DNA of 64,000 bases from a bacterium (GTDB lineage Bacteria; UBA8248). The notes under the pieces were generated by a model. It was not told the origin of the DNA, searched no databases, and saw only the letters and a list, made by a program, of their open reading frames with translations. The DNA lies in contig OY843592.1 of the NCBI GenBank assembly GCA_963692865.2, forward strand, positions 1,120,001-1,184,000, in the 5' to 3' direction. Numbering within the stretch: position 1 is the first letter of the stretch; the number at the start of each line of letters is the position of its first letter. Shown here in pieces: positions 1 to 64,000 of the stretch. The position numbers and the translations under genes are program-made.

Positions 1-44
1 TTTCTAGATTTGTCGTATATAACCGACCGACGAGAGAGAAAAAC

Positions 45-259
45 CACTCCCCCCTTGAGGGTCGGTCTCCCTCGGGGAAGACCGACGGTGAGGGGAGCTT
101 TTCATTCAGAACCGTCCCCCTACTGAATCGGCCTTCGCACAAACCGCTCGGCCTCTTCGTCGGGCTTTCCCCTCGGGAAGCCCGACCCTCAAGGGGGGAG
201 TGAAATTCAAAAGCGTGCGCGCAACCAAAATCGCTCTCCAGGGGTTTTTCAACAGCCCC
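45..259. repeat. REP-like palindrome (CACTCCCCCCTTGAGGG...CCCTCAAGGGGGGAGTG, 45-202) followed by the right TIR of a MITE-like cassette (TTTTTCAACAGCCCC, ending 259)
   Basis: The inverted arms are visible directly. 186-259 is a near-identical reverse complement of 47487-47562. A related copy lies at 3430-3794. Confidence 0.8.
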
Positions 260-496
260 GAGGAGGGGGGTAGGGGGGTTGCCTTTATCCTCCGATAAAG
301 CGGCCGGGGCGGGCCGCGCCTATGGGGTTTTCACGTCAAAGGGGCTTTTCCGCAGTCCCTCCCCACTCGGAAGAATTCCTCCTTCTTCAGTCGGAATTCA
401 CCCCCATTTCATGGACAAACGACGCGCGGGCGTGTAGATTGACGGCGCGTTCATCGGCTCATCGTTTTCTCGGTTCTCTTTTCTTGGGAGTACGTC

Positions 497-2791
497 ATGG
501 CGGAAGCCAAAGACATGGGCGGCGCCGTGATCGGCGAGTCCCTGCCCTTTCTGGACGACCCCGAAAAGGCGGCGGGCGCGGCGGATTATCTCGACGACCT
601 CCGGCTTCCGGGGATGCTGGCCGGCAAGGCGCTCCGCAGCGAACACGCGCACGCCGAAATCGTATCGGTCGACCCGCGCGAGGCGCTGCGCGTCCCAGGC
701 GTCGTCTCCGTGCTCACGGGAGGCGACCTGCCGGACCATCCCTGCATCACCGCCCATGACCGGGCCATGCCCGTCATCGCCCACGACCGGGTGCGCTACA
801 CGGGCGAGGTGGTCGCCTTGGTTGCTGCGGAAACGCTCGAGGCGGCCGAGGCGGCGACGCGGCTGATAAAGGTCGAATACCGGCCCCTGCCCGTCGTCTC
901 CTGTCCGCGCGAGGCGATGGAAGAGGGCACCGAGGTCATCTTTTCCGGCGGGAACGTGCTCAACCAGTCGAAGATACGGAAAGGGGACGTCGAGGAGGGT
1001 TTCGGGAAGGCCGACGTTATTATCGAGAACGAATACTCGACGCCCTCCGTCGACCACCTCTATCTCGAAGTCGAGGCGGCCTGCGCGAGCCCGAACCCGG
1101 GCGGCGGAATCCAGATATGGGGCTCGACCCAGCAGCCCTTCCTGGTGCGGCAGAACGTCGCCCGGATACTGGGCCTCAGGGGCGAGAGCTCGGTTCGGTT
1201 CGTCCAGACGACCACCGGCGGGGCATTCGGCGGGAAGAGCGAGGCGAGCCTCGACGTGTGCCTGCGCGTCGCCGTCCTCGCCCGCGCCGCCGGCAGGCCG
1301 GTGAAGCTCGTCTACTCGCGCGAGGAGAGCATGATCGCCTCCACCAAGCGCCACGCCGCGTTCATCCGCTCCAAAACCGGGGCGGCGAAGGACGGACGCC
1401 TGGTGGCCGTCGAGGTCGAAGTCTGGCTCGACAAGGGGGCGTACGTGGCCAACGGGGGGGACAACCCGCCCGCCTTCAAGCGCGCGACCTACCACGCCGC
1501 GGGCCCCTACCAGGCGCCCAACGTGAAGGTGGACGTCCACTGCGTGCACACGAACCACCCCTACGGGGGCCAGATGCGCGGGCCGGGGTGTCCGCAGGTG
1601 CACTTCGCGGGCGAGCAGCAGATGGACGCGCTCGCCGGGGCTTTGGGGATGGACCCCATCGAGATCAGGCGCGTCAACGGGCTGCGGGTCGGAACACGTA
1701 CGGCCTGGAACCAGCATCTGCCCGAGAGCGTCGGTTTCCTCGATACGCTGAGCGAGGTGGAGCGGGCCTCATCCTGGGGAAGCGAGGGGAACGGAAGAGC
1801 CGCGGACGGCCGCCTGCGCGGGCGCGGCGTGGCGAGTTGTCTCTACGGCACGGGCAACGCCTACTCCCCGGCGGAGGCGCACGTATTCCTCACGGCGGAG
1901 GGCAGGGTGCAGGTGGCGGCAGGGGTCGTGGATTTCGGCCAGGGCAGCAAGACGGTGCTGTGCCAGATCGCCGCCGAGACGCTGGACGTCCCCTATTCCG
2001 AGTTCCTGATGGAGAGCGTGGACACCGCCATCGACCCGTTCGGCGGCACGAGTTCGAGTTCGCGCATCACCATGCAGGGCGGAAAGGCGGTCTACAACGC
2101 CGCCGTCAAGGCGCGGGAGGAGTTGCTGCGCCTCGGCGGTATTCTGCTGGAGGCGGACCCCGAGGATCTGGAGCTTCGCGGCGGCGTGGTTCGCTCGCGC
2201 TCGCATGCGGAAACCCGGATCACGCTCGCCGAGATAGCGAAGGCTTATGTCGCCGATGAACTCAAGCAGATCGGCGCCGCGGACAACATTCCCCCGCCCG
2301 CCAAAACCGACAAGGAAACCGGCCTGGGCGAGCCGTATGAGATCTACGGGTTCGGCAGCCAGGTGGCCGAGGTGCTCGTGGACGAGGAGACGGGCGAGGT
2401 GGAGGTCACCGGCGTCTGGGCCGCGCACGACGTGGGCCGGGCCATCAGCCCCATGGGCGTGGAGCAGCAGATCGAGGGCGGCGTCTACATGGGCATCGGC
2501 TTCTGCATGATGGAGGAGGTCGTTCAGCGCGAGGGCCTGATGCAGAACCCCGACATGCACGGCTACCTCGCGCCCACCGTGGAGGACGTGCCGGACCGGG
2601 TGGCGTCCCTCATCGTGGAGGACGCCTACTCGAACGGCCCCTACGGGGCGAAGGGCGTCGGGGAGCAGGTGACCGTGCCCACCGCCGCCGCCATCGCCAA
2701 CGCGATTCACGACGCCACGGGCGTCCGGTTCCACGACCTGCCCCTGACGCCGGACAGGGTAGCGATGGCGCTCCTCAAGGCGCGGGCGTAG
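497..2791 (+). CDS. Xanthine dehydrogenase/aldehyde oxidase family molybdopterin-binding (large) subunit
   Basis: 764 aa with motifs DRVRYTGEVVALVAA, STQQP, GGAFGGK, MRGPG.PQ, DFGQG, SSR, QIEGG, GAKGVGE, AIANAIHDATG. Confidence 0.93.
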   Translation: MAEAKDMGGAVIGESLPFLDDPEKAAGAADYLDDLRLPGMLAGKALRSEHAHAEIVSVDPREALRVPGVVSVLTGGDLPDHPCITAHDRAMPVIAHDRVRYTGEVVALVAAETLEAAEAATRLIKVEYRPLPVVSCPREAMEEGTEVIFSGGNVLNQSKIRKGDVEEGFGKADVIIENEYSTPSVDHLYLEVEAACASPNPGGGIQIWGSTQQPFLVRQNVARILGLRGESSVRFVQTTTGGAFGGKSEASLDVCLRVAVLARAAGRPVKLVYSREESMIASTKRHAAFIRSKTGAAKDGRLVAVEVEVWLDKGAYVANGGDNPPAFKRATYHAAGPYQAPNVKVDVHCVHTNHPYGGQMRGPGCPQVHFAGEQQMDALAGALGMDPIEIRRVNGLRVGTRTAWNQHLPESVGFLDTLSEVERASSWGSEGNGRAADGRLRGRGVASCLYGTGNAYSPAEAHVFLTAEGRVQVAAGVVDFGQGSKTVLCQIAAETLDVPYSEFLMESVDTAIDPFGGTSSSSRITMQGGKAVYNAAVKAREELLRLGGILLEADPEDLELRGGVVRSRSHAETRITLAEIAKAYVADELKQIGAADNIPPPAKTDKETGLGEPYEIYGFGSQVAEVLVDEETGEVEVTGVWAAHDVGRAISPMGVEQQIEGGVYMGIGFCMMEEVVQREGLMQNPDMHGYLAPTVEDVPDRVASLIVEDAYSNGPYGAKGVGEQVTVPTAAAIANAIHDATGVRFHDLPLTPDRVAMALLKARA

Positions 2792-2872
2792 TCGCGGGCG
2801 TTGCTTGGGAAAATCCGCCCTGGGAGGGATTGTTGAAAACCTCTCGTGCATCGCTTTTACCCCACCTGACAA

Positions 2873-3149
2873 GAGGCTGTTGAAAAACCTGACCCTTGGA
2901 GCGAGCTCCGTGTTCCATCATTCCGTATTCGGAATGTAGGGGCCGCATATCATGCGGCCCGCCTTGTGGAGGCGAAAGTCAGGGTCGCATGATATGTCAG
3001 ACATATATGTCTGACCTACATACCCTCTTGGAAGACGACCGCAGGGGTGCTTCGTGAAGCGCCCGTTTTTTTCCGGGAGGGCCGTTCGCGAACGGCCCCT
3101 ACGGGTAAAACGTGGTTAATCCGAGAGGGGCAGGTTTTTCAACAACCCC
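2873..3149. mobile_element. Non-autonomous TIR cassette (MITE-like) carrying GTAGGGGC...GCCCCTAC-type REPs
   Basis: Ends GAGGCTGTTGAAAAAC / GTTTTTCAACAACCCC. Perfect 5-bp direct repeat GACAA at 2868-2872 and 3150-3154. Confidence 0.75.
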
Positions 3150-3225
3150 GACAAGGGGAGGTAGGGGGGGGTGGTTTTCATGCAGGGGGCGGTTTTCCTG
3201 CGTCCCGAGCAACCCGCCATACCAG

Positions 3226-3361
3226 CCTCACCCTGAGTAGCGGCGAAGCCGCGTATCGAAGGGGCCTGTCCTGATCTGGTCGAAGGGCGAAGTCCGCGCC
3301 CGCCGGAGAGATGCTCCCCCCATCCTTCGATATGGCGCTTACGCGCCTACTCAGGATGAGG
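3226..3361. repeat. REP-like inverted repeat pair CCTCACCCTGAGTAGC...CTACTCAGGATGAGG
   Basis: Inverted arms. A second copy at 47585-47672. Confidence 0.75.
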
Positions 3362-3611
3362 GTTTGGAGCCGGCCGGGGAGGAGGGTTTGCGTAGGGGCG
3401 GGCCTCCGTGCGCGCCCGCTTTTGAATTTCACTCCCCCCTTGAGGGTCGGTCTCCCTCGGGGAAGGCCGACGGTGAGGTGAGGGGGCTTTCTCCCCGAAA
3501 CCGAACCGGTGGGGGGACATGCCACAGAAAGAGCTCCCCCCACCGAATCGGCCTTCGCCCAAGGGCTCGGTCTCTTCGTCGGGCATTCCCCTCGGGATGC
3601 CAGACCCTCAA

Positions 3612-3780
3612 GGGGCTGTTGAAAAAGCCGGAGAGAGACGATTTGTTTGTAGGGGTCGCATATCATGCGACCCTGACTTTCGCCTCCACAAGGCGGGCCG
3701 CATGATATGCGGCCCCTACAAAAACCGTTCCTCCCCGGTCGCGTAAAACACTCGTTGATCAGGACTTTTTCAACAACCTC
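3612..3780. mobile_element. MITE-like TIR cassette inserted into the right arm of a REP (3430-3794)
   Basis: Ends GGGGCTGTTGAAAAAG / CTTTTTCAACAACCTC. TSD CTCAA at 3607-3611 and 3781-3785. The body is closely similar to 47871-48077. Confidence 0.78.
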
Positions 3781-3907
3781 CTCAAGGGGGAGTGATTCAG
3801 CCCGACAACAAGGCAAGGACGAGAGCCGCAGCCGTACTGGTGGGGGCTGCATCTTCGATCGTCGCGTCCCGGAAGCGCGGCGGCGCGGGAGAGATGACCC
3901 CGCCCCG

Positions 3908-6187
3908 TCAATCCTTCCGGTCGAGCGCCATCAGCAGGGTCGGCAGAAGCAGGAAGTCGGCGAGGAGCGCGAAGCTGATCGTGATCGCCACCATCAGGCC
4001 GAGCGCCCAGCTGACCTCGAACCCCGATGTGGCGAACACCAGAAAACCGAGCGTCAGGACCGCCGTCGTGGTCCACAGGGCATGGCCCACGGTGCGGAAA
4101 ACGGCGCGAACGGCCTCGGTCGCGGAGAGGCCCTCCCGGCGGCTTTTCAGGTACTTGCTCAGGAAGTGGATCGTGTCGTCCACGATGATGCCGAAGGCGA
4201 TGGCGGTCATCACGGAGCCTGCGAGACCCACGCGGCCGACCAGGTGGCCCCACAGGCCGAAGGTCATGGCGGCGGGGATGAAGTTGGGCACGAGGCTGAT
4301 GAGGCCCAGCCGCACGTTCTTGAAGACCAGGATTAAAATCAATGAAATAAGAGCCATGGCGATGATCGTGCCGCGCAGCATGCTGTGGATGTTCCTGAGC
4401 GTGAGGTGCGCGAAGACCATGGTGATGCCCGACGCCTCGGCGGCGAATTCGGGTATGTTGGCGCGCAGCCAGGCCTGGGCGCGCTCGTCGAAATCGCGCT
4501 GGTCCCTGGAGGAGAGGCTGCGGATCACGACGGTCATGCGCGTCGTGGATTTCGCGACGTCGATGCGGTTGTTGAGGTCCATCCCGAACGGGAGGGAGAA
4601 CTCGTAGAGCAGCAGGTATTGCGCGGCGAGCTTGGGGTCGTCGGGAATCTTGTAGAAGGCCGGGTCGTCGCCGTGCATGTTCTTGTTCAGGCGCTTCATG
4701 ATGTCCGGGAAGGCCCGCACGTGGCTCACCTTGGGCTGCTTCCGGCACCATTCGGCGAAGGCCTCGACTTTTTTCAGGTATTCAGGGTCGGTGATGCCGC
4801 CTTCGCGCCCGGACTTGAGGGAGTATTCCAGCGAATCCAGGCCGGTCAGGTTCTCGAAGACGAAATCCGTGTCGCGCCGGAACTGGTAGCGCTCGTCGAA
4901 GTAGTGCGCCCACCGCTCGGTCAGTTCGTTGCGGGGAATACCGCTGATGAGAACAAGCGTCAGAACCGCGACGAACGTGAGCACAAGCGCACGGCGTTCG
5001 ACGACGAAGTCGCCCAGGCGATCGAAAATGGAGGATTTCTCGGGTGAAATCCGGCGCGCGCGCAAGGGCAGAATCGAAAGCAGCGCTGGCAGCAGCGTCA
5101 TGGCGTAGACGAAGGAGAACAGCACGCCGAGCGCCACGAGATTGCCCAGGACGTGAAAGGGCGGCGAGTTCGAGGTGTTCAGGCTCAGGAAGCCGATGGC
5201 GGTCGTGAGCGAGGTCAGGAACACCGGCCAGGCGTTGTTCCGAAGCGATTCGGCGATCGACGCGTTCTTGTCGAGCCCGCGCCCCATGCCCAGCAGGGTG
5301 GCCGTGACGATGTGAACCGAGTTCGCGACGGAGATCGCCATGATGATGATCGGCACGCCGGAGTTGGTGGGGCTGAACACCGCGCCCAACCAGCCTGCGA
5401 TTCCCAGGGTGTTCATCAGGATGAATACGATGGAGACGACGATGGCCAGCGTGCCCATGACCGAGCGCAGAAGAAGCGCGGTGGTGATGATGATCATGAG
5501 GAACACGAGCGGCATCAGCGTTTCCAGCTCTTCTTTCGTGACGTCGGCGAAGGCGCGGTGCATGATGACGTCGCCGGTCAGGTAAAAAGCGACCTTCGGG
5601 TATTTCGCGCGGGCCTTGTCGAGAACCGCGTTCAGGTAATCGCTTATGTCGATCACCGCCTTGTCGAGGTCCTCGGGCAGGATGAAGGTGATCGCCAGCC
5701 CGCCCACGCGCCCGTCACGGGAGACGAGGCGTCCGGCGATTTCCCTGGCGCCCAGCGCGGTTTTCCGGATTCGCGCGAGGTCGGCGTCTGTAAGCGCGCT
5801 CGCGTCGTCTACGAGCGGCTCGACGATCAAATCGTCCCCCTCCGCGCGGCTGTGGTTGTAGTTCGTGAGGGAATCGACCCGGCTGGAGTGAGGCGCCTTC
5901 CACGCGGCTTGGGTCAGTTCCTCGATCGCGCCGAGCGCCTCCCTGGTGAACACCGAACCGCCTTGGGGCGCTGCGGCGATGAGCGCGGTGTCGGACGTGG
6001 AGAAGGTTTTCTCCAGCGCCCGGAAGGCGGCGAGCTGGGGGTTGTCTTCGCCGAACATGATGCGGTAGTCGTTCGTTGTCTTGATGAAGCGCCCGCCCGC
6101 TCCCGTGATGAGCAGGAGCGCTACGGCCAGCGCGACGACCGGCCACCGCCGGCGCAGAACGGCGTCGATGTAGCGGTCCAGTTGCAC
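3908..6187 (-). CDS. MMPL/RND-family lipid transporter permease (copy 1)
   Basis: 759 aa with two periplasmic loops and two hydrophobic blocks. GIIVDDTIHF RND motif. Confidence 0.9.
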   Translation of the reverse strand: MQLDRYIDAVLRRRWPVVALAVALLLITGAGGRFIKTTNDYRIMFGEDNPQLAAFRALEKTFSTSDTALIAAAPQGGSVFTREALGAIEELTQAAWKAPHSSRVDSLTNYNHSRAEGDDLIVEPLVDDASALTDADLARIRKTALGAREIAGRLVSRDGRVGGLAITFILPEDLDKAVIDISDYLNAVLDKARAKYPKVAFYLTGDVIMHRAFADVTKEELETLMPLVFLMIIITTALLLRSVMGTLAIVVSIVFILMNTLGIAGWLGAVFSPTNSGVPIIIMAISVANSVHIVTATLLGMGRGLDKNASIAESLRNNAWPVFLTSLTTAIGFLSLNTSNSPPFHVLGNLVALGVLFSFVYAMTLLPALLSILPLRARRISPEKSSIFDRLGDFVVERRALVLTFVAVLTLVLISGIPRNELTERWAHYFDERYQFRRDTDFVFENLTGLDSLEYSLKSGREGGITDPEYLKKVEAFAEWCRKQPKVSHVRAFPDIMKRLNKNMHGDDPAFYKIPDDPKLAAQYLLLYEFSLPFGMDLNNRIDVAKSTTRMTVVIRSLSSRDQRDFDERAQAWLRANIPEFAAEASGITMVFAHLTLRNIHSMLRGTIIAMALISLILILVFKNVRLGLISLVPNFIPAAMTFGLWGHLVGRVGLAGSVMTAIAFGIIVDDTIHFLSKYLKSRREGLSATEAVRAVFRTVGHALWTTTAVLTLGFLVFATSGFEVSWALGLMVAITISFALLADFLLLPTLLMALDRKD

Positions 6188-6258
6188 GAGAGTTATCGCC
6201 TCCCCCTCACGGGCCGGGCGTGGACAGGCTGTTCGGCGTGCGCCATATCACAGGCCGC

Positions 6259-7449
6259 TTACCATTTGCTCGATTCCGACGTCTTGACGTGGTCGGGCAT
6301 CCGGTAGCTGATCCCGCCCTCGTCGTACACCGAAATCTTGAGAAGCTGCGAGAAATTCTGGGACTTGACGATTTGTTTGTTGTGCAGGAATCGCAGAAGG
6401 CGTTGTTTCACCCGGAAGCTGCGCAGGGTCAGCATCGTGGACAGGCGGGAGAGCTTCGGATACCCGAACTGACCCGCGAGTTCCTTTCCTATCAAAGCCG
6501 TGGAAAGGCGGTAGGCCAGATCCGTCAAACCTTCCTGTTCTTTCGGGTCCGTAACCCCCGCAACCGGCGCAATGGCGTTGATCAGCGCGTTCGCCATGGT
6601 TATCGAATCTTCGCCGGGAGGCGGTTCGCACATATAGGCGATCTCGTGCTTTCTCTCCGCGTCCGCCCCGTCGGTATAGAGGATGGTTTCGGGGATTCCC
6701 ATGAGGTAGCCCGCGTAGCGCCAGACCGCGAGGACGCTCTCTTGTTCCTCGATACTGAAGCTCGTGCCCACGAGTTTCGAGTATCTGAGCAGTTGCATCG
6801 AGAAGATGGAGATGGCCAAGCCCATGTTCGCCGCGCTCAGCGGCACGCCCCAGGTATCAAAGTCCCAATCGCCTGATTTCGCCAGCAGGTTCCTGATGCG
6901 CGCATGCACGAACCGGACGCGCATGGAGAGCTTCCAGCCGTCCCCGTCTCTCCTGAGACCTTCGGGGTAGAATATCTCCATCAACTGGCGGTTGTTCTGC
7001 ATGAGGCGCCTAGAGGTCGCCGCCACCCGCCCGGTCGTGTTGAAGGACTTGGCGATGAGCGTCGAAAAGCCCTCCACCAGCACCCCCGTCACGAAAGCGA
7101 CGAGCATGAGGTCGACGTTGATGTTGAAACAGCGAACCCCCGGCTTGAAGGCTTCATGATCCAGCCAGGAAGGCTCCCGGAAGTTTTCGAAAAAATCGCG
7201 CAGAGACTGCGGCGCATCGCGCAGAACGCCGAAATGCCCCTCTATGCCGGCCTCGATGAACGCGTGCAGGTCGTAGGCGGGCAGGGAGGACATTTCTTCC
7301 ATGATCGGGTCCAGAACCGGATCGCCGATGGTGGTGTGCCGGACGTAGAGGTCCGCAAGCGCCTGCTCGTGGAGACGCGCTTTTTGCTCGTAGCCTTCAA
7401 CGTATGCGGATGGTATTTCCATCGCCATCAGGTTCCCTCGTAAACCCAT
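6259..7449 (-). CDS. DUF2236 / MpaB-Lcp-like heme oxygenase family protein
   Basis: 396 aa with PSWLD, TGR, RVRFVHARIR (heme His), WD...WGVP, WRYAGYLMGI motifs. Confidence 0.8.
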   Translation of the reverse strand: MGLRGNLMAMEIPSAYVEGYEQKARLHEQALADLYVRHTTIGDPVLDPIMEEMSSLPAYDLHAFIEAGIEGHFGVLRDAPQSLRDFFENFREPSWLDHEAFKPGVRCFNINVDLMLVAFVTGVLVEGFSTLIAKSFNTTGRVAATSRRLMQNNRQLMEIFYPEGLRRDGDGWKLSMRVRFVHARIRNLLAKSGDWDFDTWGVPLSAANMGLAISIFSMQLLRYSKLVGTSFSIEEQESVLAVWRYAGYLMGIPETILYTDGADAERKHEIAYMCEPPPGEDSITMANALINAIAPVAGVTDPKEQEGLTDLAYRLSTALIGKELAGQFGYPKLSRLSTMLTLRSFRVKQRLLRFLHNKQIVKSQNFSQLLKISVYDEGGISYRMPDHVKTSESSKW

Positions 7450-7789
7450 TCAGCGGGTCCACGAAAATCTGGTGAAACGAAGACTGAAGAGCGCCGTAGA
7501 AGCCAGTTTCGTTTACTTATTGGGTCCCACGAAAACAAGGCGATAAGTAAACTTTTGCAAAGCTATTAAAGTATCCTCTTGAATGCTCATTCGCAACTAT
7601 TTGTTTCATTTTCCCTTGTGATTTCTTTGTAGTTTCTTGAATATACTTTCAATTCCGCTCACTGCGCAAGGGATATTTCAGCCGATCCCCGGATGGTTTC
7701 TTCCGACTTCCTCGTTTATACACAATCCCGGATGAAAATTTACTCGCGCCCTTGATCCCTTTGCTCTAAGGGTGAACTGAGCCGGCGCA

Positions 7790-10078
7790 TCATTCCTTCC
7801 GGTCGATGGCCATCAGCAGGGTCGGCAGCAGCAGGAAATCGGCGAGAAGCGCGAAGACGAGCGTAATCGCCACCATCAGGCCGAGCGCCCAGCTGATTTC
7901 GAAGCCCGAGGACGCGAACACCAGGAAGCTCAGCGACAGGACAGCCGTCGTCGTCCATAGCGCCTGGCCTACGATTCGAAAGGCGGCGCGCACGGCCTCG
8001 GGCGCGGAGAGGCCCATGCGGCGGGCCTTGAGGTATCGGCTCATGAAATGAATCGTGTCGTCCACGATGATTCCGAACGCGATGGCGGTCATCACGGAGC
8101 CTGCGAGGCCCACCTGGCCGACCAGATAGCCCCACAGGCCGAAGGTCATGGCGGCGGGGATGAAGTTGGGCACGAGGCTGAGCAGACCGAGGCGGACGCT
8201 CTTGAAAACCAGGATGAGGAGGAAAGAGATGAGCAGCATGGCGATGATCGTGCCGCGCAGCATGCCGTGGATGTTCCTGAGCGACAGGTGCGCGAAGATC
8301 ATGGTGATGCCCGACGCCTCGACGGCGAATTCGGGTATGTTGGCGCGCAGCCAAGCCTGGGCGCGCTCGTCGAGAGCACGCTGGTCCCGGGAGGAGCGGT
8401 TGCGGGCCACGACGCTCATTCTCGTCGTGGATTTGGCGACGTCGATGCGGTTGTTGAGGTCCATGCCGAAGGGGAGCGAGAACTCGTAGAGCAGCAGGTA
8501 TTGCGCGGCGAGTTTCGGATTCTCGGGCAGGCGGTGGAAGGCCGGGTCGTCGCCGTGCATGTTCTTGTTCAGGCGCTTCATGACGTCCGAGAAGGCCTGG
8601 ACGTGGCTCACTTCGGGCTGCTGTCGATACCATTCGGCGAAGGCCGCGACTTTCTTGAGATAGGCGGGATCGGTGATGCCGCCTTCGCGTCCCGCGCTCA
8701 GCGCGTATTCCAGGAAATTCAGGCTGGTCAGGTTCCGGGAGATGAAATCCGCGTCGCGCCGGAACCGGTAGCGCTCGTCGAAGTAGTGCACCCATCTGTC
8801 GGTCAGTTCGTTGCGCGGAATGCCGGTGATGAGAAGGAGCGTCAGGCCGGCGACGAACCAGAGCAGAGACGCGCGGCGTTCGACGACGAAGGCTCCGAAG
8901 CGCTCGAAGAAGGGGGATTTGCCGGAGGGAATCCGGCGCGCGCGCAGCGGGAGGATCGAAAGCAGCGCGGGCAGCAGGGTCATCGAGTAGACGAAGGCGC
9001 AAACCACGCCGAGCGCCACGAGATTGCCCAGGACGTGAAAGGGCGGCGAATCCGAATAGTTCAGGCTCAGGAATCCGACGGCGGTCGTGATCGAGGTCAG
9101 GAACACCGGCCAGGCGTTGCTGCGAAGCGATTCCGCAACCGCCGTGTTCTTGCTCCGTCCGTGGCCCATGCTCAGCAGAGTGGTCGTGATGATGTGGACC
9201 GAGTGCGCGACGCAAGTCGCCATGATGATCGTGGGCACGCCGGCGTTGGCGGGGCTGAACACCGCCCCGAACCAGCTCGCGATTCCCAGGGTGCTCGCGA
9301 CGACGAACCCGATCACGACGATAATGGCCGCCGTGCCGAGGAGCGAGCGCAGCAGAAGGGTAGTGGTGCCGATGATCATGAGAAACACGAGTGGCCCCAG
9401 GGTGACGAGATCATTGAAAGTCGCCTCGGCCAGGGTGCGGTTCATGATCACGTCGCCGCTCAGGTAGTAGGCGACGTCCGGGTGTCTCGCGCGGGCTTTC
9501 TCCAGGAGGGCGTTCAGATAGTCGTTTATCGCTATCACCGCGGCGTCCATGCTGTCGGGCAGGACGAAGGTGATCGCCAGCCCGGCCACGTGCCCTTCCC
9601 GGGAGACGAGGCGACCGGGCAGATCGGCCGACTCAAGCGCCGTTTTCCTGATTCGCGCGAGGTCCGTATTCGTAAGGGAGCGCGCGTCCTCGACGAGGGG
9701 CTCGACGATCAGGTCATCCCCCTCCGCGCGGCTGTGAGTGTAATTCGTGAGGGAGTCGACCCGGCTCGAATGGGGCGCCTTCCACGCGGCTTCCGTCAAC
9801 TCCTCGACGGCGCCGAGCGCCTCGCGGGTGAAAACCGAACCCCCTCGCGGCGCGATGGCGATGAACGCCGTGTTGGACGTGGAAAACGTGTTCTCGAGCG
9901 CCTTGAAAGCGATGAACTGTGGATTGTCTTCGCCGAACATGATGCGGAAGTCGTTCGTGACGGCGATGAAGCGCAAACCCGCTCCCGCGAGCAGCGCGAT
10001 CAGCGCGGCGACCGCGACCACCGGCCACCGATGGCGAAGAATAGCCTCTATGTAACGGTCCAGCAGTACGGAAGTCAT
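7790..10078 (-). CDS. MMPL/RND-family lipid transporter permease (copy 2)
   Basis: Close paralog of 3908..6187 along its full length. Start set at MTSVLLDRY by alignment to copy 1; the ORF is open to 10255. Confidence 0.9.
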   Translation of the reverse strand: MTSVLLDRYIEAILRHRWPVVAVAALIALLAGAGLRFIAVTNDFRIMFGEDNPQFIAFKALENTFSTSNTAFIAIAPRGGSVFTREALGAVEELTEAAWKAPHSSRVDSLTNYTHSRAEGDDLIVEPLVEDARSLTNTDLARIRKTALESADLPGRLVSREGHVAGLAITFVLPDSMDAAVIAINDYLNALLEKARARHPDVAYYLSGDVIMNRTLAEATFNDLVTLGPLVFLMIIGTTTLLLRSLLGTAAIIVVIGFVVASTLGIASWFGAVFSPANAGVPTIIMATCVAHSVHIITTTLLSMGHGRSKNTAVAESLRSNAWPVFLTSITTAVGFLSLNYSDSPPFHVLGNLVALGVVCAFVYSMTLLPALLSILPLRARRIPSGKSPFFERFGAFVVERRASLLWFVAGLTLLLITGIPRNELTDRWVHYFDERYRFRRDADFISRNLTSLNFLEYALSAGREGGITDPAYLKKVAAFAEWYRQQPEVSHVQAFSDVMKRLNKNMHGDDPAFHRLPENPKLAAQYLLLYEFSLPFGMDLNNRIDVAKSTTRMSVVARNRSSRDQRALDERAQAWLRANIPEFAVEASGITMIFAHLSLRNIHGMLRGTIIAMLLISFLLILVFKSVRLGLLSLVPNFIPAAMTFGLWGYLVGQVGLAGSVMTAIAFGIIVDDTIHFMSRYLKARRMGLSAPEAVRAAFRIVGQALWTTTAVLSLSFLVFASSGFEISWALGLMVAITLVFALLADFLLLPTLLMAIDRKE

Positions 10079-10313
10079 CGCCTTGGCGTCATGGTCGGGT
10101 GTGGCGGTGGGTTCGTCATTTCTGGCCCCCGGCGCTATCGTCAAACCGGGTTTTCTTCGGGTGATGGGGAGAGGCGCGCCAGGGTCCGATCTCATCTCCT
10201 TAAATGAAACCCGGGAAACATCCTCTCTGAAACGTCTCTCCACTCGCAGTTTCACTTTCCATTACTGCTATTCGAAGAATACTATGAATGGATTCTGTTG
10301 CGCGAGGGATTTT

Positions 10314-11024
<711 letters not shown>

Positions 11025-11025
11025 G

Positions 11026-11781
11026 TCACTCCGCCTTTCCGAGATAGATTTCCTGCACCCTGGGGTCGTTGCGGATGTCGTTACTTGGTCCTTCGGCGAG
11101 AACCTCGCCGTAGTGCAGGACGCTGATGTGGGAGACGACCTCGAATATGACGTCCAGGTCGTGCTCGATGAGGAGGATGGCGATTCCGGGGTCGAGAGAT
11201 TTCAGGAAATTGGCCATCTCGCGGGATTCGCCCGTGGCCAGGCCGGCGGAAGGCTCGTCCAAAAGCAATACCTTCGGGTCGCTCGCCAGGGCCAGGACGA
11301 TTTCGAGCTGGCGCTGCTCCCCGTGAGAGAGGTTGCGGACCTCCTGATCCCGCAAATGCCAGAAGTTCACGTCGCTGAGCAGCTTTTCGGCCTTGTCGTA
11401 CACGTCCTTGTACTTGGAAAGGGGCTTGAACATCACCATCTTCATCTTCCGAAGGCCCTGCGCGGCGAGCAGGACGTTTTCGAGTACGGTGAGCTTGGGA
11501 AACAGGCTGGTGATCTGGAAAGTGCGCGCCATCCCCAAAGCCACGCGCTTGTGGGTGGGCCATCCCGAGACGTCCTGTCCGAAGAGGCGGATGCGGCCCG
11601 AGGTGAGCGGAAGCACGCCCGTTATCAGGTGAAAGAGCGTGGTCTTCCCCGCTCCGTTCGGCCCCAGGATTCCCCGCCGCTCGCCGAGGTTCAGGCGCAG
11701 GTTCACGTCCTCGACGGCGTGAAGGCCGCCGAAGTGCTTCGTGACGCTCTCAAGCTCCAGTCCTGGTTGCCCGTTCGCCAA
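11026..11781 (-). CDS. livG: ABC transporter ATP-binding protein (LivG-like)
   Basis: GPNGAGKTT, ARTFQ, LSHGEQR, LLDEPSAG, IEHD. Confidence 0.9.
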   Translation of the reverse strand: MANGQPGLELESVTKHFGGLHAVEDVNLRLNLGERRGILGPNGAGKTTLFHLITGVLPLTSGRIRLFGQDVSGWPTHKRVALGMARTFQITSLFPKLTVLENVLLAAQGLRKMKMVMFKPLSKYKDVYDKAEKLLSDVNFWHLRDQEVRNLSHGEQRQLEIVLALASDPKVLLLDEPSAGLATGESREMANFLKSLDPGIAILLIEHDLDVIFEVVSHISVLHYGEVLAEGPSNDIRNDPRVQEIYLGKAE

Positions 11782-11863
11782 AACGTAACTGCTCCTTCGA
11801 AAAGTCTGCCGGCGCGAATCCGCCGCCCGGGCAGTATGACCCGGGCGGCGGAGAAATTCGCCC

Positions 11864-13117
11864 TTACTTACAATGCGGGCACGGCGGGAACTTCTTGCTG
11901 TACACGGGGTCTTTCAGGAAATCCTTGTCCGACCACTTCCAGAACTGCCCCACGGCGGGGTAGGTTTTGATCACCATGTTCCAGAGCGAGTTCGACTTCA
12001 CGCCCAGGCCCAGACGATCGCCCTTCACGCGGGTCACCCGGCGGATATAGCTGTTCTGCACGGGATTTCCGTAAGCATCCAGATACACCGGCCCTCTGAT
12101 GGCGTCGATGCGGATGGCCTTGAACGCCTTGAGGAACGCATCTTTGTTGTCCGGCTTGTAGCCGATCTTCTTGAGCGCGAGGTCTACCCACTGGCCCGTG
12201 GTGTAGCAGGTCTCCGAATAGTAGGAGGCCATCTTCCCGTAGCGCTGCTGGTATTCCTTCACGAACGCCTTGTTCTTGTCCGTCGTGAGAGCGGCGCTGT
12301 ACTGCGCAGCCGTCACGTAGCCGAGCGTTTCATCGCCCATGCTGGGGAGGATGAACTCGTCCGCGCTCGTCACGCCGCCGAGCATCGGCATCTTGAAGCC
12401 CGCGGCCCGGAACTGTTTCGGGAAGGCCAGCGACATGGGGCCGACCATCAGGGTGAAGATGGCGTCGGCGTCCTTGGGTATCTGCGGCAGATAGGGGCCG
12501 AAGTCCTTCGTGCCGAGCTTCGCCCATATCTTCTTCACGATCTTGCCGCCGCGCGCCTCGAAGGCCTTGTGAAAGCCGCCCACTGTCTCGTAGCCGAACG
12601 CGTAGTCCGCGCCGATGGTGACCACGTTGCGGTAGCCCTGGTCGTAGGCCCACTCGCCGAGCGGATGGCTGTTCTGGCTGCTCGTGAAGCCGCTGCGCAG
12701 GAAGTATTTGAAGAGCTTGCGCTGGGTGAGGTCGTCCGCCGCCGGCACGGGTGAGATGTAGGGCGTCTTGAAGCGGTTGGCCACCGGCGCGAGCGCATAC
12801 CCGGTGCTGGCGAGCAGGCCGCCGATGAACATGTGCACCTTGTCGCGCTTGATGAGCTTGAGCGCCTTGCGCACGTTCACGGCCGGCTTGCCGGTCGAGT
12901 CCTCGAGGATGAACTTGACGTCCAGGGGACCCATCTTGTTCTTCGTGTGCGCCATGTACATCTTGAAGCCGTTGCTCATGTCCTTGCCGATCTGGGCGAA
13001 GATGCCCGTCATCGGCGCGATGAACCCGATGCGAACCTCGGCGGCCCGGGCGCTGCCGAATCCCGTGGAAACGGCGAGGCCGAGTACTGCGATGATGGTG
13101 ATGAGTTTTCGTTTCAT
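11864..13117 (-). CDS. LivJ/K-type (Peripla_BP_6) ABC substrate-binding protein
   Basis: True start taken as MKRKLITII (RBS GAGGGAGG upstream), followed by a signal peptide, IGFIAPMTG and ADYAFG. The upstream part of the 990-aa ORF overlaps the permease genes and is spurious. Confidence 0.9.
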   Translation of the reverse strand: MKRKLITIIAVLGLAVSTGFGSARAAEVRIGFIAPMTGIFAQIGKDMSNGFKMYMAHTKNKMGPLDVKFILEDSTGKPAVNVRKALKLIKRDKVHMFIGGLLASTGYALAPVANRFKTPYISPVPAADDLTQRKLFKYFLRSGFTSSQNSHPLGEWAYDQGYRNVVTIGADYAFGYETVGGFHKAFEARGGKIVKKIWAKLGTKDFGPYLPQIPKDADAIFTLMVGPMSLAFPKQFRAAGFKMPMLGGVTSADEFILPSMGDETLGYVTAAQYSAALTTDKNKAFVKEYQQRYGKMASYYSETCYTTGQWVDLALKKIGYKPDNKDAFLKAFKAIRIDAIRGPVYLDAYGNPVQNSYIRRVTRVKGDRLGLGVKSNSLWNMVIKTYPAVGQFWKWSDKDFLKDPVYSKKFPPCPHCK

Positions 13118-13170
13118 CTTTTTTCCTCCCTCAATTCGTCTCGACGAAGAGACGCGGTGCCGCGCCGCCT

Positions 13171-14196
13171 TCAACCCTCCGGGGTTTCCGGCGGAGCGGC
13201 GGGTTTGCGGAACTTGCCGAACAATCCGAGTATGCCTTCGACGCCGTAGAGGCGTCCCAACATGATGGTGATGATGTAGATGGCGCCCAGAATCAGCGGC
13301 CAGCGCTCCACGTAGATGCTGATGAACTGCTGGAGGGAGCGGATGATGGCCGAGCCGATCACCGGGCCGACGAGCGTGGCGGGTCCGCCCAGCGCCACCA
13401 TGAAGAGCGCCTCGGCCGAGGTGATGAGTTCGATGTCGGGCGGACTCACGAAGAGGTTGAACAGCGTCCACATCACGCCGGCAACGCCGCTGAAAACGCC
13501 CGCGATGATGAACGCGAGGTATTTGTGGAGCCAGATGTTGTAGCCGAGCATTTGCATGCGCGCCTCGCGCTCCCGGATTCCGACCAGGGTTTTCCCGAAG
13601 GGGCTTCTCACGAACATGTACATGAGGCCCAGGCATATCAGGAACACCGCGAGCGTGAAGTAGAAGAACGGGATTTCCGACTCCAGCGATATGCCGAACA
13701 GGGACGGTCTCCCCAGCACGTTGATGCCGTTGTCCCCTTCCGTCACGGCGCTCCAGCGGTACGCCAGACCCCAGATGACCATCGCGAGCGAGAGGGTGAT
13801 CATCAGGAAATAGACGCCCACGGCGCGGATGGCCAGAAAACCGAAGAACGCGGCGAAGGCCAGGGCGACGACGAGCGCGAATATAAAGATGTAGAAAAGG
13901 CCCAGCCCCAGCGAGTCCGCCCACTGGAAGGCGGCGAAGGTCCACGTCCAGTCTTCTTTCGTCATGATGATGGCCGTGGTGTATGAGGCGACGCCGAAAT
14001 AGGCGGCGTGTCCCAGTGAGGCCAGTCCGGTGAATCCCAGCAGGAGGTCCAGACTCATGGCCAGGATGCCGAAGACGAGGATCTCCGTCACCAGGCTCTG
14101 CATGAAGAGGTCGAGAAACGGAGTGACGACGCCGAGAGCGACGAATACGCCGAGAACGACGAGCACCCTTCTTTTCTCCGCCAGGTTCTCCACCAC
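13171..14196 (-). CDS. livM: LivM-like ABC permease
   Basis: GFTGLASLGHAAYFG, GVYFLMITL, SPFGKTLVGIRERE, LGGPATLVGP. Confidence 0.88.
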   Translation of the reverse strand: MVENLAEKRRVLVVLGVFVALGVVTPFLDLFMQSLVTEILVFGILAMSLDLLLGFTGLASLGHAAYFGVASYTTAIIMTKEDWTWTFAAFQWADSLGLGLFYIFIFALVVALAFAAFFGFLAIRAVGVYFLMITLSLAMVIWGLAYRWSAVTEGDNGINVLGRPSLFGISLESEIPFFYFTLAVFLICLGLMYMFVRSPFGKTLVGIREREARMQMLGYNIWLHKYLAFIIAGVFSGVAGVMWTLFNLFVSPPDIELITSAEALFMVALGGPATLVGPVIGSAIIRSLQQFISIYVERWPLILGAIYIITIMLGRLYGVEGILGLFGKFRKPAAPPETPEG

Positions 14197-14199
14197 GAC

Positions 14200-15297
14200 T
14201 CAACCCTTTCCGAACAGGCCGGTCGGCTTGATCGCCAGAATGATGGCCATGGGCGCGAAGAGCGCGAAATAGGAAAGCTCGGGAAACAGCGCGGTCCCGA
14301 AATTCTCGATGAAGCCGACCACGATGCTGCCGAGGACGGCGCCGCCCAGGCTGCCGAGGCCCCCGATGATCACCACGGCGAACGCGTAGGGGAGTATCTC
14401 GAAGTCGAGCCCCGGGTAGACGCCGAAGAACGCGCCGCCCACCACGCCGCCCGTGGCGGCGAGCAGCGCCCCGATGGCGAATATCGTCATTTGAACGACG
14501 TTGGTGTTGATGCCGATGCCGCGCGCCATCTCGGGGTCGTCCACCGCCGCGCGCATGATGGCGCCGAGGCGGGTGCGCTCTATCCCGAGGAACAGGGCCG
14601 CGGCCACCACGACGGCGATGACGATCATGAAGGCGCGGTACTGGGGCAGCGAGAGGCCCCAGACGACGGCGCTGAAGTTCAAGGGCCAGGGCTGTTTGAG
14701 CATGAAGTTGTCCCCGCCCCAGGTGTAGAGCGAGCCGTCTTGCAGGATGAACGCGAAGCCGATGGTCACCAGCACCTGGGAGAGCGTGTCCTGCCCGAGG
14801 CGGCGCAGGAAAAAGCGCTCGATGAACATCCCGCACAACGCCGCGATGGCCAGTGCGACGACGATGGCGGCCATCATGCCCGGGAAGTTAATCCTGTCGA
14901 CCGGTTTGACGGGCACGTGCGGGAAGAAGAGTTCGAAGAATCTGAAGCCCCATATCAGGCTGCACAAGGTTTCCAGTACGACGTAGGCGAGCAGGAGCGC
15001 AAGTGCTGCGTGTCTGGGAGCGACGCAGGCGTTAAGCCCCCGCCATGCGAAATAGAGCAGGGTCCACGAGACGAGCTGGATGATCCGGGGCATCAGGCTC
15101 AGGGAGCCGAAAATGATGTTGTAGAATTCGAGGGCGAGATAGCCTGCGAAGAGGAAAAAAGCGGCGTGCGCGAGGTTCACGATGCGCATCACGCCGAAGA
15201 TGAGCGAGAGTCCGCTGGCAAGAAGAAACAGAATCGCGGCGTAGGAGAGGGAGTTATAGCTGAGAACGAGAATGTTCGTGAAGCTCAGAGTGGTCAT
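14200..15297 (-). CDS. livH: LivH-like ABC permease with an extra hydrophobic insertion
   Basis: ASGLSLIFGVMRIVNLAH, TRLGAIMRA, IIGGLGSLGG. Confidence 0.88.
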   Translation of the reverse strand: MTTLSFTNILVLSYNSLSYAAILFLLASGLSLIFGVMRIVNLAHAAFFLFAGYLALEFYNIIFGSLSLMPRIIQLVSWTLLYFAWRGLNACVAPRHAALALLLAYVVLETLCSLIWGFRFFELFFPHVPVKPVDRINFPGMMAAIVVALAIAALCGMFIERFFLRRLGQDTLSQVLVTIGFAFILQDGSLYTWGGDNFMLKQPWPLNFSAVVWGLSLPQYRAFMIVIAVVVAAALFLGIERTRLGAIMRAAVDDPEMARGIGINTNVVQMTIFAIGALLAATGGVVGGAFFGVYPGLDFEILPYAFAVVIIGGLGSLGGAVLGSIVVGFIENFGTALFPELSYFALFAPMAIILAIKPTGLFGKG

Positions 15298-15593
15298 GCA
15301 AGTCTCTCTCTAGTCCGGGGACGGTACGCTTCAAAAACAAGTCCCCCGCTGCGCGTCACCGGGTCGTCAAGCCACACGGGAACCGAGATGAAATATGGTT
15401 CTGAATCGTTCATTATGTCCACGATTCAGGGTGTGGGTCAAGTTGACGGGATGTGGGGTTTTTCGCGCTCCCTCCTTTTCGCTGGTAAAAACTCACGCGG
15501 AAAGATAGAGTTCGCAATGTCGTGTTTTTCCATTTTGCGACTGTGGGCGATGCGCGTTTCGCTTCCGTTAGGGTGATGTTTCATTCCGGTTGA

Positions 15594-16853
15594 ATGGTCA
15601 TGTGCGCTGATATTCCCGAGGGTAGAATTTTCAGGAACGCCAGGATCGATTCGGGCGATGCGCTGGCGGATTTGCGCGTCGCCGGGGGCCGGTTTTCGGG
15701 AATATCGCCGGGGATCGAGAACGAGGCCGGCTGCGAGGAGGTCGATTTGGGCGGCCGCGCCGTGCTGCCGGCGTTCGTCGAGAGCCACATTCATCTGGAC
15801 AAGGCGTTTCTGGAAGAGCGCGAGCCCAATCTATCCGGCACGCTAGAAGACGCCATATCCATCACGCTTGCTCTGAAGAAAACCGTCACGGAACAAGACA
15901 TCATGGCGCGCGCCGAACGCGCGCTGCGCATGTGCATCCGGCACGGCGCCACGTGGTTCCGCGCGCAGGTGGAGGTCGACCCCATCGTCGGGTTGAAGGG
16001 AGTGGAAGTCGCCCTGGCGCTCAAGGAGAAGTACGCGAGTATAGCGGATTTTCAACTCGTCATTTTTCCCCAGGAAGGCATCGAGCAGCAGCCGGGAACG
16101 GAGGATTTGATGCGCGAGGCCATGCGGATGGGCGGGGACCTCGTGGGCGGAATCCCGTATAACGACCTGGACGCCGAGCGGCATCTGGACGTCGTTTTCG
16201 GGATGGCCGAGGCGTTCGGCTGCGGGCTGGACTTTCATCTCGATTTCGCGGACGACCCCCGGGTGAGGAATATCGAATCCGTGGCCGCCCGCACGATGGC
16301 CGCAGGCTTGCAGGGCCGGGTGGCCGTCGGCCATCTCACCTCCCTGGGCGCCATGCCAAGGGATGTGGCTGCGCCGGTCATCGAGAAGATTCTCGAGGCG
16401 GGCATCTCCGTCCTGCCCCTGCCGGCGACGGATCTGTTCCTGGGCGGCAGGGGGGAGGAGCCGCCTCGCTTCAGAAGCCTCGCGCCCGTCACGGACCTGC
16501 TGAGCGCGGGCGTCAACGTCGCCATTTCATCGAACAACATCCGCAACGCCTTCACGCCCTCGGGACGCGGCGATTTGCTCGAAATCGGCCTGCTCCTCGC
16601 CCATGCGCTCCACATGAGCGGCGCATCGGAGAGGAGCGTGGTGCCTAAGCTTTTCACGACCAACGGCGCGAAGGCGTTGGGGGTGGAGGAGGGCTACGGC
16701 CTGCGATCCGGCTGCGCGGCCGATTTCGTGGTCCTGGATTCTAAGAATTACGACGACGTTCTCATCGATCAGCCCGAGAAGCGGTTCGTGGTGAAGGGAG
16801 GACGCATCATCGTGGAGAACGTCGCGCAGACGATCTGGCCGGAGGCGGATTGA
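15594..16853 (+). CDS. Cytosine/creatinine deaminase-family amidohydrolase
   Basis: ESHIHLDKA, FPQEG, GGIP, DFHLD, GHLTSL, NNIRNAFTPSG. Confidence 0.85.
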   Translation: MVMCADIPEGRIFRNARIDSGDALADLRVAGGRFSGISPGIENEAGCEEVDLGGRAVLPAFVESHIHLDKAFLEEREPNLSGTLEDAISITLALKKTVTEQDIMARAERALRMCIRHGATWFRAQVEVDPIVGLKGVEVALALKEKYASIADFQLVIFPQEGIEQQPGTEDLMREAMRMGGDLVGGIPYNDLDAERHLDVVFGMAEAFGCGLDFHLDFADDPRVRNIESVAARTMAAGLQGRVAVGHLTSLGAMPRDVAAPVIEKILEAGISVLPLPATDLFLGGRGEEPPRFRSLAPVTDLLSAGVNVAISSNNIRNAFTPSGRGDLLEIGLLLAHALHMSGASERSVVPKLFTTNGAKALGVEEGYGLRSGCAADFVVLDSKNYDDVLIDQPEKRFVVKGGRIIVENVAQTIWPEAD

Positions 16854-18103
16854 TGGGCGTGATCTCGGACGCGAACGCGGAGGCCCTCACCCGCATCATC
16901 GAGGCGGAACCCGTCCTGGTGGACGTGCGCCCGGCGGGCGAGGTGATACCGGGTCTGGAGGAGGGCGTTCTCCTTCACGCCGGCCCCCCGATCGAGTGGG
17001 AGCGGATGTGCGGCCCCCTGCGCGGGGCGGTTGCGGGAGCGGCCGTCCTGGAGGGCTGGGCAGGAGATTTGGCTTCGGGCGAAGCGCTCGCCGCCTCGGG
17101 CGGAATCGCGTTTCATCCCAATCATCATTTCGACGCCGTCGGCCCCATGACGGGCATCACCACGCGCTCGATGCCGGTGATGATCGTGGAGAACAGAAAA
17201 TTCGGGAACCGGGCGTTTTGCACCCTGAACGAGGGTCTGGGGAAGGTGATGCGCTTCGGCGGGAACGACGAGGAGGTGCTGAACCGCCTTCGCTGGCTGG
17301 CGGAGCGCCTCGCGCCCGCGCTCTCGGACGCCCTTGAGATCACCGGAGGGCTGCCGCTCAAGAGCATCATCGCCCGGGGGCTCTCGATGGGGGACGAAAT
17401 GCACCAGCGCAACGTGGCCTGCACGAGCCTCTTCGTGCGCGAGGCGGCGCCCGCGCTGGCGCGCGTCGTGAGGGAGAGCAAGGCGCTGGAGGAGATATTG
17501 TCCTTCATCGGCGGAAACGACCAGTTTTTCCTGAACGTCGCGATGGCGACCGGCAAGGCGGTGATGGACCCGGTGCGCGGCATCGCGGCCTCGAGCGTCG
17601 TCACGGCGATGTGCCGCAACGGAACGGACTTCGGGATCCGGATGAGCGCGACGGGGGATGCGTGGTTCACCGCGCCGGTGGAGATGCCGGAGGGTCTCTA
17701 TTTCCCCGGCTTCGGCGAGGACGACGCGAATCCGGACATGGGCGATTCCACGATCATCGAGACGATGGGGCTGGGGGGATTCGCCATGGCCGCCGCGCCC
17801 GCCGTCGTGGGGTTCGTGGGTGCGGGAAGCGCTGCGGATGCGCTCAATTATTCGCGCTCCATGTACGAGATCACCCAGGGCCGAAACCCCGAGTGGACGA
17901 TTCCCGCCCTCGATTTTCAGGGGGTTCCCACAGGCATCGACATCACCAGGGTGGTGAAGCTGGGCGTTACGCCCGTCATCAACACAGGCATCGCGCACAA
18001 GGAACCCGGCGTCGGCCAGGTGGGCGCGGGCGTGGTGCGCGCGCCGCTCGCCTGTTTCGAACAGGCGCTCGAAGCCTATGGCGCGAAGATGGGCATGGTC
18101 TGA
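16850..18103 (+). CDS. DUF1116 (YahG/YlbE; AllG-like) protein
   Basis: LHAGPPI.W.RMCGP, AVGPMTG, NEGLGKVMRFG, MGDEMHQRN, RNGTDFG, NPDMGDS, INTGIAHK. The start overlaps the deaminase stop. Confidence 0.85.
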   Translation: MMGVISDANAEALTRIIEAEPVLVDVRPAGEVIPGLEEGVLLHAGPPIEWERMCGPLRGAVAGAAVLEGWAGDLASGEALAASGGIAFHPNHHFDAVGPMTGITTRSMPVMIVENRKFGNRAFCTLNEGLGKVMRFGGNDEEVLNRLRWLAERLAPALSDALEITGGLPLKSIIARGLSMGDEMHQRNVACTSLFVREAAPALARVVRESKALEEILSFIGGNDQFFLNVAMATGKAVMDPVRGIAASSVVTAMCRNGTDFGIRMSATGDAWFTAPVEMPEGLYFPGFGEDDANPDMGDSTIIETMGLGGFAMAAAPAVVGFVGAGSAADALNYSRSMYEITQGRNPEWTIPALDFQGVPTGIDITRVVKLGVTPVINTGIAHKEPGVGQVGAGVVRAPLACFEQALEAYGAKMGMV

Positions 18104-18109
18104 GGCTTC

Positions 18110-19783
18110 CTAGTTCTCCAGGCGTTCGTATTCGATGTGGGCGTCGATCAGATACGGCTTGCCGCTTGCCAGTCCCTTTTCCATGGCCTCTCTGAGTTCG
18201 GCAGGCGTTTTCGCTCGAATGGCGCTCACGCCCATGGACCCGGCCATCTGGATGAAATCGAGTTCGGGCTCCTTGAAATCCATGGCGACGAATTGCCGGT
18301 GCTCCTGCGTTTTGCCGTCGAGCCGCAGGACTCGCTCTTTGAGAATCCGGTAGCTCTTGTTGTTCAGAATCACGAACACGGTGTCCAGGTCGTATTTCGC
18401 GGCGCTCCACAGCGCCTGAATGGCGTACATCGCGGAGCCGTCTCCCGAGAGGCAGACCACGGGCGTATCGGGCAGGGCCTTCTTTACCCCGAGCGCGCTG
18501 GGCAGTCCCAGACCGATGCCGCCTCCCTTCATGCCGAAGATGGAATCTATCTTGCCCGCGACTGCGCTCTTGAGGCCGCCCCCATGCCCCATGGTGAGAG
18601 CTTCATCCACCAGCGCCGTCCCTTGAGGCAGCGCCTCTCCGAATGCGGCCTGGAAGGACTCTTTCGTCAAGGGGCCGCCGGCGTCGCCCGCCTTGGGGGC
18701 GGTTTCTCTTCTCGATGCCGCCAGTTCCTTCTCGATCCACGCGCGGCGCTCGGCAGCGCTTTGAAGGCCGGATTCTCCCATTTTCTTTTCCACCGCCCCG
18801 GTGAGTTCGACGAGCGTGGTCCTGGGGTCTCCCAGCATGGCGACGTCGACGGGGAAGTTCTTGCCGATCTCCCAGGGGTCCAGGTCCAGATGAATGATCC
18901 GCGCGCCGCGCGGCGCCAGCGGACCTTCCGGCGGGAAGGAGAAGGTGTAGGTCTCCGTGCCGATGAAGAACACGACGTCTGAGTCTTCCAGCTGATCCAG
19001 CAGCGGCTCGATGGTGTTCAGGAGTTCTCCCGCGTACAGGGGATGGGTGAGGGATACCGAGAGGGAGTTCGGGCGGTTGTCCGAGAATACCTTCGCCCCG
19101 ATGCGCTCCGCCAGCCGGGTGACTTCGCCCACCGCGCCCGAGCGGGTGACGCGCGATCCGGTGACGATGTAGGGGTTCTCGGCTTCTGAGAGTATCTGCG
19201 CCGCGCGCTCGATGGATTCCGCAGGCGCAGGAAACGCGCTCGAAAGCCGCGTGGGGCGGCCCGTGGGGCCTCCCGTCTCGGCCAGCATGACGTCGCCGGG
19301 AAGCGAGAGGAAAACCGGACCCGTGGGCGGCGTGAGCGCGTATTTGATCGCCCGGCGGACACTTTGCTCCAGATCTTCCACCCGGCGCACTTCATAGGAC
19401 CATTTGGTGAGCGGCTCCGCCATGCGGGGCAGATCGTCCCAGAGCACGGGCTCGGAGAGTTGGCCGCGCTGGCCCTGGTTGCCCGCCGTGACGATGAGTG
19501 GCGTGCCGGCTCGCTTGATGTTGTAGAGCATGCCCATGGCGTTGCCGAGACCGGGCGCGACGTGGAGGTTCACCACGCCCACGCCGCCGGAGGCGTAGGC
19601 GTAGCCCTCGGCCGCGCCGATGGTGACGGACTCCTGGAGGCAGAGGATGTAGTCGAGCCTGCTCTCGTTCACCAGCGCGTCCATCAGGGGCAGCTCGGTG
19701 GTGCCCGGGTTGCCGAACATGCAGTCGACGCCCTCGTCGATGAGTGTTTCCAGGAACAGGTCCGAGCCGTTGCCGCTTTTCAT
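18110..19783 (-). CDS. ThDP-dependent enzyme, benzoylformate decarboxylase-like
   Basis: FGNPGTTELP, LHVAPGLGNA, and the GDGS...NN ThDP motif. Confidence 0.87.
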   Translation of the reverse strand: MKSGNGSDLFLETLIDEGVDCMFGNPGTTELPLMDALVNESRLDYILCLQESVTIGAAEGYAYASGGVGVVNLHVAPGLGNAMGMLYNIKRAGTPLIVTAGNQGQRGQLSEPVLWDDLPRMAEPLTKWSYEVRRVEDLEQSVRRAIKYALTPPTGPVFLSLPGDVMLAETGGPTGRPTRLSSAFPAPAESIERAAQILSEAENPYIVTGSRVTRSGAVGEVTRLAERIGAKVFSDNRPNSLSVSLTHPLYAGELLNTIEPLLDQLEDSDVVFFIGTETYTFSFPPEGPLAPRGARIIHLDLDPWEIGKNFPVDVAMLGDPRTTLVELTGAVEKKMGESGLQSAAERRAWIEKELAASRRETAPKAGDAGGPLTKESFQAAFGEALPQGTALVDEALTMGHGGGLKSAVAGKIDSIFGMKGGGIGLGLPSALGVKKALPDTPVVCLSGDGSAMYAIQALWSAAKYDLDTVFVILNNKSYRILKERVLRLDGKTQEHRQFVAMDFKEPELDFIQMAGSMGVSAIRAKTPAELREAMEKGLASGKPYLIDAHIEYERLEN

Positions 19784-19815
19784 GCGCTCTCCCTCGCGAG
19801 AAGTTTCAGACTTGG

Positions 19816-20991
19816 TCAGAAGATGGATTTCGCCTCATTTTGACTCAAAACGAAGTTCGACGCCATTTGCAGGCACTTCTCCGTGCTGGGCGGCATCACC
19901 AGCGCGGCCCTGGCGTCGCGGTGAAACCGCTGGAGCGGCTTGTCGTTCAGCAGGCCGGGTCCGCCCGCGATTTTGAGCGCCTTTTCCGTCATGGAACCCG
20001 CCGCTTCGGAAGCGGTGTATTTCGCCTCGTTGATGAAGGGGATGGCCTGTTCCGCGCCCCGGGTCTCCAGCACCCAGGCGGCTTTCTGGATCATGATGAG
20101 CGCGGTCTCATAAGCGATCTTCATCTCCCCGATCTGGCGCTGAATCGCCGGGTAGCTCGCGATGGGCGCGTTGTCGGGCAGGAGTTTTCGCTTGAGCGCA
20201 TAGTCCACGATCCAGTCCAGGGCGGCTGCGCCCGCGCCCAGATAGACGGCGGCGTAACCCAGGCCGAACCTGGGCACGAAATCGGGCTGGAGGATGCCCT
20301 CGCCCGTACCCACGATGTTGCGCGCCGGAACCCGCACGTCCTCATAGGCGAGCGCGTGGCTGGCCGTGCCCCGCATGGCGAAGGCGTCCCAGCGGGTCGG
20401 GATGGTGATGCCTTCGAGGTTCTTGTCCAGCACAGCCCAGCGCAGGCCGTTTTTGAGTTCCTCGACGCCTTCGAGCAGACACCAGAGCACGTAAAAATCC
20501 GCCTCCCCGGCCATGGAGCAGAAGTACTTCCGGCCGTTGATGACGTATTCATCGCCCTCTCTGCGCGCGCGCGTGGTGATGGTGCGGTTCCACTGGGGGC
20601 TGGAGGCCGCCTCGCCCGCATGGCTGCCGAAAATGGCCCCGCTCGCGGCCGCATCGGCGAATCGGCTTTTTTGCTCCTCATCCGAGAGCGTGAGGAGGAA
20701 GTATAGAATCGAGCTGTGCATGTGGAGCGTCATGGCGGTGTTCGTGCAGCCCTTGCTCAGTTCGTGAAACACCATGGTGTAGCAAACCGGATCGCTCCAG
20801 AGCGCCCGCCCGCCATGGGATTCGGGCAGCGTGAGGCGCGTGAAGCCCTCCCGGGTCAAGGCGTCGAAACTCTCTCTCGGAAAGCGTTGCTCCTGATCGC
20901 ATTCGTCCGCGTAGCGGGCCAGTACGTCTCCGGCGAGTTCTCCGGCCTGATCGATCAGAGCTTCGTTTTTCGGGTTTAGGCGAAGGTCCAT
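19816..20991 (-). CDS. Acyl-CoA dehydrogenase-fold flavoprotein (possibly a monooxygenase)
   Basis: INGRKYFCS, AMRGTAS, IQRQIGEM, RFHRDARA. Ends VMPP with no canonical YEG motif. Confidence 0.8.
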   Translation of the reverse strand: MDLRLNPKNEALIDQAGELAGDVLARYADECDQEQRFPRESFDALTREGFTRLTLPESHGGRALWSDPVCYTMVFHELSKGCTNTAMTLHMHSSILYFLLTLSDEEQKSRFADAAASGAIFGSHAGEAASSPQWNRTITTRARREGDEYVINGRKYFCSMAGEADFYVLWCLLEGVEELKNGLRWAVLDKNLEGITIPTRWDAFAMRGTASHALAYEDVRVPARNIVGTGEGILQPDFVPRFGLGYAAVYLGAGAAALDWIVDYALKRKLLPDNAPIASYPAIQRQIGEMKIAYETALIMIQKAAWVLETRGAEQAIPFINEAKYTASEAAGSMTEKALKIAGGPGLLNDKPLQRFHRDARAALVMPPSTEKCLQMASNFVLSQNEAKSIF

Positions 20992-21027
20992 GAATTCTCG
21001 TTGTAGGGCTCGTAAATGAAAATGAAT

Positions 21028-22623
21028 TTAAGTTTTTTCTTTCAGCAAACGACGCAGTATTTTCCCGCTGCCCGACTTCGGGATGGCGTCGATGAAGGCC
21101 ACCGCGCGAATGTGCTTGTAGCCGGCCACTTTTTCGTTCACGAAGTCCATCAGGGCATCTTCGTCGATCCGGACGCCTTCTTTGGGAACCACGAAGGCCA
21201 TGGGGACCTCGCCAGCCTCGGGATCCTCGCGGGGGACGACGGCCGCGTCCGCGACATCGGGGTGCAAGTGCAGACACGCCTCGAGTTCAGCGGGCGCGAC
21301 GGCGAAGCCCTTGTACTTGATCATCTCCTTTTTCCGGTCCATCAGGTAGACGTAGCCCTGCTCGTCCACCCGCCCGATGTCGCCCGTGTGGAGCCAGCCG
21401 TCGCGCAGCGCCTCGGCCGTGGCCTCGGGCGCGTTCCAGTAGCCCTTCATGATGTGGGGCCCCTTGATGATCAACTCGCCCGCCTCACCGGCGGGCAGTT
21501 CCTTAGTTCCCGTTTCCACGTCGACGATCTTTTGCTCCTGATCGGAGACGGGAGGCCCCACGGATTCCTCCCGGATGAACTTTTCCACGGGCGGGTTCAT
21601 GTGCGTGAGCGGAGAGGCTTCGGTGAGGCCGTAGCCCATGAAGGTGAGCACGCCCGTCTTCTCCTGCACGACGCGCCTCACCTCGGGCGGCAGGGGCGCG
21701 GCCCCGCTCATGATGTACCTCAAGGAGGAAAGGTCGTAGTCGCCCAGGTTCTCATGGTGGGCGATGGCCAGGAGCGCGGGCGGCACGCCGTAGAAGAGCG
21801 TCAGCTTGTGATCCTCCACGAGACGCAGCGCGTCGGGCACGGTGAAGCGTTTCATCAGGACGTGGGTGGCGCCTGCGAGAATCAGCGCGCCCATGATCAG
21901 CGCGCCGTAGATGTGATAGAGCGGCAGAAACAGGAGGCCCGAATCCCGGTCCGTTATGTGATGGTTCGCCACGCACTGGTGGTAGTTCGACACCAGATTC
22001 CTGTGGGTCAGCATCACGCCCTTGGGCAGACCCGTCGTGCCGCTCGAATAGGGAAGGGCGATTAAGTCCTCTGCGGTGTCGATTTCAGGCTCGGGGAGGT
22101 TCTCCGGCGAGTGCGGGCTTATCCAGTCCTCGAAGCGGGCGTCTCCTGCGCCCTCATCCGTGACGATGACGGCTTCGAGCGCCGGAAGTTCCTTCTGCAC
22201 TTCTCGAACCACGGCGGCGCCCTCGGCCGTGGTGATCAGAATCTTCGCGCCCGAATCGCCCAGTTGATACGCGGCTTCGGCTTCCTTGTAGGCGGGGTTC
22301 ATCGGCGTGAAGACGGCGCCAATCTTCGATGCGCCGAACGCGGTGATTTCGAATTCCGCCGAATTGGGGAGAAACAGGCCGACGCGGTCCCCGATCCCGA
22401 CGCCCGCGGCGAGCATGGCGCGGGCGCAGGCGTTCGAGAGGCCGTCGAGTTCCCGGAAACTCATTTGGATCTCCCCGTCCACCAGGGCAATGGCGTCCGG
22501 TCGCCGCGCGCACGCCGTCTTGAGCAGGCCGTGAAACGCGTAATCGGGATATTCGAGCGGGGGGCGGAAATAGGGAGGAAGGCTGACGCTTTCACTCATC
22601 GGCGTTGTTCCTCCATTCGTCAT
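21028..22623 (-). CDS. AMP-dependent acyl-CoA ligase (4-coumarate-CoA/long-chain fatty acid ligase-like)
   Basis: YSSGTTGLPKG, GYGLTE, LHTGD, RKKEMIK, KSGSGKILR. Start at the ATGA overlap with the upstream stop (alternative start 22599). Confidence 0.88.
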   Translation of the reverse strand: MTNGGTTPMSESVSLPPYFRPPLEYPDYAFHGLLKTACARRPDAIALVDGEIQMSFRELDGLSNACARAMLAAGVGIGDRVGLFLPNSAEFEITAFGASKIGAVFTPMNPAYKEAEAAYQLGDSGAKILITTAEGAAVVREVQKELPALEAVIVTDEGAGDARFEDWISPHSPENLPEPEIDTAEDLIALPYSSGTTGLPKGVMLTHRNLVSNYHQCVANHHITDRDSGLLFLPLYHIYGALIMGALILAGATHVLMKRFTVPDALRLVEDHKLTLFYGVPPALLAIAHHENLGDYDLSSLRYIMSGAAPLPPEVRRVVQEKTGVLTFMGYGLTEASPLTHMNPPVEKFIREESVGPPVSDQEQKIVDVETGTKELPAGEAGELIIKGPHIMKGYWNAPEATAEALRDGWLHTGDIGRVDEQGYVYLMDRKKEMIKYKGFAVAPAELEACLHLHPDVADAAVVPREDPEAGEVPMAFVVPKEGVRIDEDALMDFVNEKVAGYKHIRAVAFIDAIPKSGSGKILRRLLKEKT

Positions 22624-23795
22624 GAGCCCAGGACGTTCGCGCTGCCCTCGAGCACGGTCTTTGCGGTGAGCTCCAGGCATTTTTCCGTGTTGGGCGGCAT
22701 GATGAGTCCGGCTCTCGCCTCGCGGTGAAAGCGCTGGAGCGGGTTGTGGCGGAACAGTCCCGGGCCGCCGGCCACCTTGAGCGCTTTTTCCGTGATGAAC
22801 GCTGAGGCTTCCGCGCAGACGTATTTCGCCTCGTTGATGGCGCCATACGCCTTGTCCGCGCCGTGGGCGTTGATCATCCAGCCCGCTCGCTGGAGCATGA
22901 GGATCGCGCCTTCGAGCGCAATTTTCATCTCCCCAATCTGGCGTTGTATGGCGGGATACGAGGCGATGGGCACGTTGTCGGGCATGAGCTTCCGGGTTTG
23001 CGCATAGTTGACCACCCAGTCGAAGGCGCCTCCGCCCGCGCCCAGGTAGACGGCGGAATAGCCGAAACCGAACTTGGGCAGAACGTCGGGGCGAATGGGG
23101 TCTCCGCCCCGGCCCACGAGATCCTCCACCGGTATCTTCACGTCGTCGTATATCATCGAGTGGCTTATTGTTCCGCGCATGGCGAAGGAGTTCCACTCCT
23201 GGTCTATCTTGAAGCCGGGGTTGTCCGAGGGCGCGATGAGCAATCCCAGGCTTTTCGTGAGGTCTTCCTCCTCTTCAAGCTGCACCCAGAGCACGTAGTA
23301 ATCCGCCTCGCCGGCCATGGAGCAGAAGTATTTCCTGCCGTTGATCCTGTAGACGTCTCCGTCCCGAATCGCCTTCGTCTCCATGCGCCACACGCCGTGG
23401 AGGCTGGAGGTGTTCTCGCTTGCGTAGCTCGCGATGATTTTTCCGCTCCGTATGATTTCGCCGTACCTGCGCTTTTGTTCATCCGTTCCCAGGTAGGTGA
23501 TGACGTGGGAGATGGAGCTGTGCATGTGAAAGAGCATGGCCGTGTTCGTGCAGCCTTTGGAGAGCTCGTAGAGGACCATCGAGTAGGTGGCGGTGTCCTC
23601 GTAGAGGTCCCTGCCGCCCTGGTCCTTCGGAAGCGTCAGGGAGGTGAAACCCTCTTTGGCCAGGTCGTTGAAATTCTCGCGGGGAAAAATTCCTTCCTGA
23701 TCGATTTTTTCGGCTCTCGGGGCCAGGATTTCCTTCGCGTAGATTTTCGCGCGTTCGAGCAAATCTTCATTTTCAGGGTTGATCCGAAAATCCAC
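22620..23795 (-). CDS. Acyl-CoA dehydrogenase-fold flavoprotein, paralog of 19816..20991
   Basis: Shares ELSKGCTNTAM, INGRKYFCSMAGEAD, PIASYPAIQRQIGEMKIA and ALKVAGGPG with the paralog. Confidence 0.8.
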   Translation of the reverse strand: MDFRINPENEDLLERAKIYAKEILAPRAEKIDQEGIFPRENFNDLAKEGFTSLTLPKDQGGRDLYEDTATYSMVLYELSKGCTNTAMLFHMHSSISHVITYLGTDEQKRRYGEIIRSGKIIASYASENTSSLHGVWRMETKAIRDGDVYRINGRKYFCSMAGEADYYVLWVQLEEEEDLTKSLGLLIAPSDNPGFKIDQEWNSFAMRGTISHSMIYDDVKIPVEDLVGRGGDPIRPDVLPKFGFGYSAVYLGAGGGAFDWVVNYAQTRKLMPDNVPIASYPAIQRQIGEMKIALEGAILMLQRAGWMINAHGADKAYGAINEAKYVCAEASAFITEKALKVAGGPGLFRHNPLQRFHREARAGLIMPPNTEKCLELTAKTVLEGSANVLGS

Positions 23796-23827
23796 CTGCT
23801 TGTTCCTTACCGTTCACGAATTGGAAT

Positions 23828-24985
23828 CTATGCGCCGCCTCGGTTCCAGCCCCGTCCTTCGTCGCCGTAGCCAACCGAACCGTCTTCGGTCACGACCACG
23901 GTGTCCTCGAGTTTCACGAAGCCGACCTCGGGGTTTTTCATGTCGGTTTCGATGGACACCACCATTCCGGGTTCGAGGCCCTTGGTCTCATAGGTGGCGG
24001 GGTAGGGCACGACGCCCGAGGAGGTGAGGTGCGGCGCTTCGTGCTGGATGATGCCCATGCCGTGCGCGAGGAAGACCATCTGATCGTCGTGTTCGCACTT
24101 GGCCTGCTCGTTGAGAGCGGCCTCATAGATTTCCTGTCCCGTGACGCCCGGGCGCACGACCGCGCGCGCAGCCGTCTGCACCGCCTGGATTTCACCGAGC
24201 AGGTCCTCCATGAGCGGTGTGGGCTCGCCCAGGACGGCCATGCGGCAGAGATCGCCCAGGTATCCCTGTTTGTTCCCGCCCGAGTCGAGCGAGAGGATGT
24301 TCCCCTCATCCCATGTGGCGTTCGAGGGGGCGCGGTTGTAGCTCGGCCCCGTGCAGGTGAGGCAGTACTCGAAATCGAGTCCCCTTTGGGTCTCGAGTTT
24401 TTTCATCTCGTCTGCTACTTCGTACATGGTGGCGCCCGGAGGCGTGCTCTTCATGACGTCGAGCATGCACTCGACGATGGTTTCCGAAGCCTCTTTCAGC
24501 AGGGTGAGTTCATGGGGCTGTTTCACGGCCCGGAGTTCTTCGAGCAGGTAGACGGCGTCGATGAATTTCGCGTCGGGCAACTCCTCCTGAAGCGCCTCGT
24601 ATGAGTCCGCCGGCAGGAAGCATTTCTCAACCGCCACGGTGCCTTTCTCGTGGCCGAGTTTGCGGATGAAATCGGCCGCGTCCTTGCCGGCCTGATCGGT
24701 GTGCCACTGGTTGTTTCTCTTCTCGGGCACCCACACGGGTTCGACCTCCTGCTGCCAGCCTTCCATGATGTTTCCGATGTAGAACGCCTTGTCGGGCGCG
24801 CCCTTCGGGAGACCCACCATCGGCTGGTAGCGGCTCACGCCGATGGCGTCCTTGTGGGCGAAGAAGAAGAATTGATAGCCGCCGAGCAGGTAGCGAACGT
24901 TTTCCTTCGAAGTGGCGAGAACGACGTCCGCTCCCTGGTCTTCCATCAAGGCGCTGAGCTTGTTGTCATCAAAGGGCAGGTTCAT
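23828..24985 (-). CDS. M24-family (Xaa-Pro peptidase/creatinase-like) hydrolase
   Basis: RAVK, LDSG, GYLGDLCR, HGMG..HE, SIET, LEDTVVVT. Start MNLPF has a GGAGAGG RBS; the ORF is open to 25045. Confidence 0.85.
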   Translation of the reverse strand: MNLPFDDNKLSALMEDQGADVVLATSKENVRYLLGGYQFFFFAHKDAIGVSRYQPMVGLPKGAPDKAFYIGNIMEGWQQEVEPVWVPEKRNNQWHTDQAGKDAADFIRKLGHEKGTVAVEKCFLPADSYEALQEELPDAKFIDAVYLLEELRAVKQPHELTLLKEASETIVECMLDVMKSTPPGATMYEVADEMKKLETQRGLDFEYCLTCTGPSYNRAPSNATWDEGNILSLDSGGNKQGYLGDLCRMAVLGEPTPLMEDLLGEIQAVQTAARAVVRPGVTGQEIYEAALNEQAKCEHDDQMVFLAHGMGIIQHEAPHLTSSGVVPYPATYETKGLEPGMVVSIETDMKNPEVGFVKLEDTVVVTEDGSVGYGDEGRGWNRGGA

Positions 24986-25926
24986 GGCTGGTTCCTCTCC
25001 AATATGTGAAACCTCGGATTCGGTTTTCATGTCGAGAATACGCACATGCGCATCTGCTGAAAAGTGAATGAATCGCCGGAGAATGCGCCGTCTCGACCGT
25101 TACTCGAACAACGAATCATGAACCGAAAAAGGGTGTCATGCAGGGCGGAAAAATGCAAGCGCAGCGTTTTGAGTTTCCGGTATTTTGGCTGAATGAGCAC
25201 GGAAAAGACCATTGGCGAGGCTCGAACGGCGGGTCCGTCGGGCGGATTGCTTTGGTTCCCGAACATGGGATACATTTTTCGCAAATCCCTGGGAATCGCA
25301 ACATACTGCCAACCGGAACTGAAGGTGGAGCGATTTGCGCGCCGATTGTATATCCACCCGGATTCATGGGATGCGGGCTTTTCGAGAAAGGATCGGACGG
25401 AGCGATTCGCGCGTCGGTCCCGCGTTGCTTTGCGGCGCGTGTCGGATCGATCTTTTCACTGTCCGCAAGGTCGCCCATCTGGCGCTGTTATGTCGTCGCG
25501 GTGAAGAATTCGTTTGCGAGACGGGGTGATGGCGGCGGTCGAGAGCGGGTCAAAATCGCTTGCGGTTTCGCATACCATGGTTTTGGGACGTGCCCATTGC
25601 GGCGGGACCGAGGCGGTTCTCGACGTCGGTCTGCCGGAGTTCGAGTCCCCGGTTCCCCGTCCGGCGGCCGCAGGCGCCGTTTGCAGTGAGGCGTTGTCCG
25701 GCGCCCCTCGGGAGCAGGTCGGCGAGGCGACCGGCATTGCCCCGCTGGTCGGTCGGCTATCGGTTCTGAATTTCCCGGCCCACCTCATCTTTTGTTCCTG
25801 GACACCGGAGCGAGTCGAAAGAGACGGTCTCACTTTGCGCGGCTGGCGGTCCGGTCTCGATACCGGCCGCTTACCGGTGGCGGACGCGAGTACGGGTGCT
25901 TTTCATCCGATCGGGGACAACCCTTG

Positions 25927-27648
25927 ATGCGCGAGCATCGGCGCATCCGACCCTTCAACATCCGGTTCTGGATAGACGAACGCCCATCGCTGCCCTTGTC
26001 CCTCATGGCGGCCCTCCAGCAGTTGGCCTTGCTCGGATCGATCATGACCGTATCGCTCGTGTTCACGCGCAAGATCGGGCTGAACCCCGCCGACACGGCG
26101 GGCGTCATGTCGTTGACCATGCTGGCGGCGGGAGTCGGCACGGTCATGCAGGCTTTGAACCGGTTTGGCGTCGGGTCCGGGTTGCTCGTGCCCATGCAGG
26201 CGTCCGGCGCCGCGTTTCGGGCCATGCAGGAGGCGGTCGCGCTCGGCGGGCTCGGGCTCGCCTTCGGCATGTGCGCGGCGATTGGGCTCGTGCAGTTGAT
26301 ATTCGGGCGTTTGATGCGGCGCCTCCGCTCTTTTTTCCCGGTGGAAATTGCAGGACTGGCCGTCTTCCTGATTGGCGTGGAACTGAGTTTGATCGGCGTG
26401 GACGGTATCATCGAAGCCGGCGACGTGGGTACCGGAAGGAGCTATGCCGTCAGCGGGCTGACGTTCGGGATCATCGTCGCGATGAGCGTTTGGCTGCATG
26501 GCTTGGGCCAGTCTTTTGCGGTGTTCACCGGTCTGATACTCGGCCAGGCGGCCGCCTGGTGGTTCGGCGAGATACCCGCCGGTGCGTTCGCTATTTTCGA
26601 CGATATCCGCCTGTTCGCCGTTCCGGAAATCGCCCGTTTCGGATGGTCGATGGACTGGCGGTTGCTGCTGGATTTCATGGTCGTCGGCGTAGTGCTTTCC
26701 TGGAACTGCTACGCAATCTCCATCGTCGCTCAACGCAGTTACGATTCGGGCTGGAAGCGGACCGATGTGCCTGCCGTCGAACGTAGCTTGATCGCGGAAG
26801 GAATTACCAACATAGCGGCTTCGCTCATGAACGGCATCGCGCAGACGAGCAGCGGTCCCGGCGTCGGGCTGGCGCAGGCGTCCGGGATCGTCAGCCGCCG
26901 CGTCGCCTATTTTCTGGGCGCATTGTTCGTGGGGATGAGTTTTTTCCCGCCGGTCGTGATGATGTGGAGTATTTTGTCGAGCGCGGTGGTCGGCTCCGTG
27001 CTTCTTTTCGTCGGCTCGTTCGTCCTGGTGACCGGCTTGAAAATCATGACCTCGCGCCTGCTCGACGAGCGGAAGACCTTGATCTTGGGCATCGCCTTCA
27101 TCGGAGGCCTGAAGCATGAATACATCGTGGAGAAGATTGGGCATTGGGAGGTCATGCACGCTGATATCGTGTTCGGCAGCCCGCTGACGACGGCATTGCT
27201 GATCGCAATCGCGCTCAACGCCTTGTTCCTGATTGGCGGCCGCAAGAGGCGGACTCGGGATATTGCGCTCGAAGATGACTGGCCTGAAAAGGTGAACCGG
27301 ATAATCTGGAATCTTGGTCATCAGTGGGGCGGCAGGCCGGAAGTCGTGGCGCACCTCGAAAATGCCGCCAATCAGGTGATCGACGCCATCGTTGACGCCG
27401 CTTTGATCGAAGGCGAGGAAAAAGTCAGGCTGTCGGTGGATTTCGACGATTTCGAATGCGTCCTTCGCATTTTATATTCCGGCAAGAGCCTCAGGATACC
27501 GGATCGCCTCCCCGAACTGGAGGAAATTGTGGAGAGCCCCGATACCGTCCAAGACATAGCGGGGCACCTGATTCGCCGCCTGGCCGACGAAGTCAGCGTG
27601 TCCCATTCAAGCGGCGTTACCGAGGTATCGTTGTGCTTTAGAGAGTGA
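25927..27648 (+). CDS. NCS2 (xanthine/uracil permease family) transporter with a C-terminal RsbW-like domain
   Basis: Multi-TM NCS2 layout (IDERP, GVGSG, FP, AEGI, SRRVA) plus a ~130-aa soluble tail from ~27241. Confidence 0.8.
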   Translation: MREHRRIRPFNIRFWIDERPSLPLSLMAALQQLALLGSIMTVSLVFTRKIGLNPADTAGVMSLTMLAAGVGTVMQALNRFGVGSGLLVPMQASGAAFRAMQEAVALGGLGLAFGMCAAIGLVQLIFGRLMRRLRSFFPVEIAGLAVFLIGVELSLIGVDGIIEAGDVGTGRSYAVSGLTFGIIVAMSVWLHGLGQSFAVFTGLILGQAAAWWFGEIPAGAFAIFDDIRLFAVPEIARFGWSMDWRLLLDFMVVGVVLSWNCYAISIVAQRSYDSGWKRTDVPAVERSLIAEGITNIAASLMNGIAQTSSGPGVGLAQASGIVSRRVAYFLGALFVGMSFFPPVVMMWSILSSAVVGSVLLFVGSFVLVTGLKIMTSRLLDERKTLILGIAFIGGLKHEYIVEKIGHWEVMHADIVFGSPLTTALLIAIALNALFLIGGRKRRTRDIALEDDWPEKVNRIIWNLGHQWGGRPEVVAHLENAANQVIDAIVDAALIEGEEKVRLSVDFDDFECVLRILYSGKSLRIPDRLPELEEIVESPDTVQDIAGHLIRRLADEVSVSHSSGVTEVSLCFRE

Positions 27649-27720
27649 GGCGTCGGTCGGCAGTGTATTCCGCCTCGCCCGATGCCGACATATGCGCGCC
27701 TCTGGCGGACGTGCAGGAAA

Positions 27721-28470
27721 TCAACCGCCCATGGCGATGCCGCCGTTCACGTCCAGGCAGATGCCCGTGACGTATTCCGCCTCATCTGATGCCAGGAAAA
27801 GCGCGGCGTTCGCCACATCCATTGGCCTGCCCACGCGGCCGAGCGGAATCTGTTTGACTATCTCTTCCTGGCGGGCGGGGAGCCATTCGTCGGTGAGGGG
27901 CGTGGCCGTTGGGCCGGGCGCAATGGCGTTCACGGTGACGCCGTAGGGACCCAGCGTTTTGGCGAGCGAGCGCGTGAGGCCGATGACGCCGGCTTTGGCC
28001 GACGTGTAGGGAATTCCGCCCGCAAAGCCGCCCGAGCGCCATGCGGATGACGAGAGGTTGACGATGCGGCCGTAACGTCTCGCCATCATGTGCTCCGAGA
28101 CGGCGCGGGCGCAGAGGTACTCCCCTTTCAGGTTCACGTCGATCACGGCGTCCCAGTCGTCTTCGGTGTATTCGAGATATGCCTTCTTGGGCGAGATGCC
28201 CGCGTTGTTGATGAGGATGTCGATCTGGCCGAACGCTTTCAGGCAGGATCCGGCCATCTCCTGAACGGCGGCGGAATCGGAAACGTCGGCCTCGCACGCG
28301 AGAACGCCGGGCGCTTGAGCGGAGAGTTCGTTCGAGAGAGTTTCCACGGCTTGGGCGTTTCGGTCGCAGACGAGCAAAGATGCGCCCTCCGCCGCGAAGC
28401 GCCGGGCAATGGCCTCGCCCAGGCCGCTTCCCGCTCCCGTGATGATGGCCGTCTTGTCCTTGAGCCGCAT
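27721..28470 (-). CDS. SDR oxidoreductase (FabG-like)
   Basis: TGAGSGLG, NNAG, YTSAK, NAIAPG, VNGG. Confidence 0.9.
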   Translation of the reverse strand: MRLKDKTAIITGAGSGLGEAIARRFAAEGASLLVCDRNAQAVETLSNELSAQAPGVLACEADVSDSAAVQEMAGSCLKAFGQIDILINNAGISPKKAYLEYTEDDWDAVIDVNLKGEYLCARAVSEHMMARRYGRIVNLSSSAWRSGGFAGGIPYTSAKAGVIGLTRSLAKTLGPYGVTVNAIAPGPTATPLTDEWLPARQEEIVKQIPLGRVGRPMDVANAALFLASDEAEYVTGICLDVNGGIAMGG

Positions 28471-28483
28471 GTGGAGCTCCTGT

Positions 28484-29260
28484 TCAGAATTGGACGAAGC
28501 CGCCGTCTACGTTGATGGCCTGGCCGGTGATTCCGCACGAGTCGTCGCACGCCAGAAGGAGGGCCAGCGGTGCGCATTCCTCCGAGTCGATGAAGCGCTT
28601 CATCGGCACCCTGTTCCTGAGCTCTTCTGATTGTTCCTCAAAGGTCTTGCCCGTCTCGTCGGCCCATTTCTGGATGCTCTCCTCGAACATTCCCGTGGAG
28701 ACGAAGGTGGGGCAGATGCAGTTCGCCGTGATGCCGAACGGGGCGACTTCGGCGGAGAGCGCTTTGGTGAGGCCCAGGACGGCGTGTTTCGACGCCGCGT
28801 AGGCGCTCCTGTAAGCCAGGCCGATTTTCCCCGAAACGGACGCCACGTTGATGATCTTTCCCGATTTGCGCTCGAGCATCGAGGGCAGAACCTCGCGGAT
28901 GGCTGTGAAGGGCGCCTTGGCGTTGATTTGCATGGTGCGCTCCCACACCGCATCGGGAAGCTCATGCACTGCTTCAAAGCTGACGATGCCGGCGTTGTTC
29001 ACGAGGATGTCGATGGGGCCGAGCGCGTCGACTGTCCTTCGGAGCGAATCGAGGATGTCCTCGTCCTTCATGACGTCGCACGGGCAGACGAGCGCCTTTC
29101 GCCCCATCGCCTCTATCTCTTTTGCGAGCGCTTCGAGTTTATCGACGGAGCGGGCGGCGAGGGCGAGATTCGCTCCCTCTCTAGCGTAGGTGCGCGCGAT
29201 GGCGCCGCCGATGCCGCCCGATGCGCCCGTGATGAATGCGACTTTGCCTTCGAGTTTCAT
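28484..29260 (-). CDS. SDR oxidoreductase (3-hydroxybutyrate dehydrogenase-like)
   Basis: TGASGGIG, NNAG, YAASKH, VDGG. Confidence 0.88.
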   Translation of the reverse strand: MKLEGKVAFITGASGGIGGAIARTYAREGANLALAARSVDKLEALAKEIEAMGRKALVCPCDVMKDEDILDSLRRTVDALGPIDILVNNAGIVSFEAVHELPDAVWERTMQINAKAPFTAIREVLPSMLERKSGKIINVASVSGKIGLAYRSAYAASKHAVLGLTKALSAEVAPFGITANCICPTFVSTGMFEESIQKWADETGKTFEEQSEELRNRVPMKRFIDSEECAPLALLLACDDSCGITGQAINVDGGFVQF

Positions 29261-29324
29261 GTTTTCTCCTTGTCAGGTAGTCATTCCCGAAGCTTCGTGC
29301 GTGCTCATCGAGAAAGCGCTTTTC

Positions 29325-30587
29325 TCAGCAAACTTCGCGGACGATGGCCTCGAACTCCTCGTTCCCCAGTTGTCTTTTGCGCCAGCGGATCTCGGTGCGG
29401 ACCCGCTCGACCACGTCCTTTTCCTTCTCCAGCGGGAGGTCGAGGCCCAGCTCCCGCGCCTTGGTGCGCACCGCCCACTCGCCCGAATAATGGCCCAGAA
29501 GATTGTGCATTCCGTTTCCGAACATCCCGGGCTTCATGCACGAATAGGCCCAGAAGCCTTCTTCCGTTTCGGGTACGCAGTAATGCACTTCGACCAGGTG
29601 CGAGAAAGCCGTCTTGCCGACGAAAGGCATGGTGTCCGTCATGGGCCATTTCATGATGTCGGAGACGAGTCTCGATAGTTCATACATTTTCTCGAGCTTA
29701 ATCCCGCAGTCGATGCCGTAGTAGAGCTGGATTACGGCGGCGACTTCCGCCAGTGGCGCGATGTGGGCGCGCTCGCCCAAGCCGTTCACGCAGGCGTCGA
29801 TGAGTTCGGCGCCGCCTTCGAGACCGGCGTACAAGGCGGCGCACGCCAGACCGATGTCGTTGTGGGTGTGAAGGCCGATTTGCGTGCCGGGCAGCAGGCG
29901 CTTCATCTCGCGGACGACGTAGGTGTATACCGGCGTGATCGCCATGCCGTTGATGTCGTCGAGCTTGATCATGTCAGCCCCTGCGTCCACGAGTTTGCCG
30001 CAAACTTCCGCCAGCCGCTCTATCGGGATGCGCGTGCAGTCCTGGATCAGGCAGCCTACTTTCCTGTCGGGGCCGGATTTCTCCCGGGCGTAGGCCACCG
30101 AACCGCAGGCGCGCTCGATGGCCTGCTCGATGGTGATGTTCGGGTCTCCGGCCATCGACTCGAACAGGCACATCTGGTTCGGAGAAAAGGAAAAGCAAAG
30201 GGTCGTGTAGTCCGCGCCGTGTTCCACGTTCAGGTCGACTTCCACCTCGGCGAGTTCGGGATTGAGCACGGCGGTGGGGTGCACGAGGGCTTCTACGATG
30301 AGGTCGGGATAGCGCCGTTTCACCTCCTCCATCTCCTGGGGGTCGTCGTGGTGCATCTGCACCATGCTCACGCCGGCGTCGACGAGCGCGTCGGCGATGC
30401 GGATGACCTCATCGCGCCTCAAGGACACGCCCGGAAGCTGCCTGCCTTCCCTCAGCGTGATATCGCAAAGCTGGAATTTCTCGGGCAGCGTCATCTGCGA
30501 GCGGATTTCCTCGGAGAAGCAGTGCTGCGATATCCGCCAGTTCTCGGTGGTGGGTTCCAAATTGCTGTTCACGGGATAGCCTGGCAT
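29325..30587 (-). CDS. DRE-TIM acetyl-CoA condensing enzyme (LeuA/homocitrate/citramalate synthase-like, no regulatory domain)
   Basis: DITLREGRQ, HTHNDIG, NGLGERA, VGKTAFSH, LGHYSG. Confidence 0.78.
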   Translation of the reverse strand: MPGYPVNSNLEPTTENWRISQHCFSEEIRSQMTLPEKFQLCDITLREGRQLPGVSLRRDEVIRIADALVDAGVSMVQMHHDDPQEMEEVKRRYPDLIVEALVHPTAVLNPELAEVEVDLNVEHGADYTTLCFSFSPNQMCLFESMAGDPNITIEQAIERACGSVAYAREKSGPDRKVGCLIQDCTRIPIERLAEVCGKLVDAGADMIKLDDINGMAITPVYTYVVREMKRLLPGTQIGLHTHNDIGLACAALYAGLEGGAELIDACVNGLGERAHIAPLAEVAAVIQLYYGIDCGIKLEKMYELSRLVSDIMKWPMTDTMPFVGKTAFSHLVEVHYCVPETEEGFWAYSCMKPGMFGNGMHNLLGHYSGEWAVRTKARELGLDLPLEKEKDVVERVRTEIRWRKRQLGNEEFEAIVREVC

Positions 30588-30695
30588 TACAACCTCCTTT
30601 TATGGGATTTCATCGCCGATGCGGGGTCGGCGAAAACGGGAATCTCGAATCAAACTCGTCATTACGCATTCTCGTAAGACAAGTCAAAGCATGTT

Positions 30696-31799
30696 TTATC
30701 CGTCCTTTCGGGGGTCGGGAAGAATCATCGGCTCCACGTCCTTGAGCAGCGGCAAGACCTCGCGTCCAAAAATCTCGGCTTCCTCCAGGTAAGGCCAGCC
30801 GTGCATGATGAAATGCGTTACGCCGGCGTCGATGTATTGGCGGAACTGATTCGCCACCATCTCCGGCGTACCCACGAAGGTGGTGGCCCCGCCTGCGCGC
30901 ACCTTGTTCACGCCCATCCAGATCGTGTCGGTGAGCCAGAGGGATTCGCGCGACGCCATCTCGTTGATGCGCGACTGGCTCGTGGATTCGCTCAGGCGAA
31001 CCGAATCCGCCCAGGTGGCGGTATTGCTGATGTCACTGCCGCTCAGCCAGCCCTCCACCGCGCGCCTCGCTTCTTGTTTGGTCTCCCGCACGCAGACGCA
31101 GTGGCGCACCCCGAATTCGAGGGGGGCTTCGCGCTCGAACTCCTTTTCCAGCATTTTGACCTCTTGAATTTCCTTCGCCACGGTTTCGGGCTCATAGGCG
31201 AAATAGACGTGAACGTCGCCATAGCGCGCTGCGACGCGCTTTCCGCCGGGGGAACTGCCCGCCAGGAAGATGGCGGGATGTGGCTTTGAGAAGCGCTTCG
31301 GCCAGACGTGAGCGTCTTCCAAGTGAAAGAAGCGGCCCTTGAAATTCACAGGCCCTTCTTCCCGCCAGAGGCGGTGCACGATATCCAGAAACTCCTCGGT
31401 AACTTCGTATCTTTCATCGTGAGGCGCGTGGTAGCCGTAGCGCCTCAAGTCCGCGGAGTTCGCGCCCGAGACGACGTTGAGCGACAGGCGGCCTTTCGTG
31501 AAGTAATCGAGCGTGTTCGCCTGCTGGGCGGCGTAGACCGGACCCACCAGGCCGGGGCGGAAGGCGACCAGAAACTTGATTTTCTTCGTTCGGGTCGCCA
31601 GGGCGGAGGCCGTCTGCCAGGCGTCCAGACAGTGTGTGCCCGTCGGAACCAGAATGTTGACGCACCCGGCGTCTTCGGCCGCTTGCGCGACACGGGCCAG
31701 ATAATCCAGCGTGGCGGGACGCTCGGGGGCGGCGGGGTTGATTTGATGGCCATCGCCCGCGTTGAACGAGCATAAAGCCCAATGAAACTGAACGGCCAA
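30696..31799 (-). CDS. LLM-class flavin-dependent monooxygenase (SsuD-like)
   Basis: LVPTG..C.DAW, FLVAFRPG, LNVVSG, HDERY, AGSS, VGTPE. TTG start with AGGAG RBS. Confidence 0.85.
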   Translation of the reverse strand: MAVQFHWALCSFNAGDGHQINPAAPERPATLDYLARVAQAAEDAGCVNILVPTGTHCLDAWQTASALATRTKKIKFLVAFRPGLVGPVYAAQQANTLDYFTKGRLSLNVVSGANSADLRRYGYHAPHDERYEVTEEFLDIVHRLWREEGPVNFKGRFFHLEDAHVWPKRFSKPHPAIFLAGSSPGGKRVAARYGDVHVYFAYEPETVAKEIQEVKMLEKEFEREAPLEFGVRHCVCVRETKQEARRAVEGWLSGSDISNTATWADSVRLSESTSQSRINEMASRESLWLTDTIWMGVNKVRAGGATTFVGTPEMVANQFRQYIDAGVTHFIMHGWPYLEEAEIFGREVLPLLKDVEPMILPDPRKDG

Positions 31800-32045
31800 G
31801 TCTGCTCCTGTGTCTGGAATGCGCGCCGGATTCGTCCAATGCCTCGAACGGAAAGGCCGCTGCCAAGTAGGAATCCGGCGCTTTTCGCTCTGGATATTAC
31901 ACCATCGCCAATCCCCCAAAAATGCGAGGAGAACTCGAAGCGCCCAACAGGCGGCAGGTCAGAGAAGACGTGTGCGGCGTGGGCGCCCGATTTGGTGCTT
32001 TCATGAGCAGGCTTTAGATGGTTCCCCGATTACTTTCAAGCCTGT

Positions 32046-33251
32046 TCACCACCGCTTGGGATGATCATCGGGAATGGGGCCGCTCAAGGCGCCGCGGCCC
32101 GATTTCTGCCTGATGTAGACGGTCTTGTCGTGATCGTCCGGGATTTCTCCGTTCAGCGCTTTTTTCAGCCAATCCACGGCCCAGGGGTTCAGGTCCAGGT
32201 TGCCGAGCCCCTGCATTCCCCACACCCTGTGGAACTCGTTTTCCAGCACCCATAACTCCTTAGGCGCCGTGATCTCCTCGAAGAAACGAAAAGCGTCTTC
32301 CAGGTGGCTCAGCGGGTCGAACTCCCCGGTGGCCAGCAGCGTCGGGCAGGATATTTTCTCCCCGCAGCCATTTAGCGTCATCTTCGAAGCCATCTCGTCG
32401 AAGGCCTCTTCGTCCGCGTATCCGGCCATGTACATGAAGATTTGCTTGAAACGCGGCGAGGCTTCGCCGAAGATCACGTGTTTGTCCGAAAAGGTGGCGC
32501 TGCCTCCCGCGCAGGCCTTGATCCGCTCGTCTATCGCAGCGGCGAGCGGCGCCCAGTAAGAGCCCATGCTGATGCCGAAGACGCCGATTTTATCCGCGTC
32601 GATTTCCTCGCGGGTTACCAGATAATCGACGACCGCGGAAACGGCGCGCTCGTAGTTATTTTCGGTCACGCGAATTTTGCGCATGTTGGAGATGCCTTGT
32701 CCGGGGCCGTCGATGGCGCAGGCGTGCAAGCCGCGCCGGATCATGTCGTTCTGCAGGATGTAGGGGTAAAATTCCTTCGTCTGGTCCATGCCCGGAATGT
32801 AGATGATGCACGGGGCTTTTCTTCTATCCGGCAGGAGATGGAGGATGACTTGAATCTCCTGCCCCTCGAAGGGGACTTCGACCCGCTCCATCGGGTAGTC
32901 GGCCAGGGCCATCGCGCGGTCGTAGCAGCGGATCAACCCGGCGTGAAGTTTGATTTTCTGCGGGTGGTCGTCCTGGAAGATCACGTGTTGTCCCTTGCGG
33001 TATGATTCCGACGCCTGGATGTAGAGTTCGAGCGCCGTTTCCTTCAGGCCGGCCTCTTCCGCCGCCCGGGCGATTTCTTCTTTGTGTTCCGCGTCCTCGC
33101 CCTGGAGTTTGCTGATCATCTTGTAGTTCTTGACGCCCTTTGGAAGTTCGAACTTGTCGTCTTCGAAGTTCTGGACCATTCCGGCCGTCTTGGCGATGTA
33201 ATCGAGAATCCATTGCTGGTTGTCCCGATGGCGAACGTGTTTCAAAGGCAT
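32046..33251 (-). CDS. Alpha/beta hydrolase (2,6-dihydroxypseudooxynicotine hydrolase-like)
   Basis: PGMDQTKE, DGPGQG, nucleophile elbow GISMG, GEFDPL, and a C-terminal His. Confidence 0.8.
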   Translation of the reverse strand: MPLKHVRHRDNQQWILDYIAKTAGMVQNFEDDKFELPKGVKNYKMISKLQGEDAEHKEEIARAAEEAGLKETALELYIQASESYRKGQHVIFQDDHPQKIKLHAGLIRCYDRAMALADYPMERVEVPFEGQEIQVILHLLPDRRKAPCIIYIPGMDQTKEFYPYILQNDMIRRGLHACAIDGPGQGISNMRKIRVTENNYERAVSAVVDYLVTREEIDADKIGVFGISMGSYWAPLAAAIDERIKACAGGSATFSDKHVIFGEASPRFKQIFMYMAGYADEEAFDEMASKMTLNGCGEKISCPTLLATGEFDPLSHLEDAFRFFEEITAPKELWVLENEFHRVWGMQGLGNLDLNPWAVDWLKKALNGEIPDDHDKTVYIRQKSGRGALSGPIPDDHPKRW

Positions 33252-33312
33252 ACGATTATCCTCGCTTGATCAGGTTGTATGAGCGCCCATTCTTATCGAA
33301 ATATCTCGAAGC

Positions 33313-34416
33313 CTAGCATCCGCTTTTTCCGTCTTGCGGGATGGTGAGAATTTCCGCTGAATTCAGCACCTCGTTGTCGGATGCGCCCCCTGCGATGAGA
33401 ACCCGCCCTCCTCCGAGGGAAGTGGCCGTATGGAGGCGTCTGGGAGATTTCATTTCGACTCCCACAGCCCAGAAGCATCCCTTATCGGGTTCGAACACTT
33501 CCGCGCCGGCGAGGGTTCGCCCCTCGCCGCCCCAGCCGCCGATCAGGACGACTCTGCCGTCAGGCATCAGCGTGGCGGTATGTTGCTGGCGGTTGACGCG
33601 CAGCTTGCCTTTCAGGGGAATGAATTTCTCCGTCGCCGGGTCGTAGATTTCAGCGCCGGCGAGCGTTTTTTCCTTGCCCAGGCCGCCTGCGATGAGCACC
33701 TTTCCGTCCTTGAGCCTCGTTGCGGTGTGGCGGCTTCTCTGCGTCGTCAGGCTTCGTACCAGCCGCGTTCTTCTGCCGGAAGGCGAATAAAGCTCCGCGT
33801 ACCTCGCCCCTTTTCCTTCCGCGCCGCCGAGGATGAGGACGCCGCCTCCGGGCAGCGCGGTGGCGCTGTGCTGCTGGCGCGCCATGAGCATGGGCCTGCG
33901 CGAGGGGAGGAAGCGCCTTTTGCCGGACGCGTAAATTTCCAGATGGCGGATGGCGCGCTTGCCGTCGTTGCCGCCCGCGATGAGCACGTCTCCGCCGGGC
34001 AGCTTCGTCATCGTGTGGTCATAGCGGCCATACTTCATCATGGCCCGTGCGCGAAGCCCCCCGCCGGGTTTTATAAGAAAGGAATCTCTGAGCGCTTCGC
34101 CTCCGGTTGTCCAGCCCCCGGTAATCAGCACACCGTCCTTCAGGAGGAGCGCCTTGTGCCAGCCGCGCTTCCTCAGACCCCCAATCTTGTAGGGTTTGAA
34201 TGTCCCTTGGGCCGGGTCGAATATCTCGAAATCGTCGAGCGGAGAAGTTTTCGTGAGTCCCGCGGCGATGAGTATTTCGCCTGAATCAAGCGTCGTGGCC
34301 GTATGCCCGTGCCGGGGGGCGTTCATGTTTCCCGACGTGGAGAAATCCCCCTCGCCGCCGCAGGCGGAAAGGACGATGCCGAGGCAAAGACAAAGAACCG
34401 TTCGTTTTCCCATCAT
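33313..34416 (-). CDS. Kelch-repeat beta-propeller lipoprotein
   Basis: Lipobox VLSAC and about six R..HTAT.L..G.VLIAGG...AE.Y.P repeats. Confidence 0.85.
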   Translation of the reverse strand: MMGKRTVLCLCLGIVLSACGGEGDFSTSGNMNAPRHGHTATTLDSGEILIAAGLTKTSPLDDFEIFDPAQGTFKPYKIGGLRKRGWHKALLLKDGVLITGGWTTGGEALRDSFLIKPGGGLRARAMMKYGRYDHTMTKLPGGDVLIAGGNDGKRAIRHLEIYASGKRRFLPSRRPMLMARQQHSATALPGGGVLILGGAEGKGARYAELYSPSGRRTRLVRSLTTQRSRHTATRLKDGKVLIAGGLGKEKTLAGAEIYDPATEKFIPLKGKLRVNRQQHTATLMPDGRVVLIGGWGGEGRTLAGAEVFEPDKGCFWAVGVEMKSPRRLHTATSLGGGRVLIAGGASDNEVLNSAEILTIPQDGKSGC

Positions 34417-34528
34417 ACTTCCTTCGGGCTTTGAGCCGCTTTGGCGGGAGGCCTCCTGATGGCCTGGTGAACGTCCCTATGATACATTTTCACTCATACC
34501 TCCAGTCCATTCCATACCGGGAGCCATT

Positions 34529-35479
34529 ATGCGCGAGACAAGCGATATACGAAACGTCGCTGTCATCGGGGGAGGGTACGTGGGCCGGGGCGTGGCGCTG
34601 CAGTTCGCCCTGGCGGATTATCGCGTCTTGATGTTCAACAGAAGCCCCGAGAGCGCGGCTCGCGCGCGCGCTGAAATCGAGAAAAGCCTTGGAATACTCA
34701 TTGACGCCGGTGCGCTGGATGATAAAGAAGCGCGCGCCGTTTCAGAGCGCATCGCCCAAACGCAGGATTTCCACGAAGCAGCAGTCGGAGGCGATTTCGT
34801 CGTCGAGGCGGTGAGTGAAATTTTATCGCTCAAACAAGATGTTTTCGAGAAGATGGACGCGATAGCCCCGCCCGACGTGATTCTGGCGAGCGAGACTTCG
34901 GGGCTGGGCATGACGGAAATTTCCGCGCGAACGAAGCATCCCGAGCGTTGCGTCGTCACGCACAACTACACCCCCCCTCATCTCGTTCCCGTGGTGGAGG
35001 TGGCGGCGGGCCGCCGGACGAGCCCGGATGCGACGCGGATCACATGCGAGTTGCTCGAAAAGTCGGGAAAAGAACCCATCGTATGCCGGGAGGTGCCCGG
35101 ACACATCGGGGTGAGGCTCACGACGGCGCTCAGGCGCGAGGCCTTTCATATCGTGGAGAAAGGCTACGCGCGCCCCGAGGACGTCGATGCCGTGTGGCGC
35201 TCGATCGCCTCTCTGTTCCCGGCGCTGGGATTGTGCAAGCTCAACGATTTCTCGGGAATGGACGTTTTGCGCGATGTGCACCGGAACATCCAGCCCTCCC
35301 TCGATCACCGAGCGGAACCCAGTCCCTTGATGGACGAGATGATCGAGAAGAACCTGCTCGGCATCAAGAGCGGCGAGGGGTTTTACAGGTGGACGGAGGA
35401 ATCGGCCCGGGAGGCGGCGCGGGCGCGGGACGCGGAATTGATTCGAATGTATAGAAAAAACAACGCTTCGGAGGAGTAG
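34529..35479 (+). CDS. 3-hydroxyacyl-CoA dehydrogenase family protein
   Basis: VIGGGYVG, VEAVSE...K, ASETS, H...PPHLVPVVE, LGIKSGEGFY. Confidence 0.87.
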   Translation: MRETSDIRNVAVIGGGYVGRGVALQFALADYRVLMFNRSPESAARARAEIEKSLGILIDAGALDDKEARAVSERIAQTQDFHEAAVGGDFVVEAVSEILSLKQDVFEKMDAIAPPDVILASETSGLGMTEISARTKHPERCVVTHNYTPPHLVPVVEVAAGRRTSPDATRITCELLEKSGKEPIVCREVPGHIGVRLTTALRREAFHIVEKGYARPEDVDAVWRSIASLFPALGLCKLNDFSGMDVLRDVHRNIQPSLDHRAEPSPLMDEMIEKNLLGIKSGEGFYRWTEESAREAARARDAELIRMYRKNNASEE

Positions 35480-35522
35480 GAGCGAAAATCGGGTTCGCGA
35501 ACCTTCATGCGGGGGAGCCGAC

Positions 35523-36740
35523 ATGGTGGATTACATTCTGGACGACGAACTGAAAGCCTGGCGGAGCAAGATCGCCGAATTCTCGAAGAACGAATTGAGG
35601 CCCTACGCGGCCGAGTGGGACCGCCAAAACGGGATCGACCCGACGAGTTCTTTTCCCATGGACGCGCTCAGGAAAGCCTCGGCGGCGGGTATCCGGACGC
35701 TCACGACGCCCAGGGAGATGGGCGGGGAGGGTTTCGGGATATTCGCGCACGTGGTCCTGCTGGAGGAGCTTTTCCAGGGCGAGGCGGGCTTCGCCTCCGT
35801 CATCCACCAGAACTGGAAGCTCGCCAAGATGCTCTGCCACTTCACCACCGAGGAGCAGCGCGCGGAGTTCCTGCCCCGCTACATGGACATGGACACCTCC
35901 ACCATGGCCATCGGCATGACGGAGCCCCAGGCGGGCACGGACAACATCATGCCCGCCACGAACATCGACGGCGGCGCGCGGCTCTCCGCCGCCAGGCAGG
36001 GCGATACCTGGATACTGAACGGGAAGAAGCACTTCATCGCCTGCGCGTCGATGAGCAACATCAATTTCATCGTGGCGCGAACCAACCCGAACGCTCCCGT
36101 GAACGAGGGCGCCACCATGTTCATCACCACGGACGAGATACCCGGCTTTAGGCGCGGAATCGTCCACGGAAAGCTCGGCGCGCGCCTTCTGATGAACGGC
36201 GAACTCATCTTCGAGAACGCCGAAGTGCCCGAAAAATGGCGGCTCAGCGAGGTGGACGGCGGCCTGCCCTACATGGCCCGCGTCTTCTCGCGCCACTCGC
36301 CGACCACGGCCACCTTCGGCATCGGCATCGCGCGCGCCGCCTTCGAGGACGCCCGCGCCTACGCCAGAGAGCGCGTGCAGGGCGGCAAGCCCATCATCGA
36401 GCATGCGCGGATTCGCGAGATTCTGGCCGACATGTACGTGAACATCACCGTCGCGCGAGACGCCGTCTGGCGCGCGGCCTGGCACGCGGATACGGCGGGG
36501 GATGATGAATACGACCACAAGGAGGGCATGCGCGCCGCCCTGTTCGCCTCCGAGATGGCGCCCCAGGTCTGCATCAAGGGGATGAACATCTTCGGCGGCA
36601 ACGGCTATATGGACACCCACCCGGCGGAGCGCCACCTGCGCGACGCGATGATGTGCTACCACATCGACGGGCTGAACGACACCACGCGCTTAAAGCTCGG
36701 GGGGTTGCTGGCGGGAGAGGCCTTCGCGGGCGCGCTCTAG
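35523..36740 (+). CDS. Acyl-CoA dehydrogenase family protein
   Basis: MTEPQAGTD, LNGKKHFI, RVQGGKPI, FGGNGY, ERHLRDA, HIDG. Confidence 0.87.
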   Translation: MVDYILDDELKAWRSKIAEFSKNELRPYAAEWDRQNGIDPTSSFPMDALRKASAAGIRTLTTPREMGGEGFGIFAHVVLLEELFQGEAGFASVIHQNWKLAKMLCHFTTEEQRAEFLPRYMDMDTSTMAIGMTEPQAGTDNIMPATNIDGGARLSAARQGDTWILNGKKHFIACASMSNINFIVARTNPNAPVNEGATMFITTDEIPGFRRGIVHGKLGARLLMNGELIFENAEVPEKWRLSEVDGGLPYMARVFSRHSPTTATFGIGIARAAFEDARAYARERVQGGKPIIEHARIREILADMYVNITVARDAVWRAAWHADTAGDDEYDHKEGMRAALFASEMAPQVCIKGMNIFGGNGYMDTHPAERHLRDAMMCYHIDGLNDTTRLKLGGLLAGEAFAGAL

Positions 36741-37050
36741 GGCCTGATGGCCCCGAAAAGGGGCGAAAACCGCCGTTTTTGCCGAAAAAGGGCCGTTTTG
36801 CTCCCAAAATGCGCCGTTTCAGGGTGCGTTTATTTATCGTAAAACTACCTTAATTTATCCAAAAACCCCGTGAATTTATCGAATTTTACAGGAAATATCA
36901 TTATTTGCATTCCCATGAATTCTTGCGTTCCTCGCGCGTTCTTCGTGAGAAGCGCGCCTTCCGGGTTTTGTCGCATCCTCATTCTCCTCCGGGAAACACG
37001 AGCGGCAATCTACACGAACCCGCCCGTCCCGGCGCACCGCAAATGCGGGG

Positions 37051-37082
37051 AAATGCGCACCCCGGTTCATTGACGAATCCAT
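37051..37082. repeat. 32-bp direct repeat, copy 1 (AAATGCGCACCCCGGTTCATTGACGAATCCAT)
   Basis: Identical to 37977-38008. Confidence 0.9.
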
Positions 37083-37251
37083 TGAAGGTTCTTGGACGCC
37101 GGGGAATCGACGCTTGAGGGCAAGGCTTGGTTTTGGCGTCCCATTAAGGGACGCCGCGCCTTCACCGACCCGAAAGGACGGGGGCGAGCGGATGAAAGAT
37201 CCTTGAAGCCCCTTTGCGCGGTTCTGCGAGCGCGTCCGATCGCGGCTCGCC

Positions 37252-37545
37252 TCACGCCGGTTGCGGCTCGTAGCGATCTACCTCGATTTCATCCTCGCGC
37301 TCCAGCGCCCGCGCGATGTCGTAGGCCGACTGAAGGCGTATCCAGGTCTCCGTCGTCGAGCCGAAGGCCTTGGCGAGTCGTATCGCCATCTCGCTCGACA
37401 TCCGCGCTCGCCCGTTCACCAGGTTCGAGAGCGCCTGGCGGCTGACGCCCAGCGCCTTGGCGCCTTCGGTCACGCTCAAGCCCAGCGGCTCCAGACACGA
37501 GACGCGCACGACCTTGCCGGGATGCGGCGGATTCTTCATGGGCAT
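37252..37545 (-). CDS. higA: HigA-family antitoxin
   Basis: [11 protein letters not shown] ([23 protein letters not shown]), [21 protein letters not shown]. Confidence 0.93.
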
Positions 37546-37563
37546 GGTGGGCCCCTCCTTGGT

Positions 37564-37842
37564 TCAGTGATAGTCGATGAGTTCAACGTCGTAGACGTCC
37601 TCGCCTTCGAAGCGGAAAATGATGCGCCAGTTCGCGTTCACGGTGACCGACCAATAGCCTCTCCATTCGCCCTTTAGTTGGTGGAGCCGATAGTAGGGCA
37701 TTCGCAATGCCTCCGGCGACAAGGCGACATCGAGTTGGGCCAGAATCACCTCCACTCGTTCCCGCAGGTCGGGATGGATGCGGCTGGGGTCGCCGCGTTG
37801 GTATAAGCGTCTGAGGCCGCGATGCCGAAAACTCTTTATCAT
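37564..37842 (-). CDS. higB: HigB-family (RelE-fold) toxin
   Basis: MIKSFRHRGL, YRLHQLKG...GYWSVTVNANWRIIFRF, LIDYH. Lies upstream of higA. Confidence 0.93.
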   Translation of the reverse strand: MIKSFRHRGLRRLYQRGDPSRIHPDLRERVEVILAQLDVALSPEALRMPYYRLHQLKGEWRGYWSVTVNANWRIIFRFEGEDVYDVELIDYH

Positions 37843-37848
37843 CCGTGA

Positions 37849-37877
37849 AATGTAATGTGTCAATCGACGCTTGTCAA
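37849..37877 (-). promoter_or_regulatory. Sigma70-type promoter of higBA (probably leaderless)
   Basis: TTGACA (37877-37872), 17 nt, TACATT (37854-37849), then 6 nt to the higB ATG. Confidence 0.7.
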
Positions 37878-37976
37878 CCGCGTATCCGAGCCGGAGCATC
37901 CTTCGCCCGGTTTCGGGAGGAGCGGCCTGTCTTACAGGTTGGAGGAGAGCACGTAGACTTGGCGCCTGCGCGCCGC

Positions 37977-38008
37977 AAATGCGCACCCCGGTTCATTGAC
38001 GAATCCAT
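37977..38008. repeat. 32-bp direct repeat, copy 2
   Basis: Identical to 37051-37082. Confidence 0.9.
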
Positions 38009-38128
38009 GAGTGTGGGATGATGGCCGGGTTTGATGCGAGTGATTGTTTCCGGCGTAATGAGGCGCATGATGGTTGAGTACGACAATTATCGGATGTCTC
38101 TCAAGCGTCTCGAGGAGCAATACGAAAA

Positions 38129-41100
38129 TTACATCGAACTCGACGAGGCGTTGCCCCGATAAGCCGTCGCCGAGGCGGCTGCCTGAGCAAAAGGCTTGCC
38201 GTTTGATTGTTCTTTCGAGTTATCGCGGGTGTATTTGCACGTGGGATAATTCGAGCATCCTATAAAAGGGCCGTATCGACCGTTTTTTGCCTCTAGCGAG
38301 CCGTCGCATTCGGGGCAGGCCTCGATGAACTTGCCGCACTCTCGGCAGCGGAAGGCTTCGGCCGCCTTGACTGGTAATCCCTTCCCGCAAACCGGACATG
38401 GCTGCTGTGTATGCCTGCAATGAGGGTAGTTCGAACAGCCGTAGAAGATGCCGCCGTTCTGTCTGTTTTGGCGTTGCTCGATCCGTCCCTCGATACATGC
38501 CGGGCAGGGGACGTCGTAATGCGGCATCCAGCCGAAGACGGTGACGTCGTATTCCCCGTCGAACAGCTCCATGTCAAAGGGAGAAGTCGGACCGCCCTCG
38601 GCAAGAAGAAAGACGCGGCGTCTGGCGCGGGTGATGGCGACGTAGAACAGGCGCCGCTCCTCGGCATTCGGGTAATCTTCGGGCACAGAGAGAACCAGAT
38701 CGAGCAACGGGTCGTCTTCGATCTCAGTGGGGAAGCCGTACCTCCCCGAACACAGGTCGAGCAGCACGACGTAATCCGCTTCGCGTCCCTTGGCGCTGTG
38801 CACGGTTTTGTAGGATATCCCGAGTCCGGCATACTTCCTTGCCAGAGCAGATATGTTCTGCGGCTTCGTGTGTTTGTAGCGGCCCAACAACAGCACGCTC
38901 GATTTCCCCTCAAACTTCGCGGCGTCCTCTGTGATCTTGTCTAGCGCCTCATTCAACAGGGGAAGTCCTTGCTCGCCGGAAAGACCTACATGGACGCACG
39001 GCCTGTCCGCCCGGTGCACCGAACCGACCCTCTTGGATATCTGCGCAGGGTTGCGCAGAACGAATTCGGTGGCGACGGAGGCGATGCGGTCGGCGCAGCG
39101 GAAGGTCGTCTCCAGAGGGATGCGTTCACAGTCGCCGAAGTGCTCTATGAACTCCCGCATGATTCCGATGTCCGAGCCTGTGAAGCGGTATATCGCCTGC
39201 CAGTCATCCCCGACGGCGAACAGCCGGGCGCCCGGCGACTTCTCCAAAAGCGCCTTCAACAACCTTGCCCTGCCCTGCGAGATGTCCTGGAACTCATCAA
39301 CCAGGATGTAACCGAAAGGGCTGCTATAGCGGCCGGTTTCCACATGCTCCGTCGCTCTGTCAATCATGTCGTGGAAGTCGATCTCTTCTGATCGGGAGAG
39401 AGTTTCCTCGTAGCGCTCGAAGGCCGGCTGGAACAGGGTGAGGAAGGCTTCGGCCCGCAAGCGGTCCGGATGGTCGGCGGCTTGCCGGGCGACTTCCGGG
39501 AAACTCAGCCATGCGCCCTTGAAGTGCTCGAGAAAGGTCGCCAGCAGACGCATGAACGGATTGATTCGTCCCTGCCGATTCAGCATGGCGAAGACCTCGT
39601 CACGGGGAATGGGGGACAAGGTTACGCCGTAGGCGAGTAGCCTCCCGGCCAGATTTTCGGTCAATCTACCGGCGGCGCGCTCATAGCTGAAGGTCTCGAT
39701 CAAGATAGTGCCGTGTTCGGCGTGGGTCCGGCGTTTCCACGCCATCGATTCGAGATACTCTTTCTGCGGAACGAACGGAGCGGTCTTCCCCTCGATGTCG
39801 ATCCCGAAAGGCTCGATACAGATACCTTCTTGCAGTTTCTCCCTAAGTTTCGTTTTTTCGATCTCGATCCCCAAGTGCTCAATGTAGATACCGGCTTCGG
39901 TCAGATAGAAATCCGGCCTGTACGGCCCCTTCTCCGGCGTAGCCGTGTCGTGCTCATACTTGCGTTCGTACTCGTAGGGCACGCCGTTGAGGTAGAGGAA
40001 GTTGGCGATCTCACATTCCTCGTAGCTGGGAACCTTCTCGCCCTTGAGCGAGCGGATCTCATGCCGCCGAATATAGTCCCGGTACTCACTATAGCTCTCG
40101 AATTCGTGCTCGCTCCTGTAGGGCGCGAACTGAGACTGAAACCATTTCAGCAAATCTTCATAGTATTTTTGTTCCGCAGCCAAGTCAGTGACGATGGTCT
40201 TGAGCAGGTCGAGTAGCGCCTTTTCGTCTTCAGCGGCCTTGGCCAAGCCCGGGCGCCTGCCTTCGGCTTCACCGATGATCTTCATACCCAGGCCGTGGAA
40301 CGTCCTGACGGTCATGTCGGCCGCCGCTTCGTCGCTGAGACGCTTGCGGATCCGTTCTTCCATCTCTTTCTGCGCGTCTTTAGCGAACGCCAGGAGCAGC
40401 AATTCCGAGGGACGCCGGTAGCCTCTATGGAGAAGCCAGCCTGCCTTGGCCACGATCACAGAGGTCTTGCCGCTGCCGGCAGCGGCGACCACCAGATTCC
40501 GGTCATCGTCTACGACGACCGCCCGGCGCTGCTCCTCGGTAAGTGGCCGATCCTCGATCCGGTCGAAGAACTCCCGCAACCGGAACATTTCATTTTCGAC
40601 GAAAGCTTTGTTCGCTTTCTCCCGTATAGGCTCTGGGTCTTTTAGAAAATCCTGTATCCTTTTCAGCAGCCGGATTTCCGGAGCATTCGACAGCACCTTC
40701 GGCCAGCGCTCCGCGAATTGATCCGCCGCCTTCTTTGCGTTGCGCCTCAGTTTACGGAAGACGCTGCGCGCCATGTACTCTGGCGGACTCACAAGTTGTA
40801 GCAGGCGCTCATCTACCGAATGGAGAGCCGCGATCTCTTCCACCAGCGTCCTGCGCCACCAATGGATTCTGTTGGTCTCCAATACTTCGACGAACGCCCA
40901 AGCGTCGTCCTGCGTCAGCCCCGACACGGTTGCGCGCCCTGTCGAATGATGGAAGTGGATGCCGCACCAGCGTAGCCCGATTTCAACTTTGGCCGACACG
41001 ATGTCCTCAATAGGAATTTCCGTGTATCGGGACCCGTGCATTGGTTTCAGGGAGTTCGCGCTCACGAATGCAGCCTTGGCGTCTCGTGGTCGCAAGACCG

Positions 41101-41635
41101 CGAACAGGAAAGAAGCTAGTCCGGTTCGTTCGACCCTGAAACGACCTGCGGCCTCTGAGGCATTCATGGGTCCGGCTTCTCGACCGGAGCGGAGGGTTTG
41201 GTCCCGGTCACGTCCAAAAACGCTTCGACCTCGCTGCGGAAGGCCAGCCCCAGAGGTTTTTCTTGACCCAAGAGATATCACGTAAGTGACGATTCTCGTG
41301 AGAAGGGACGCCCCAATGCCGAATATGGAAGTCAGAAACGCCGTTTTCAGACCGGCGAGAAGCGGCGGAACGCTGCTTTCTATATCATTGGCGTCAAAGT
41401 CTTTCAGGCCGAGAGCGATACCGATGAACGTTCCGAGAATTCCGAGAACGGTCGTCGCCGATTGCGAAAATCTGAGGGCGTTTCTTTTCCAGAAAGCGAA
41501 TACGAGGCAGATTGCGAAACATGCGAGTATCACCACGCAAAAGACTTGCGTTAGCCGTTCGGGATCGCTTGCGGGAGAAACGACGGGTTGAAAAAGGGCG
41601 TATAGAGACGAAAAAACAGGGCGCAGATAGTCCAC
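38129..41635 (-). CDS. UvrD/helicase IV (HelD-like) SF1 helicase with an N-terminal ZorA/MotA-like TM segment, an inserted PD-(D/E)xK-like nuclease and C-terminal topoisomerase C4 zinc ribbons
   Basis: Helicase motifs AAAGSGKT, TFHGLG, LVDEFQD, VGDDWQAIYRF, TVHSAKG.EAD, EERRLFYVAITRAR. Insert YRPDFYL...YIEH. Two CP.C...GCSNYP.C ribbons. Confidence 0.88.
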   Translation of the reverse strand: MDYLRPVFSSLYALFQPVVSPASDPERLTQVFCVVILACFAICLVFAFWKRNALRFSQSATTVLGILGTFIGIALGLKDFDANDIESSVPPLLAGLKTAFLTSIFGIGASLLTRIVTYVISLGSRKTSGAGLPQRGRSVFGRDRDQTLRSGREAGPMNASEAAGRFRVERTGLASFLFAVLRPRDAKAAFVSANSLKPMHGSRYTEIPIEDIVSAKVEIGLRWCGIHFHHSTGRATVSGLTQDDAWAFVEVLETNRIHWWRRTLVEEIAALHSVDERLLQLVSPPEYMARSVFRKLRRNAKKAADQFAERWPKVLSNAPEIRLLKRIQDFLKDPEPIREKANKAFVENEMFRLREFFDRIEDRPLTEEQRRAVVVDDDRNLVVAAAGSGKTSVIVAKAGWLLHRGYRRPSELLLLAFAKDAQKEMEERIRKRLSDEAAADMTVRTFHGLGMKIIGEAEGRRPGLAKAAEDEKALLDLLKTIVTDLAAEQKYYEDLLKWFQSQFAPYRSEHEFESYSEYRDYIRRHEIRSLKGEKVPSYEECEIANFLYLNGVPYEYERKYEHDTATPEKGPYRPDFYLTEAGIYIEHLGIEIEKTKLREKLQEGICIEPFGIDIEGKTAPFVPQKEYLESMAWKRRTHAEHGTILIETFSYERAAGRLTENLAGRLLAYGVTLSPIPRDEVFAMLNRQGRINPFMRLLATFLEHFKGAWLSFPEVARQAADHPDRLRAEAFLTLFQPAFERYEETLSRSEEIDFHDMIDRATEHVETGRYSSPFGYILVDEFQDISQGRARLLKALLEKSPGARLFAVGDDWQAIYRFTGSDIGIMREFIEHFGDCERIPLETTFRCADRIASVATEFVLRNPAQISKRVGSVHRADRPCVHVGLSGEQGLPLLNEALDKITEDAAKFEGKSSVLLLGRYKHTKPQNISALARKYAGLGISYKTVHSAKGREADYVVLLDLCSGRYGFPTEIEDDPLLDLVLSVPEDYPNAEERRLFYVAITRARRRVFLLAEGGPTSPFDMELFDGEYDVTVFGWMPHYDVPCPACIEGRIEQRQNRQNGGIFYGCSNYPHCRHTQQPCPVCGKGLPVKAAEAFRCRECGKFIEACPECDGSLEAKNGRYGPFIGCSNYPTCKYTRDNSKEQSNGKPFAQAAASATAYRGNASSSSM

Positions 41636-41749
41636 GGGGGTTGGGTCCTCAGTGGTTCCTCGGTTTTCAAGACAACCGCTCTATGCTAGCACCCGCGCCG
41701 GGGGTTTGTCGATTTTTTCCGGTTCTCGTTTTTCACGCCCATGCGGTTA

Positions 41750-42056
41750 GGGGTTGTTGAAAAAGTTCCTCGATGCGGGAAAACCACCGTCATTCCGGCG
41801 AAAGCCGGAATCCATTTTATGATTTTTGCTTTCGTTTTCGCATTTGATTCCGACTCGCGGGTGGGCGCGCCGCGCACGAATCCGGAACGGATGAGGTGGA
41901 TATATATGGGGGCGTCCGTATCTTCCCCGGCCGGGAGCGAGGACGTCCGGACAAAAGGCCAAAGACAAAGGTGAAAATGAATCCCGGCTGAAGGCCGGAA
42001 TGACGAGCAAAGGCGAAGGTCAATACCAAGCAAAGCGAGGGTTTTTCAACACCCCC
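41750..42056. mobile_element. MITE-like TIR cassette carrying a GTCATTCCGGCGAAAGCCGGAATCC-type REP pair
   Basis: Ends GGGGTTGTTGAAAAAG / GTTTTTCAACACCCCC. Flanks GGTTA/GGATA (near-TSD). The left end is a near reverse complement of ~48596-48660. Confidence 0.7.
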
Positions 42057-42327
42057 GGATATGTCGTGTTCGTGGCGGGGGAGGGAGGTGGGGTGCAGGA
42101 TTGCTCCACCAGGACGGTGTGTTGCTCCGTCGGCATAGCAAGAAGCCGCGACCGTATTTTCTCATCAAAATTCAGGGGAATGCTATATTAAAGGCGCATC
42201 GTCTCTAAAAGACCAATTCTTTTGGGCTCAAGACTCCAAATTAAGCCGATGCCGCAATTTGGCGGTTATAAGCTGCGCGAATCGCTTTTTCGAGTTCTTT
42301 CTCGAGACGTTCCATGGAGCCGAAAAT

Positions 42328-43320
42328 CTAAAAAAGCGCGCCTTGCGCGTTCGCAGCGGCGGCGATTGCCGTATCCGGGCCGATGTCGGGCAGGTCGCTC
42401 TCGAAAGGGTGTCCGTTTTGCCATCCGGTCTGCCCCGTGGAGCGAAATCGTTCAAGACGCCGAATCGTAATTTCCGCATAGACCGGGTCGACGTCCATGG
42501 TGAAACACTTTCGGTCGAGAATTTCACTCGCGAGCAGGGTTGTTCCCGAGTGCGCGAAAAAATCGACCACCAGATCATCGGGCGATGAACTGGCCCGAAC
42601 AATTCTGTCGATACATTTGATGGGCTTTTGGGCGTAACACCCGGAGACGTTCTCCTGCATCCGATAAAATATCTGTTGAATATCGACCCAGACGTTACCC
42701 GCCCTGATTGTATCGGACCGGCTTCTCTCCAGGTTTTCCGTTCTCTTGCCGTTCACTTTCTTGTAATATCCGCGCAGGATTTTGGGAATGTCCGTATATT
42801 CTGCATCGACCCAAAAATCAGGGTTTCCTTTCGTGTAATAGAGCAACTCCTGCCGAACCGCCATCCAGTTCTTTTGCGTGCCGTATCCCCGTTGGTTTCT
42901 CATCGTGATCATGCTTCTTGAGCGAAAAGGTTGTTCTCGCATCATGAGCGCGAAATCGGGCAATGGTTGGAAACCGTTGTTCTGGTCGGCTCCGAGCCAG
43001 ACGTAAAGCGATGAATCCGGGGCCATGGAATAATGTGAGTGAGACACCCATTTTCGGCACCATTCGATGAATTCCGTTACTTCCTTTTGCTCGAACGCGG
43101 CGAGATTGTAAGGCGGATCATGAATCGCCAGTTTCGCCCGCTCTCCGTCCATGATGCTCCGGGTGTCTTCGCCGCTGGAGGCGTCGAGACACCCGACTCG
43201 ATGGCCTCGCGCGTCGTCGATCCATATCTCTCCCGGCCGAAGGCGGCAATACGGCAGTAACTTGTTTCGCAGTTCAGGCGATGCGTCCAGTCTCGGGAGA
43301 GGGTTGTTTTTCATGGTCAC
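42328..43320 (-). CDS. Site-specific DNA methyltransferase (N6-A/N4-C, beta-type motif order)
   Basis: DPPY precedes QKP and the SAM-binding motif VVDFFAHSGTT. No cognate endonuclease visible. Confidence 0.87.
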   Translation of the reverse strand: MTMKNNPLPRLDASPELRNKLLPYCRLRPGEIWIDDARGHRVGCLDASSGEDTRSIMDGERAKLAIHDPPYNLAAFEQKEVTEFIEWCRKWVSHSHYSMAPDSSLYVWLGADQNNGFQPLPDFALMMREQPFRSRSMITMRNQRGYGTQKNWMAVRQELLYYTKGNPDFWVDAEYTDIPKILRGYYKKVNGKRTENLERSRSDTIRAGNVWVDIQQIFYRMQENVSGCYAQKPIKCIDRIVRASSSPDDLVVDFFAHSGTTLLASEILDRKCFTMDVDPVYAEITIRRLERFRSTGQTGWQNGHPFESDLPDIGPDTAIAAAANAQGALF

Positions 43321-43499
43321 GCCTTCAAATCCTTGTGCTGAAGCCTTCGTCCGGCCATTGTATAAGCCGAGGCCTGCATCTGTTCTTTGGCGTCCGTCGG
43401 GCGGAGATTGCGGTCGGTTCGAACACGCCGACCCCGGCTCTGCTTGCTTTCGCTTTTATTATGCTGATGAGGGTTGGTTTGTCAAGCCCCCGCCTCGCC

Positions 43500-44597
43500 T
43501 CACGAAGCGGCGGACTCCCCCTCCGAGTCGGCGTAGAGCCGGAAGTAGGCGAGGGCGGCGTAGGCCTTGGCCTCGACGGCGTCGCCCGTGAGCGACAGCT
43601 TGAAGTGGTTGATTCCCTTGTAGAGGATGGACATGCCCTTTTCCTCGAAAAGCCGCTCGACTCCCGGAAAGGCGCGCAGGCCGTCGCCCTTCTCCGGCAG
43701 GCACCATCCCATCTCTTCGAGGTAGTCCACGACGGGTCGCCAGGCGTTGCGCCCCGAGGTCAGCCAGTAGTCGAGGTTCGAGGGTTTCCTCGGCCTGTAC
43801 ATCTCGAGGCCCAGGCGCGGCCCCGGGCCGTTCGCGCCCACGTCCAGCGCCAGCCGGAAGACCGGCGTCACGTCGCGCATCTCCTCGAGAACGTCCATCG
43901 CCTTGTCGATGGAGCCGTTCCACTTGAGCCGCTTCAGGAACGCCGGGACGTTGCGCAGTTTCACCCCGTCCACGATGAGGCGGATGAGGCGCGGCTCGCG
44001 CTCCGGCACGGCGCCGATCTGATCCACCACGCCGGTGCGGGGCAGGGCGGCGCACACGCGCTCCACGGCGCGTCGCTCCTCCTCGTTCTCCTCCCAGCCC
44101 GCGGCGCTCGCCATGGCGGCGGCCAGGCGGTCGGGGGTTCGCAGGCCCGCGGCGTCTTCGGCCAGTTCGGATTGAGGCCGCAGCGCCAGGAACACGCCCG
44201 GAGACGGGCGGGCGTCCGGGGGAACCTCCGCGATGTCGTATTCGAGCATCGACGCCCTGAACCAGCCGGCGAGGGAGGGTTCGGAGGCGCAGCCCGCGTC
44301 GTTCATGCGGGCGTAGGCCCGGCCGAGGGCCGCCGCCGCGGAATCCGGCTCCGCGGCCTCGCCCAGGCGGACGTAATACTCCATGGAGGGACGCCCCGGC
44401 GCGACCGAGACGAAATAATCGGCGGCGGGCGCGGGTTCTCCCAGCCGGAACTCGAAAGCCGCGTAATTCAGGGTCAGCCAACTCGGGAGTTCGCCGACGC
44501 GCTCCAGCAGGCGGTCCCACCACGGGCCGTCGAGCAGGGAGGGTGGAACGAAGCGGCGCAACCTGGGAAAGACATCCCCAAAATTCTCAGACATCAT
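43500..44597 (-). CDS. Putative RiPP maturase, probably an ABBA-fold aromatic (Trp) prenyltransferase-like protein
   Basis: ~365 aa from MMSENF. Regularly spaced strand motifs FEFRL..ADY, MLEYD, PGVF, QIG, IRLIV, LALDV, LGLE, NHFKL, AKAY. Directly downstream of the NHLP precursor. The ORF is well supported; the function is inferred. Confidence 0.55.
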   Translation of the reverse strand: MMSENFGDVFPRLRRFVPPSLLDGPWWDRLLERVGELPSWLTLNYAAFEFRLGEPAPAADYFVSVAPGRPSMEYYVRLGEAAEPDSAAAALGRAYARMNDAGCASEPSLAGWFRASMLEYDIAEVPPDARPSPGVFLALRPQSELAEDAAGLRTPDRLAAAMASAAGWEENEEERRAVERVCAALPRTGVVDQIGAVPEREPRLIRLIVDGVKLRNVPAFLKRLKWNGSIDKAMDVLEEMRDVTPVFRLALDVGANGPGPRLGLEMYRPRKPSNLDYWLTSGRNAWRPVVDYLEEMGWCLPEKGDGLRAFPGVERLFEEKGMSILYKGINHFKLSLTGDAVEAKAYAALAYFRLYADSEGESAAS

Positions 44598-44793
44598 CGA
44601 ACCCTGTTTGCGATTGGGCGCATATGCCGGGACGAACGCGGCGGCGAGCGGCGCTCTGCTCCCCGGCCCCCTGTAGCGAAGCGGGCCGCGGAGGCGTTCG
44701 AACACGCGATACATCCCCCTCGAACCAACCCCTTCCCGGGGTTTTCCGCAGATAGAGCCCCGCCAGACTGTCATGCTCTTTTGATATAACGTA

Positions 44794-45081
44794 TCAGATG
44801 TTTTGGTTCAAGTTGTTCCAGGCGTTGACGAAGTCCAAAGGCGCCTGCGTTCCGGCCACGATGTCGTTCAAATCGGACTCGCTCAACTCGGCCGGGGGCA
44901 ATACGAGGTTGATGCTCATGACGTTGTCCGTGTGCACGCCGATCTTGAACCCCTCGGGAATGGTGATCCCCAGTTCCCGCTCGATGGTGGTCTTGGGGTT
45001 GGTCAGCAATTCGGTGCGGAACGCCGGGTTCTCGCTCGCCTTTTTGATGATCTCCTCGCGCATTTCCTGTACGGTTTTCAC
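44794..45081 (-). CDS. NHLP (nitrile hydratase-like leader peptide) RiPP precursor, 95 aa
   Basis: GTG start with GGAG/GAGG upstream. Leader IIKKASENPAFRTELLTNPKTTIERELGITIPEG.KI.VH.D....NLVLPP.ELSESDLNDIVAG. Core TQAPLDFVNAWNNLNQNI. Confidence 0.88.
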   Translation of the reverse strand: MKTVQEMREEIIKKASENPAFRTELLTNPKTTIERELGITIPEGFKIGVHTDNVMSINLVLPPAELSESDLNDIVAGTQAPLDFVNAWNNLNQNI

Positions 45082-45237
45082 TGCCTCGGGTTCTCCGGGT
45101 GATATGTAGGGCCCGCCGAAAAGCGGGCAACGCTCCCCTGCTCGCCCCGGCCGCCGGCGCAACGGGCGCCGCCTCCGGGAGGGATTGGCTGCTTCGTCAT
45201 CCCTCCGCTCGGGCGAGAGAAGAGGACATGCTCAAAA

Positions 45238-45265
45238 AGTATATGCGCCGTGATTGCCGCGTCAA
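45238..45265 (-). promoter_or_regulatory. Candidate sigma70 promoter for the NHLP precursor unit
   Basis: TTGACG, 16 nt, TATACT, ~155 nt upstream of the precursor start. Confidence 0.5.
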
Positions 45266-45487
45266 CAAAATTATGGCCTTTCGCCGAACGAAAGTGCGAA
45301 AAATTCGATTTTTCGCACCAAACGCCCCGACCCCTGGAATTCCTGCGAACCGCCGGCGTCCTTCGCGCGCGCTTTTTTTCTTGAGGGGCCGGGAGTAGTG
45401 TGAGAAACTTGCCCTTTCGCCTCGGGGGACTCGAGTGCTCGTTCCCGTTTCACGAAAAGCCCGCTTAACGGCCAGGGAGGATGCGAC

Positions 45488-47260
45488 ATGATGGACAGGG
45501 GTTCCCGGCGGCACGCGAGCGCCGACGTACGCTACGAAGCCGACGAAAAACCGCCGCCCCTGCTCGCGTTCGGCCTCGGCCTGCAACTCGCCGTCCTCTG
45601 CGTGAGCGGCATCGTGTTCACACCCTTGATCGTGGTTCGGGCCGCCGGTGGAACTGAGGATTATCTCTCGTGGGCCGTGTTCGCCGCTTTGGCGATCTGC
45701 GGCGCGACCACGATGCTCCAGGCGGTCCGGATCGGCCGCTTCGGCGCGGGCTACGTGCTCATCATGGGCACGTCGGGCGCCTTCATCGCGGTCTGCATCG
45801 CGGCGCTCGCAAAGGGAGGGCCGGGGATGCTCGCCACGCTGGTCCTCGCCTCCTCGCTTTTCCAGTTCGCGCTCTCCGAACGCCTCTCGCTGTTCAGGCG
45901 GGTGCTGACGCCGACCGTCGCAGGCACCGTCATCATGCTGATAGCGGTGACGGTGATGCCCATCGTCTTCAAGATGCTCGGGGACGTGCCGAAGGGCGCT
46001 CCCCCGCTCGCCGCCCCGCTGAGCGCCGTGACGGCGGTGGTCGTCATCGTCGGCATCGCGCTCAAGGCGACGGGGGCGCTGCGCCTGTGGGCGCCCGTCG
46101 TCGGCGTGGTCGCGGGTTCGCTCGTAGGCCTCTATTACGGCATCTACGACACGGCCCGCGTCGCCGGGGCTTCGTGGATAGGCCTTCCCCACGGCGCGTG
46201 GCCGGGCCTGGATTTGAGCTTCGGGCCCGTTTTCTGGACGCTTTTGCCGGGGTTCATTTTCGTGACCCTGATCGGCGCCATCGAAACCGTGGGCGACGGC
46301 GCCGCCATCCAGCGCGTGTCCTGGCGGCGGCCCCGGGCGGTGGATTTCAAGGCGGTGCAGGGCGCGGTGGCCGCCGACGGGGTGGGCAACCTGCTCTCGG
46401 GCCTTCTGGCGACGGTGCCGAACACGACCTATTCGACGAGCGTGTCCGTCACCGAACTCACCGGCGTCGGCGCGCGCAGCGTCGGCGTCGCCGCCGGGTC
46501 GGCGTTCCTCGCCCTGGCGTTTCTCCCCAAGCTGGTCGCCGTGGTGCTGGCGATACCGGCCCCGGTCGCCTCGGCCTACATCACCGTGCTGCTGGCGATG
46601 CTCTTCGTTGTCGGCATGCGGATGGTCGTCCAGGACGGAATCGACTACCGCAAGGGGCTGGTGGCGGGCGTCGGTTTCTGGGCGGGCGTCGGCTTTCAGA
46701 ACGGCGTCATATATCCCGAGTACTTCTCCACGTTCGCGGGCGGCCTCTTGAGCAACGGCATGACGGCCGGCGGTCTCGTCGCCATGATCATGACGCTGTT
46801 CGTCGAACTCACCGAACCGCGCCGCAGACGGCTCGAGGCGGCGTTCGACCTATCGGCCCTGCCGAAGATCCGGGAGTTTCTCGGCGAGTTCGCCTCCGCC
46901 GCCGGCTGGGACGAGGTGATGGCGCATCGCCTCGACGCCGCGGGCGAGGAGACGCTGCTGACGCTTCTGCGCCGCGATGAAGACGGCGAGGACGACGAAC
47001 GGCGGCGGCTGCTCGTGGTGGCGCACAAGGAAGACGGCGGCGCGGTGATCGAGTTCGTCGCCGCCGGCGGCGAGGAGAACCTCCAGGACCGGCTCACGCT
47101 GCTCGGCGAACAAACCGCCGGCGCGCCGATCGAGCGGGAAGTATCGCTCCGGCTGCTGCGCCACCTCGCCACCTCGGTCCGCCACCAGCAGTACCGCGAC
47201 ACGGATATCGTGACCGTCCGCGTGGATGTCTCGGGCGCGCCGCGCGGCGAGGGGAGTTGA
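45488..47260 (+). CDS. NCS2-family permease with a C-terminal RsbW-like (HATPase_c_2) degenerate domain
   Basis: YEADEKPP, GLQL, MGTSGAF, IETVGD, ADGVGN, PNTTYS. Soluble tail from ~46820. Confidence 0.85.
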   Translation: MMDRGSRRHASADVRYEADEKPPPLLAFGLGLQLAVLCVSGIVFTPLIVVRAAGGTEDYLSWAVFAALAICGATTMLQAVRIGRFGAGYVLIMGTSGAFIAVCIAALAKGGPGMLATLVLASSLFQFALSERLSLFRRVLTPTVAGTVIMLIAVTVMPIVFKMLGDVPKGAPPLAAPLSAVTAVVVIVGIALKATGALRLWAPVVGVVAGSLVGLYYGIYDTARVAGASWIGLPHGAWPGLDLSFGPVFWTLLPGFIFVTLIGAIETVGDGAAIQRVSWRRPRAVDFKAVQGAVAADGVGNLLSGLLATVPNTTYSTSVSVTELTGVGARSVGVAAGSAFLALAFLPKLVAVVLAIPAPVASAYITVLLAMLFVVGMRMVVQDGIDYRKGLVAGVGFWAGVGFQNGVIYPEYFSTFAGGLLSNGMTAGGLVAMIMTLFVELTEPRRRRLEAAFDLSALPKIREFLGEFASAAGWDEVMAHRLDAAGEETLLTLLRRDEDGEDDERRRLLVVAHKEDGGAVIEFVAAGGEENLQDRLTLLGEQTAGAPIEREVSLRLLRHLATSVRHQQYRDTDIVTVRVDVSGAPRGEGS

Positions 47261-47351
47261 GGAGTCCGGGCGCGCTCAAGGGGTGGCTCCTGCTTCTCGC
47301 CGTTCGCGTCAAACCCGCGTTCATCAGCGTTTTTTCCATAACCCCGCATAC

Positions 47352-48660
47352 AGGGCTGTTGAAAACCCCCTGATTTCGTGATTCGGCGTATGCGGCCGAC
47401 CGGGGGATGATTCCCGATTGACAAGGGGTCCCCCGTAGGGGCCGTATACCATGCGACCCGCTTTCCGACCGGGAAGGGCCGCATACGGGGTTGTTGAAAA
47501 ACCTCCAGGAAGCGATTTTGGGTTGCGCGCTCGCTTTTGAAGTTCACTCCCCCCTTGAGGGGGTTGTTGAAAAAGCCTTCCCCACCTCATCCTGAGTAGC
47601 GGCGAAGCCGCGTATCGAAGGATGCCCGCTCGCCCTTCGATACGCCGCCTCCGGCGGCTACTCAGGGTGAGGAAAAAGGCGTCGGCGGTTTGCAGGCAAG
47701 GGTTTTTCAAAAGCCCCTTGAGGGGGAGTCGGTGAGGTGAGGGGGTTTTTCCCCGAAACCGAACCGGTGGGGGGAGCTTTTTCAGTGGCATGTCTCCCCA
47801 CCGATTCAGCCTTCGCACAAACCGCTCGGCTTCATCGTCGGGCTTTCCCCTCGGGAAGCCCGACCCTCAAGGGGCTGTTGAAAAAGCCGGAGAGAGACAA
47901 TTTGTTTGTAGGTGACAACCCCTCCTCGGGGTTGTCCCACACATATCATGCGACCCTGATTTTCGCCCTCCACAAGGCGGGCCGCATGATATGTCAGACA
48001 TATATGTCTGACCTACAAGAACCTTTCCTCCCCGGTCGCGTAAAACACTCGTTCATCAGGACTTTTTCAACAACCCCGTATGCGGCCCCTACACCAGGCT
48101 TACGACCAGAACGACGTGCGGGGTGAGGACGTGAAAGAGACGAAAAGGCGAAGTCAAAATGGATTCCGTCGAACACTCCCGCCCCGGTCGCGTCCGACGC
48201 CGGAACGACGGATAAAACCGCGTTAGCCGTAGGGACAGGCCTCCGCGCCTGTCCTGATGAAACGCAACAACGCGGATGGATATCCCGAATACGGGCGGCC
48301 ACGGAGGGCCGCCCCTACGAACCCCCCGACCCCCCTTGTCGAGGGGGCTTTTTCGACAGTTCCTTGCGGGCCGGTCGGGATTCCCCCGCAGTGGGCCGTT
48401 TTCATAAACGGCCCACGTTCGCGAACGTGGGTTGTTCCCAAGAACGACCCACTACAAAACCATCGTCCCCTTTTGCCTGTGCTCGTCATTCCGGCGGAAG
48501 CCGGAATCCATTTGCGGGTGCGGGTGAATGAAAGGCGGCGTTTCATTCCCCGCCGATGCGCGGGAACCCCGACGAAAGGCAAAAGGCGTAAAAACGGATT
48601 CCGGCTTTCGCCGGAGTGACGGTGGTTTTCCCGCGTCGAGGAGACTTTTTCAACAGCCCC
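47352..48660. mobile_element. Nested mosaic of MITE-like TIR cassettes and REP-like palindromes
   Basis: TIR starts at 47352, 47487, 47560, 47871; TIR ends at 47717, 48077, 48660. The inner cassette 47560-47717 has TSD TTGAG (47555-47559/47718-47722). Confidence 0.75.
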
Positions 48661-48717
48661 GGGAAAGGAGCATTCGTATCGAAGGGCGGGGGAGGCCGCT
48701 CATCCATCCATGAAACC

Positions 48718-49305
48718 CTATCTGCTCCTCCTCGGGTGGTGGTCGATGCCGCGAAAGGCGTCGATGAAGGCGGTGATGCGCTCCTCGTCGAACGCCTCCA
48801 GCGTGTCTATCTTGCCCCAGGCGGTGAGGGCGATCCTGTGCTTCATGGCGGGGTAGGGGGCGAGGACGACGAACTTCGGGTAGCGGCGCACGACGGATTC
48901 GAGTTTCTTCACGAGTTCGGGGCAATCGGAGCAGCCGTATTGGACGAGCACGCCGCCGTCTTCGAGGTTGTGCACCTGAAATCCCCTGTCGATCGGCCTC
49001 CGGTGCACGCCCCAGGGGACGATGGTCGGGTAGTGGGGCCCCGAGGTGGGGGGATCCGTGTTGTAGGAGACGGCGCCGCTCGTGCCGGCGCGGATGTGGC
49101 GGTTGCCGAGCGAGGGCACGTCGCGCGCCTTGTGCGCGGACGCGCCCGTCAGATAGTAGACGCCGAGGAGGACCACGGCGATGACGCCCGCCCACACGAG
49201 CGGGGCCGTGCGGATTTTCCCGGAGCCCGCGGCCTTCGACGGACTCGGTGCGGCGCGCCCGGCGGAGCGGGGACGTTTCTTTTTCCCCTTGGATTTTCGG
49301 GACAA
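48718..49305 (-). CDS. DUF3105 domain membrane-anchored protein
   Basis: Basic N-terminus and one TM, then YNTDPPTSGPHY, VHNLEDGGV..QY.C, IALTAWG. Start uncertain; the ORF is open to 49398. Confidence 0.8.
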   Translation of the reverse strand: MSRKSKGKKKRPRSAGRAAPSPSKAAGSGKIRTAPLVWAGVIAVVLLGVYYLTGASAHKARDVPSLGNRHIRAGTSGAVSYNTDPPTSGPHYPTIVPWGVHRRPIDRGFQVHNLEDGGVLVQYGCSDCPELVKKLESVVRRYPKFVVLAPYPAMKHRIALTAWGKIDTLEAFDEERITAFIDAFRGIDHHPRRSR

Positions 49306-49568
49306 GGCGGCGCCTTTCTCTTTGGAGCGGCGGTCGGCGGCTTCTGCGCGCCCGGGGGGCCGCCGCGACAGGATACGCAAAGGCGGGCGCCCGGACAAGC
49401 GGGAGGCGGATGAAATTTTTGCAATCCGCTTTCATGCGCCGCGGGACCGGCCATGCGCCCGGCTTGCGGAATACGGGCGAAATGAGTTGCGCGGGGGGTG
49501 AGTCTTTTATACATTGAGCAGGGATTTGCCGTTGCCCGAGCGGGCGCGGCGCGAGCGACGAGGAGACG

Positions 49569-50018
49569 GTGAAGAACATGGATACCTGTCGGATACTCGT
49601 GGTGGACGACGAACCCGATCTCGAAGATCTCGTGAACCAGCGCATGCGGCGCGATATCCGCAGCGGCCGCTATTCGTTCGTCTTCGCCCGCAACGGGGTG
49701 GAGGCGCTCGAACGCCTGAACGGGGACGATGAAATCGACATCGTCCTCACGGACATCAACATGCCGGAGATGGACGGCCTCACGCTGCTCGATCAAATCC
49801 CGGCGTACAACCCGAAGCTGCGCTGCGTGATCGTCTCCGCCTACGGGGACATGAAGAACATCCGCACGGCGATGAACCGGGGCGCGTTCGATTTCCTCAA
49901 CAAGCCGATTGATTTCGATGACTTGCGGCAGACCATCGAGAGGTCCGTGAAGCATCTCGCGACGATGCGGGAGGCCTTCGAGGCGCGCGACAGAATGCTG
50001 GCCGAAGGGAGAGGATGA
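49569..50018 (+). CDS. Stand-alone response regulator receiver protein
   Basis: ILVVDDE, LTDINMPEMDG, SAYGD, FLNKP. Confidence 0.9.
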   Translation: MKNMDTCRILVVDDEPDLEDLVNQRMRRDIRSGRYSFVFARNGVEALERLNGDDEIDIVLTDINMPEMDGLTLLDQIPAYNPKLRCVIVSAYGDMKNIRTAMNRGAFDFLNKPIDFDDLRQTIERSVKHLATMREAFEARDRMLAEGRG

Positions 50019-51238
50019 TGGAGGAGCCGCACAGGATACTCGTGGTGGACGACGAGCCCGATCTGGAGCAGCTCGTGCTGCAGCGCATGCGGCGCGAGAT
50101 CCGGCGCGGCCGCTATTCGTTCGTCTTCGCCCGCAACGGGGTGGAGGCGCTCCAGCGTCTGCGCGAGTGCGCCGATAACGGAAAAGAGCGGATCGACATG
50201 GTGCTCACGGACATCAACATGCCGGAGATGGACGGCCTCACGCTGCTCGATCAAATCCCCTCGGTCGACACCAACGTGCGCTCCGTGGTCGTCTCAGCCT
50301 ACGGGGACATGAAGAACATCCGCACGGCGATGAACCGGGGCGCGTTCGACTTCGTCACCAAGCCGATCGATTTCGAGGATTTGCGGATCACCATAGAGCG
50401 GACCCTGGAGCACCTCGCCATGCTGCGCGAGGCTCTCGATGCGCGCGACAGGCTGGTCGCGCTGAGGAGCGACCTCTCCCTGGCCAGCAAGATGCAGCAA
50501 TCGATCCTGCCGACGAAATTCCCCGAAAGCCCCCACTACGAGATATTCGGGGGCATGGAGCCCGCCCGAGACGTGGGGGGCGATTTTTTTGACATCATCG
50601 AATTGGCCGACGGCCGCCTCGCCATGACGGTCGCCGACGTTTCGGGCAAGGGGGTGCCCGCCGCCCTGTTCATGATGTCGAGCCGCACGCTGCTCAACAG
50701 CGTCGCCGTTGCGCGCGCCCATCCGGGCGACGTGCTCGGCGAGGTCAACCGTATGCTCCAGCCCGGCGACGTGCTGAGCGAGGTGAACCGCCTGCTCCAG
50801 GAGAACAACGACGCCGCGATGTTCGTCACCGTCTTCTTCGCCATTTTCGACGCCGCGACCGGCGAGATCATCTACTCGAACGGCGGGCACAATCCCCCCG
50901 TCGTCCTCCATGCCGACGGGTCATCGAGCCTGCTTTCCCAGGATCCGGGGATCGCCCTCGGGATCGCGCCCGAATTCAGCTACGACATATATAAAGCGAC
51001 TATCGCGCTCGGCGACGCCCTCGTTCTCTACACCGACGGCGTGACGGAGGCGGAGAACGAGAAGACCGAGCAGTTCGGCCTCGACCGCCTCCGGGGGATT
51101 CTCGGAGGTTCGCCGCCGGCCTCCGCCCGGGAGATCAACGAGAAAGTTTTCGAGGCGGTCAAGGAGTTCGCGGGCACTGCGCCCCAGTTCGACGACGTCA
51201 CCTGCCTGACCCTTTATCGTCGCGGAGGGGGGGAATGA
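50015..51238 (+). CDS. REC + PP2C (SpoIIE/RsbU-type) serine phosphatase
   Basis: REC domain followed by QQSILP, VGGDFFD, ADVSGKG, MFVT, NGGHNPP, YTDGVTE, DDVT. Confidence 0.93.
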   Translation: MMEEPHRILVVDDEPDLEQLVLQRMRREIRRGRYSFVFARNGVEALQRLRECADNGKERIDMVLTDINMPEMDGLTLLDQIPSVDTNVRSVVVSAYGDMKNIRTAMNRGAFDFVTKPIDFEDLRITIERTLEHLAMLREALDARDRLVALRSDLSLASKMQQSILPTKFPESPHYEIFGGMEPARDVGGDFFDIIELADGRLAMTVADVSGKGVPAALFMMSSRTLLNSVAVARAHPGDVLGEVNRMLQPGDVLSEVNRLLQENNDAAMFVTVFFAIFDAATGEIIYSNGGHNPPVVLHADGSSSLLSQDPGIALGIAPEFSYDIYKATIALGDALVLYTDGVTEAENEKTEQFGLDRLRGILGGSPPASAREINEKVFEAVKEFAGTAPQFDDVTCLTLYRRGGGE

Positions 51239-51654
51239 GCGCGAAACTATCCTTGACGATGAGGTTCGAAGCCTCCGACCTCCCGCAAATCCAATCCGCC
51301 ATCGGGGAGTTCAGCCGGGAGCAGGACTGGCCGCCCGACATCGAATTCCAGGTCGACCTCGTGCTCGAAGAACTGGTGCTCAACGTCGTGCACCACGGCA
51401 GCGACCGCGGAGAGGGTGAAATCACCATCGAAATCTTCTCGGACGCGGACGCGGTGATCATCGAGATCATCGACGACGGCCGGCCGTTCGACCCCCTGAC
51501 CGACGCGCCCGATCCCGACACCGAATCGGCCATCGAAGACCGCCCCGTGGGCGGGCTCGGCATCCATCTGGTGCGGACGATGATGGACGAAGTGGCCTAT
51601 CGGCGGGAGGAGAACAAGAACCACATTCGCCTCGTCAAGCGGAGGAGTGAATGA
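51235..51654 (+). CDS. RsbW/SpoIIAB-like anti-sigma Ser/Thr kinase (HATPase_c_2)
   Basis: EELVLNVVHH, IDDGRPFDP, GGLGIHLV. Confidence 0.9.
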   Translation: MSAKLSLTMRFEASDLPQIQSAIGEFSREQDWPPDIEFQVDLVLEELVLNVVHHGSDRGEGEITIEIFSDADAVIIEIIDDGRPFDPLTDAPDPDTESAIEDRPVGGLGIHLVRTMMDEVAYRREENKNHIRLVKRRSE

Positions 51655-52844
51655 GGCTCCCGCTCCGGACCCGCCGGGCGTTTATCCTGCTTGCCGCCGC
51701 GATAATCTGCTCGGCGTCGGAAGCGCGGGCGGCCGCGCCCGGGGTTTCCCCCCGGCGGATTCTTTTCGGCCAGTCCGCCGCTTTCACCGGTCCCGCCAGG
51801 GCGCTGGGCGAGGAGATGCGGCTCGGGGTCGAAGCCGCCTTTCGCGCGGAGAACGCGCGCGGCGGCGTTCACGGGCGCCGGCTCGAACTCACCTCCCTCG
51901 ACGATGCGTATGAACCCGAAGCCGCCATCCTGAACACCCGCCGGTTGATAGAACAGAACAAGGTTTTCGCCCTCATCGGGGCCGTCGGAACGCCCACCTC
52001 GCGCTCGGCCACGCCGGTCGCCGCAAATGCGGGCGTCCCCTACATCGCGCCCTTCACCGGCGCCGCCTTCCTGCGCGACCCCAAATGGAAGAATATCATC
52101 AACCTGCGCGCCTCCTACTTCCAGGAGACCGAGGAGATGGTGAATCGGCTGATCAGGGACTTGGGCGTCAAGAAGATCGCCGTGCTCTACCAGGACGATT
52201 CTTTCGGCTTGGCGGGCTACCGGGGCGTTCGCCGCGCCCTTGAGCGGCGAAACCTGAAACCGGCGGTCACCGGGGTGTATCCGCGGAATACGACGGCGGT
52301 CAAAACGGCCCTGCTCGACATCAGGCGCGCGAAACCCGCAGCGGTGATCCTGGTGGGGGCTTACAAGCCGGTCGCCGCCTTCATCGCCTGGGCGCGCCAT
52401 ACGGGTTTCAATCCGATTTTCGTGACGCTCTCCTTCGTGGGCAGCAATGCGCTCGTGCGTGAGCTCGGCCCCGCCGGGGTCGGAATCTACGTCACCCAGG
52501 TGGTTCCGTTTCCGACGACGGAAAATCTTGAGATCGCAGCGGACTTCAGGCGGGACCTGGAGGCTCACAAGCCCGGCGCGGCCCCCAGCTTCGTCTCCTT
52601 CGAGGGCTACATGGCCGGCAGACTGGCCATCCGCGCCCTCGAGTTGTGCGGGCGCGAGCCCGATCGCGACTGTCTTCTGAAGAGCCTGCGACGCGCGGCC
52701 GCCATCGACCTCGGCGGATTCAAGCTCCGCTACGGCAAGGATGACAACCAGGGCTCGGACGCCGTTTTCCTCACCGTCGTCGGCGAGGGCGGCCGCTACA
52801 TTCCGACCGAAAAAATACGGCGGCCGGAGCAGGAGCAACGATGA
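51651..52844 (+). CDS. Periplasmic ligand-binding protein (Peripla_BP_6), probably a sensory partner of the adjacent kinase
   Basis: Signal peptide, FGQSAAFTGP, LDDAYEP, GAVGTPT, NLRASY. No ABC permease adjacent. Confidence 0.85.
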   Translation: MRLPLRTRRAFILLAAAIICSASEARAAAPGVSPRRILFGQSAAFTGPARALGEEMRLGVEAAFRAENARGGVHGRRLELTSLDDAYEPEAAILNTRRLIEQNKVFALIGAVGTPTSRSATPVAANAGVPYIAPFTGAAFLRDPKWKNIINLRASYFQETEEMVNRLIRDLGVKKIAVLYQDDSFGLAGYRGVRRALERRNLKPAVTGVYPRNTTAVKTALLDIRRAKPAAVILVGAYKPVAAFIAWARHTGFNPIFVTLSFVGSNALVRELGPAGVGIYVTQVVPFPTTENLEIAADFRRDLEAHKPGAAPSFVSFEGYMAGRLAIRALELCGREPDRDCLLKSLRRAAAIDLGGFKLRYGKDDNQGSDAVFLTVVGEGGRYIPTEKIRRPEQEQR

Positions 52845-55033
52845 AAGGCGCGCTGAAAAACCTGCTGGACAAGCGTTACAAGATATCGACGCAACTCTAC
52901 CTCAGCATCGGCGCCGCCGCTTCTCTCACCGTCATCGCGAGCGTGGTCGCGTGGGTCTCTTTCGGGTTCGTGGGAGAGGTGCAGAACCGCGTGAACGAGG
53001 GCACCGTCCCGTTCCTGGCGAGCGCCTTTGGAATCGCCCAGGAGAGCACCGCCCTGGTGGCGGCCGCGCCGCGGCTGGCCGCGGTGGTGAATCCCGATAA
53101 TCTGAACCAGATAGCCACCGAGGTCGCCAAGGACCAGGAGGCGTTCGAGACGGCGCTTGCGGCGCTGATTCGCCAGGAAGGGAACGAGGAAATCTCCCTG
53201 CGCATCAAGAAGCTCGGAGAGGTGCTGATAGAGAACCTCAACGCCATCAAACGACTGGTGCTGCAGCGTTTCGACCTCACCGATCTGCGTGATACCCTGC
53301 AACTCCAGCTCACGTGGGTGCGCAAGGAACTGAACAACGTCATGGTTCCCGCCATCGACGATCAGCTGTTCTACGCAATGACGGGCTACGGCAAAATCGG
53401 CAAGGCGTCCGTTCCCCGCGAGAAACACTTCTCCGAAGAGGGAATCAACCTCTACCGCTACATCGCCGGCTTGCGGTCGGACGCCACCATCGCAACGCAG
53501 CTTCTCGCCACCGCCTTCAGCGTGTCGGACGCCGCCCAGCTCGAGCCGTTGCGCGAGCGGTTCGAGGCCACGGCGCGCGGCATCAGGCGGCGTATGAACG
53601 CGCTCGGGAAGGTTCCGGTGCGCGCGGCTCTCGAACCTCTCTTCGAACAGATGATCGAGCTGAGCATCGGGGAGGAGGGGGGGTTCAGCCTGCGCGCGCG
53701 CGAACTGGCGCTCGAGAGGAAACAGGGCGAGTTGCTCGCGTTTCACGAATCTCAGGAAGCGAAGATCCTGGCCGCCACGCAAACGCTGGTGAGCACGGCC
53801 CGCATGAGCGCGAAGCAGGCCACCCAGGACTCCGCCCAGGCCATCAGCATGGGCGGCAACATCCTGCTCGCGCTGAGCGCCATCAGCTTCGTCGGCGCCG
53901 TGCTGATCGGGTGGTTGTTCATCGGCCGCGTGCTGTCGCGCCGGCTCGGGCGGCTCTCGGACCGCATGCGCCGCATGGCCGACGGCGACCTGGAGGAGAG
54001 GGTCGACATCGGCGGTCAGGACGAAGTGGCGGAAATGGCGGCGGCGCTGGAGATATTCCGCCGCCACGCCCTGGAGGTGCAGCGCTTGAACCTCGTGGAG
54101 AAACTCGCCGAGGAGATCAAGGCGAAGAACGAAGAGCTCGAGACCACGCTGGGCGACCTGGAGAAGGCGCAGGATCAGATCGTCATGCGCGAGAAACTCG
54201 CGGCGCTCGGCGAACTGACGGCGGGCGTCGCCCACGAGATCAGAAATCCGCTGAACTTCATCAAGAACTTCTCGGAAGTTTCCGAAGAGTTGATGGAGGA
54301 GTTGATGGAAGAGCTGGAGAAGGCGCTGGATCACGGCGGCAACGGACAGGAAAACGGACAAGGAGCGAAGGAAGAGGAGAAAAAACAGGACGAGGAGGAG
54401 GATCCGGTCGAGCTCATCAACGAAATCGGAGAGGACCTGACTGGCAATCTCCAGCGCATCCGCGAGCACGGGGAGCGGGCCAACAGCATCGTGGAGAGCA
54501 TGCTCCAGATGGGCAGGGGGTCGGGCGAAGCGCAGCCGACCAACATCAATACCCTGCTCGATGAACACACGCGCCTCGCCTATCACAGCGCCCGGGCGGC
54601 CGACCCGAACTTCAACCTCACGATCGATTGGGATCTGGACCCGGACATGGTGGAATGCGAAGTCATTCCGCAGGATTTGGGGCGCGTCTTCCTGAACATG
54701 GTGAGCAACGCCTGCTACGCCACCGACGAGAAGCGAAAAAATCTCACCGCCTCGGCAGGTGAAGATGAACCGCGCTACGACCCCACCCTGAAACTCGCTA
54801 CGAGATGCGGCCCGGACGGCATCGAGGTGCGCATTCGCGATAACGGTAGCGGTATGCCGCCCGAAGTCGCCGAGAAGATATTCAACCCATTCTTCACGAC
54901 AAAGCCGACGGACAAGGGCACCGGGCTCGGCCTCTCGCTCTCCAGCGACATCATTCGTCAGCACGGGGGAAACATACGGGTCGAAACCGAGCCGGACGAA
55001 TTCACGGAGATGGTCATCGAGTTGCCGCGATGA
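52841..55033 (+). CDS. Membrane sensor histidine kinase (TorS-like helical periplasmic domain, HAMP, HisKA, HATPase)
   Basis: Two TMs, DEVAEMA (HAMP), [34 protein letters not shown]. Confidence 0.9.
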
Positions 55034-55137
55034 GCGGCCTCGGCCGCCCGCTCAGGATATCCGGGAAAATTTCGGGAGAGATGAAGGATTGCAGGGCGGC
55101 GCGCGAAGGCGACGAAGAAGGCTTTGCTTTCGACCCG

Positions 55138-55476
55138 TCAGCCTGCGGTCGCGGCGAGCGCCTCCGCCTTCGAGCCGTGGATCTGTATGATTCGGTCGAA
55201 ACCGGATATCTCGAAAACCTCGCGCGTCAGTTCACCGAGCGCGTACAGTGCGAACATCGTATTGTTTTGGCTGAGTTGCTTGGCGACCAGCAGGACGGCG
55301 CGGAGGCCGGCGCTGCTGATATACGAGACACCCTCGAAATTGACGATGACGGCGCGGTCGCCGTCGCTGATGACGTTCTTTATCGTACTTTCGAATTCAG
55401 GAGCGGTGGCGCCGTCGATGCGGCCATCAACCTGCACGACCAAGGTACCGTTTTCCTGCTCAGTCTTGATTTCCAT
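55138..55476 (-). CDS. STAS-domain anti-sigma factor antagonist
   Basis: GRIDGATA, YISSAGLR (phospho-Ser), VFEISGF. Confidence 0.92.
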   Translation of the reverse strand: MEIKTEQENGTLVVQVDGRIDGATAPEFESTIKNVISDGDRAVIVNFEGVSYISSAGLRAVLLVAKQLSQNNTMFALYALGELTREVFEISGFDRIIQIHGSKAEALAATAG

Positions 55477-55950
55477 GCCCGGCTCTGCCTCCCACAACGG
55501 CCTGAGATATTTTCCGTTATCGGCCCGATACCACGAGAGTGTACGCCCAGGCCGTAAATTTACTCCGCCTAGCGTAATACATTATATCACACGAATGCAA
55601 CGACATTCCCCGCGTTCGCGCAAAAACAACGTAGTCATAATGACCACTTCTTCGAGAAAGACGCTAGCCAGCATATACAATTTCTCCCCTTTTGGCAACT
55701 TATGGGGTCGTTTTCGGTTCAATATCATTTTTACCGCCCCGCGCAGGAAGTTCCTGACGGCCCGGTCAGTTTGCTCCCATTTCGTTGACAATCTGCCGGG
55801 AATCAGTGAAACTTGGCGAAATGCGACACGACGAATGACGAGGTTTTCCGTTGCGCTAGGTTTGCTCCTTGGGGCGGGACGGGACGCTCGGGCAGGCCTC
55901 TCCATATTCTGCCCAGGTCATTTTTTTGTTCTACCCCTGTACAAGGAGGC

Positions 55951-57408
55951 ATGATGAATCTCTCGGCAGAAGCAACAAAAGGGGCTGGTGACGACGGCCT
56001 GCGGATGACGTCCGACGCGATGCTGGAGCTCGCGCGCCGGGCGGCGGAACTCCTCGTGGAGCGCACCGAGGGCCTCAGCGAAGGAGGCGCCTGGGACGGG
56101 GATTTCCAGCAGGAGCTCGAAAAACAACTCATGGAGGCGCCGCCCGAAGAGGGACGTTCGGCGAAGGAGGTATTGGAGCGCGCCGCGCGTGATATTCTCC
56201 CTTATTCGTTGCGTCTGGACCATCCCCGCTCCCTCGCGTTCGTCTCGGCCTCGCCCACCTGGCCGGGGGTGCTGGCCGACTTCATGGCTGCCGGCTACGC
56301 CATCAACCAATGCACCTGGCTGGTCGCGAGCGGCCCGAGCCAGCTCGAACTGGTGGTCATCGACTGGTTCCGGCGCTGGGTCGGTTATCCCGACGGCGCG
56401 GGCGGTCTTTTCACGAGCGGGGGATCGGCGGCGAGCCTGGACGCGTTCGTCGCGGCGCGCGAGGCGGCGGGTCATCCCGATCGCGCGAGCGTCTACATGA
56501 GCGACCAGAGCCACAGCGCGCACGTCCGCGCGGCGCGCATCATCGGGGTTCGCCCCGAGCGCATCCGGTTGCTCCCGTGCGATGAACGCTTCCGGCTGGA
56601 TATGGAAGCGCTCGCTCGCGCCGTGAATGAGGATCGCGCGGCGGGGCTTCACCCCATAGCGGTCTGCGCCAACGCCGGAGCGGTCAGCACCGGGGCCATC
56701 GACCCGCTCGAAGAGATGGCGGATTTCTGCGAGGCGCAAGGAATCTGGCTGCACGTCGACGCCGCCTACGGCGGTTTCGCGGCCGTGACCGAGCGGGGCA
56801 GGGAACTCCTCACAGGCATGGAGCGCGCCGATTCGATAGGGATGGACGCGCACAAATGGTTCTTCCAGCCCTACGAGGCGGGCGCCCTGCTCGTCAAGGA
56901 CGTCAGCACGCTCGAACGCGCCTTCGCGGTGCGCCACGACATTCTCCAGGACACGATATGGGGCGCGAACCACCCGAACTTCTCGGACCGCGGCCTGCAG
57001 CTGAGCCGCTCGTTCCGTGCGCTCAAGGTCTGGATGTCGGTGCAGACCTTCGGGATGGGCGCGTTCCGGCGGGCCGTCTCGAAGGGGATGGAACTGGCCG
57101 ACCGGGCCGAGGAATACGTTCGCGAGAGTCCGGTTCTGGAGATGCTTACGCCCGTCTCGCTGGGGATCGTGTGCTTCCGGGTCAATCCGGCGGACGCAGG
57201 CCTCGACGAGAGAGCGATCGAGGATCTCAACAAAACGATGCTCGCCCGCGTCTTCTGGGACGACAAGGCGTTCATCTCCTCGACGCTTCTCAAGGGAAAG
57301 TTCGCGCTGCGCTTTTGCATCATCAACCACACGACGACCTGGGACGACGTGCGCGAGACGCTCGAGACCATCGAGCGCTTCGGCAAAGAAGCGCTGGGTA
57401 CGGGTTGA
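55951..57408 (+). CDS. Group II PLP-dependent (aromatic-L-amino-acid-like) decarboxylase
   Basis: RBS AAGGAGG. DHPR, GLFTSGG, SDQSHS, TGAIDPL, WLHVDAAYGG, DAHKW (PLP Lys), SRSFRALK.W. Confidence 0.88.
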   Translation: MMNLSAEATKGAGDDGLRMTSDAMLELARRAAELLVERTEGLSEGGAWDGDFQQELEKQLMEAPPEEGRSAKEVLERAARDILPYSLRLDHPRSLAFVSASPTWPGVLADFMAAGYAINQCTWLVASGPSQLELVVIDWFRRWVGYPDGAGGLFTSGGSAASLDAFVAAREAAGHPDRASVYMSDQSHSAHVRAARIIGVRPERIRLLPCDERFRLDMEALARAVNEDRAAGLHPIAVCANAGAVSTGAIDPLEEMADFCEAQGIWLHVDAAYGGFAAVTERGRELLTGMERADSIGMDAHKWFFQPYEAGALLVKDVSTLERAFAVRHDILQDTIWGANHPNFSDRGLQLSRSFRALKVWMSVQTFGMGAFRRAVSKGMELADRAEEYVRESPVLEMLTPVSLGIVCFRVNPADAGLDERAIEDLNKTMLARVFWDDKAFISSTLLKGKFALRFCIINHTTTWDDVRETLETIERFGKEALGTG

Positions 57409-57615
57409 TGGCCTCGGCGCCCACCCGGGCCCGATCTCCCCGCATCCCCCTCGCAGCCCACTTCAAAAAACTTGCCTCCACGCGCTCTCTGGCGTAATCT
57501 GAACGTATTCGAGTTTCTTGCGACGCTATCACGCTCGCTTTTCCGCTTCCGGAAAGGAAGCGGCGTTTCCCGCTCCCGCCCCGATGAAGCGGGATTCGGC
57601 TCAGGAGGCCCCACG

Positions 57616-60600
57616 ATGAGATTTCCGAGACGAATGGTTTTGACCGCACTCATCCTTTCGCTGGCCGGCGTCCTGTCCGGCGCGCTCGCCGCCTTCGCGC
57701 AGGATTGCCCGCGCCCGTCGGGCGTCGCCCCGAACTCGCTCGAAACCCCGGACGTTACGGCCGCGCAGGCGGCGGCGAACCCCACGGCCGCGAACCTCAA
57801 GGCCTTCGCCCTGGCGGGGAAAGACCTGATAGCGAGTTCCAGGACGTTTCCTGCGAATTCATACGTTTTGTGTCTTTTCAAGAATCATTCGAACTGGAAT
57901 TCCGGCTCCATCTACGTCACGGGCCTGACTCCGGACGGGAGACTGCTCTTTCACCCGAACAATGCGAATCTCGGGGGCAGGCGGCTCAACCCCGCCCTTT
58001 GGGGACAGATCGCCGGCGCGGCCGGTTTGACTCCAAGGGGTTTCAGCAATCCGGACGGCGGCGCTTTGCCGGGAGGCGGGCATGCGGTCGGTTATATAGA
58101 CGGTCTTTCCAACTTCCCGCACATCGTGGTGGCCGGCCTCGATATCCAGGAATCCAGCCTAGTGAAGGAAGTCCTCGACCCGGGCGCCATCCCGGCCGTA
58201 ACGGCCAGGGACGTGGTGGACCGCGCGACGCTCGAGGCCTTCGTGAACGGGGCGAGGACTTTCATGGGAAACTTCTTCCGTGACCGCGGCAACACCTTTT
58301 CAAAACTGAGGAGCGTCTTCAGGACCGAGCATTGGAGGCACGGCGAAATCTACCTGTTCCTGATGGATGAAAGCGGCTACACGTTCTTTCACGGGGGGGA
58401 TCCGGGGCGATACGAACTCGCCACCCCCACGGACACCTTGCGGGACGTCGTCACCGGCAAGCTCATTCTGCCGCAGATCATCGAGGCGGCGAAGAAACCC
58501 GGCGGCGGCTTCGTGCAGTACTATTTCGACAACCCCGACGACGACACGGACAGCGCCGACGTGCCGAAGGTGACCTTCGCCCGCAGTCTCAGGAATGAAG
58601 TTACTGGAAATTCATTCATCATCGGCGCGGGGATCTACAGGGACCCGGGCGCGGTGTCCGAGGCCGTCTGCCCGCGCCCGGCGGGCGTGGCGGTGAATAC
58701 GCTGGAGACCCCGGACGTTACGGCCGCGCAGGCGGCGGCGAACCCCACGGCCGCGAACCTCAAGGCCTTCGCCCTGGCGGGGAAACGGTATCTGGCGAGC
58801 GTTCGTCCGGGGCCGGAATTGGTGTACAGCGGGTGCCTCCTCAGGAATGAGGGCCCCTGGAAGGCAGGCTCCAACTACGTCGTCACCATGACCACCGACG
58901 GCAGGGTGCTCTTGCACTCGGGCAATATGGCCTTGAGCGGCAAGCCGCTCAAGGCCGCCGTCTGGAGGGCGATAGCCGCCGCGACCGGCGCGGCCGCCCT
59001 GGGAACGACGGGCGCCTTCGGGAAACCGGACGGAGGCGCCCTGCCGGCGGAGGTCGGCGGCGGCTACGCCGTCGGCTTCAAGCGCACCCAGGGAGGCGCC
59101 ACGTTCATCCTGGTCGCCGGCCTCGACATCGGGAAATCCGACCTCGCGCCGGAAACCGTCGACCCCGGCAATCCGCCGATCCGGGCCGATCAGGTGGTGG
59201 ACCGCGCGACGCTCAAGACCTTCGTGAAAGGAGCGAAGGACTACGTCCTCCAGCTCTACAGGACCGAAGGCCGCAGCGCCTTTTCGAAGGCGAAGAGCGT
59301 CCTCCGGGACCCGAAAGGCCCCTGGCGGAGCGGTCCCGTCTATCTCTTCATCATGGAGCCCACCGGCTACACGATCTTCCACGGGGCGTTTCCGGACAAG
59401 TACGAACTCCAGACCCCGACGGCCACCCTCAGGGATCAGGTCACCGGCGATCTCATCCTGCCGCAGATCATCAATGCGGCGAAGAAACCCGACGGCGGCT
59501 TCGTGAAGTATTATTTCGACAACCCCGACGACGACACCGACAGCGCCACGGTCCCCAAGGTGACCTATGCGGTCCGGCACGTCATTCGTGCTACGCGGGC
59601 GGACGGCAGCACGTTCGAATACCCGCTCATCTTCGGCGCGGGGATCTACGGCGATCCGGACACGGTGTCCGAGGACGCCTGCCCGCGCCCGCCGGGCGTC
59701 GCGAAGAACCCGCTGGAGACCCCAAGCGTCACGGCCGCCCAGGCGGCGGAGAGCGCGGAGAACCTGAAGGCCTTCGCCCTGGCGGGGAAACGGTATCTGG
59801 CGAGCGTCCGCGTGGGGCCGGAATTGACGTACAGCAGGTGCCTCTTCAGGCATGAGGGGCCCTGGAAGACCGGCGCCACCTACGCCGCCACCATTTCCCT
59901 CGACGGCAGGGTGATCTTTCACTCGGGCAATATGGCCTTGAGCGGCAGGCCGCTCAAGCCCGCCGTCCGGGGGGCGATAGCCGCCGCGACCGGCGCGGCC
60001 GCCCTGGGAACGACGGGCGCCTTCGGGAAGCCGGACGGCGGCGCCCTGCCCGGCGGCGGCTACGCCGTCGGCTTCAAGCGCACCGTCGGAGGCGGCACGG
60101 GAATCCTGGTCGCCGGCCTGGACATCAGGGAATCACAACACCTCGCGCCGGAAACCGTCGACCCCGGCGATCCGCCGATCCGGGCCGACCAGGTGGTGGA
60201 CCGCGCGACGCTCAAGACCTTCGTGAACGGAGCGAAGGACTACGTCCTCCAGCTCTACAGGACCGAAGGCCACAGCGCCTTCACGAAGGCGAAGAGCGTC
60301 CTCCGGGACCCGAACGGACCTTGGAGACACGGCCCCGTCTACCTCTTCATAATGGAGCCCACCGGCTACACGCTCTTCCACGGGGCGTTCCCGGACAAGT
60401 ACGAGCTCCAGGCCCCCACGAATACCCTGCGGGACGCCGTCACCGGCAAGCTCATCCTGCCGCAGATCATCCAGGCGGCGACCGCCAACCCCGACGGCGG
60501 CTTCGTGAAGTATTATTTCGACAACCCGGACGACGACACGGACAACGCCACGGTCCCCAAGGTGACCTATGCGGTCCGGCACGTCATTCGGGGGCAGAGG

Positions 60601-63159
60601 CAGGACGGCAGCGCGATCGAATACCCGATCATCTTCGGCGCGGGGATCTACGGGGACCCGGGCGGCGTGTCCGAGGACGCCTGCCCGCGTCCGCCGGGCG
60701 TCGCCGTGAACCCGCTGGAGACCCCAAGCGTTACGGCCGCGCAGGCGGCGGGCGGCGGAGACCTGGGCGCGTTCGCGCGGGCGGCGCGGGACTACTTCAA
60801 CACCATCGTGACGCCGGAGGAGTTGGGCTACGCCGGGTGCATCACCCGGAACGAGGGCCCCTGGAAGGCCGGCGACACCTACCTTTCCGCCGTGACGCTC
60901 AACGGCAGGGTGCTCTTCAACGCGAAGGACATGTCGACGGGGGGCCGACCGCTCAAGCCCGAGGTTCATGCGGCCATCCTTTCGGCGGCGCTGGGGGTCC
61001 CTCTTGACCCGGCCAACCCGGCCGCCTTCCAGAGCGCCGTGGCCGCCGCCCTGGGCCAAGTGGCCGCAACGGCCGCCACGGGGAAAGCCGTTTTCCCGAA
61101 GCCCGGCGGCGGCCCCGTGCCGCTGCTCGGCGGCTACGCCGTGGGGTACGGCGCCAACATTCCCTACATTTTCCTGGCCGGCCTGGACCTCAAGGAATCC
61201 CACTTCGGGGAGGAAACCCTGCCGCCTGCGGACCCGGAGGTCAGCGCCGACGAGGTGGTGGACCGCCGGACGCTCAAGAAATTCGTGAACGGGGCGACGG
61301 ACTACTTCCTCGGAATCATGCGGTCGAAGCCCACCGAAGCCCTCGGCATCGCGAGGAGCGTCATGAGGCGGCCGCCCTGGAAGCACGGCTCCGTCTACCT
61401 GTTCGTGATGGACCCGAACGGCTACACGCACCTTCACGGCGGGTTCCCGGACAGGTTCGAGTTCCAGACCCCGACGGCCACCCTCAGGGACCAGGTCACC
61501 GGCGATCTCATCCTGCCGCAGATCATCGAGGCGGCGCAGAGGCCCGGCGGCGGCTTCGTGCAGTATTATTTCGACAACCCCGCCGACGACAGCGACAGCG
61601 CCGACGTGCCGAAGGTGACCTATGCGCACCTGATCACCGTGACGGTCAACGTCCCCGGCTTCGGACCGATAACCAGTTCGTCCATCATCGGCGCGGGCAT
61701 CTACGGGGATCCGCTCTCGAAGGAGAGCCTTGCGGCGGCGCGCGGCTGGCTGGCGCGCTTCGGCCGGGCGGCGGCGAGCCAGGCGGTGGAGATGATCGCC
61801 GGCCGCATGAACGCCCCCGCCCCGAGCGGGGCGAAGATGACGCTCGGCGGGCGGACGGTGAACCTCGATGAGGGCTCGGCCCGCTTCATGGCGGAGAACG
61901 ACCCGGAGGTCATGGACCGGGATGGTCTCGAGCGCTGGGTCGCGTCGAGGAGGCTCGCGATGGGGCGCGACGCCCCGGAGACCTACCGCGAGACGACGGT
62001 GAGCGAACTCCTCTCGGGCGGTTCGTTCCACCTGGCCTCGGCGAAGGACGCCGGGGAGGCGGCCGGCCGCTGGTCGATCTGGGGCCGCGGGTCGCGGACG
62101 AGCTTCGAGGGCGGAGAGGCCGCTACCCAAGGCGACGTGACGACGGCCATGCTGGGGATGGACTACGAGAAGGACAGCGTCCTCATGGGCCTCGCGCTCT
62201 CGCGCGCCACGGGCGAGGGCGGCTTCGAGAACGGGGGCAGCGGCGAGATGGAGGCGACGCTCACGAGCGTGCACCCCTACCTGCGCTACCGGGCGAACGA
62301 GCGGCTCTCGATGTGGGGCATCCTGGGAATGGGCCAGGGAGAGATGACGCTGGAAGTGGAGGAGAAAGACGTCGACAAGAAGGTCGAAGCCGAGACCGAC
62401 ATCGAGATGCGCATGGCGGCGTTCGGGCTTCGGGGAGAATTAACGAAGACGGGCGGGTTCGACCTGGCGGTGAAGTCCGACGTCCTGGTGGCGCAGACGG
62501 ACGCGGACGCGGCCGACGGGGTCGAGGCGATATCGGCGGAGACGACGCGGCTCCGGGTGATGCTCGAAGCCTCGCGCGAGGTGGCGATGAAGAACGGCGG
62601 CGCGTTCACGCCTTCGGTGGAGGCGGGCCTTCGCCATGACGGAGGCGACGCGGACGAGGGGGTCGGCGTGGAGGTGGGCGGCGGCCTGCGCTTCACGAAC
62701 CCGGCCTCGGGCCTCACGCTGGAGCTCAAGGCGCGCGGGCTCCTCGCGCATGAAGAGGAAGACGTGACCGACTGGGGCGTGGGCGGCATGATCCGCTTCG
62801 CTCCGGGGAAGGCGGGCCGTGGGCTTGCGCTCACCGTGCGGCCCTCGGTGGGCGAGACGGCGGGCGGCGCCGAGCGGCTGTGGGGCATCGAGGACGCCTC
62901 GCGCCTGGCGAAAGGGGAAGTCGGGGACCTCGACCCCCGCGTGCGCGCGGAGGTGGGCTACGGGCTGGACGCCTGGGGCGGCCTGCTGACGCCCTACGCG
63001 GGCCTTTCGGTGTCCGAGGACGGCGGCGGCGCCTACCGCCTGGGCGGTCGTTTCAGGATGGGCGAACGCCTCAGCATGAGCGTCGAGGGCGACGTGCGCG
63101 AGCGCGAGAACGACGACCCCGTCCACGGCGTGGCGCTGCGCGGCTCCCTGCGATGGTAG
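57616..63159 (+). CDS. Autotransporter with a passenger of four tandem double-Cache units
   Basis: RBS AGGAGG and signal peptide. Four ~320-340-aa repeats begin CPRP at 57706, 58669, 59680 and 60682. Linker helix WLARFGR, then a beta-barrel (WSIWGRG, GMDY, HPY, EAGLRHDGGD, EVGYG) ending in W. Confidence 0.85.
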   Translation: MRFPRRMVLTALILSLAGVLSGALAAFAQDCPRPSGVAPNSLETPDVTAAQAAANPTAANLKAFALAGKDLIASSRTFPANSYVLCLFKNHSNWNSGSIYVTGLTPDGRLLFHPNNANLGGRRLNPALWGQIAGAAGLTPRGFSNPDGGALPGGGHAVGYIDGLSNFPHIVVAGLDIQESSLVKEVLDPGAIPAVTARDVVDRATLEAFVNGARTFMGNFFRDRGNTFSKLRSVFRTEHWRHGEIYLFLMDESGYTFFHGGDPGRYELATPTDTLRDVVTGKLILPQIIEAAKKPGGGFVQYYFDNPDDDTDSADVPKVTFARSLRNEVTGNSFIIGAGIYRDPGAVSEAVCPRPAGVAVNTLETPDVTAAQAAANPTAANLKAFALAGKRYLASVRPGPELVYSGCLLRNEGPWKAGSNYVVTMTTDGRVLLHSGNMALSGKPLKAAVWRAIAAATGAAALGTTGAFGKPDGGALPAEVGGGYAVGFKRTQGGATFILVAGLDIGKSDLAPETVDPGNPPIRADQVVDRATLKTFVKGAKDYVLQLYRTEGRSAFSKAKSVLRDPKGPWRSGPVYLFIMEPTGYTIFHGAFPDKYELQTPTATLRDQVTGDLILPQIINAAKKPDGGFVKYYFDNPDDDTDSATVPKVTYAVRHVIRATRADGSTFEYPLIFGAGIYGDPDTVSEDACPRPPGVAKNPLETPSVTAAQAAESAENLKAFALAGKRYLASVRVGPELTYSRCLFRHEGPWKTGATYAATISLDGRVIFHSGNMALSGRPLKPAVRGAIAAATGAAALGTTGAFGKPDGGALPGGGYAVGFKRTVGGGTGILVAGLDIRESQHLAPETVDPGDPPIRADQVVDRATLKTFVNGAKDYVLQLYRTEGHSAFTKAKSVLRDPNGPWRHGPVYLFIMEPTGYTLFHGAFPDKYELQAPTNTLRDAVTGKLILPQIIQAATANPDGGFVKYYFDNPDDDTDNATVPKVTYAVRHVIRGQRQDGSAIEYPIIFGAGIYGDPGGVSEDACPRPPGVAVNPLETPSVTAAQAAGGGDLGAFARAARDYFNTIVTPEELGYAGCITRNEGPWKAGDTYLSAVTLNGRVLFNAKDMSTGGRPLKPEVHAAILSAALGVPLDPANPAAFQSAVAAALGQVAATAATGKAVFPKPGGGPVPLLGGYAVGYGANIPYIFLAGLDLKESHFGEETLPPADPEVSADEVVDRRTLKKFVNGATDYFLGIMRSKPTEALGIARSVMRRPPWKHGSVYLFVMDPNGYTHLHGGFPDRFEFQTPTATLRDQVTGDLILPQIIEAAQRPGGGFVQYYFDNPADDSDSADVPKVTYAHLITVTVNVPGFGPITSSSIIGAGIYGDPLSKESLAAARGWLARFGRAAASQAVEMIAGRMNAPAPSGAKMTLGGRTVNLDEGSARFMAENDPEVMDRDGLERWVASRRLAMGRDAPETYRETTVSELLSGGSFHLASAKDAGEAAGRWSIWGRGSRTSFEGGEAATQGDVTTAMLGMDYEKDSVLMGLALSRATGEGGFENGGSGEMEATLTSVHPYLRYRANERLSMWGILGMGQGEMTLEVEEKDVDKKVEAETDIEMRMAAFGLRGELTKTGGFDLAVKSDVLVAQTDADAADGVEAISAETTRLRVMLEASREVAMKNGGAFTPSVEAGLRHDGGDADEGVGVEVGGGLRFTNPASGLTLELKARGLLAHEEEDVTDWGVGGMIRFAPGKAGRGLALTVRPSVGETAGGAERLWGIEDASRLAKGEVGDLDPRVRAEVGYGLDAWGGLLTPYAGLSVSEDGGGAYRLGGRFRMGERLSMSVEGDVRERENDDPVHGVALRGSLRW

Positions 63160-63200
63160 GGGGGAAGGGAAACCTCCCGTAGAGGCCAGGGGGTCCCACC

Positions 63201-63465
63201 GTAGGGGCCGCATATCATGCGGCCCATCGCGGGAAGGGCGAGAAAAGCCTCCTGACAGGGTAAAGGCAACCCCCCTACCCCCCTTGTCAGGGGTCAATTT
63301 CGAACGATGAGCGAGAAATTGCGAACCGACGTGTTTCTCATCAATGGCTTATGCAAACGCTCGTTCCTCACTCGCGTTTGACCCCTGACAAGGGGGGGGT
63401 TGGATTTCTCTCTTTGTCAAGGGGTAACAGCGATGCCCTTCGACGAGGACTTTTTCAACACCCCC
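63201..63465. repeat. REP-like palindromes and a solo TIR end
   Basis: GTAGGGGCCGCATATCATGCGGCCC; the pair CCCCCTTGTCAGGGGTCA...TGACCCCTGACAAGGGGG; ACTTTTTCAACACCCCC. Confidence 0.7.
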
Positions 63466-63509
63466 TCCCCGGTCGGGATTGATCCTCCACCGCTCTGACA
63501 AGGCCCCTC

Positions 63510-63998
63510 CTATGCGGGAGGCATCACGAGGGCGGCGCGTCCGGTGACGCGTCCCTCTCTCAAGCGCTCGTGCACGAGGTTGGCTTCTTCCAGCGGGTAG
63601 GTCTCGCTCACCAGCGGCCACACGTCGCCGCGCGCCGCGAGTTCGAGCGAGTCGACGACCTCCTGCCGGGTGGCGTAGCGGCTGCCCATGATCTGCTGTT
63701 CCTCGCGGAGGAGTTCACGCGGAGAGAAGGGGAAACGCTCTATCCGGTTCGCTCCCATGGCGAGGAAGCGCCCCCCCTTGCCGAGGCCGCGCAGGCCGCC
63801 CTCCACCCCTTCGGCGGTGCAGACGAAATCGACGACGACGTCGGCGCCCGCGCCCCCGGTCAGGTCTCTGAGCGCCTCTTCGAGATTCTCCTGCGAGGCG
63901 TCCACCGTGTCGTGCGCGCCCACGTCGCGGCATTTGCCCAGCTTGTCCGCCGCGATGTCCACGGCGATGACGCGCGCGCCCGCCCAGCGGGCCATCAT
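63510..63998 (-). CDS. Zinc-binding/MDR alcohol dehydrogenase, C-terminal part (runs off the window)
   Basis: GARVIAVD, LTGGAGADVVVD, GGR, GSRY, YPLEEAN, VTGRAAL. Confidence 0.8.
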   Translation of the reverse strand: MMARWAGARVIAVDIAADKLGKCRDVGAHDTVDASQENLEEALRDLTGGAGADVVVDFVCTAEGVEGGLRGLGKGGRFLAMGANRIERFPFSPRELLREEQQIMGSRYATRQEVVDSLELAARGDVWPLVSETYPLEEANLVHERLREGRVTGRAALVMPPA

Positions 63999-64000
63999 CA

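Follow-up and report, generated by a model that had tools for sequence, protein, structure and literature searches.

A two-gene cassette pairing an NHLP precursor with a predicted ABBA-type enzyme, a candidate system for tryptophan prenylation of a ribosomal peptide

A 64,000-nucleotide stretch of bacterial DNA (hereafter, the window) was found to carry the gene of a 95-aa precursor with an NHLP leader, followed on the same strand by the gene of a 365-aa protein with a predicted ABBA prenyltransferase fold (Table 1). On balance, we favor the reading that these two genes form a self-contained RiPP cassette in which the larger protein is a leader-guided peptide Trp prenyltransferase and the product is exported in trans. 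The sponge-associated bacterium probably makes a lipid-tagged Trp peptide in this manner, by a route first described in 2023–2025. In the proposed mechanism, the enzyme would bind the precursor through its long leader and, as the fold and the genomic context suggest, would prenylate the core on the indole of its one invariant Trp (residue 11), drawing on a housekeeping prenyl diphosphate, with DMAPP, GPP, FPP and GGPP all being possible donors. Cleavage behind ...VAG would then remove the leader, and the lipopeptide of 18 residues would leave the cell through a C39-peptidase ABC transporter encoded elsewhere.

Table 1. Positions of the cassette features and of other genes and sites discussed in the text, numbered from the first letter of the window.
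Feature	Position	Strand	Remarks
Precursor gene	44794-45081	-	Stop codon included; 95-aa product
NHLP leader, precursor residues 1-77	44851..45081	-	TIGR03793; GTG start, L(X)4L motif LSESDL, end ...DIVAG
Core (18 aa) plus stop codon	44794..44850	-	Trp is core residue 11, precursor residue 88
Coding letters of the core	44797-44850	-	
Precursor-enzyme spacer, non-coding, 196 nt	44598..44793	-	Conserved; mean column identity 78%, 10 genomes
Small GC hairpin in the spacer	44729-44741		CCCCGGGAAGGGG
365-aa protein, unnamed family	43500..44597	-	Presumed precursor maturase; ABBA (PT-barrel) prenyltransferase fold predicted
Promoter-like site TTGACG, 16 nt, TATACT	45238..45265	-	Consensus scan; about 157 nt before the GTG of the precursor gene
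Promoter-like site TTGACA, 16 nt, CATAAT	43458..43485	-	Consensus scan (11 of 12); just past the enzyme stop
DNA methylase gene	42328-43320		
M24 peptidase	23828-25045		General hydrolase
S9/S33-like hydrolase	32046-33251		General hydrolase

The original prediction had described an NHLP precursor of 95 residues with an 18-residue core, and both the leader end and the core were recovered at the predicted positions. The precursor matched the NHLP-leader model TIGR03793 over residues 4–77 of 95, scoring 62.1 bits (E 3.4e-17), above the curated cut-off of 50.9, while a match to the Pfam family NHase_alpha was weak (16.3 bits against a cut-off of 27.2). Its gene opens with GTG at 45081, where the relative L013 has ATG. 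The leader ends in ...ELSESDLNDIVAG, and an AG-type motif preceded by L(X)4L marks a putative cleavage site between ...LSESDLNDIVAG and TQAP.... Two reports give the L(X)4L motif a role in enzyme and C39 binding (PMC10858898, PMC12715784). Translation of the core, TQAPLDFVNAWNNLNQNI, confirmed the predicted composition of one Thr, one Trp and five Asn, with Cys and Ser absent, and a monoisotopic mass of 2071.012 Da was computed for the unmodified peptide. An A-W-N-x-L block was identical in all 13 close relatives and was followed by N-Q-N in 12 of them, L013 ending in ...AWNSLS. Across 28 precursors from different clades, the conservation of the core Trp (W88) was at least 90%.

The precursor and enzyme genes were kept together with a spacing of 195–206 nt in 13 related genomes, which argues that the pair is not a chance arrangement. 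The neighboring permease and DUF3105 genes were also kept in 13 related genomes, with an enzyme identity of 72–87%, and this retention of cassette, neighbors and spacing is read, from the sequence comparison, as purifying selection. The spacer is considered non-coding because near relatives differ in it by indels of 1–2 nt. A longer open reading frame for the enzyme (424 aa, from an ATG at 44774) was rejected on the basis of these indels and of homologues that begin with MSE...; the assigned start, MMSENFG..., is backed by homologues of 364–365 aa beginning with MSE(N/S)FGD. A structured RNA in the 196-nt spacer received no covariation support from RNAalifold: the covariation term was +0.28 and compensatory change was seen in only 5 of 47 pairs. 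A promoter consensus scan of positions 43300–45500 yielded two sites against 0.2 expected from shuffles, each being a consensus match only. The site upstream of the precursor may be the promoter of both genes, and the other is taken to mark the downstream boundary of the cassette because the next gene, the DNA methylase, has in it a promoter-like signal of its own.

Because the core is rich in Asn, the methylase was considered as a possible N-methyltransferase of its Asn or Gln residues. This was rejected, since a counterpart was present in none of 43 related loci, the gene has its own promoter-like site, and in two of the loci (L002 and L003) a helicase gene lies directly after the enzyme gene instead. 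The original prediction had further described the window as devoid of common RiPP maturases, exporters and peptidases. Among 42 window ORFs scanned against Pfam, no LanM, YcaO, radical SAM enzyme or C39 exporter was found, in agreement with that description; its claim on peptidases did not hold, as an M24 peptidase and an S9/S33-like hydrolase are encoded, neither being a RiPP-type peptidase. In the metatranscriptome run X10, a 419-nt contig of about 95% identity covered positions 44719–45136, including the whole precursor gene, which by itself is no proof of transcription, and two further short contigs fell inside the enzyme gene. These contigs are silent on transcript ends and levels, because the study's DNA contigs are interrupted at the same point.

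The neighboring enzyme, which contains the stretches ...INHFKLSL... and ...EAKAYAAL..., had been presented as a protein of about 365 residues belonging to no obvious common family, and searches of Pfam and NCBIfam indeed returned no family at E≤0.1. None of 51 family members matched the Pfam prenyltransferase families Trp_DMAT (PF11991), PTase_Orf2 (PF11468) and DUF5838 (PF19156) at E≤10, a family profile had no match among all PDB sequences at E≤10, and an NCBIfam scan of 20 distant members found no family. By sequence, the enzyme would thus not be filed in Trp_DMAT, PTase_Orf2 or DUF5838, and no sequence-level link from its family to any characterized prenyltransferase was observed in the PDB and Pfam searches. 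The AF2 model, with a pLDDT of 90.8, has five alpha-alpha-beta-beta repeats that form the 10-stranded antiparallel barrel of the ABBA fold. Foldseek returned 81 PDB matches to this model at E≤0.001; all of the matches listed were ABBA prenyltransferases, and the structural neighbors of highest Z were indole prenyltransferases. In the ESM Atlas, clusters of Trp_DMAT, PTase_Orf2 and DUF5838 appeared at 0.88–0.89, after 19 unnamed clusters, which serves as a lead only. The resemblance to an ABBA-type barrel proposed in the original prediction was thereby upheld. Its predicted fold places the enzyme in the ABBA/PT-barrel prenyltransferase superfamily, within a large branch that lacks annotation, and fold and context together suggest prenyl transfer as its activity.

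A predicted complex of the precursor with the enzyme scored 0.54 (“weak support”), against 0.01 for the best of three controls. In the calibration of this test, 116 of 157 solved complexes reached the mark, as did 2 of 215 mismatched pairs, and passes at ≤0.60 comprised only 18 of the 157 solved complexes plus both passing mismatches. At least 47% of the contacts agreed between runs, and the partner pLDDT was at least 72.

The enzyme family comprises 3,849 clusters at 50% identity and is unnamed in Pfam and NCBIfam, the names of 10 cluster representatives being “hypothetical protein” only. Homologues were expected to sit beside Trp-containing cores, and they do: in 40 of 43 homologue loci, whose records are labelled with nine or more bacterial lineages, an NHLP precursor lies on the same strand directly before the homologue, and no NHLP precursor was found nearby in the remaining three. 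Trp was present in 39 of the 40 nearest-upstream cores and in 115 of 120 co-oriented cores, where it accounted for 8.7% of the residues and was the sole residue common to otherwise unrelated cores. Since 62 of these 120 cores are Trp-terminal and the Trp of the window clade is internal, with seven residues after it, the acceptor position would differ from that in the bulk of the family. Trp is not obligatory for the family, because it is missing from 5 of the 120 cores and because two NHLP cores accompanying a Nostoc plasmid homologue have Tyr and lack Trp.

Members of the family also occur in cyanobacterial LanM/Nif11 clusters. Membership is clear for a Pseudanabaena protein whose cluster contains LanM and Nif11 (hhalign probability 99.9%, E 8.7e-33; HMM E 1.4e-57), and the precursor of the cyanobacterial LanM/Nif11 cluster that holds a family member is Trp-terminal. 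When a word-indexed search was widened to 106 sequences, nearly all of the 94 proteins obtained had already been found before, and none was a named cyanobacterial protein; no fused or longer forms of the enzyme were found, which is weak evidence. Decay occurs within the family, since a cassette gene carries a TAG in the relative G004 and the distant homologue L043 is frameshifted.

Neither an exporter nor a prenyl diphosphate synthase is encoded in the cassette. Among eight Pfam-scanned loci, a prenyl diphosphate synthase was likewise absent, and C39 exporter genes adjoin the precursor–enzyme pair in three (L014, L019 and L039). The genome holds two polyprenyl synthase genes for donor supply. 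Its sole C39 exporter, and the only candidate for export of the product, lies about 0.96 Mb from the cassette inside an srp-type cluster, and each of five related genomes checked has one or two C39 exporters, about 0.4–1.8 Mb from the cassette. Processing and export in trans, as suggested in the original prediction, thus appear feasible from the gene content. The srp-type cluster also includes the core LCCCW, a Trp halogenase and a YcaO enzyme, and at 188361-189467 of genome contig 1 it encodes a 372-aa protein paralogous to the window enzyme (33% identity). Over 78 residues, the window leader shares 40% identity with the SrpE-like leader of the same genome, and each terminates in AG.

Several known systems resemble the window cassette in part. 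DMATS-type indole prenyltransferases (FgaPT2, MpnD, CymD and DMATS1) show 6–12% identity to the window enzyme in structural alignments; their substrates are free Trp or small molecules, not leader-bearing peptides. The cyanobactin F-family (PagF, PatF and DciF) shares the superfold of the window enzyme and acts on ribosomal peptides. Cyanobactin-type enzymes modify Ser, Thr, Tyr, Arg, His and the termini, and PatF is an ABBA-fold RiPP protein reported to be inactive. The original study of two further enzymes, NctPC and ChrPC, is reportedly that of Hubrich et al. (Chem 2024). As summarized in a later review, NctPC is a leader-dependent ABBA-type RiPP Trp prenyltransferase that transfers C20 and, like ChrPC, is a prenyltransferase–cyclase fusion, its partner domain being a terpene cyclase, whereas the window enzyme is single-domain (PMC13290415).

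MppC, from the mpp cluster of Moorena producens, geranylates C5 of one specific Trp, strictly needs a leader that includes L(X)4L, and prefers a lanthionine-cyclized core (PMC12715784). The MppC/MppE pair, likened here by description, is similar to the window pair in that a soluble ABBA-type prenyltransferase gene stands beside that of a long-leader precursor; the window precursor likewise has L(X)4L in its leader and a candidate acceptor Trp in its core, and a LanM/Nif11 cluster of the same type as that of MppC also houses a member of the window family. However, the leader of MppE is of the Nif11 class and that of the window precursor is NHLP, and the mpp cluster encodes LanM, a halogenase, arginases and a terpene synthase, whereas the window cassette has a linear core and no other maturase. 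The srp (sponge RiPP proteusin; SrpE, SrpC and SrpI) pathway involves cyclodehydration, bromination and its own exporter, and the window cassette is without all three (PMC10858898).

The closest functional analogue is PalQ/PalX of Paenibacillus alvei, a minimal set of an NHLP precursor with a conserved Trp and one prenyltransferase, in which the Trp of the precursor is prenylated and the NHLP domain enhances the reaction (PMC10853753). PalQ has an all-helical isoprenoid-synthase (ComQ-like) fold, in contrast to the predicted ABBA barrel of the window enzyme, and acts on a C-terminal Trp, at C3, giving a pyrroloindoline, with a link to a histidine kinase; the window core has an internal Trp, and no kinase gene is adjacent. 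The window enzyme had no polyprenyl_synt or related Pfam match (IPR008949 fold, the PalQ/ComQ type) and, with an alpha/beta barrel in its model, is not of the PalQ/ComQ type, though it may function like PalQ. Trp prenylation of an NHLP precursor (PalQ/PalX, with a different fold) and leader-dependent ABBA-type RiPP prenyltransferases (MppC and NctPC) are thus already published. The caution in the original prediction that prenylated proteusins had been reported was justified, and the novelty is lower than it otherwise implied.

An ABBA fold says nothing about the acceptor, and the enzyme might prenylate the precursor at Thr1 (O-prenylation), at the new N-terminal amine or at a side-chain amide rather than at the Trp indole, a reading that the Trp-free cores of the family and of the Nostoc plasmid would favor. 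We consider this unlikely, given that Trp alone is shared by unrelated cores, that the first core residue varies among the close relatives (T, S or A), and that the best structural neighbors are indole prenyltransferases. The same neighbors use free Trp or small aromatics, so that the enzyme might instead act on a small aromatic metabolite in the manner of DMATS/Orf2 enzymes, its position beside the precursor being incidental. This is very improbable in view of the NHLP precursors that directly adjoin the gene in nearly all homologue loci of many lineages, the C39 exporters at three of the scanned loci, and the weak pass of the complex prediction over its controls.

The PT-barrel might also carry out no prenyl transfer, serving as a leader-binding scaffold or chaperone, persisting as a PatF-like inactive relic, or performing a different chemistry on Trp. 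The lack of detectable sequence similarity to characterized prenyltransferases, the absence of a linked donor-supply gene and the decay seen in G004 and L043 are in line with such a role, to which we assign a rather small probability. Among 106 members with 24–84% identity to the query, the enzyme residues kept were E49 (105 members), D60 (104), D121 (105), R200 (106), R206 (97), H331 (104), K333 (105), K344 (103) and Y346 (105). R200, R206, K333, K344, Y346, Y120 and H331 are near-invariant and, except for R200, which the model places in a loop between strands 190–196 and 205–210, lie on predicted strands. This distribution, mostly on the predicted barrel strands, is what a set of diphosphate-binding and catalytic residues should show, and makes these residues candidates for a putative site facing the barrel interior. 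Leader-guided prenylation of the core Trp remains the reading that we prefer.

If the enzyme prenylates the internal Trp and the linear NHLP core carries no other modification, the cassette would represent a very compact ribosomal lipopeptide route, consisting of one precursor and one enzyme, and would extend ABBA-type RiPP prenyltransferases to a new leader class (NHLP) and a new acceptor position. Such an enzyme would be useful for genetically encoded peptide lipidation and would provide a functional label for a large family that genome miners currently miss, because Pfam and NCBIfam do not name it. The paralogue in the srp-type cluster would, in addition, lead to a testable prediction for the srp products, which are conserved across sponge microbiomes and still cryptic. 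More tentatively, and with doubt outweighing confidence, we propose that the unnamed family may define a class of linear peptides, widespread but so far uncharted, in which Trp is lipidated under guidance of the leader (“prenyl-proteusins”). This class may be especially common in sponge symbionts, and may range from hypervariable arrays of 10–14 Trp-terminal precursors to the minimal internal-Trp cassette. The two paralogous enzymes of the genome may share one exporter, and the long-cryptic, sponge-wide srp product may be a prenylated and brominated thiazoline peptide.

The original prediction had placed a precursor gene and a putative prenyltransferase gene side by side, and this two-gene observation was confirmed at its place, with the precursor, core and enzyme as described. 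The product of the precursor gene matched the NHLP leader model TIGR03793 over residues 4–77 with 62.1 bits (curated cut-off 50.9; E 3.4e-17), in support of the claimed NHLP leader. The leader carries an L(X)4L motif (LSESDL) and ends in ...PPAELSESDLNDIVAG, and the composition of the core was exactly that reported: one Trp, one Thr, five Asn, and no Cys or Ser. The GTG start was supported by the relative L013, since an ATG is found there at the same codon. Homologues of the enzyme are 364–365 aa long and begin with MSE(N/S)FGD, confirming the enzyme start; a 424-aa ORF was rejected as an artefact, as near relatives have indels of 1–2 nt within the extension. The spacer between the two genes ranges from 195 to 206 nt across the 13 closest genomes. 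In an alignment of this spacer (A4), identity was 78% and conservation equalled that of coding sequence. An element CTCATCG, found in most relatives and replaced by CTCGCCG in the window, could pair with the enzyme start region (CGATGATG); no covariation support for this pairing was observed in the alignment. The promoter-like sites around the precursor and enzyme genes are consistent with a two-gene unit.

Coordinates of the cassette, other window features and compared loci
Feature	Coordinates	Strand	Remark
Promoter-like site	45265-45238	-	~157 nt upstream of precursor
Precursor gene	GTG 45081 to 44794	-	95 codons
Core peptide TQAPLDFVNAWNNLNQNI	44797-44850	-	within precursor gene
Precursor-enzyme spacer	44598-44793	-	196 nt
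Enzyme gene	44597-43500	-	365 codons
Promoter-like site	43485-43458	-	directly after enzyme stop codon, before DNA methylase gene
DNA N6/N4 methylase	42328-43320		not present in the 43 related loci
Helicase IV-like protein, 1168 aa	38129-41635		N-terminal MotA/ExbB (ZorA-like) segment, C-terminal Top1-type zinc ribbons
HigB-like toxin	37564-37986		within island-like stretch
S9/S33-like hydrolase, unrelated	32046-33251		window ORF scan
M24 hydrolase, unrelated	23828-25045		window ORF scan
Fusion protein, 597 aa, Pseudanabaena galeata plasmid pPg_03	L051:8434-10227		LanM + Nif11 cluster; found by tblastn of plasmids
srp-type proteusin cluster (L050)	contig 1 of own genome, 184001-204000		houses the genome's sole C39 exporter
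PT-barrel family paralogue, 372 aa	L050:4349-5467	-	HMM E 1e-117, 33% identity to window enzyme

The gene following the enzyme encodes a DNA methylase (PF01555 in Pfam). Because none of the 43 related loci has a counterpart, and a helicase gene directly adjoins the enzyme gene in two of them (L002 and L003), the methylase is a local insertion and the cassette consists of two genes. Downstream of the cassette, the stretch 37564–43320 resembles a defence or mobile island. The claim that the window holds no other maturase or exporter largely stood: neither LanM, YcaO, a radical SAM enzyme nor a C39 exporter was detected among the 42 window ORFs scanned, but two unrelated hydrolases are present. 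Elsewhere in the window, a 1895-aa ORF (57472–63159) has both Cache sensor domains and, at its C-terminus, an autotransporter beta-domain, an unusual pairing.

The enzyme itself gave no match in Pfam or NCBIfam. Likewise, no prenyltransferase family was retrieved from Pfam with 51 homologues at E≤10, no NCBIfam match was obtained with 20 distant family members, and the family profile matched no PDB sequence at E≤10. An AlphaFold2 model based on a 51-sequence alignment (pLDDT 90.8, pTM 0.89) showed a helix-helix-strand-strand unit repeated five times in succession. A Foldseek search with this model yielded 81 PDB matches at E≤0.001, and every match listed was an ABBA prenyltransferase, including AmbP1, AnaPT, TleC, NphB/Orf2, CloQ, EpzP, IptA and CymD. 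The predicted fold is clearly that of an ABBA/PT-barrel prenyltransferase, as had been proposed. Twelve residues were near-invariant in 106 members with 24–84% identity to the query (E49, D60, E119, D121, R200, R206, W286, K303, H331, K333, K344 and Y346). Most of them lie on predicted strands, a pattern that would be expected of a diphosphate-binding and catalytic set inside a PT barrel.

We compared 43 loci from species-representative genomes, and the expected proximity of homologues to Trp-containing NHLP cores was borne out. An HMM built from the leaders detected an NHLP precursor in 40 of the 43 loci, on the strand of the homologue and mostly directly upstream of it. Among 120 co-oriented cores (≤45 aa, boundaries set by a simple GG/AG rule), Trp occurred in 115, was terminal in 62 and made up 8.7% of residues; five cores lacked it. 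Trp was found in 82 of 87 distinct cores; when 28 precursors of different clades were aligned, the Trp was the sole conserved core position. Cores of the 13 closest genomes follow the pattern [TSA][QG]x[WMPY]xx[FL]x[NS]AWN[SN]L, continued by NQN[SI] in all except L013 (ending ...AWNSLS), and those of other clades include AENCEWGHDHHDEYHVPLGGP, NGLISSWARA and FGAFWG. Proteobacterial, Binatia and other loci contain as many as 14 hypervariable precursors in an array, nearly all of them Trp-terminal. Five such loci (L027, L030, L034, L037 and L038; ~5000–11400 in each) have 10–14 precursor genes with near-identical leaders, hypervariable and almost entirely Trp-terminal cores, and a single enzyme homologue amid the array, a layout of one enzyme and many substrates reminiscent of prochlorosins. 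In some array loci there are also JmjC-domain proteins and very large ORFs that match no Pfam family. No precursor was found by the HMM in the remaining three loci, including L035, with an exporter-like gene recognized by eye, and L043, whose homologue (L043:7968-9065) is split by a frameshift. Another sign of decay is one in-frame TAG in the cassette enzyme of the close relative G004 (726724-727815).

Export genes (HlyD, C39-ABC and ABC) accompany the pair in three of eight Pfam-scanned loci (L014, L019 and L039), and JmjC or WelO5-like oxygenases occur additionally in others; L001 has the minimal layout of the window. At L014:821-10800 the homologue and an NHLP precursor with the His-rich core AENCEWGHDHHDEYHVPLGGP are part of a fuller cluster, which adds HlyD, C39-ABC and ABC genes as well as a cytidine-deaminase-like protein and a WelO5-like Fe/2OG enzyme; similar clusters were seen at L015–L017, L023 and L031. 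In an unannotated region of Nostoc sp. UHCC 0926 plasmid pn1 (L052:5037-9546), two NHLP precursors are followed by a family member of 383 aa (HMM E 7.1e-45), with a 470-aa protein bearing a CxxxCxxC motif in between. Their cores, ATIGIYGPLQIVKS and AVIGVIGPLQYVKS, contain Tyr and no Trp, and given these cores the family may accept Tyr also.

In the minimal PalQ/PalX cluster, an NHLP precursor is paired with a Trp prenyltransferase (PMC10853753); PalQ, which is linked to a kinase, has a helical isoprenoid-synthase fold and requires the Trp to be C-terminal. MppC, an ABBA-type enzyme, attaches a geranyl group to C5 of a single Trp in a lanthipeptide with a Nif11 leader and is strictly leader-dependent, including the L(X)4L motif (PMC12715784). 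The mechanism proposed for the cassette is of this recently established kind. Neither "NHLP" nor "proteusin" appears in the main text of the review PMC13290415, our source on NctPC, and the literature covered by a limited search for proteusin/NHLP with prenylation yielded no description of an ABBA-type enzyme acting on an NHLP precursor. The cyanobacterial plasmid fusion protein at L051, annotated solely as "2OG-Fe(II) oxygenase", matched the family profile over residues 5–368 (hhalign probability 99.9%, E 8.7e-33; HMM E 1.4e-57) and carries a 2OG-Fe(II) oxygenase domain at residues 471–584; the Nif11 precursor of the locus ends in ...PPIKW. As this member sits in a LanM and Nif11 cluster, the family extends to the cluster type retrieved by MppC-based mining, and MppC itself may be a member.

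The enzyme-precursor complex predicted with custom alignments scored 0.54 ("weak support"; runs of 0.54, 0.56 and 0.41), and the best of three controls scored 0.01. Solved complexes attained this mark in 116 of 157 cases and mismatched pairs in 2 of 215; scores at ≤0.60 account for just 18 of the 157 solved complexes, plus both passing mismatches. Contact agreement in the runs was at least 47%, and partner pLDDT at least 72.

The genome's single C39-peptidase exporter, ~0.96 Mb from the cassette, belongs to L050. The NHLP precursor of this cluster has the core LCCCW, and neighbouring genes encode a YcaO enzyme of 772 aa, a protein resembling fatty acid desaturases, an ABC protein and a flavin Trp halogenase. 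This cluster matches the published srp layout (SrpE core LCCCW, SrpC YcaO, SrpI brominase; PMC10858898). The leaders of the cassette and L050 precursors share 40% identity, each ending in ...AG. The cassette was present in all five related complete genomes, one copy having a TAG; each of these genomes has one or two C39 exporters, always ~0.4–1.8 Mb from it. Two polyprenyl synthase genes in the own genome are available for donor supply. Taken together, these genomic features suggest that cleavage and export in trans would be feasible. L050 also encodes a paralogue of the enzyme, and a search of the main text of the srp paper from 2024 (PMC10858898) gave no occurrence of "prenyl"; therefore, the cryptic srp product may be prenylated as well.

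The reading of the cassette as a Trp-prenylating RiPP system held as far as computation goes, in the fold and in the genomic linkage to precursors, but we infer its chemistry, acceptor, donor, leader dependence and export. As the most likely mechanism, which we favor with moderate confidence, the PT-barrel enzyme, guided by the leader, would prenylate the single core Trp, after which the leader would be cleaved and the product exported in trans.

A word-indexed search with the enzyme found 98 relatives, all "hypothetical". When 1.84 billion representatives were searched exhaustively with an HMM, 3,849 clusters matched at E≤1e-3; stricter thresholds left 2,884 (E≤1e-10) and 758 (E≤1e-30). The 43 loci are labelled Nitrospinota, Gemmatimonadota, Latescibacterota, SAR202/Dehalococcoidia, Alpha- and Gammaproteobacteria, Binatia, Vicinamibacterales and Spirochaetia, and a run labelled sponge metagenome contains the entire stretch on one contig at ~96% identity. 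The main value of the cassette is as a minimal, tractable representative of this large unannotated family, and it also directs attention to the paralogue within the srp-type cluster.

Follow-up and report, generated by a model that had tools for sequence, protein, structure and literature searches.

What do Cache domains, which a domain survey ranks as the most frequent extracellular sensors of prokaryotes (PMC4822843), do in a protein that carries a secretion barrel and no signalling part? This question is raised by one gene of the window, as we call the whole 64,000-nt stretch of DNA analysed in this work. A single open frame spans positions 57472-63159 of the forward strand, and the ATG at 57616, with the GGAGG upstream of it, is the likely start codon (Table 1). 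The domain order of the encoded protein is a signal peptide, four units of ~330 aa, a linker and an autotransporter beta-domain. On inspection its N-terminus resembles a Sec signal peptide, with a basic n-region, a hydrophobic core and A-F-A ahead of Q-D-C. The initial annotation had read a signal peptide, four units and a beta-barrel from this DNA, and the intact 1847-aa frame with its Pfam-positive beta-domain bears this out, the signal peptide by inspection. The CPRP motif that opens each unit lies at aa 31, 352, 689 and 1023, that is nt 57706, 58669, 59680 and 60682, exactly the unit starts and spacings proposed there. Likewise, the two conserved Cys and the acidic loop that it had assigned to each unit were recovered: the protein has eight Cys in total, two per unit, and the unit alignment finds the loop in 4/4 units. 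In the Pfam scan of the whole protein the top match was dCache_2 (2.6e-31, 109.3 bits, above cut-off, in four stretches), together with sCache_2 (PF17200; 7.7e-25, 88.1 bits against a cut-off of 25), also in four stretches, one per unit.

Table 1. Features of the Cache-unit gene and its upstream neighbours (positions in the window)
Feature	Position	Strand	Basis or remark
REC-SpoIIE phosphatase, periplasmic binding protein, HAMP histidine kinase, STAS protein	50015-55497		upstream of the decarboxylase
Group II PLP-dependent decarboxylase, aromatic-L-amino-acid-decarboxylase-like	55951..57408	+	485 aa from ATG 55951; Pfam Pyridoxal_deC 9.1e-65
Shine-Dalgarno-like GGAGG	57604..57608	+	8 nt ahead of the ATG; read straight from sequence
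Coding region	57616-63159	+	one intact gene, 1847 aa
Signal peptide, aa 1-29	57616..57702	+	A-F-A end before Q; translation, by inspection
Unit 1 N-module, degenerate Cache/PDC-like, both Cys of the unit	57706..58194	+	unit alignment; fold by homology to unit 2
Unit 1 C-module, sCache_2, Tyr-His-Tyr-Lys tetrad and acidic loop	58195..58668	+	best Pfam stretch aa 231-343; unit alignment
Unit 2 N-module	58669..59175	+	AlphaFold model of the module alone; VIA-align
Unit 2 C-module, sCache_2	59176..59679	+	whole-unit AlphaFold model; Foldseek; VIA-align
Unit 3 N-module	59680..60174	+	unit alignment; unit 3 protein 83% identical to unit 2
Unit 3 C-module, sCache_2	60175..60681	+	Pfam; unit alignment
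Unit 4 N-module, ~20-aa Ala-rich insertion	60682..61236	+	unit alignment
Unit 4 C-module, sCache_2	61237..61716	+	Pfam; unit alignment
Linker from passenger to barrel, aa 1368-1487	61717..62076	+	kept among C-terminal regions of 20 relatives
Autotransporter beta-domain and stop codon	62077..63159	+	Pfam match aa 1488-1686; last residue Trp

Each unit consists of two Cache-type modules of unequal preservation. The AlphaFold model of the whole of unit 2 (pLDDT 91.7, pTM 0.89) retrieved chemoreceptor sCache_2 domains in Foldseek (4EXO/2QHK at 1.5e-05, 4K08 at 2.2e-05, 5G4Y at 1.2e-04), and in VIA-align its C-module, model residues 175-335, matched 4EXO with Z 14.3 (rmsd 2.6 over 132 aa) and 4K08 with Z 14.1. 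As modelled, the C-module is thus a canonical sCache_2 domain, with the fold seen in PscD-SD (5G4Y), Adeh_3718 (4K08), the V. parahaemolyticus MCP (4EXO/2QHK) and TlpB (3UB6). The N-module, which has no Pfam match in the scan of the 1847-aa protein, was also modelled alone (pLDDT 96.1, pTM 0.90). Its Foldseek search gave no match at E<=0.001 (best E 4.6e-02); in VIA-align it matched 4K08 with Z 9.6 (rmsd 3.0, 112 residues), followed by 5ERE (Z 8.8), 7K5N (8.7) and 4EXO (8.6), and almost all of its best 50 structural matches are sensor or ligand-binding domains of Cache/PDC/PAS type. With the middling score of that match, the model indicates that the N-module is a degenerate Cache/PAS-like fold, and the earlier proposal of such a fold in both halves of the unit is upheld, by Z 14.3 for one and Z 9.6 for the other. 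The dCache_2 family (PF08269), which the survey by Upadhyay et al. (2016, PMC4822843) derives from sCache_2 by duplication, likewise has two Cache_2-type modules in series. The match of its profile is partial here, each stretch covering just positions ~81-184 of 298, each module of the unit 2 model has its own N-terminal helices, and solved double-Cache chains align to model residues ~175-335 only, i.e. to one module.

The ligand pocket of the C-module is strongly conserved. In PscD, according to passages of the structural report (PMC5062169), the ligand carboxylate is held by hydrogen bonds from Tyr90, His103, Tyr143 and Lys156, Trp92 and Trp145 sandwich the ligand, and 4K08 has the same residue at each of the seven contact positions. 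Aligned by HMM to 4K08, a mapping of sequences and not of coordinates, unit 2 has the same four carboxylate-contacting residues at Y225, H238, Y281 and K297, and this tetrad is present in 122/122 distinct full-length units (four from the window and 118 from 70 loci, 71 sources together) whose overall identity is ~40%. Equally invariant in the 122 are D284, P286, D288, D291, E246, R213 and C56, while C1 is kept in 121. Among the departures from the chemoreceptor domains, Phe or Tyr stand in place of the flanking Trp (F227 and F283 in unit 2), the hairpin that runs from the third contact residue to the fourth is longer by 3 residues and bears three invariant Asp, and the domain follows a degenerate module with two Cys. 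In our own reading of the HMM alignment, smaller residues, L264 and I267, also align where PscD has the back wall of its pocket. Given flanking Phe instead of Trp and these smaller residues, ligands other than a C2/C3 carboxylate are conceivable. The invariant acidic loop adjoins the pocket and could hold Ca2+, and the two Cys of each unit would form a disulfide. Ten invariant polar residues round one pocket, with a metal conceivable in the acidic loop, might also suggest a metal-dependent active site made of the His, Lys, Tyr, Asp and Glu on a Cache scaffold. We consider such an enzyme highly improbable, since the invariant core coincides with the known binding tetrad and not with a catalytic one, and the structural neighbours of the unit are all binding domains.

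Several lines of evidence place this passenger in a type V secretion system, a route of export which, like the fourfold repetition, sets it apart from chemoreceptor sCache_2 domains. The Autotransporter profile PF03797 matches aa 1488-1686 (1.6e-08, 35.0 bits against a cut-off of 26) and TIGR01414 gives 18 bits against a cut-off of 16; with both above curated cut-offs, the C-terminus is of the outer-membrane barrel type, as had been proposed. The protein shares with classical type Va autotransporters, as defined by these two profiles, the signal peptide, the passenger, the linker and a C-terminal beta-domain with an aromatic last residue. The linker has no family match and may be the pore-spanning helix. 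The region from unit 4 to the C-terminal end comprises 480 aa. Compared with solved structures as a single sequence, these 480 aa gave only a chance-level flagellar protein (E 0.7), and a 20-sequence profile of the C-terminal region found no relative, neither search being informative on the fold; in contrast to the classical members, no solved barrel is detectable by sequence for this protein. Paralogous barrels (44-95% identity) occur at six further full-length places in the same genome. The passenger also differs from the classical ones: in place of a beta-helix it has a series of globular ligand-binding domains, of alpha/beta fold and with Cys pairs. Natural autotransporter passengers rarely have widely spaced disulfides. 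For a narrow barrel of 12 strands, folded alpha/beta domains with four disulfide loops of 55 residues would thus be difficult to export. We nevertheless expect the passenger to be exposed at the surface.

The four units share between 52-59% protein identity (unit 2 with units 1 and 4) and 83% (unit 2 with unit 3). Units 2 and 3 had been called nearly identical in DNA, which is overstated: they are ~90% identical in DNA, across three blocks of 265-300 nt. The general repeat search recovered the units; Tandem Repeats Finder, limited to periods of up to 500 nt against ~1 kb for a unit, reported nothing for the window. Among the genes compared the number of units per protein varies from 2 to 4 through repeated internal duplication, the domain scan of 61 relatives counts seven stretches in one of them (P0083), and in the unit tree the middle units have been duplicated independently in three lineages, which supports the idea that the array is still expanding. 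Varying unit numbers of this kind are as in repeat adhesins, and other autotransporters with related barrels in the same genome carry the FN3 and Calx-beta passengers typical of adhesins. The array could accordingly be read as mainly structural or adhesive, a stalk or a means of homophilic cell-cell contact (aggregation, biofilm) in which the old pocket has fallen into disuse. This is improbable in our view: a vestigial pocket would not hold four contact residues and six pocket-side residues in every one of the 122 units at such low overall identity.

As known from chemoreceptors, sCache_2 is an extracytoplasmic sensor placed between two transmembrane helices in a protein with an output domain (described in part of PMC4822843). 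Here there are no flanking transmembrane helices and no HAMP or MCP output, and Pfam finds no output domain anywhere in the 1847 aa. The absence of signalling output, claimed from the outset, extends to the relatives scanned, with an output in 0/129 (0/61, 0/38 and 0/30 in three sets). Their partner domains are autotransporter barrels and T9SS-type tails: Autotransporter in 7, Por_Secre_tail in 4 and a C-terminal FlgD_ig in 5 of the 61-relative set; 13, 3 and 10 (7 of them without Por_Secre_tail) in the 38-relative set; and 1, 1 and 2 in the 30-relative set. Of the 437 representative clusters found at E<=0.001 the best 150 were considered, and true sensors may sit among 54 of their proteins, shorter than 340 aa and outside the scan, or among the 287 lower-ranked matches. 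The ESM Atlas returned only Cache_2 clusters. According to a passage of the same survey (PMC4822843), Cache domains had been found exclusively in proteins with output signalling, SMP_2 excepted, and the unit family analysed here, which has no signalling outputs, departs from that rule. A parallel exists in eukaryotic non-kinase Cache proteins, the alpha2-delta subunits and CACHD1, in which extracellular Cache modules likewise serve binding and not a signal output of the prokaryotic type; two structures of this type are weak structural neighbours of the unit in VIA-align (8S7C, Z 7.7; 8X90, Z 7.1). They are of the dCache_1 type, have no sequence relation to the units and present their Cache modules in an architecture different from this array.

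Could the units still act as a sensor in trans, displayed or released, and relay ligand occupancy to a distinct signalling protein of the membrane? Candidates for such a partner would be the kinase and partner-switching genes upstream of the decarboxylase (Table 1), and STAS or SpoIIE genes also lie close to the unit gene and its neighbouring decarboxylase in L024, and in L066. However, this module is not conserved beside the unit genes in 70 of the other loci, it is not evident how a passenger anchored in the outer membrane would reach an inner-membrane kinase, and the relatives scanned show no fusion to an output. We regard signalling in trans as quite improbable.

We propose, with moderate confidence, that the protein binds a carboxylate-bearing ligand multivalently at the cell surface; ligand, surface exposure and role are all inferred. 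The initial annotation had suggested a multivalent ligand trap, scavenger or lectin-like adhesin, and the invariant pocket is compatible with this. An outer-membrane protein of the autotransporter (type V) kind would export four Cache units, each of two modules, in a row as its passenger. The N-module of every unit would probably be a scaffold, stapled by its putative disulfide and packed against the sCache_2 module, and the C-module would retain, with the acidic loop next to it, the pocket with which chemoreceptor sCache_2 domains grip a carboxylate. As the protein lacks a transmembrane signalling part, occupancy of the pockets would not be turned into a cellular signal; the surface of the cell would instead present four equivalent sites for binding. 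In the sponge habitat these would most likely serve as a multivalent grip on a molecule or epitope that bears a carboxylate, whether to attach to host or matrix material, to recognise it, or to retain a host-derived metabolite.

The gene context offers another reading of metabolite binding. Apart from the decarboxylase, no specific neighbour recurs beside the unit genes: when 652 flanking ORFs of 76 loci were clustered in search of an operon partner no dominant neighbour emerged, and one cluster that crossed labels held just ABC ATPases. Among solved structures the enzyme is closest to 4obu (1.7e-78), with tyrosine, DOPA and tryptophan decarboxylases next. It directly adjoins the Cache-unit gene on the same strand in seven genomes, namely that of the window, four with Rhodothermales and Binatia labels (L023, L024, L032 and L038), and G027 and G035. 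Both gene orders are seen, the flanks outside the pair vary between loci, and across phylum labels the decarboxylase is 71-77% identical while the adjoining units are just 44-48% identical to those of the window. A mobile two-gene cassette can be imagined from these observations, in which an amino acid, aromatic or other, is bound by the units, its carboxylate held by the tetrad and its amine by the invariant Asp or Glu, so that the cassette feeds or regulates amine production. Nevertheless, the pair occurs in merely 5/76 loci examined, the window included, and among 13 genomes of the genus that have both genes these are adjacent in three, far apart on one contig in four and unjudgeable in six. 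The two paralogues of the window gene have no decarboxylase neighbour within the available flanking DNA, the genome having a single copy of the enzyme, and no NCBIfam equivalog cut-off was reached that would assign a substrate. No export signal is evident in the decarboxylase; a capture system would need a transporter as a further step, and none is conserved. On balance we hold a capture system tied to the decarboxylase to be unlikely, and retain display of a multivalent binder as the preferred reading.

The distribution of the units bears on the habitat of this putative binder, and the lineage of the window itself is sponge-associated. A search with a 13-row alignment found 241 relatives in species-representative genomes with ~10 phylum-level labels, from which 75 loci were kept; in the phylum of the window the unit occurs in 13/51 genomes, all within one genus. 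Many of the unit-bearing genomes are sponge MAGs, and four isolate labels that were checked correspond to sponge MAGs in Table S1 of PMC8163846. In Table S3 of that work PF17200 is enriched 9.3-fold and PF08269 6.8-fold in sponge over seawater MAGs, while PF02743 (dCache_1) stands at 0.23-fold; its main text is silent on the Cache_2 Pfams. The unit family is thus a concrete candidate behind an unremarked 7-9-fold Cache_2 enrichment with dCache_1 depleted. One could go further and see in the Cys-bridged double-Cache unit a horizontally spread 'symbiosis domain' of the sponge habitat that accounts for this enrichment, captures an aromatic or other amino acid from the host, or an acidic host epitope, at the cell surface and in certain lineages travels with the decarboxylase as a cassette. 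This is a speculative reading to which we give a low probability; if true, capture at the surface would be tied to the production of biogenic amines with a possible effect on the host.

What the preferred reading implies is a non-sensory, surface-binding use of Cache domains, on which our full-text searches found no publication, in a sizeable family (437 representative clusters, 241 places) whose pocket is intact and which is attached solely to secretion or anchoring devices. No functional description of such proteins was found among the matches listed in these searches; an existing one would have spoken against the initial annotation. For Cache domains of sponge symbionts they gave a single relevant passage, on Thaumarchaeota, and for sponge autotransporters of Nitrospinota none. 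Two metatranscriptomic runs contained 30 and 12 contig pieces; these are mostly relatives at 90-95% identity and DNA is possible in such libraries, so we do not count the contigs as transcription of the gene. A run labelled 'sponge metagenome' contained pieces of at least 99% identity over all 30 bins.

We propose, as a reading that we hold to be rather probable, that the product of this gene would be exported by the type V route and would display four conserved predicted pockets for a carboxylate-bearing ligand, with no path to signalling, its role being most likely adhesion or recognition in the sponge matrix. The gene lies in an uninterrupted open frame (57472-63159, forward strand) with an ATG at 57616, preceded at 8 nt by GGAGG, and codes for 1847 aa, of which residues 1-29 resemble, as judged by inspection alone, a Sec signal peptide. 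The Pfam check proposed in the initial annotation found both models: sCache_2 (7.7e-25) in four stretches, as also dCache_2 (2.6e-31), and Autotransporter (1.6e-08; 35.0 bits, cut-off 26) at aa 1488-1686. NCBIfam TIGR01414 scores 18 bits (cut-off 16), and the last residue is Trp. Sequence searches of solved structures gave no relative of the barrel region, which we count against our best reading. Each of the four tandem units, made of an N-module and a C-module, begins with CPRP, and these positions match exactly the unit starts and the spacings of 963, 1011 and 1002 nt annotated initially; the two Cys claimed for each unit are borne out by the eight of the whole protein. The unit alignment spans the full unit length with 118 invariant columns, and at the protein level unit 2 is 59% identical to unit 1, 83% to unit 3 and 54% to unit 4. 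That units 2 and 3 are nearly identical in DNA was overstated, since they share 90% identity over three blocks of 265-300 nt.

Coordinates of the features discussed (window positions unless a contig or locus is named; C1, contig of the window's genome; L, loci of relatives)
Feature	Position	Strand	Basis or remark
CPRP, unit-start marker (4 units)	57706, 58669, 59680, 60682	+	motif search of protein
REC-SpoIIE phosphatase	50015-51238	+	
Periplasmic binding protein (Peripla_BP_6)	51651-52844	+	
HAMP histidine kinase (HAMP-HisKA-HATPase)	52841-55033	+	
STAS protein	55138-55497	-	
Group II PLP decarboxylase	55951-57408	+	208 nt upstream of the autotransporter gene
Four further barrels, window's genome	C1:3058922-3060379, 772246-773613, 3219709-3221130, 238930-240351		barrel homology, 44-76%
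Decarboxylase homologues beside Cache-unit genes	L023:7321-8799, L024:7323-8792, L032:7205-8752, L038:8912-10411		

The AlphaFold model of unit 2 (37 sequences; pLDDT 91.7, pTM 0.89) has two modules, each of helices and a sheet. The C-module (residues ~175-335) matches the single-Cache sensors of chemoreceptors 4EXO (Z 14.3, rmsd 2.6, 132 aa), 4K08 (Z 14.1) and TlpB (Z 12.7); Foldseek finds 4EXO, 2QHK, 4K08 and 5G4Y at E 1.5e-05 to 1.2e-04, and the family sequence profile retrieves 2QHK, 4K08 and 4EXO at E ~1e-05, aligning the C-module alone. The N-module (residues 24-153), modelled separately on 48 sequences (pLDDT 96.1), gave no Foldseek match at E<=0.001; VIA-align places it with 4K08 (Z 9.6, rmsd 3.0, 112 aa), 5ERE (8.8), 7K5N (8.7) and 4EXO (8.6), and nearly all of the best 50 matches listed are Cache, PDC or PAS-type domains. 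We therefore accept it, on the models, as a degenerate Cache-like module, so that the eight Cache-like modules counted initially stand as four degenerate and four canonical ones. Solved double-Cache domains align with only one module of unit 2, and in the model each module has its own N-terminal helices, in contrast to the single stalk helix of the textbook form; for these reasons the modelled unit is better described as a tandem pair. Keeping each unit stable outside the cell would be the likeliest function of its degenerate N-module and Cys pair. Widely spaced disulfides are unusual in autotransporter passengers, and this we also count against our best reading.

The published account of the PscD sensor (5G4Y) describes a ligand carboxylate gripped by Tyr90, His103, Tyr143 and Lys156, a ligand sandwiched by Trp92 and Trp145, and seven contact residues all identical in 4K08 (PMC5062169). 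By HMM alignment to 4K08, the carboxylate contacts correspond to Y225, H238, Y281 and K297 of unit 2, whereas the sandwiching Trp pair is replaced by F227 and F283. Across 122 distinct full-length units (the window's four plus 118 found at 70 loci in named genomes) these four contacts are invariant, as are R213, E246, D284, P286, D288, D291 and C56, while C1 is present in 121; the N-module counterparts are less conserved (Y70 in 109, H83 in 107 and Y133 in 87 of the 122), and the Lys is absent. That the repeats are purely structural seems to us quite unlikely beside these counts, and that the units are an enzyme is the least probable of the alternatives we weighed. Because the acidic loop, three residues longer than that of 4K08, follows the third contact residue and precedes the fourth, it should border the pocket, and its invariant Asp would either bind Ca2+ or contact a cationic part of the ligand. 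In our reading of the 4K08 alignment, L264 and I267 are smaller residues at the positions of PscD Phe126 and Met129, so the ligand may be larger than acetate or propionate.

A unit-2 query against 1.84 billion representatives gave 437 proteins at E<=0.001. We scanned the domains of 61 and then 30 of 145 newly listed proteins, and of 38 ORFs of named genomes; the other 54 listed proteins are all below 340 aa. Among the matches listed, none of the 129 relatives scanned has a signalling output (HisKA, HATPase, MCP signal, GGDEF, EAL, HAMP or any other), and that the units are a sensor acting in trans appears very unlikely. The partners are Autotransporter (7/61, 13/38 and 1/30 for the sets of 61, 38 and 30), Por_Secre_tail (4/61, 3/38, 1/30) and C-terminal FlgD_ig (5/61, 10/38, seven of these without Por_Secre_tail, and 2/30). 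FlgD_ig overlaps Por_Secre_tail in all three of the 38 ORFs that have both, and in the relative P0090 of the 61; we take both for type IX secretion tails. Further partners are Lamin-tail, PKD, LRR and DUF4397. In one relative of 499 aa (P0099), a transposase-type HTH_21 precedes the Cache unit, which may be a chimeric call or a gene-adjacent insertion. Upadhyay et al. 2016 (PMC4822843) state that Cache domains had been identified in no proteins other than those with output signalling domains and that all except SMP_2 act as sensory modules; our full-text literature searches turned up no account of autotransporters with Cache passengers or of secreted Cache proteins lacking an output. New here are the two-module unit with its putative Cys bridge, the pocket conservation in 122/122 units, the confinement of the unit to one genus within the window's phylum, its tie to a published sponge enrichment table (PMC8163846) and the decarboxylase adjoining its gene.

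In the whole-protein search, close relatives carry two, three or four units with the same type of C-terminal domain, and other proteins share that domain alone, their passengers being of FN3, Calx-beta, cadherin or LRR type. The window's genome has three paralogues (this four-unit gene, a three-unit gene and a four-unit gene cut by a contig end) and four further full-length barrels of 44-76% identity. The latter carry passengers of other kinds ahead of them (FN3, Calx-beta and others), and two short barrel fragments at C1:446223-446574 resemble the remains of a gene. In a tree built on 47 units of 18 proteins, the units fall together by position (first, middle, last). Within the relatives P0005 (support 96/86) and P0015 (100/99) the middle units pair as sisters, and those of the window's lineage make a single clade (94/85); internal duplication of units has therefore occurred several times. 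At some loci several single-unit genes form an array, an amplification of the Cache unit at the gene rather than the domain level. At L061, L064, L069, L071 and L078, three to eight adjacent ORFs have one unit each, some cut or split; where scanned, such arrays terminate in a FlgD_ig/T9SS-type tail. Contigs of DNA and RNA libraries bridge about one unit length at window 59688/60696 and 60342/61433, indicating co-occurring forms with fewer units, either paralogues or strain variants.

With one genome searched per species, a relative is encoded at 241 places, and 75 loci were kept; their record titles name Nitrospinota, Latescibacterota, Binatia, Thermodesulfobacteriota, Rhodothermales, Gemmatimonadota, Acidobacteriota, Alpha- and Gammaproteobacteria and Opitutales. 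Within the window's phylum the unit occurs in 13 of 51 genomes, all of the window's genus (12 of its 22 other genomes), and in none of 28 genomes of 14 other genera. This patchiness inside one phylum, together with presence across phyla, would fit horizontal spread within a shared habitat. Sponge origin was looked up for isolate labels carrying relatives. Table S1 of Robbins et al. 2021 (PMC8163846) lists four of them as sponge MAGs, namely COS4_bin_23 and RHO1_bin_79 (both Nitrospinota class UBA8248), IRC1_bin_16 and APA_bin_29; SB0662_bin_51 has no match there under that spelling. Table S3 of the same work, comparing sponge with seawater MAGs, gives enrichments of 9.3-fold for PF17200 and 6.8-fold for PF08269, with 4.3-fold for PF13860, 2.6-fold (not significant) for PF03797 and 0.23-fold for PF02743 (dCache_1); a text search finds no "cache" in its main text. 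For sponge Thaumarchaeota, another report describes enriched cache Pfams and suggests host recognition (PMC7848895). One "sponge metagenome" run holds pieces of the stretch examined, 57 of them with at least 99% identity, covering all 30 bins. The RNA-library contigs are mostly 90-95% relatives, no proof of transcription, and are likewise counted against our best reading.

Among solved structures, the window's decarboxylase is closest to 4obu (1.7e-78), with tyrosine, DOPA and tryptophan decarboxylases next, and it reaches none of the NCBIfam equivalog cut-offs. At three loci of Rhodothermales (L023, L024, L032) and one of Binatia (L038), a homologue of 71-77% identity directly follows a Cache-unit gene on the same strand, and the genes flanking the pair vary among loci. 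In the window's genus, 13 genomes hold both genes, which are adjacent in three (the window's own, G027 and G035) and far apart on one contig in four; in six the arrangement is not judgeable. The linkage is recurrent, found in both gene orders and facultative. An alternative in which the units capture a metabolite in a manner coupled to the decarboxylase is, in our opinion, unlikely. This aromatic-amino-acid-decarboxylase-like PLP enzyme is often tandemly duplicated in the genus (2-3 copies). Within the 208-nt gap between the two genes, an inverted repeat of 8 bp around a loop of 5 nt (57543-57563), possibly a regulatory hairpin or a weak terminator, is absent from the terminator-scan list. Just upstream of the decarboxylase, 50015-55497 is a partner-switching-type module. 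Elsewhere in the window, the reverse strand at 38129-43320 encodes an N6/N4 DNA methylase and, beside it, a UvrD-type helicase of 1168 aa that carries two topoisomerase-type zinc ribbons.
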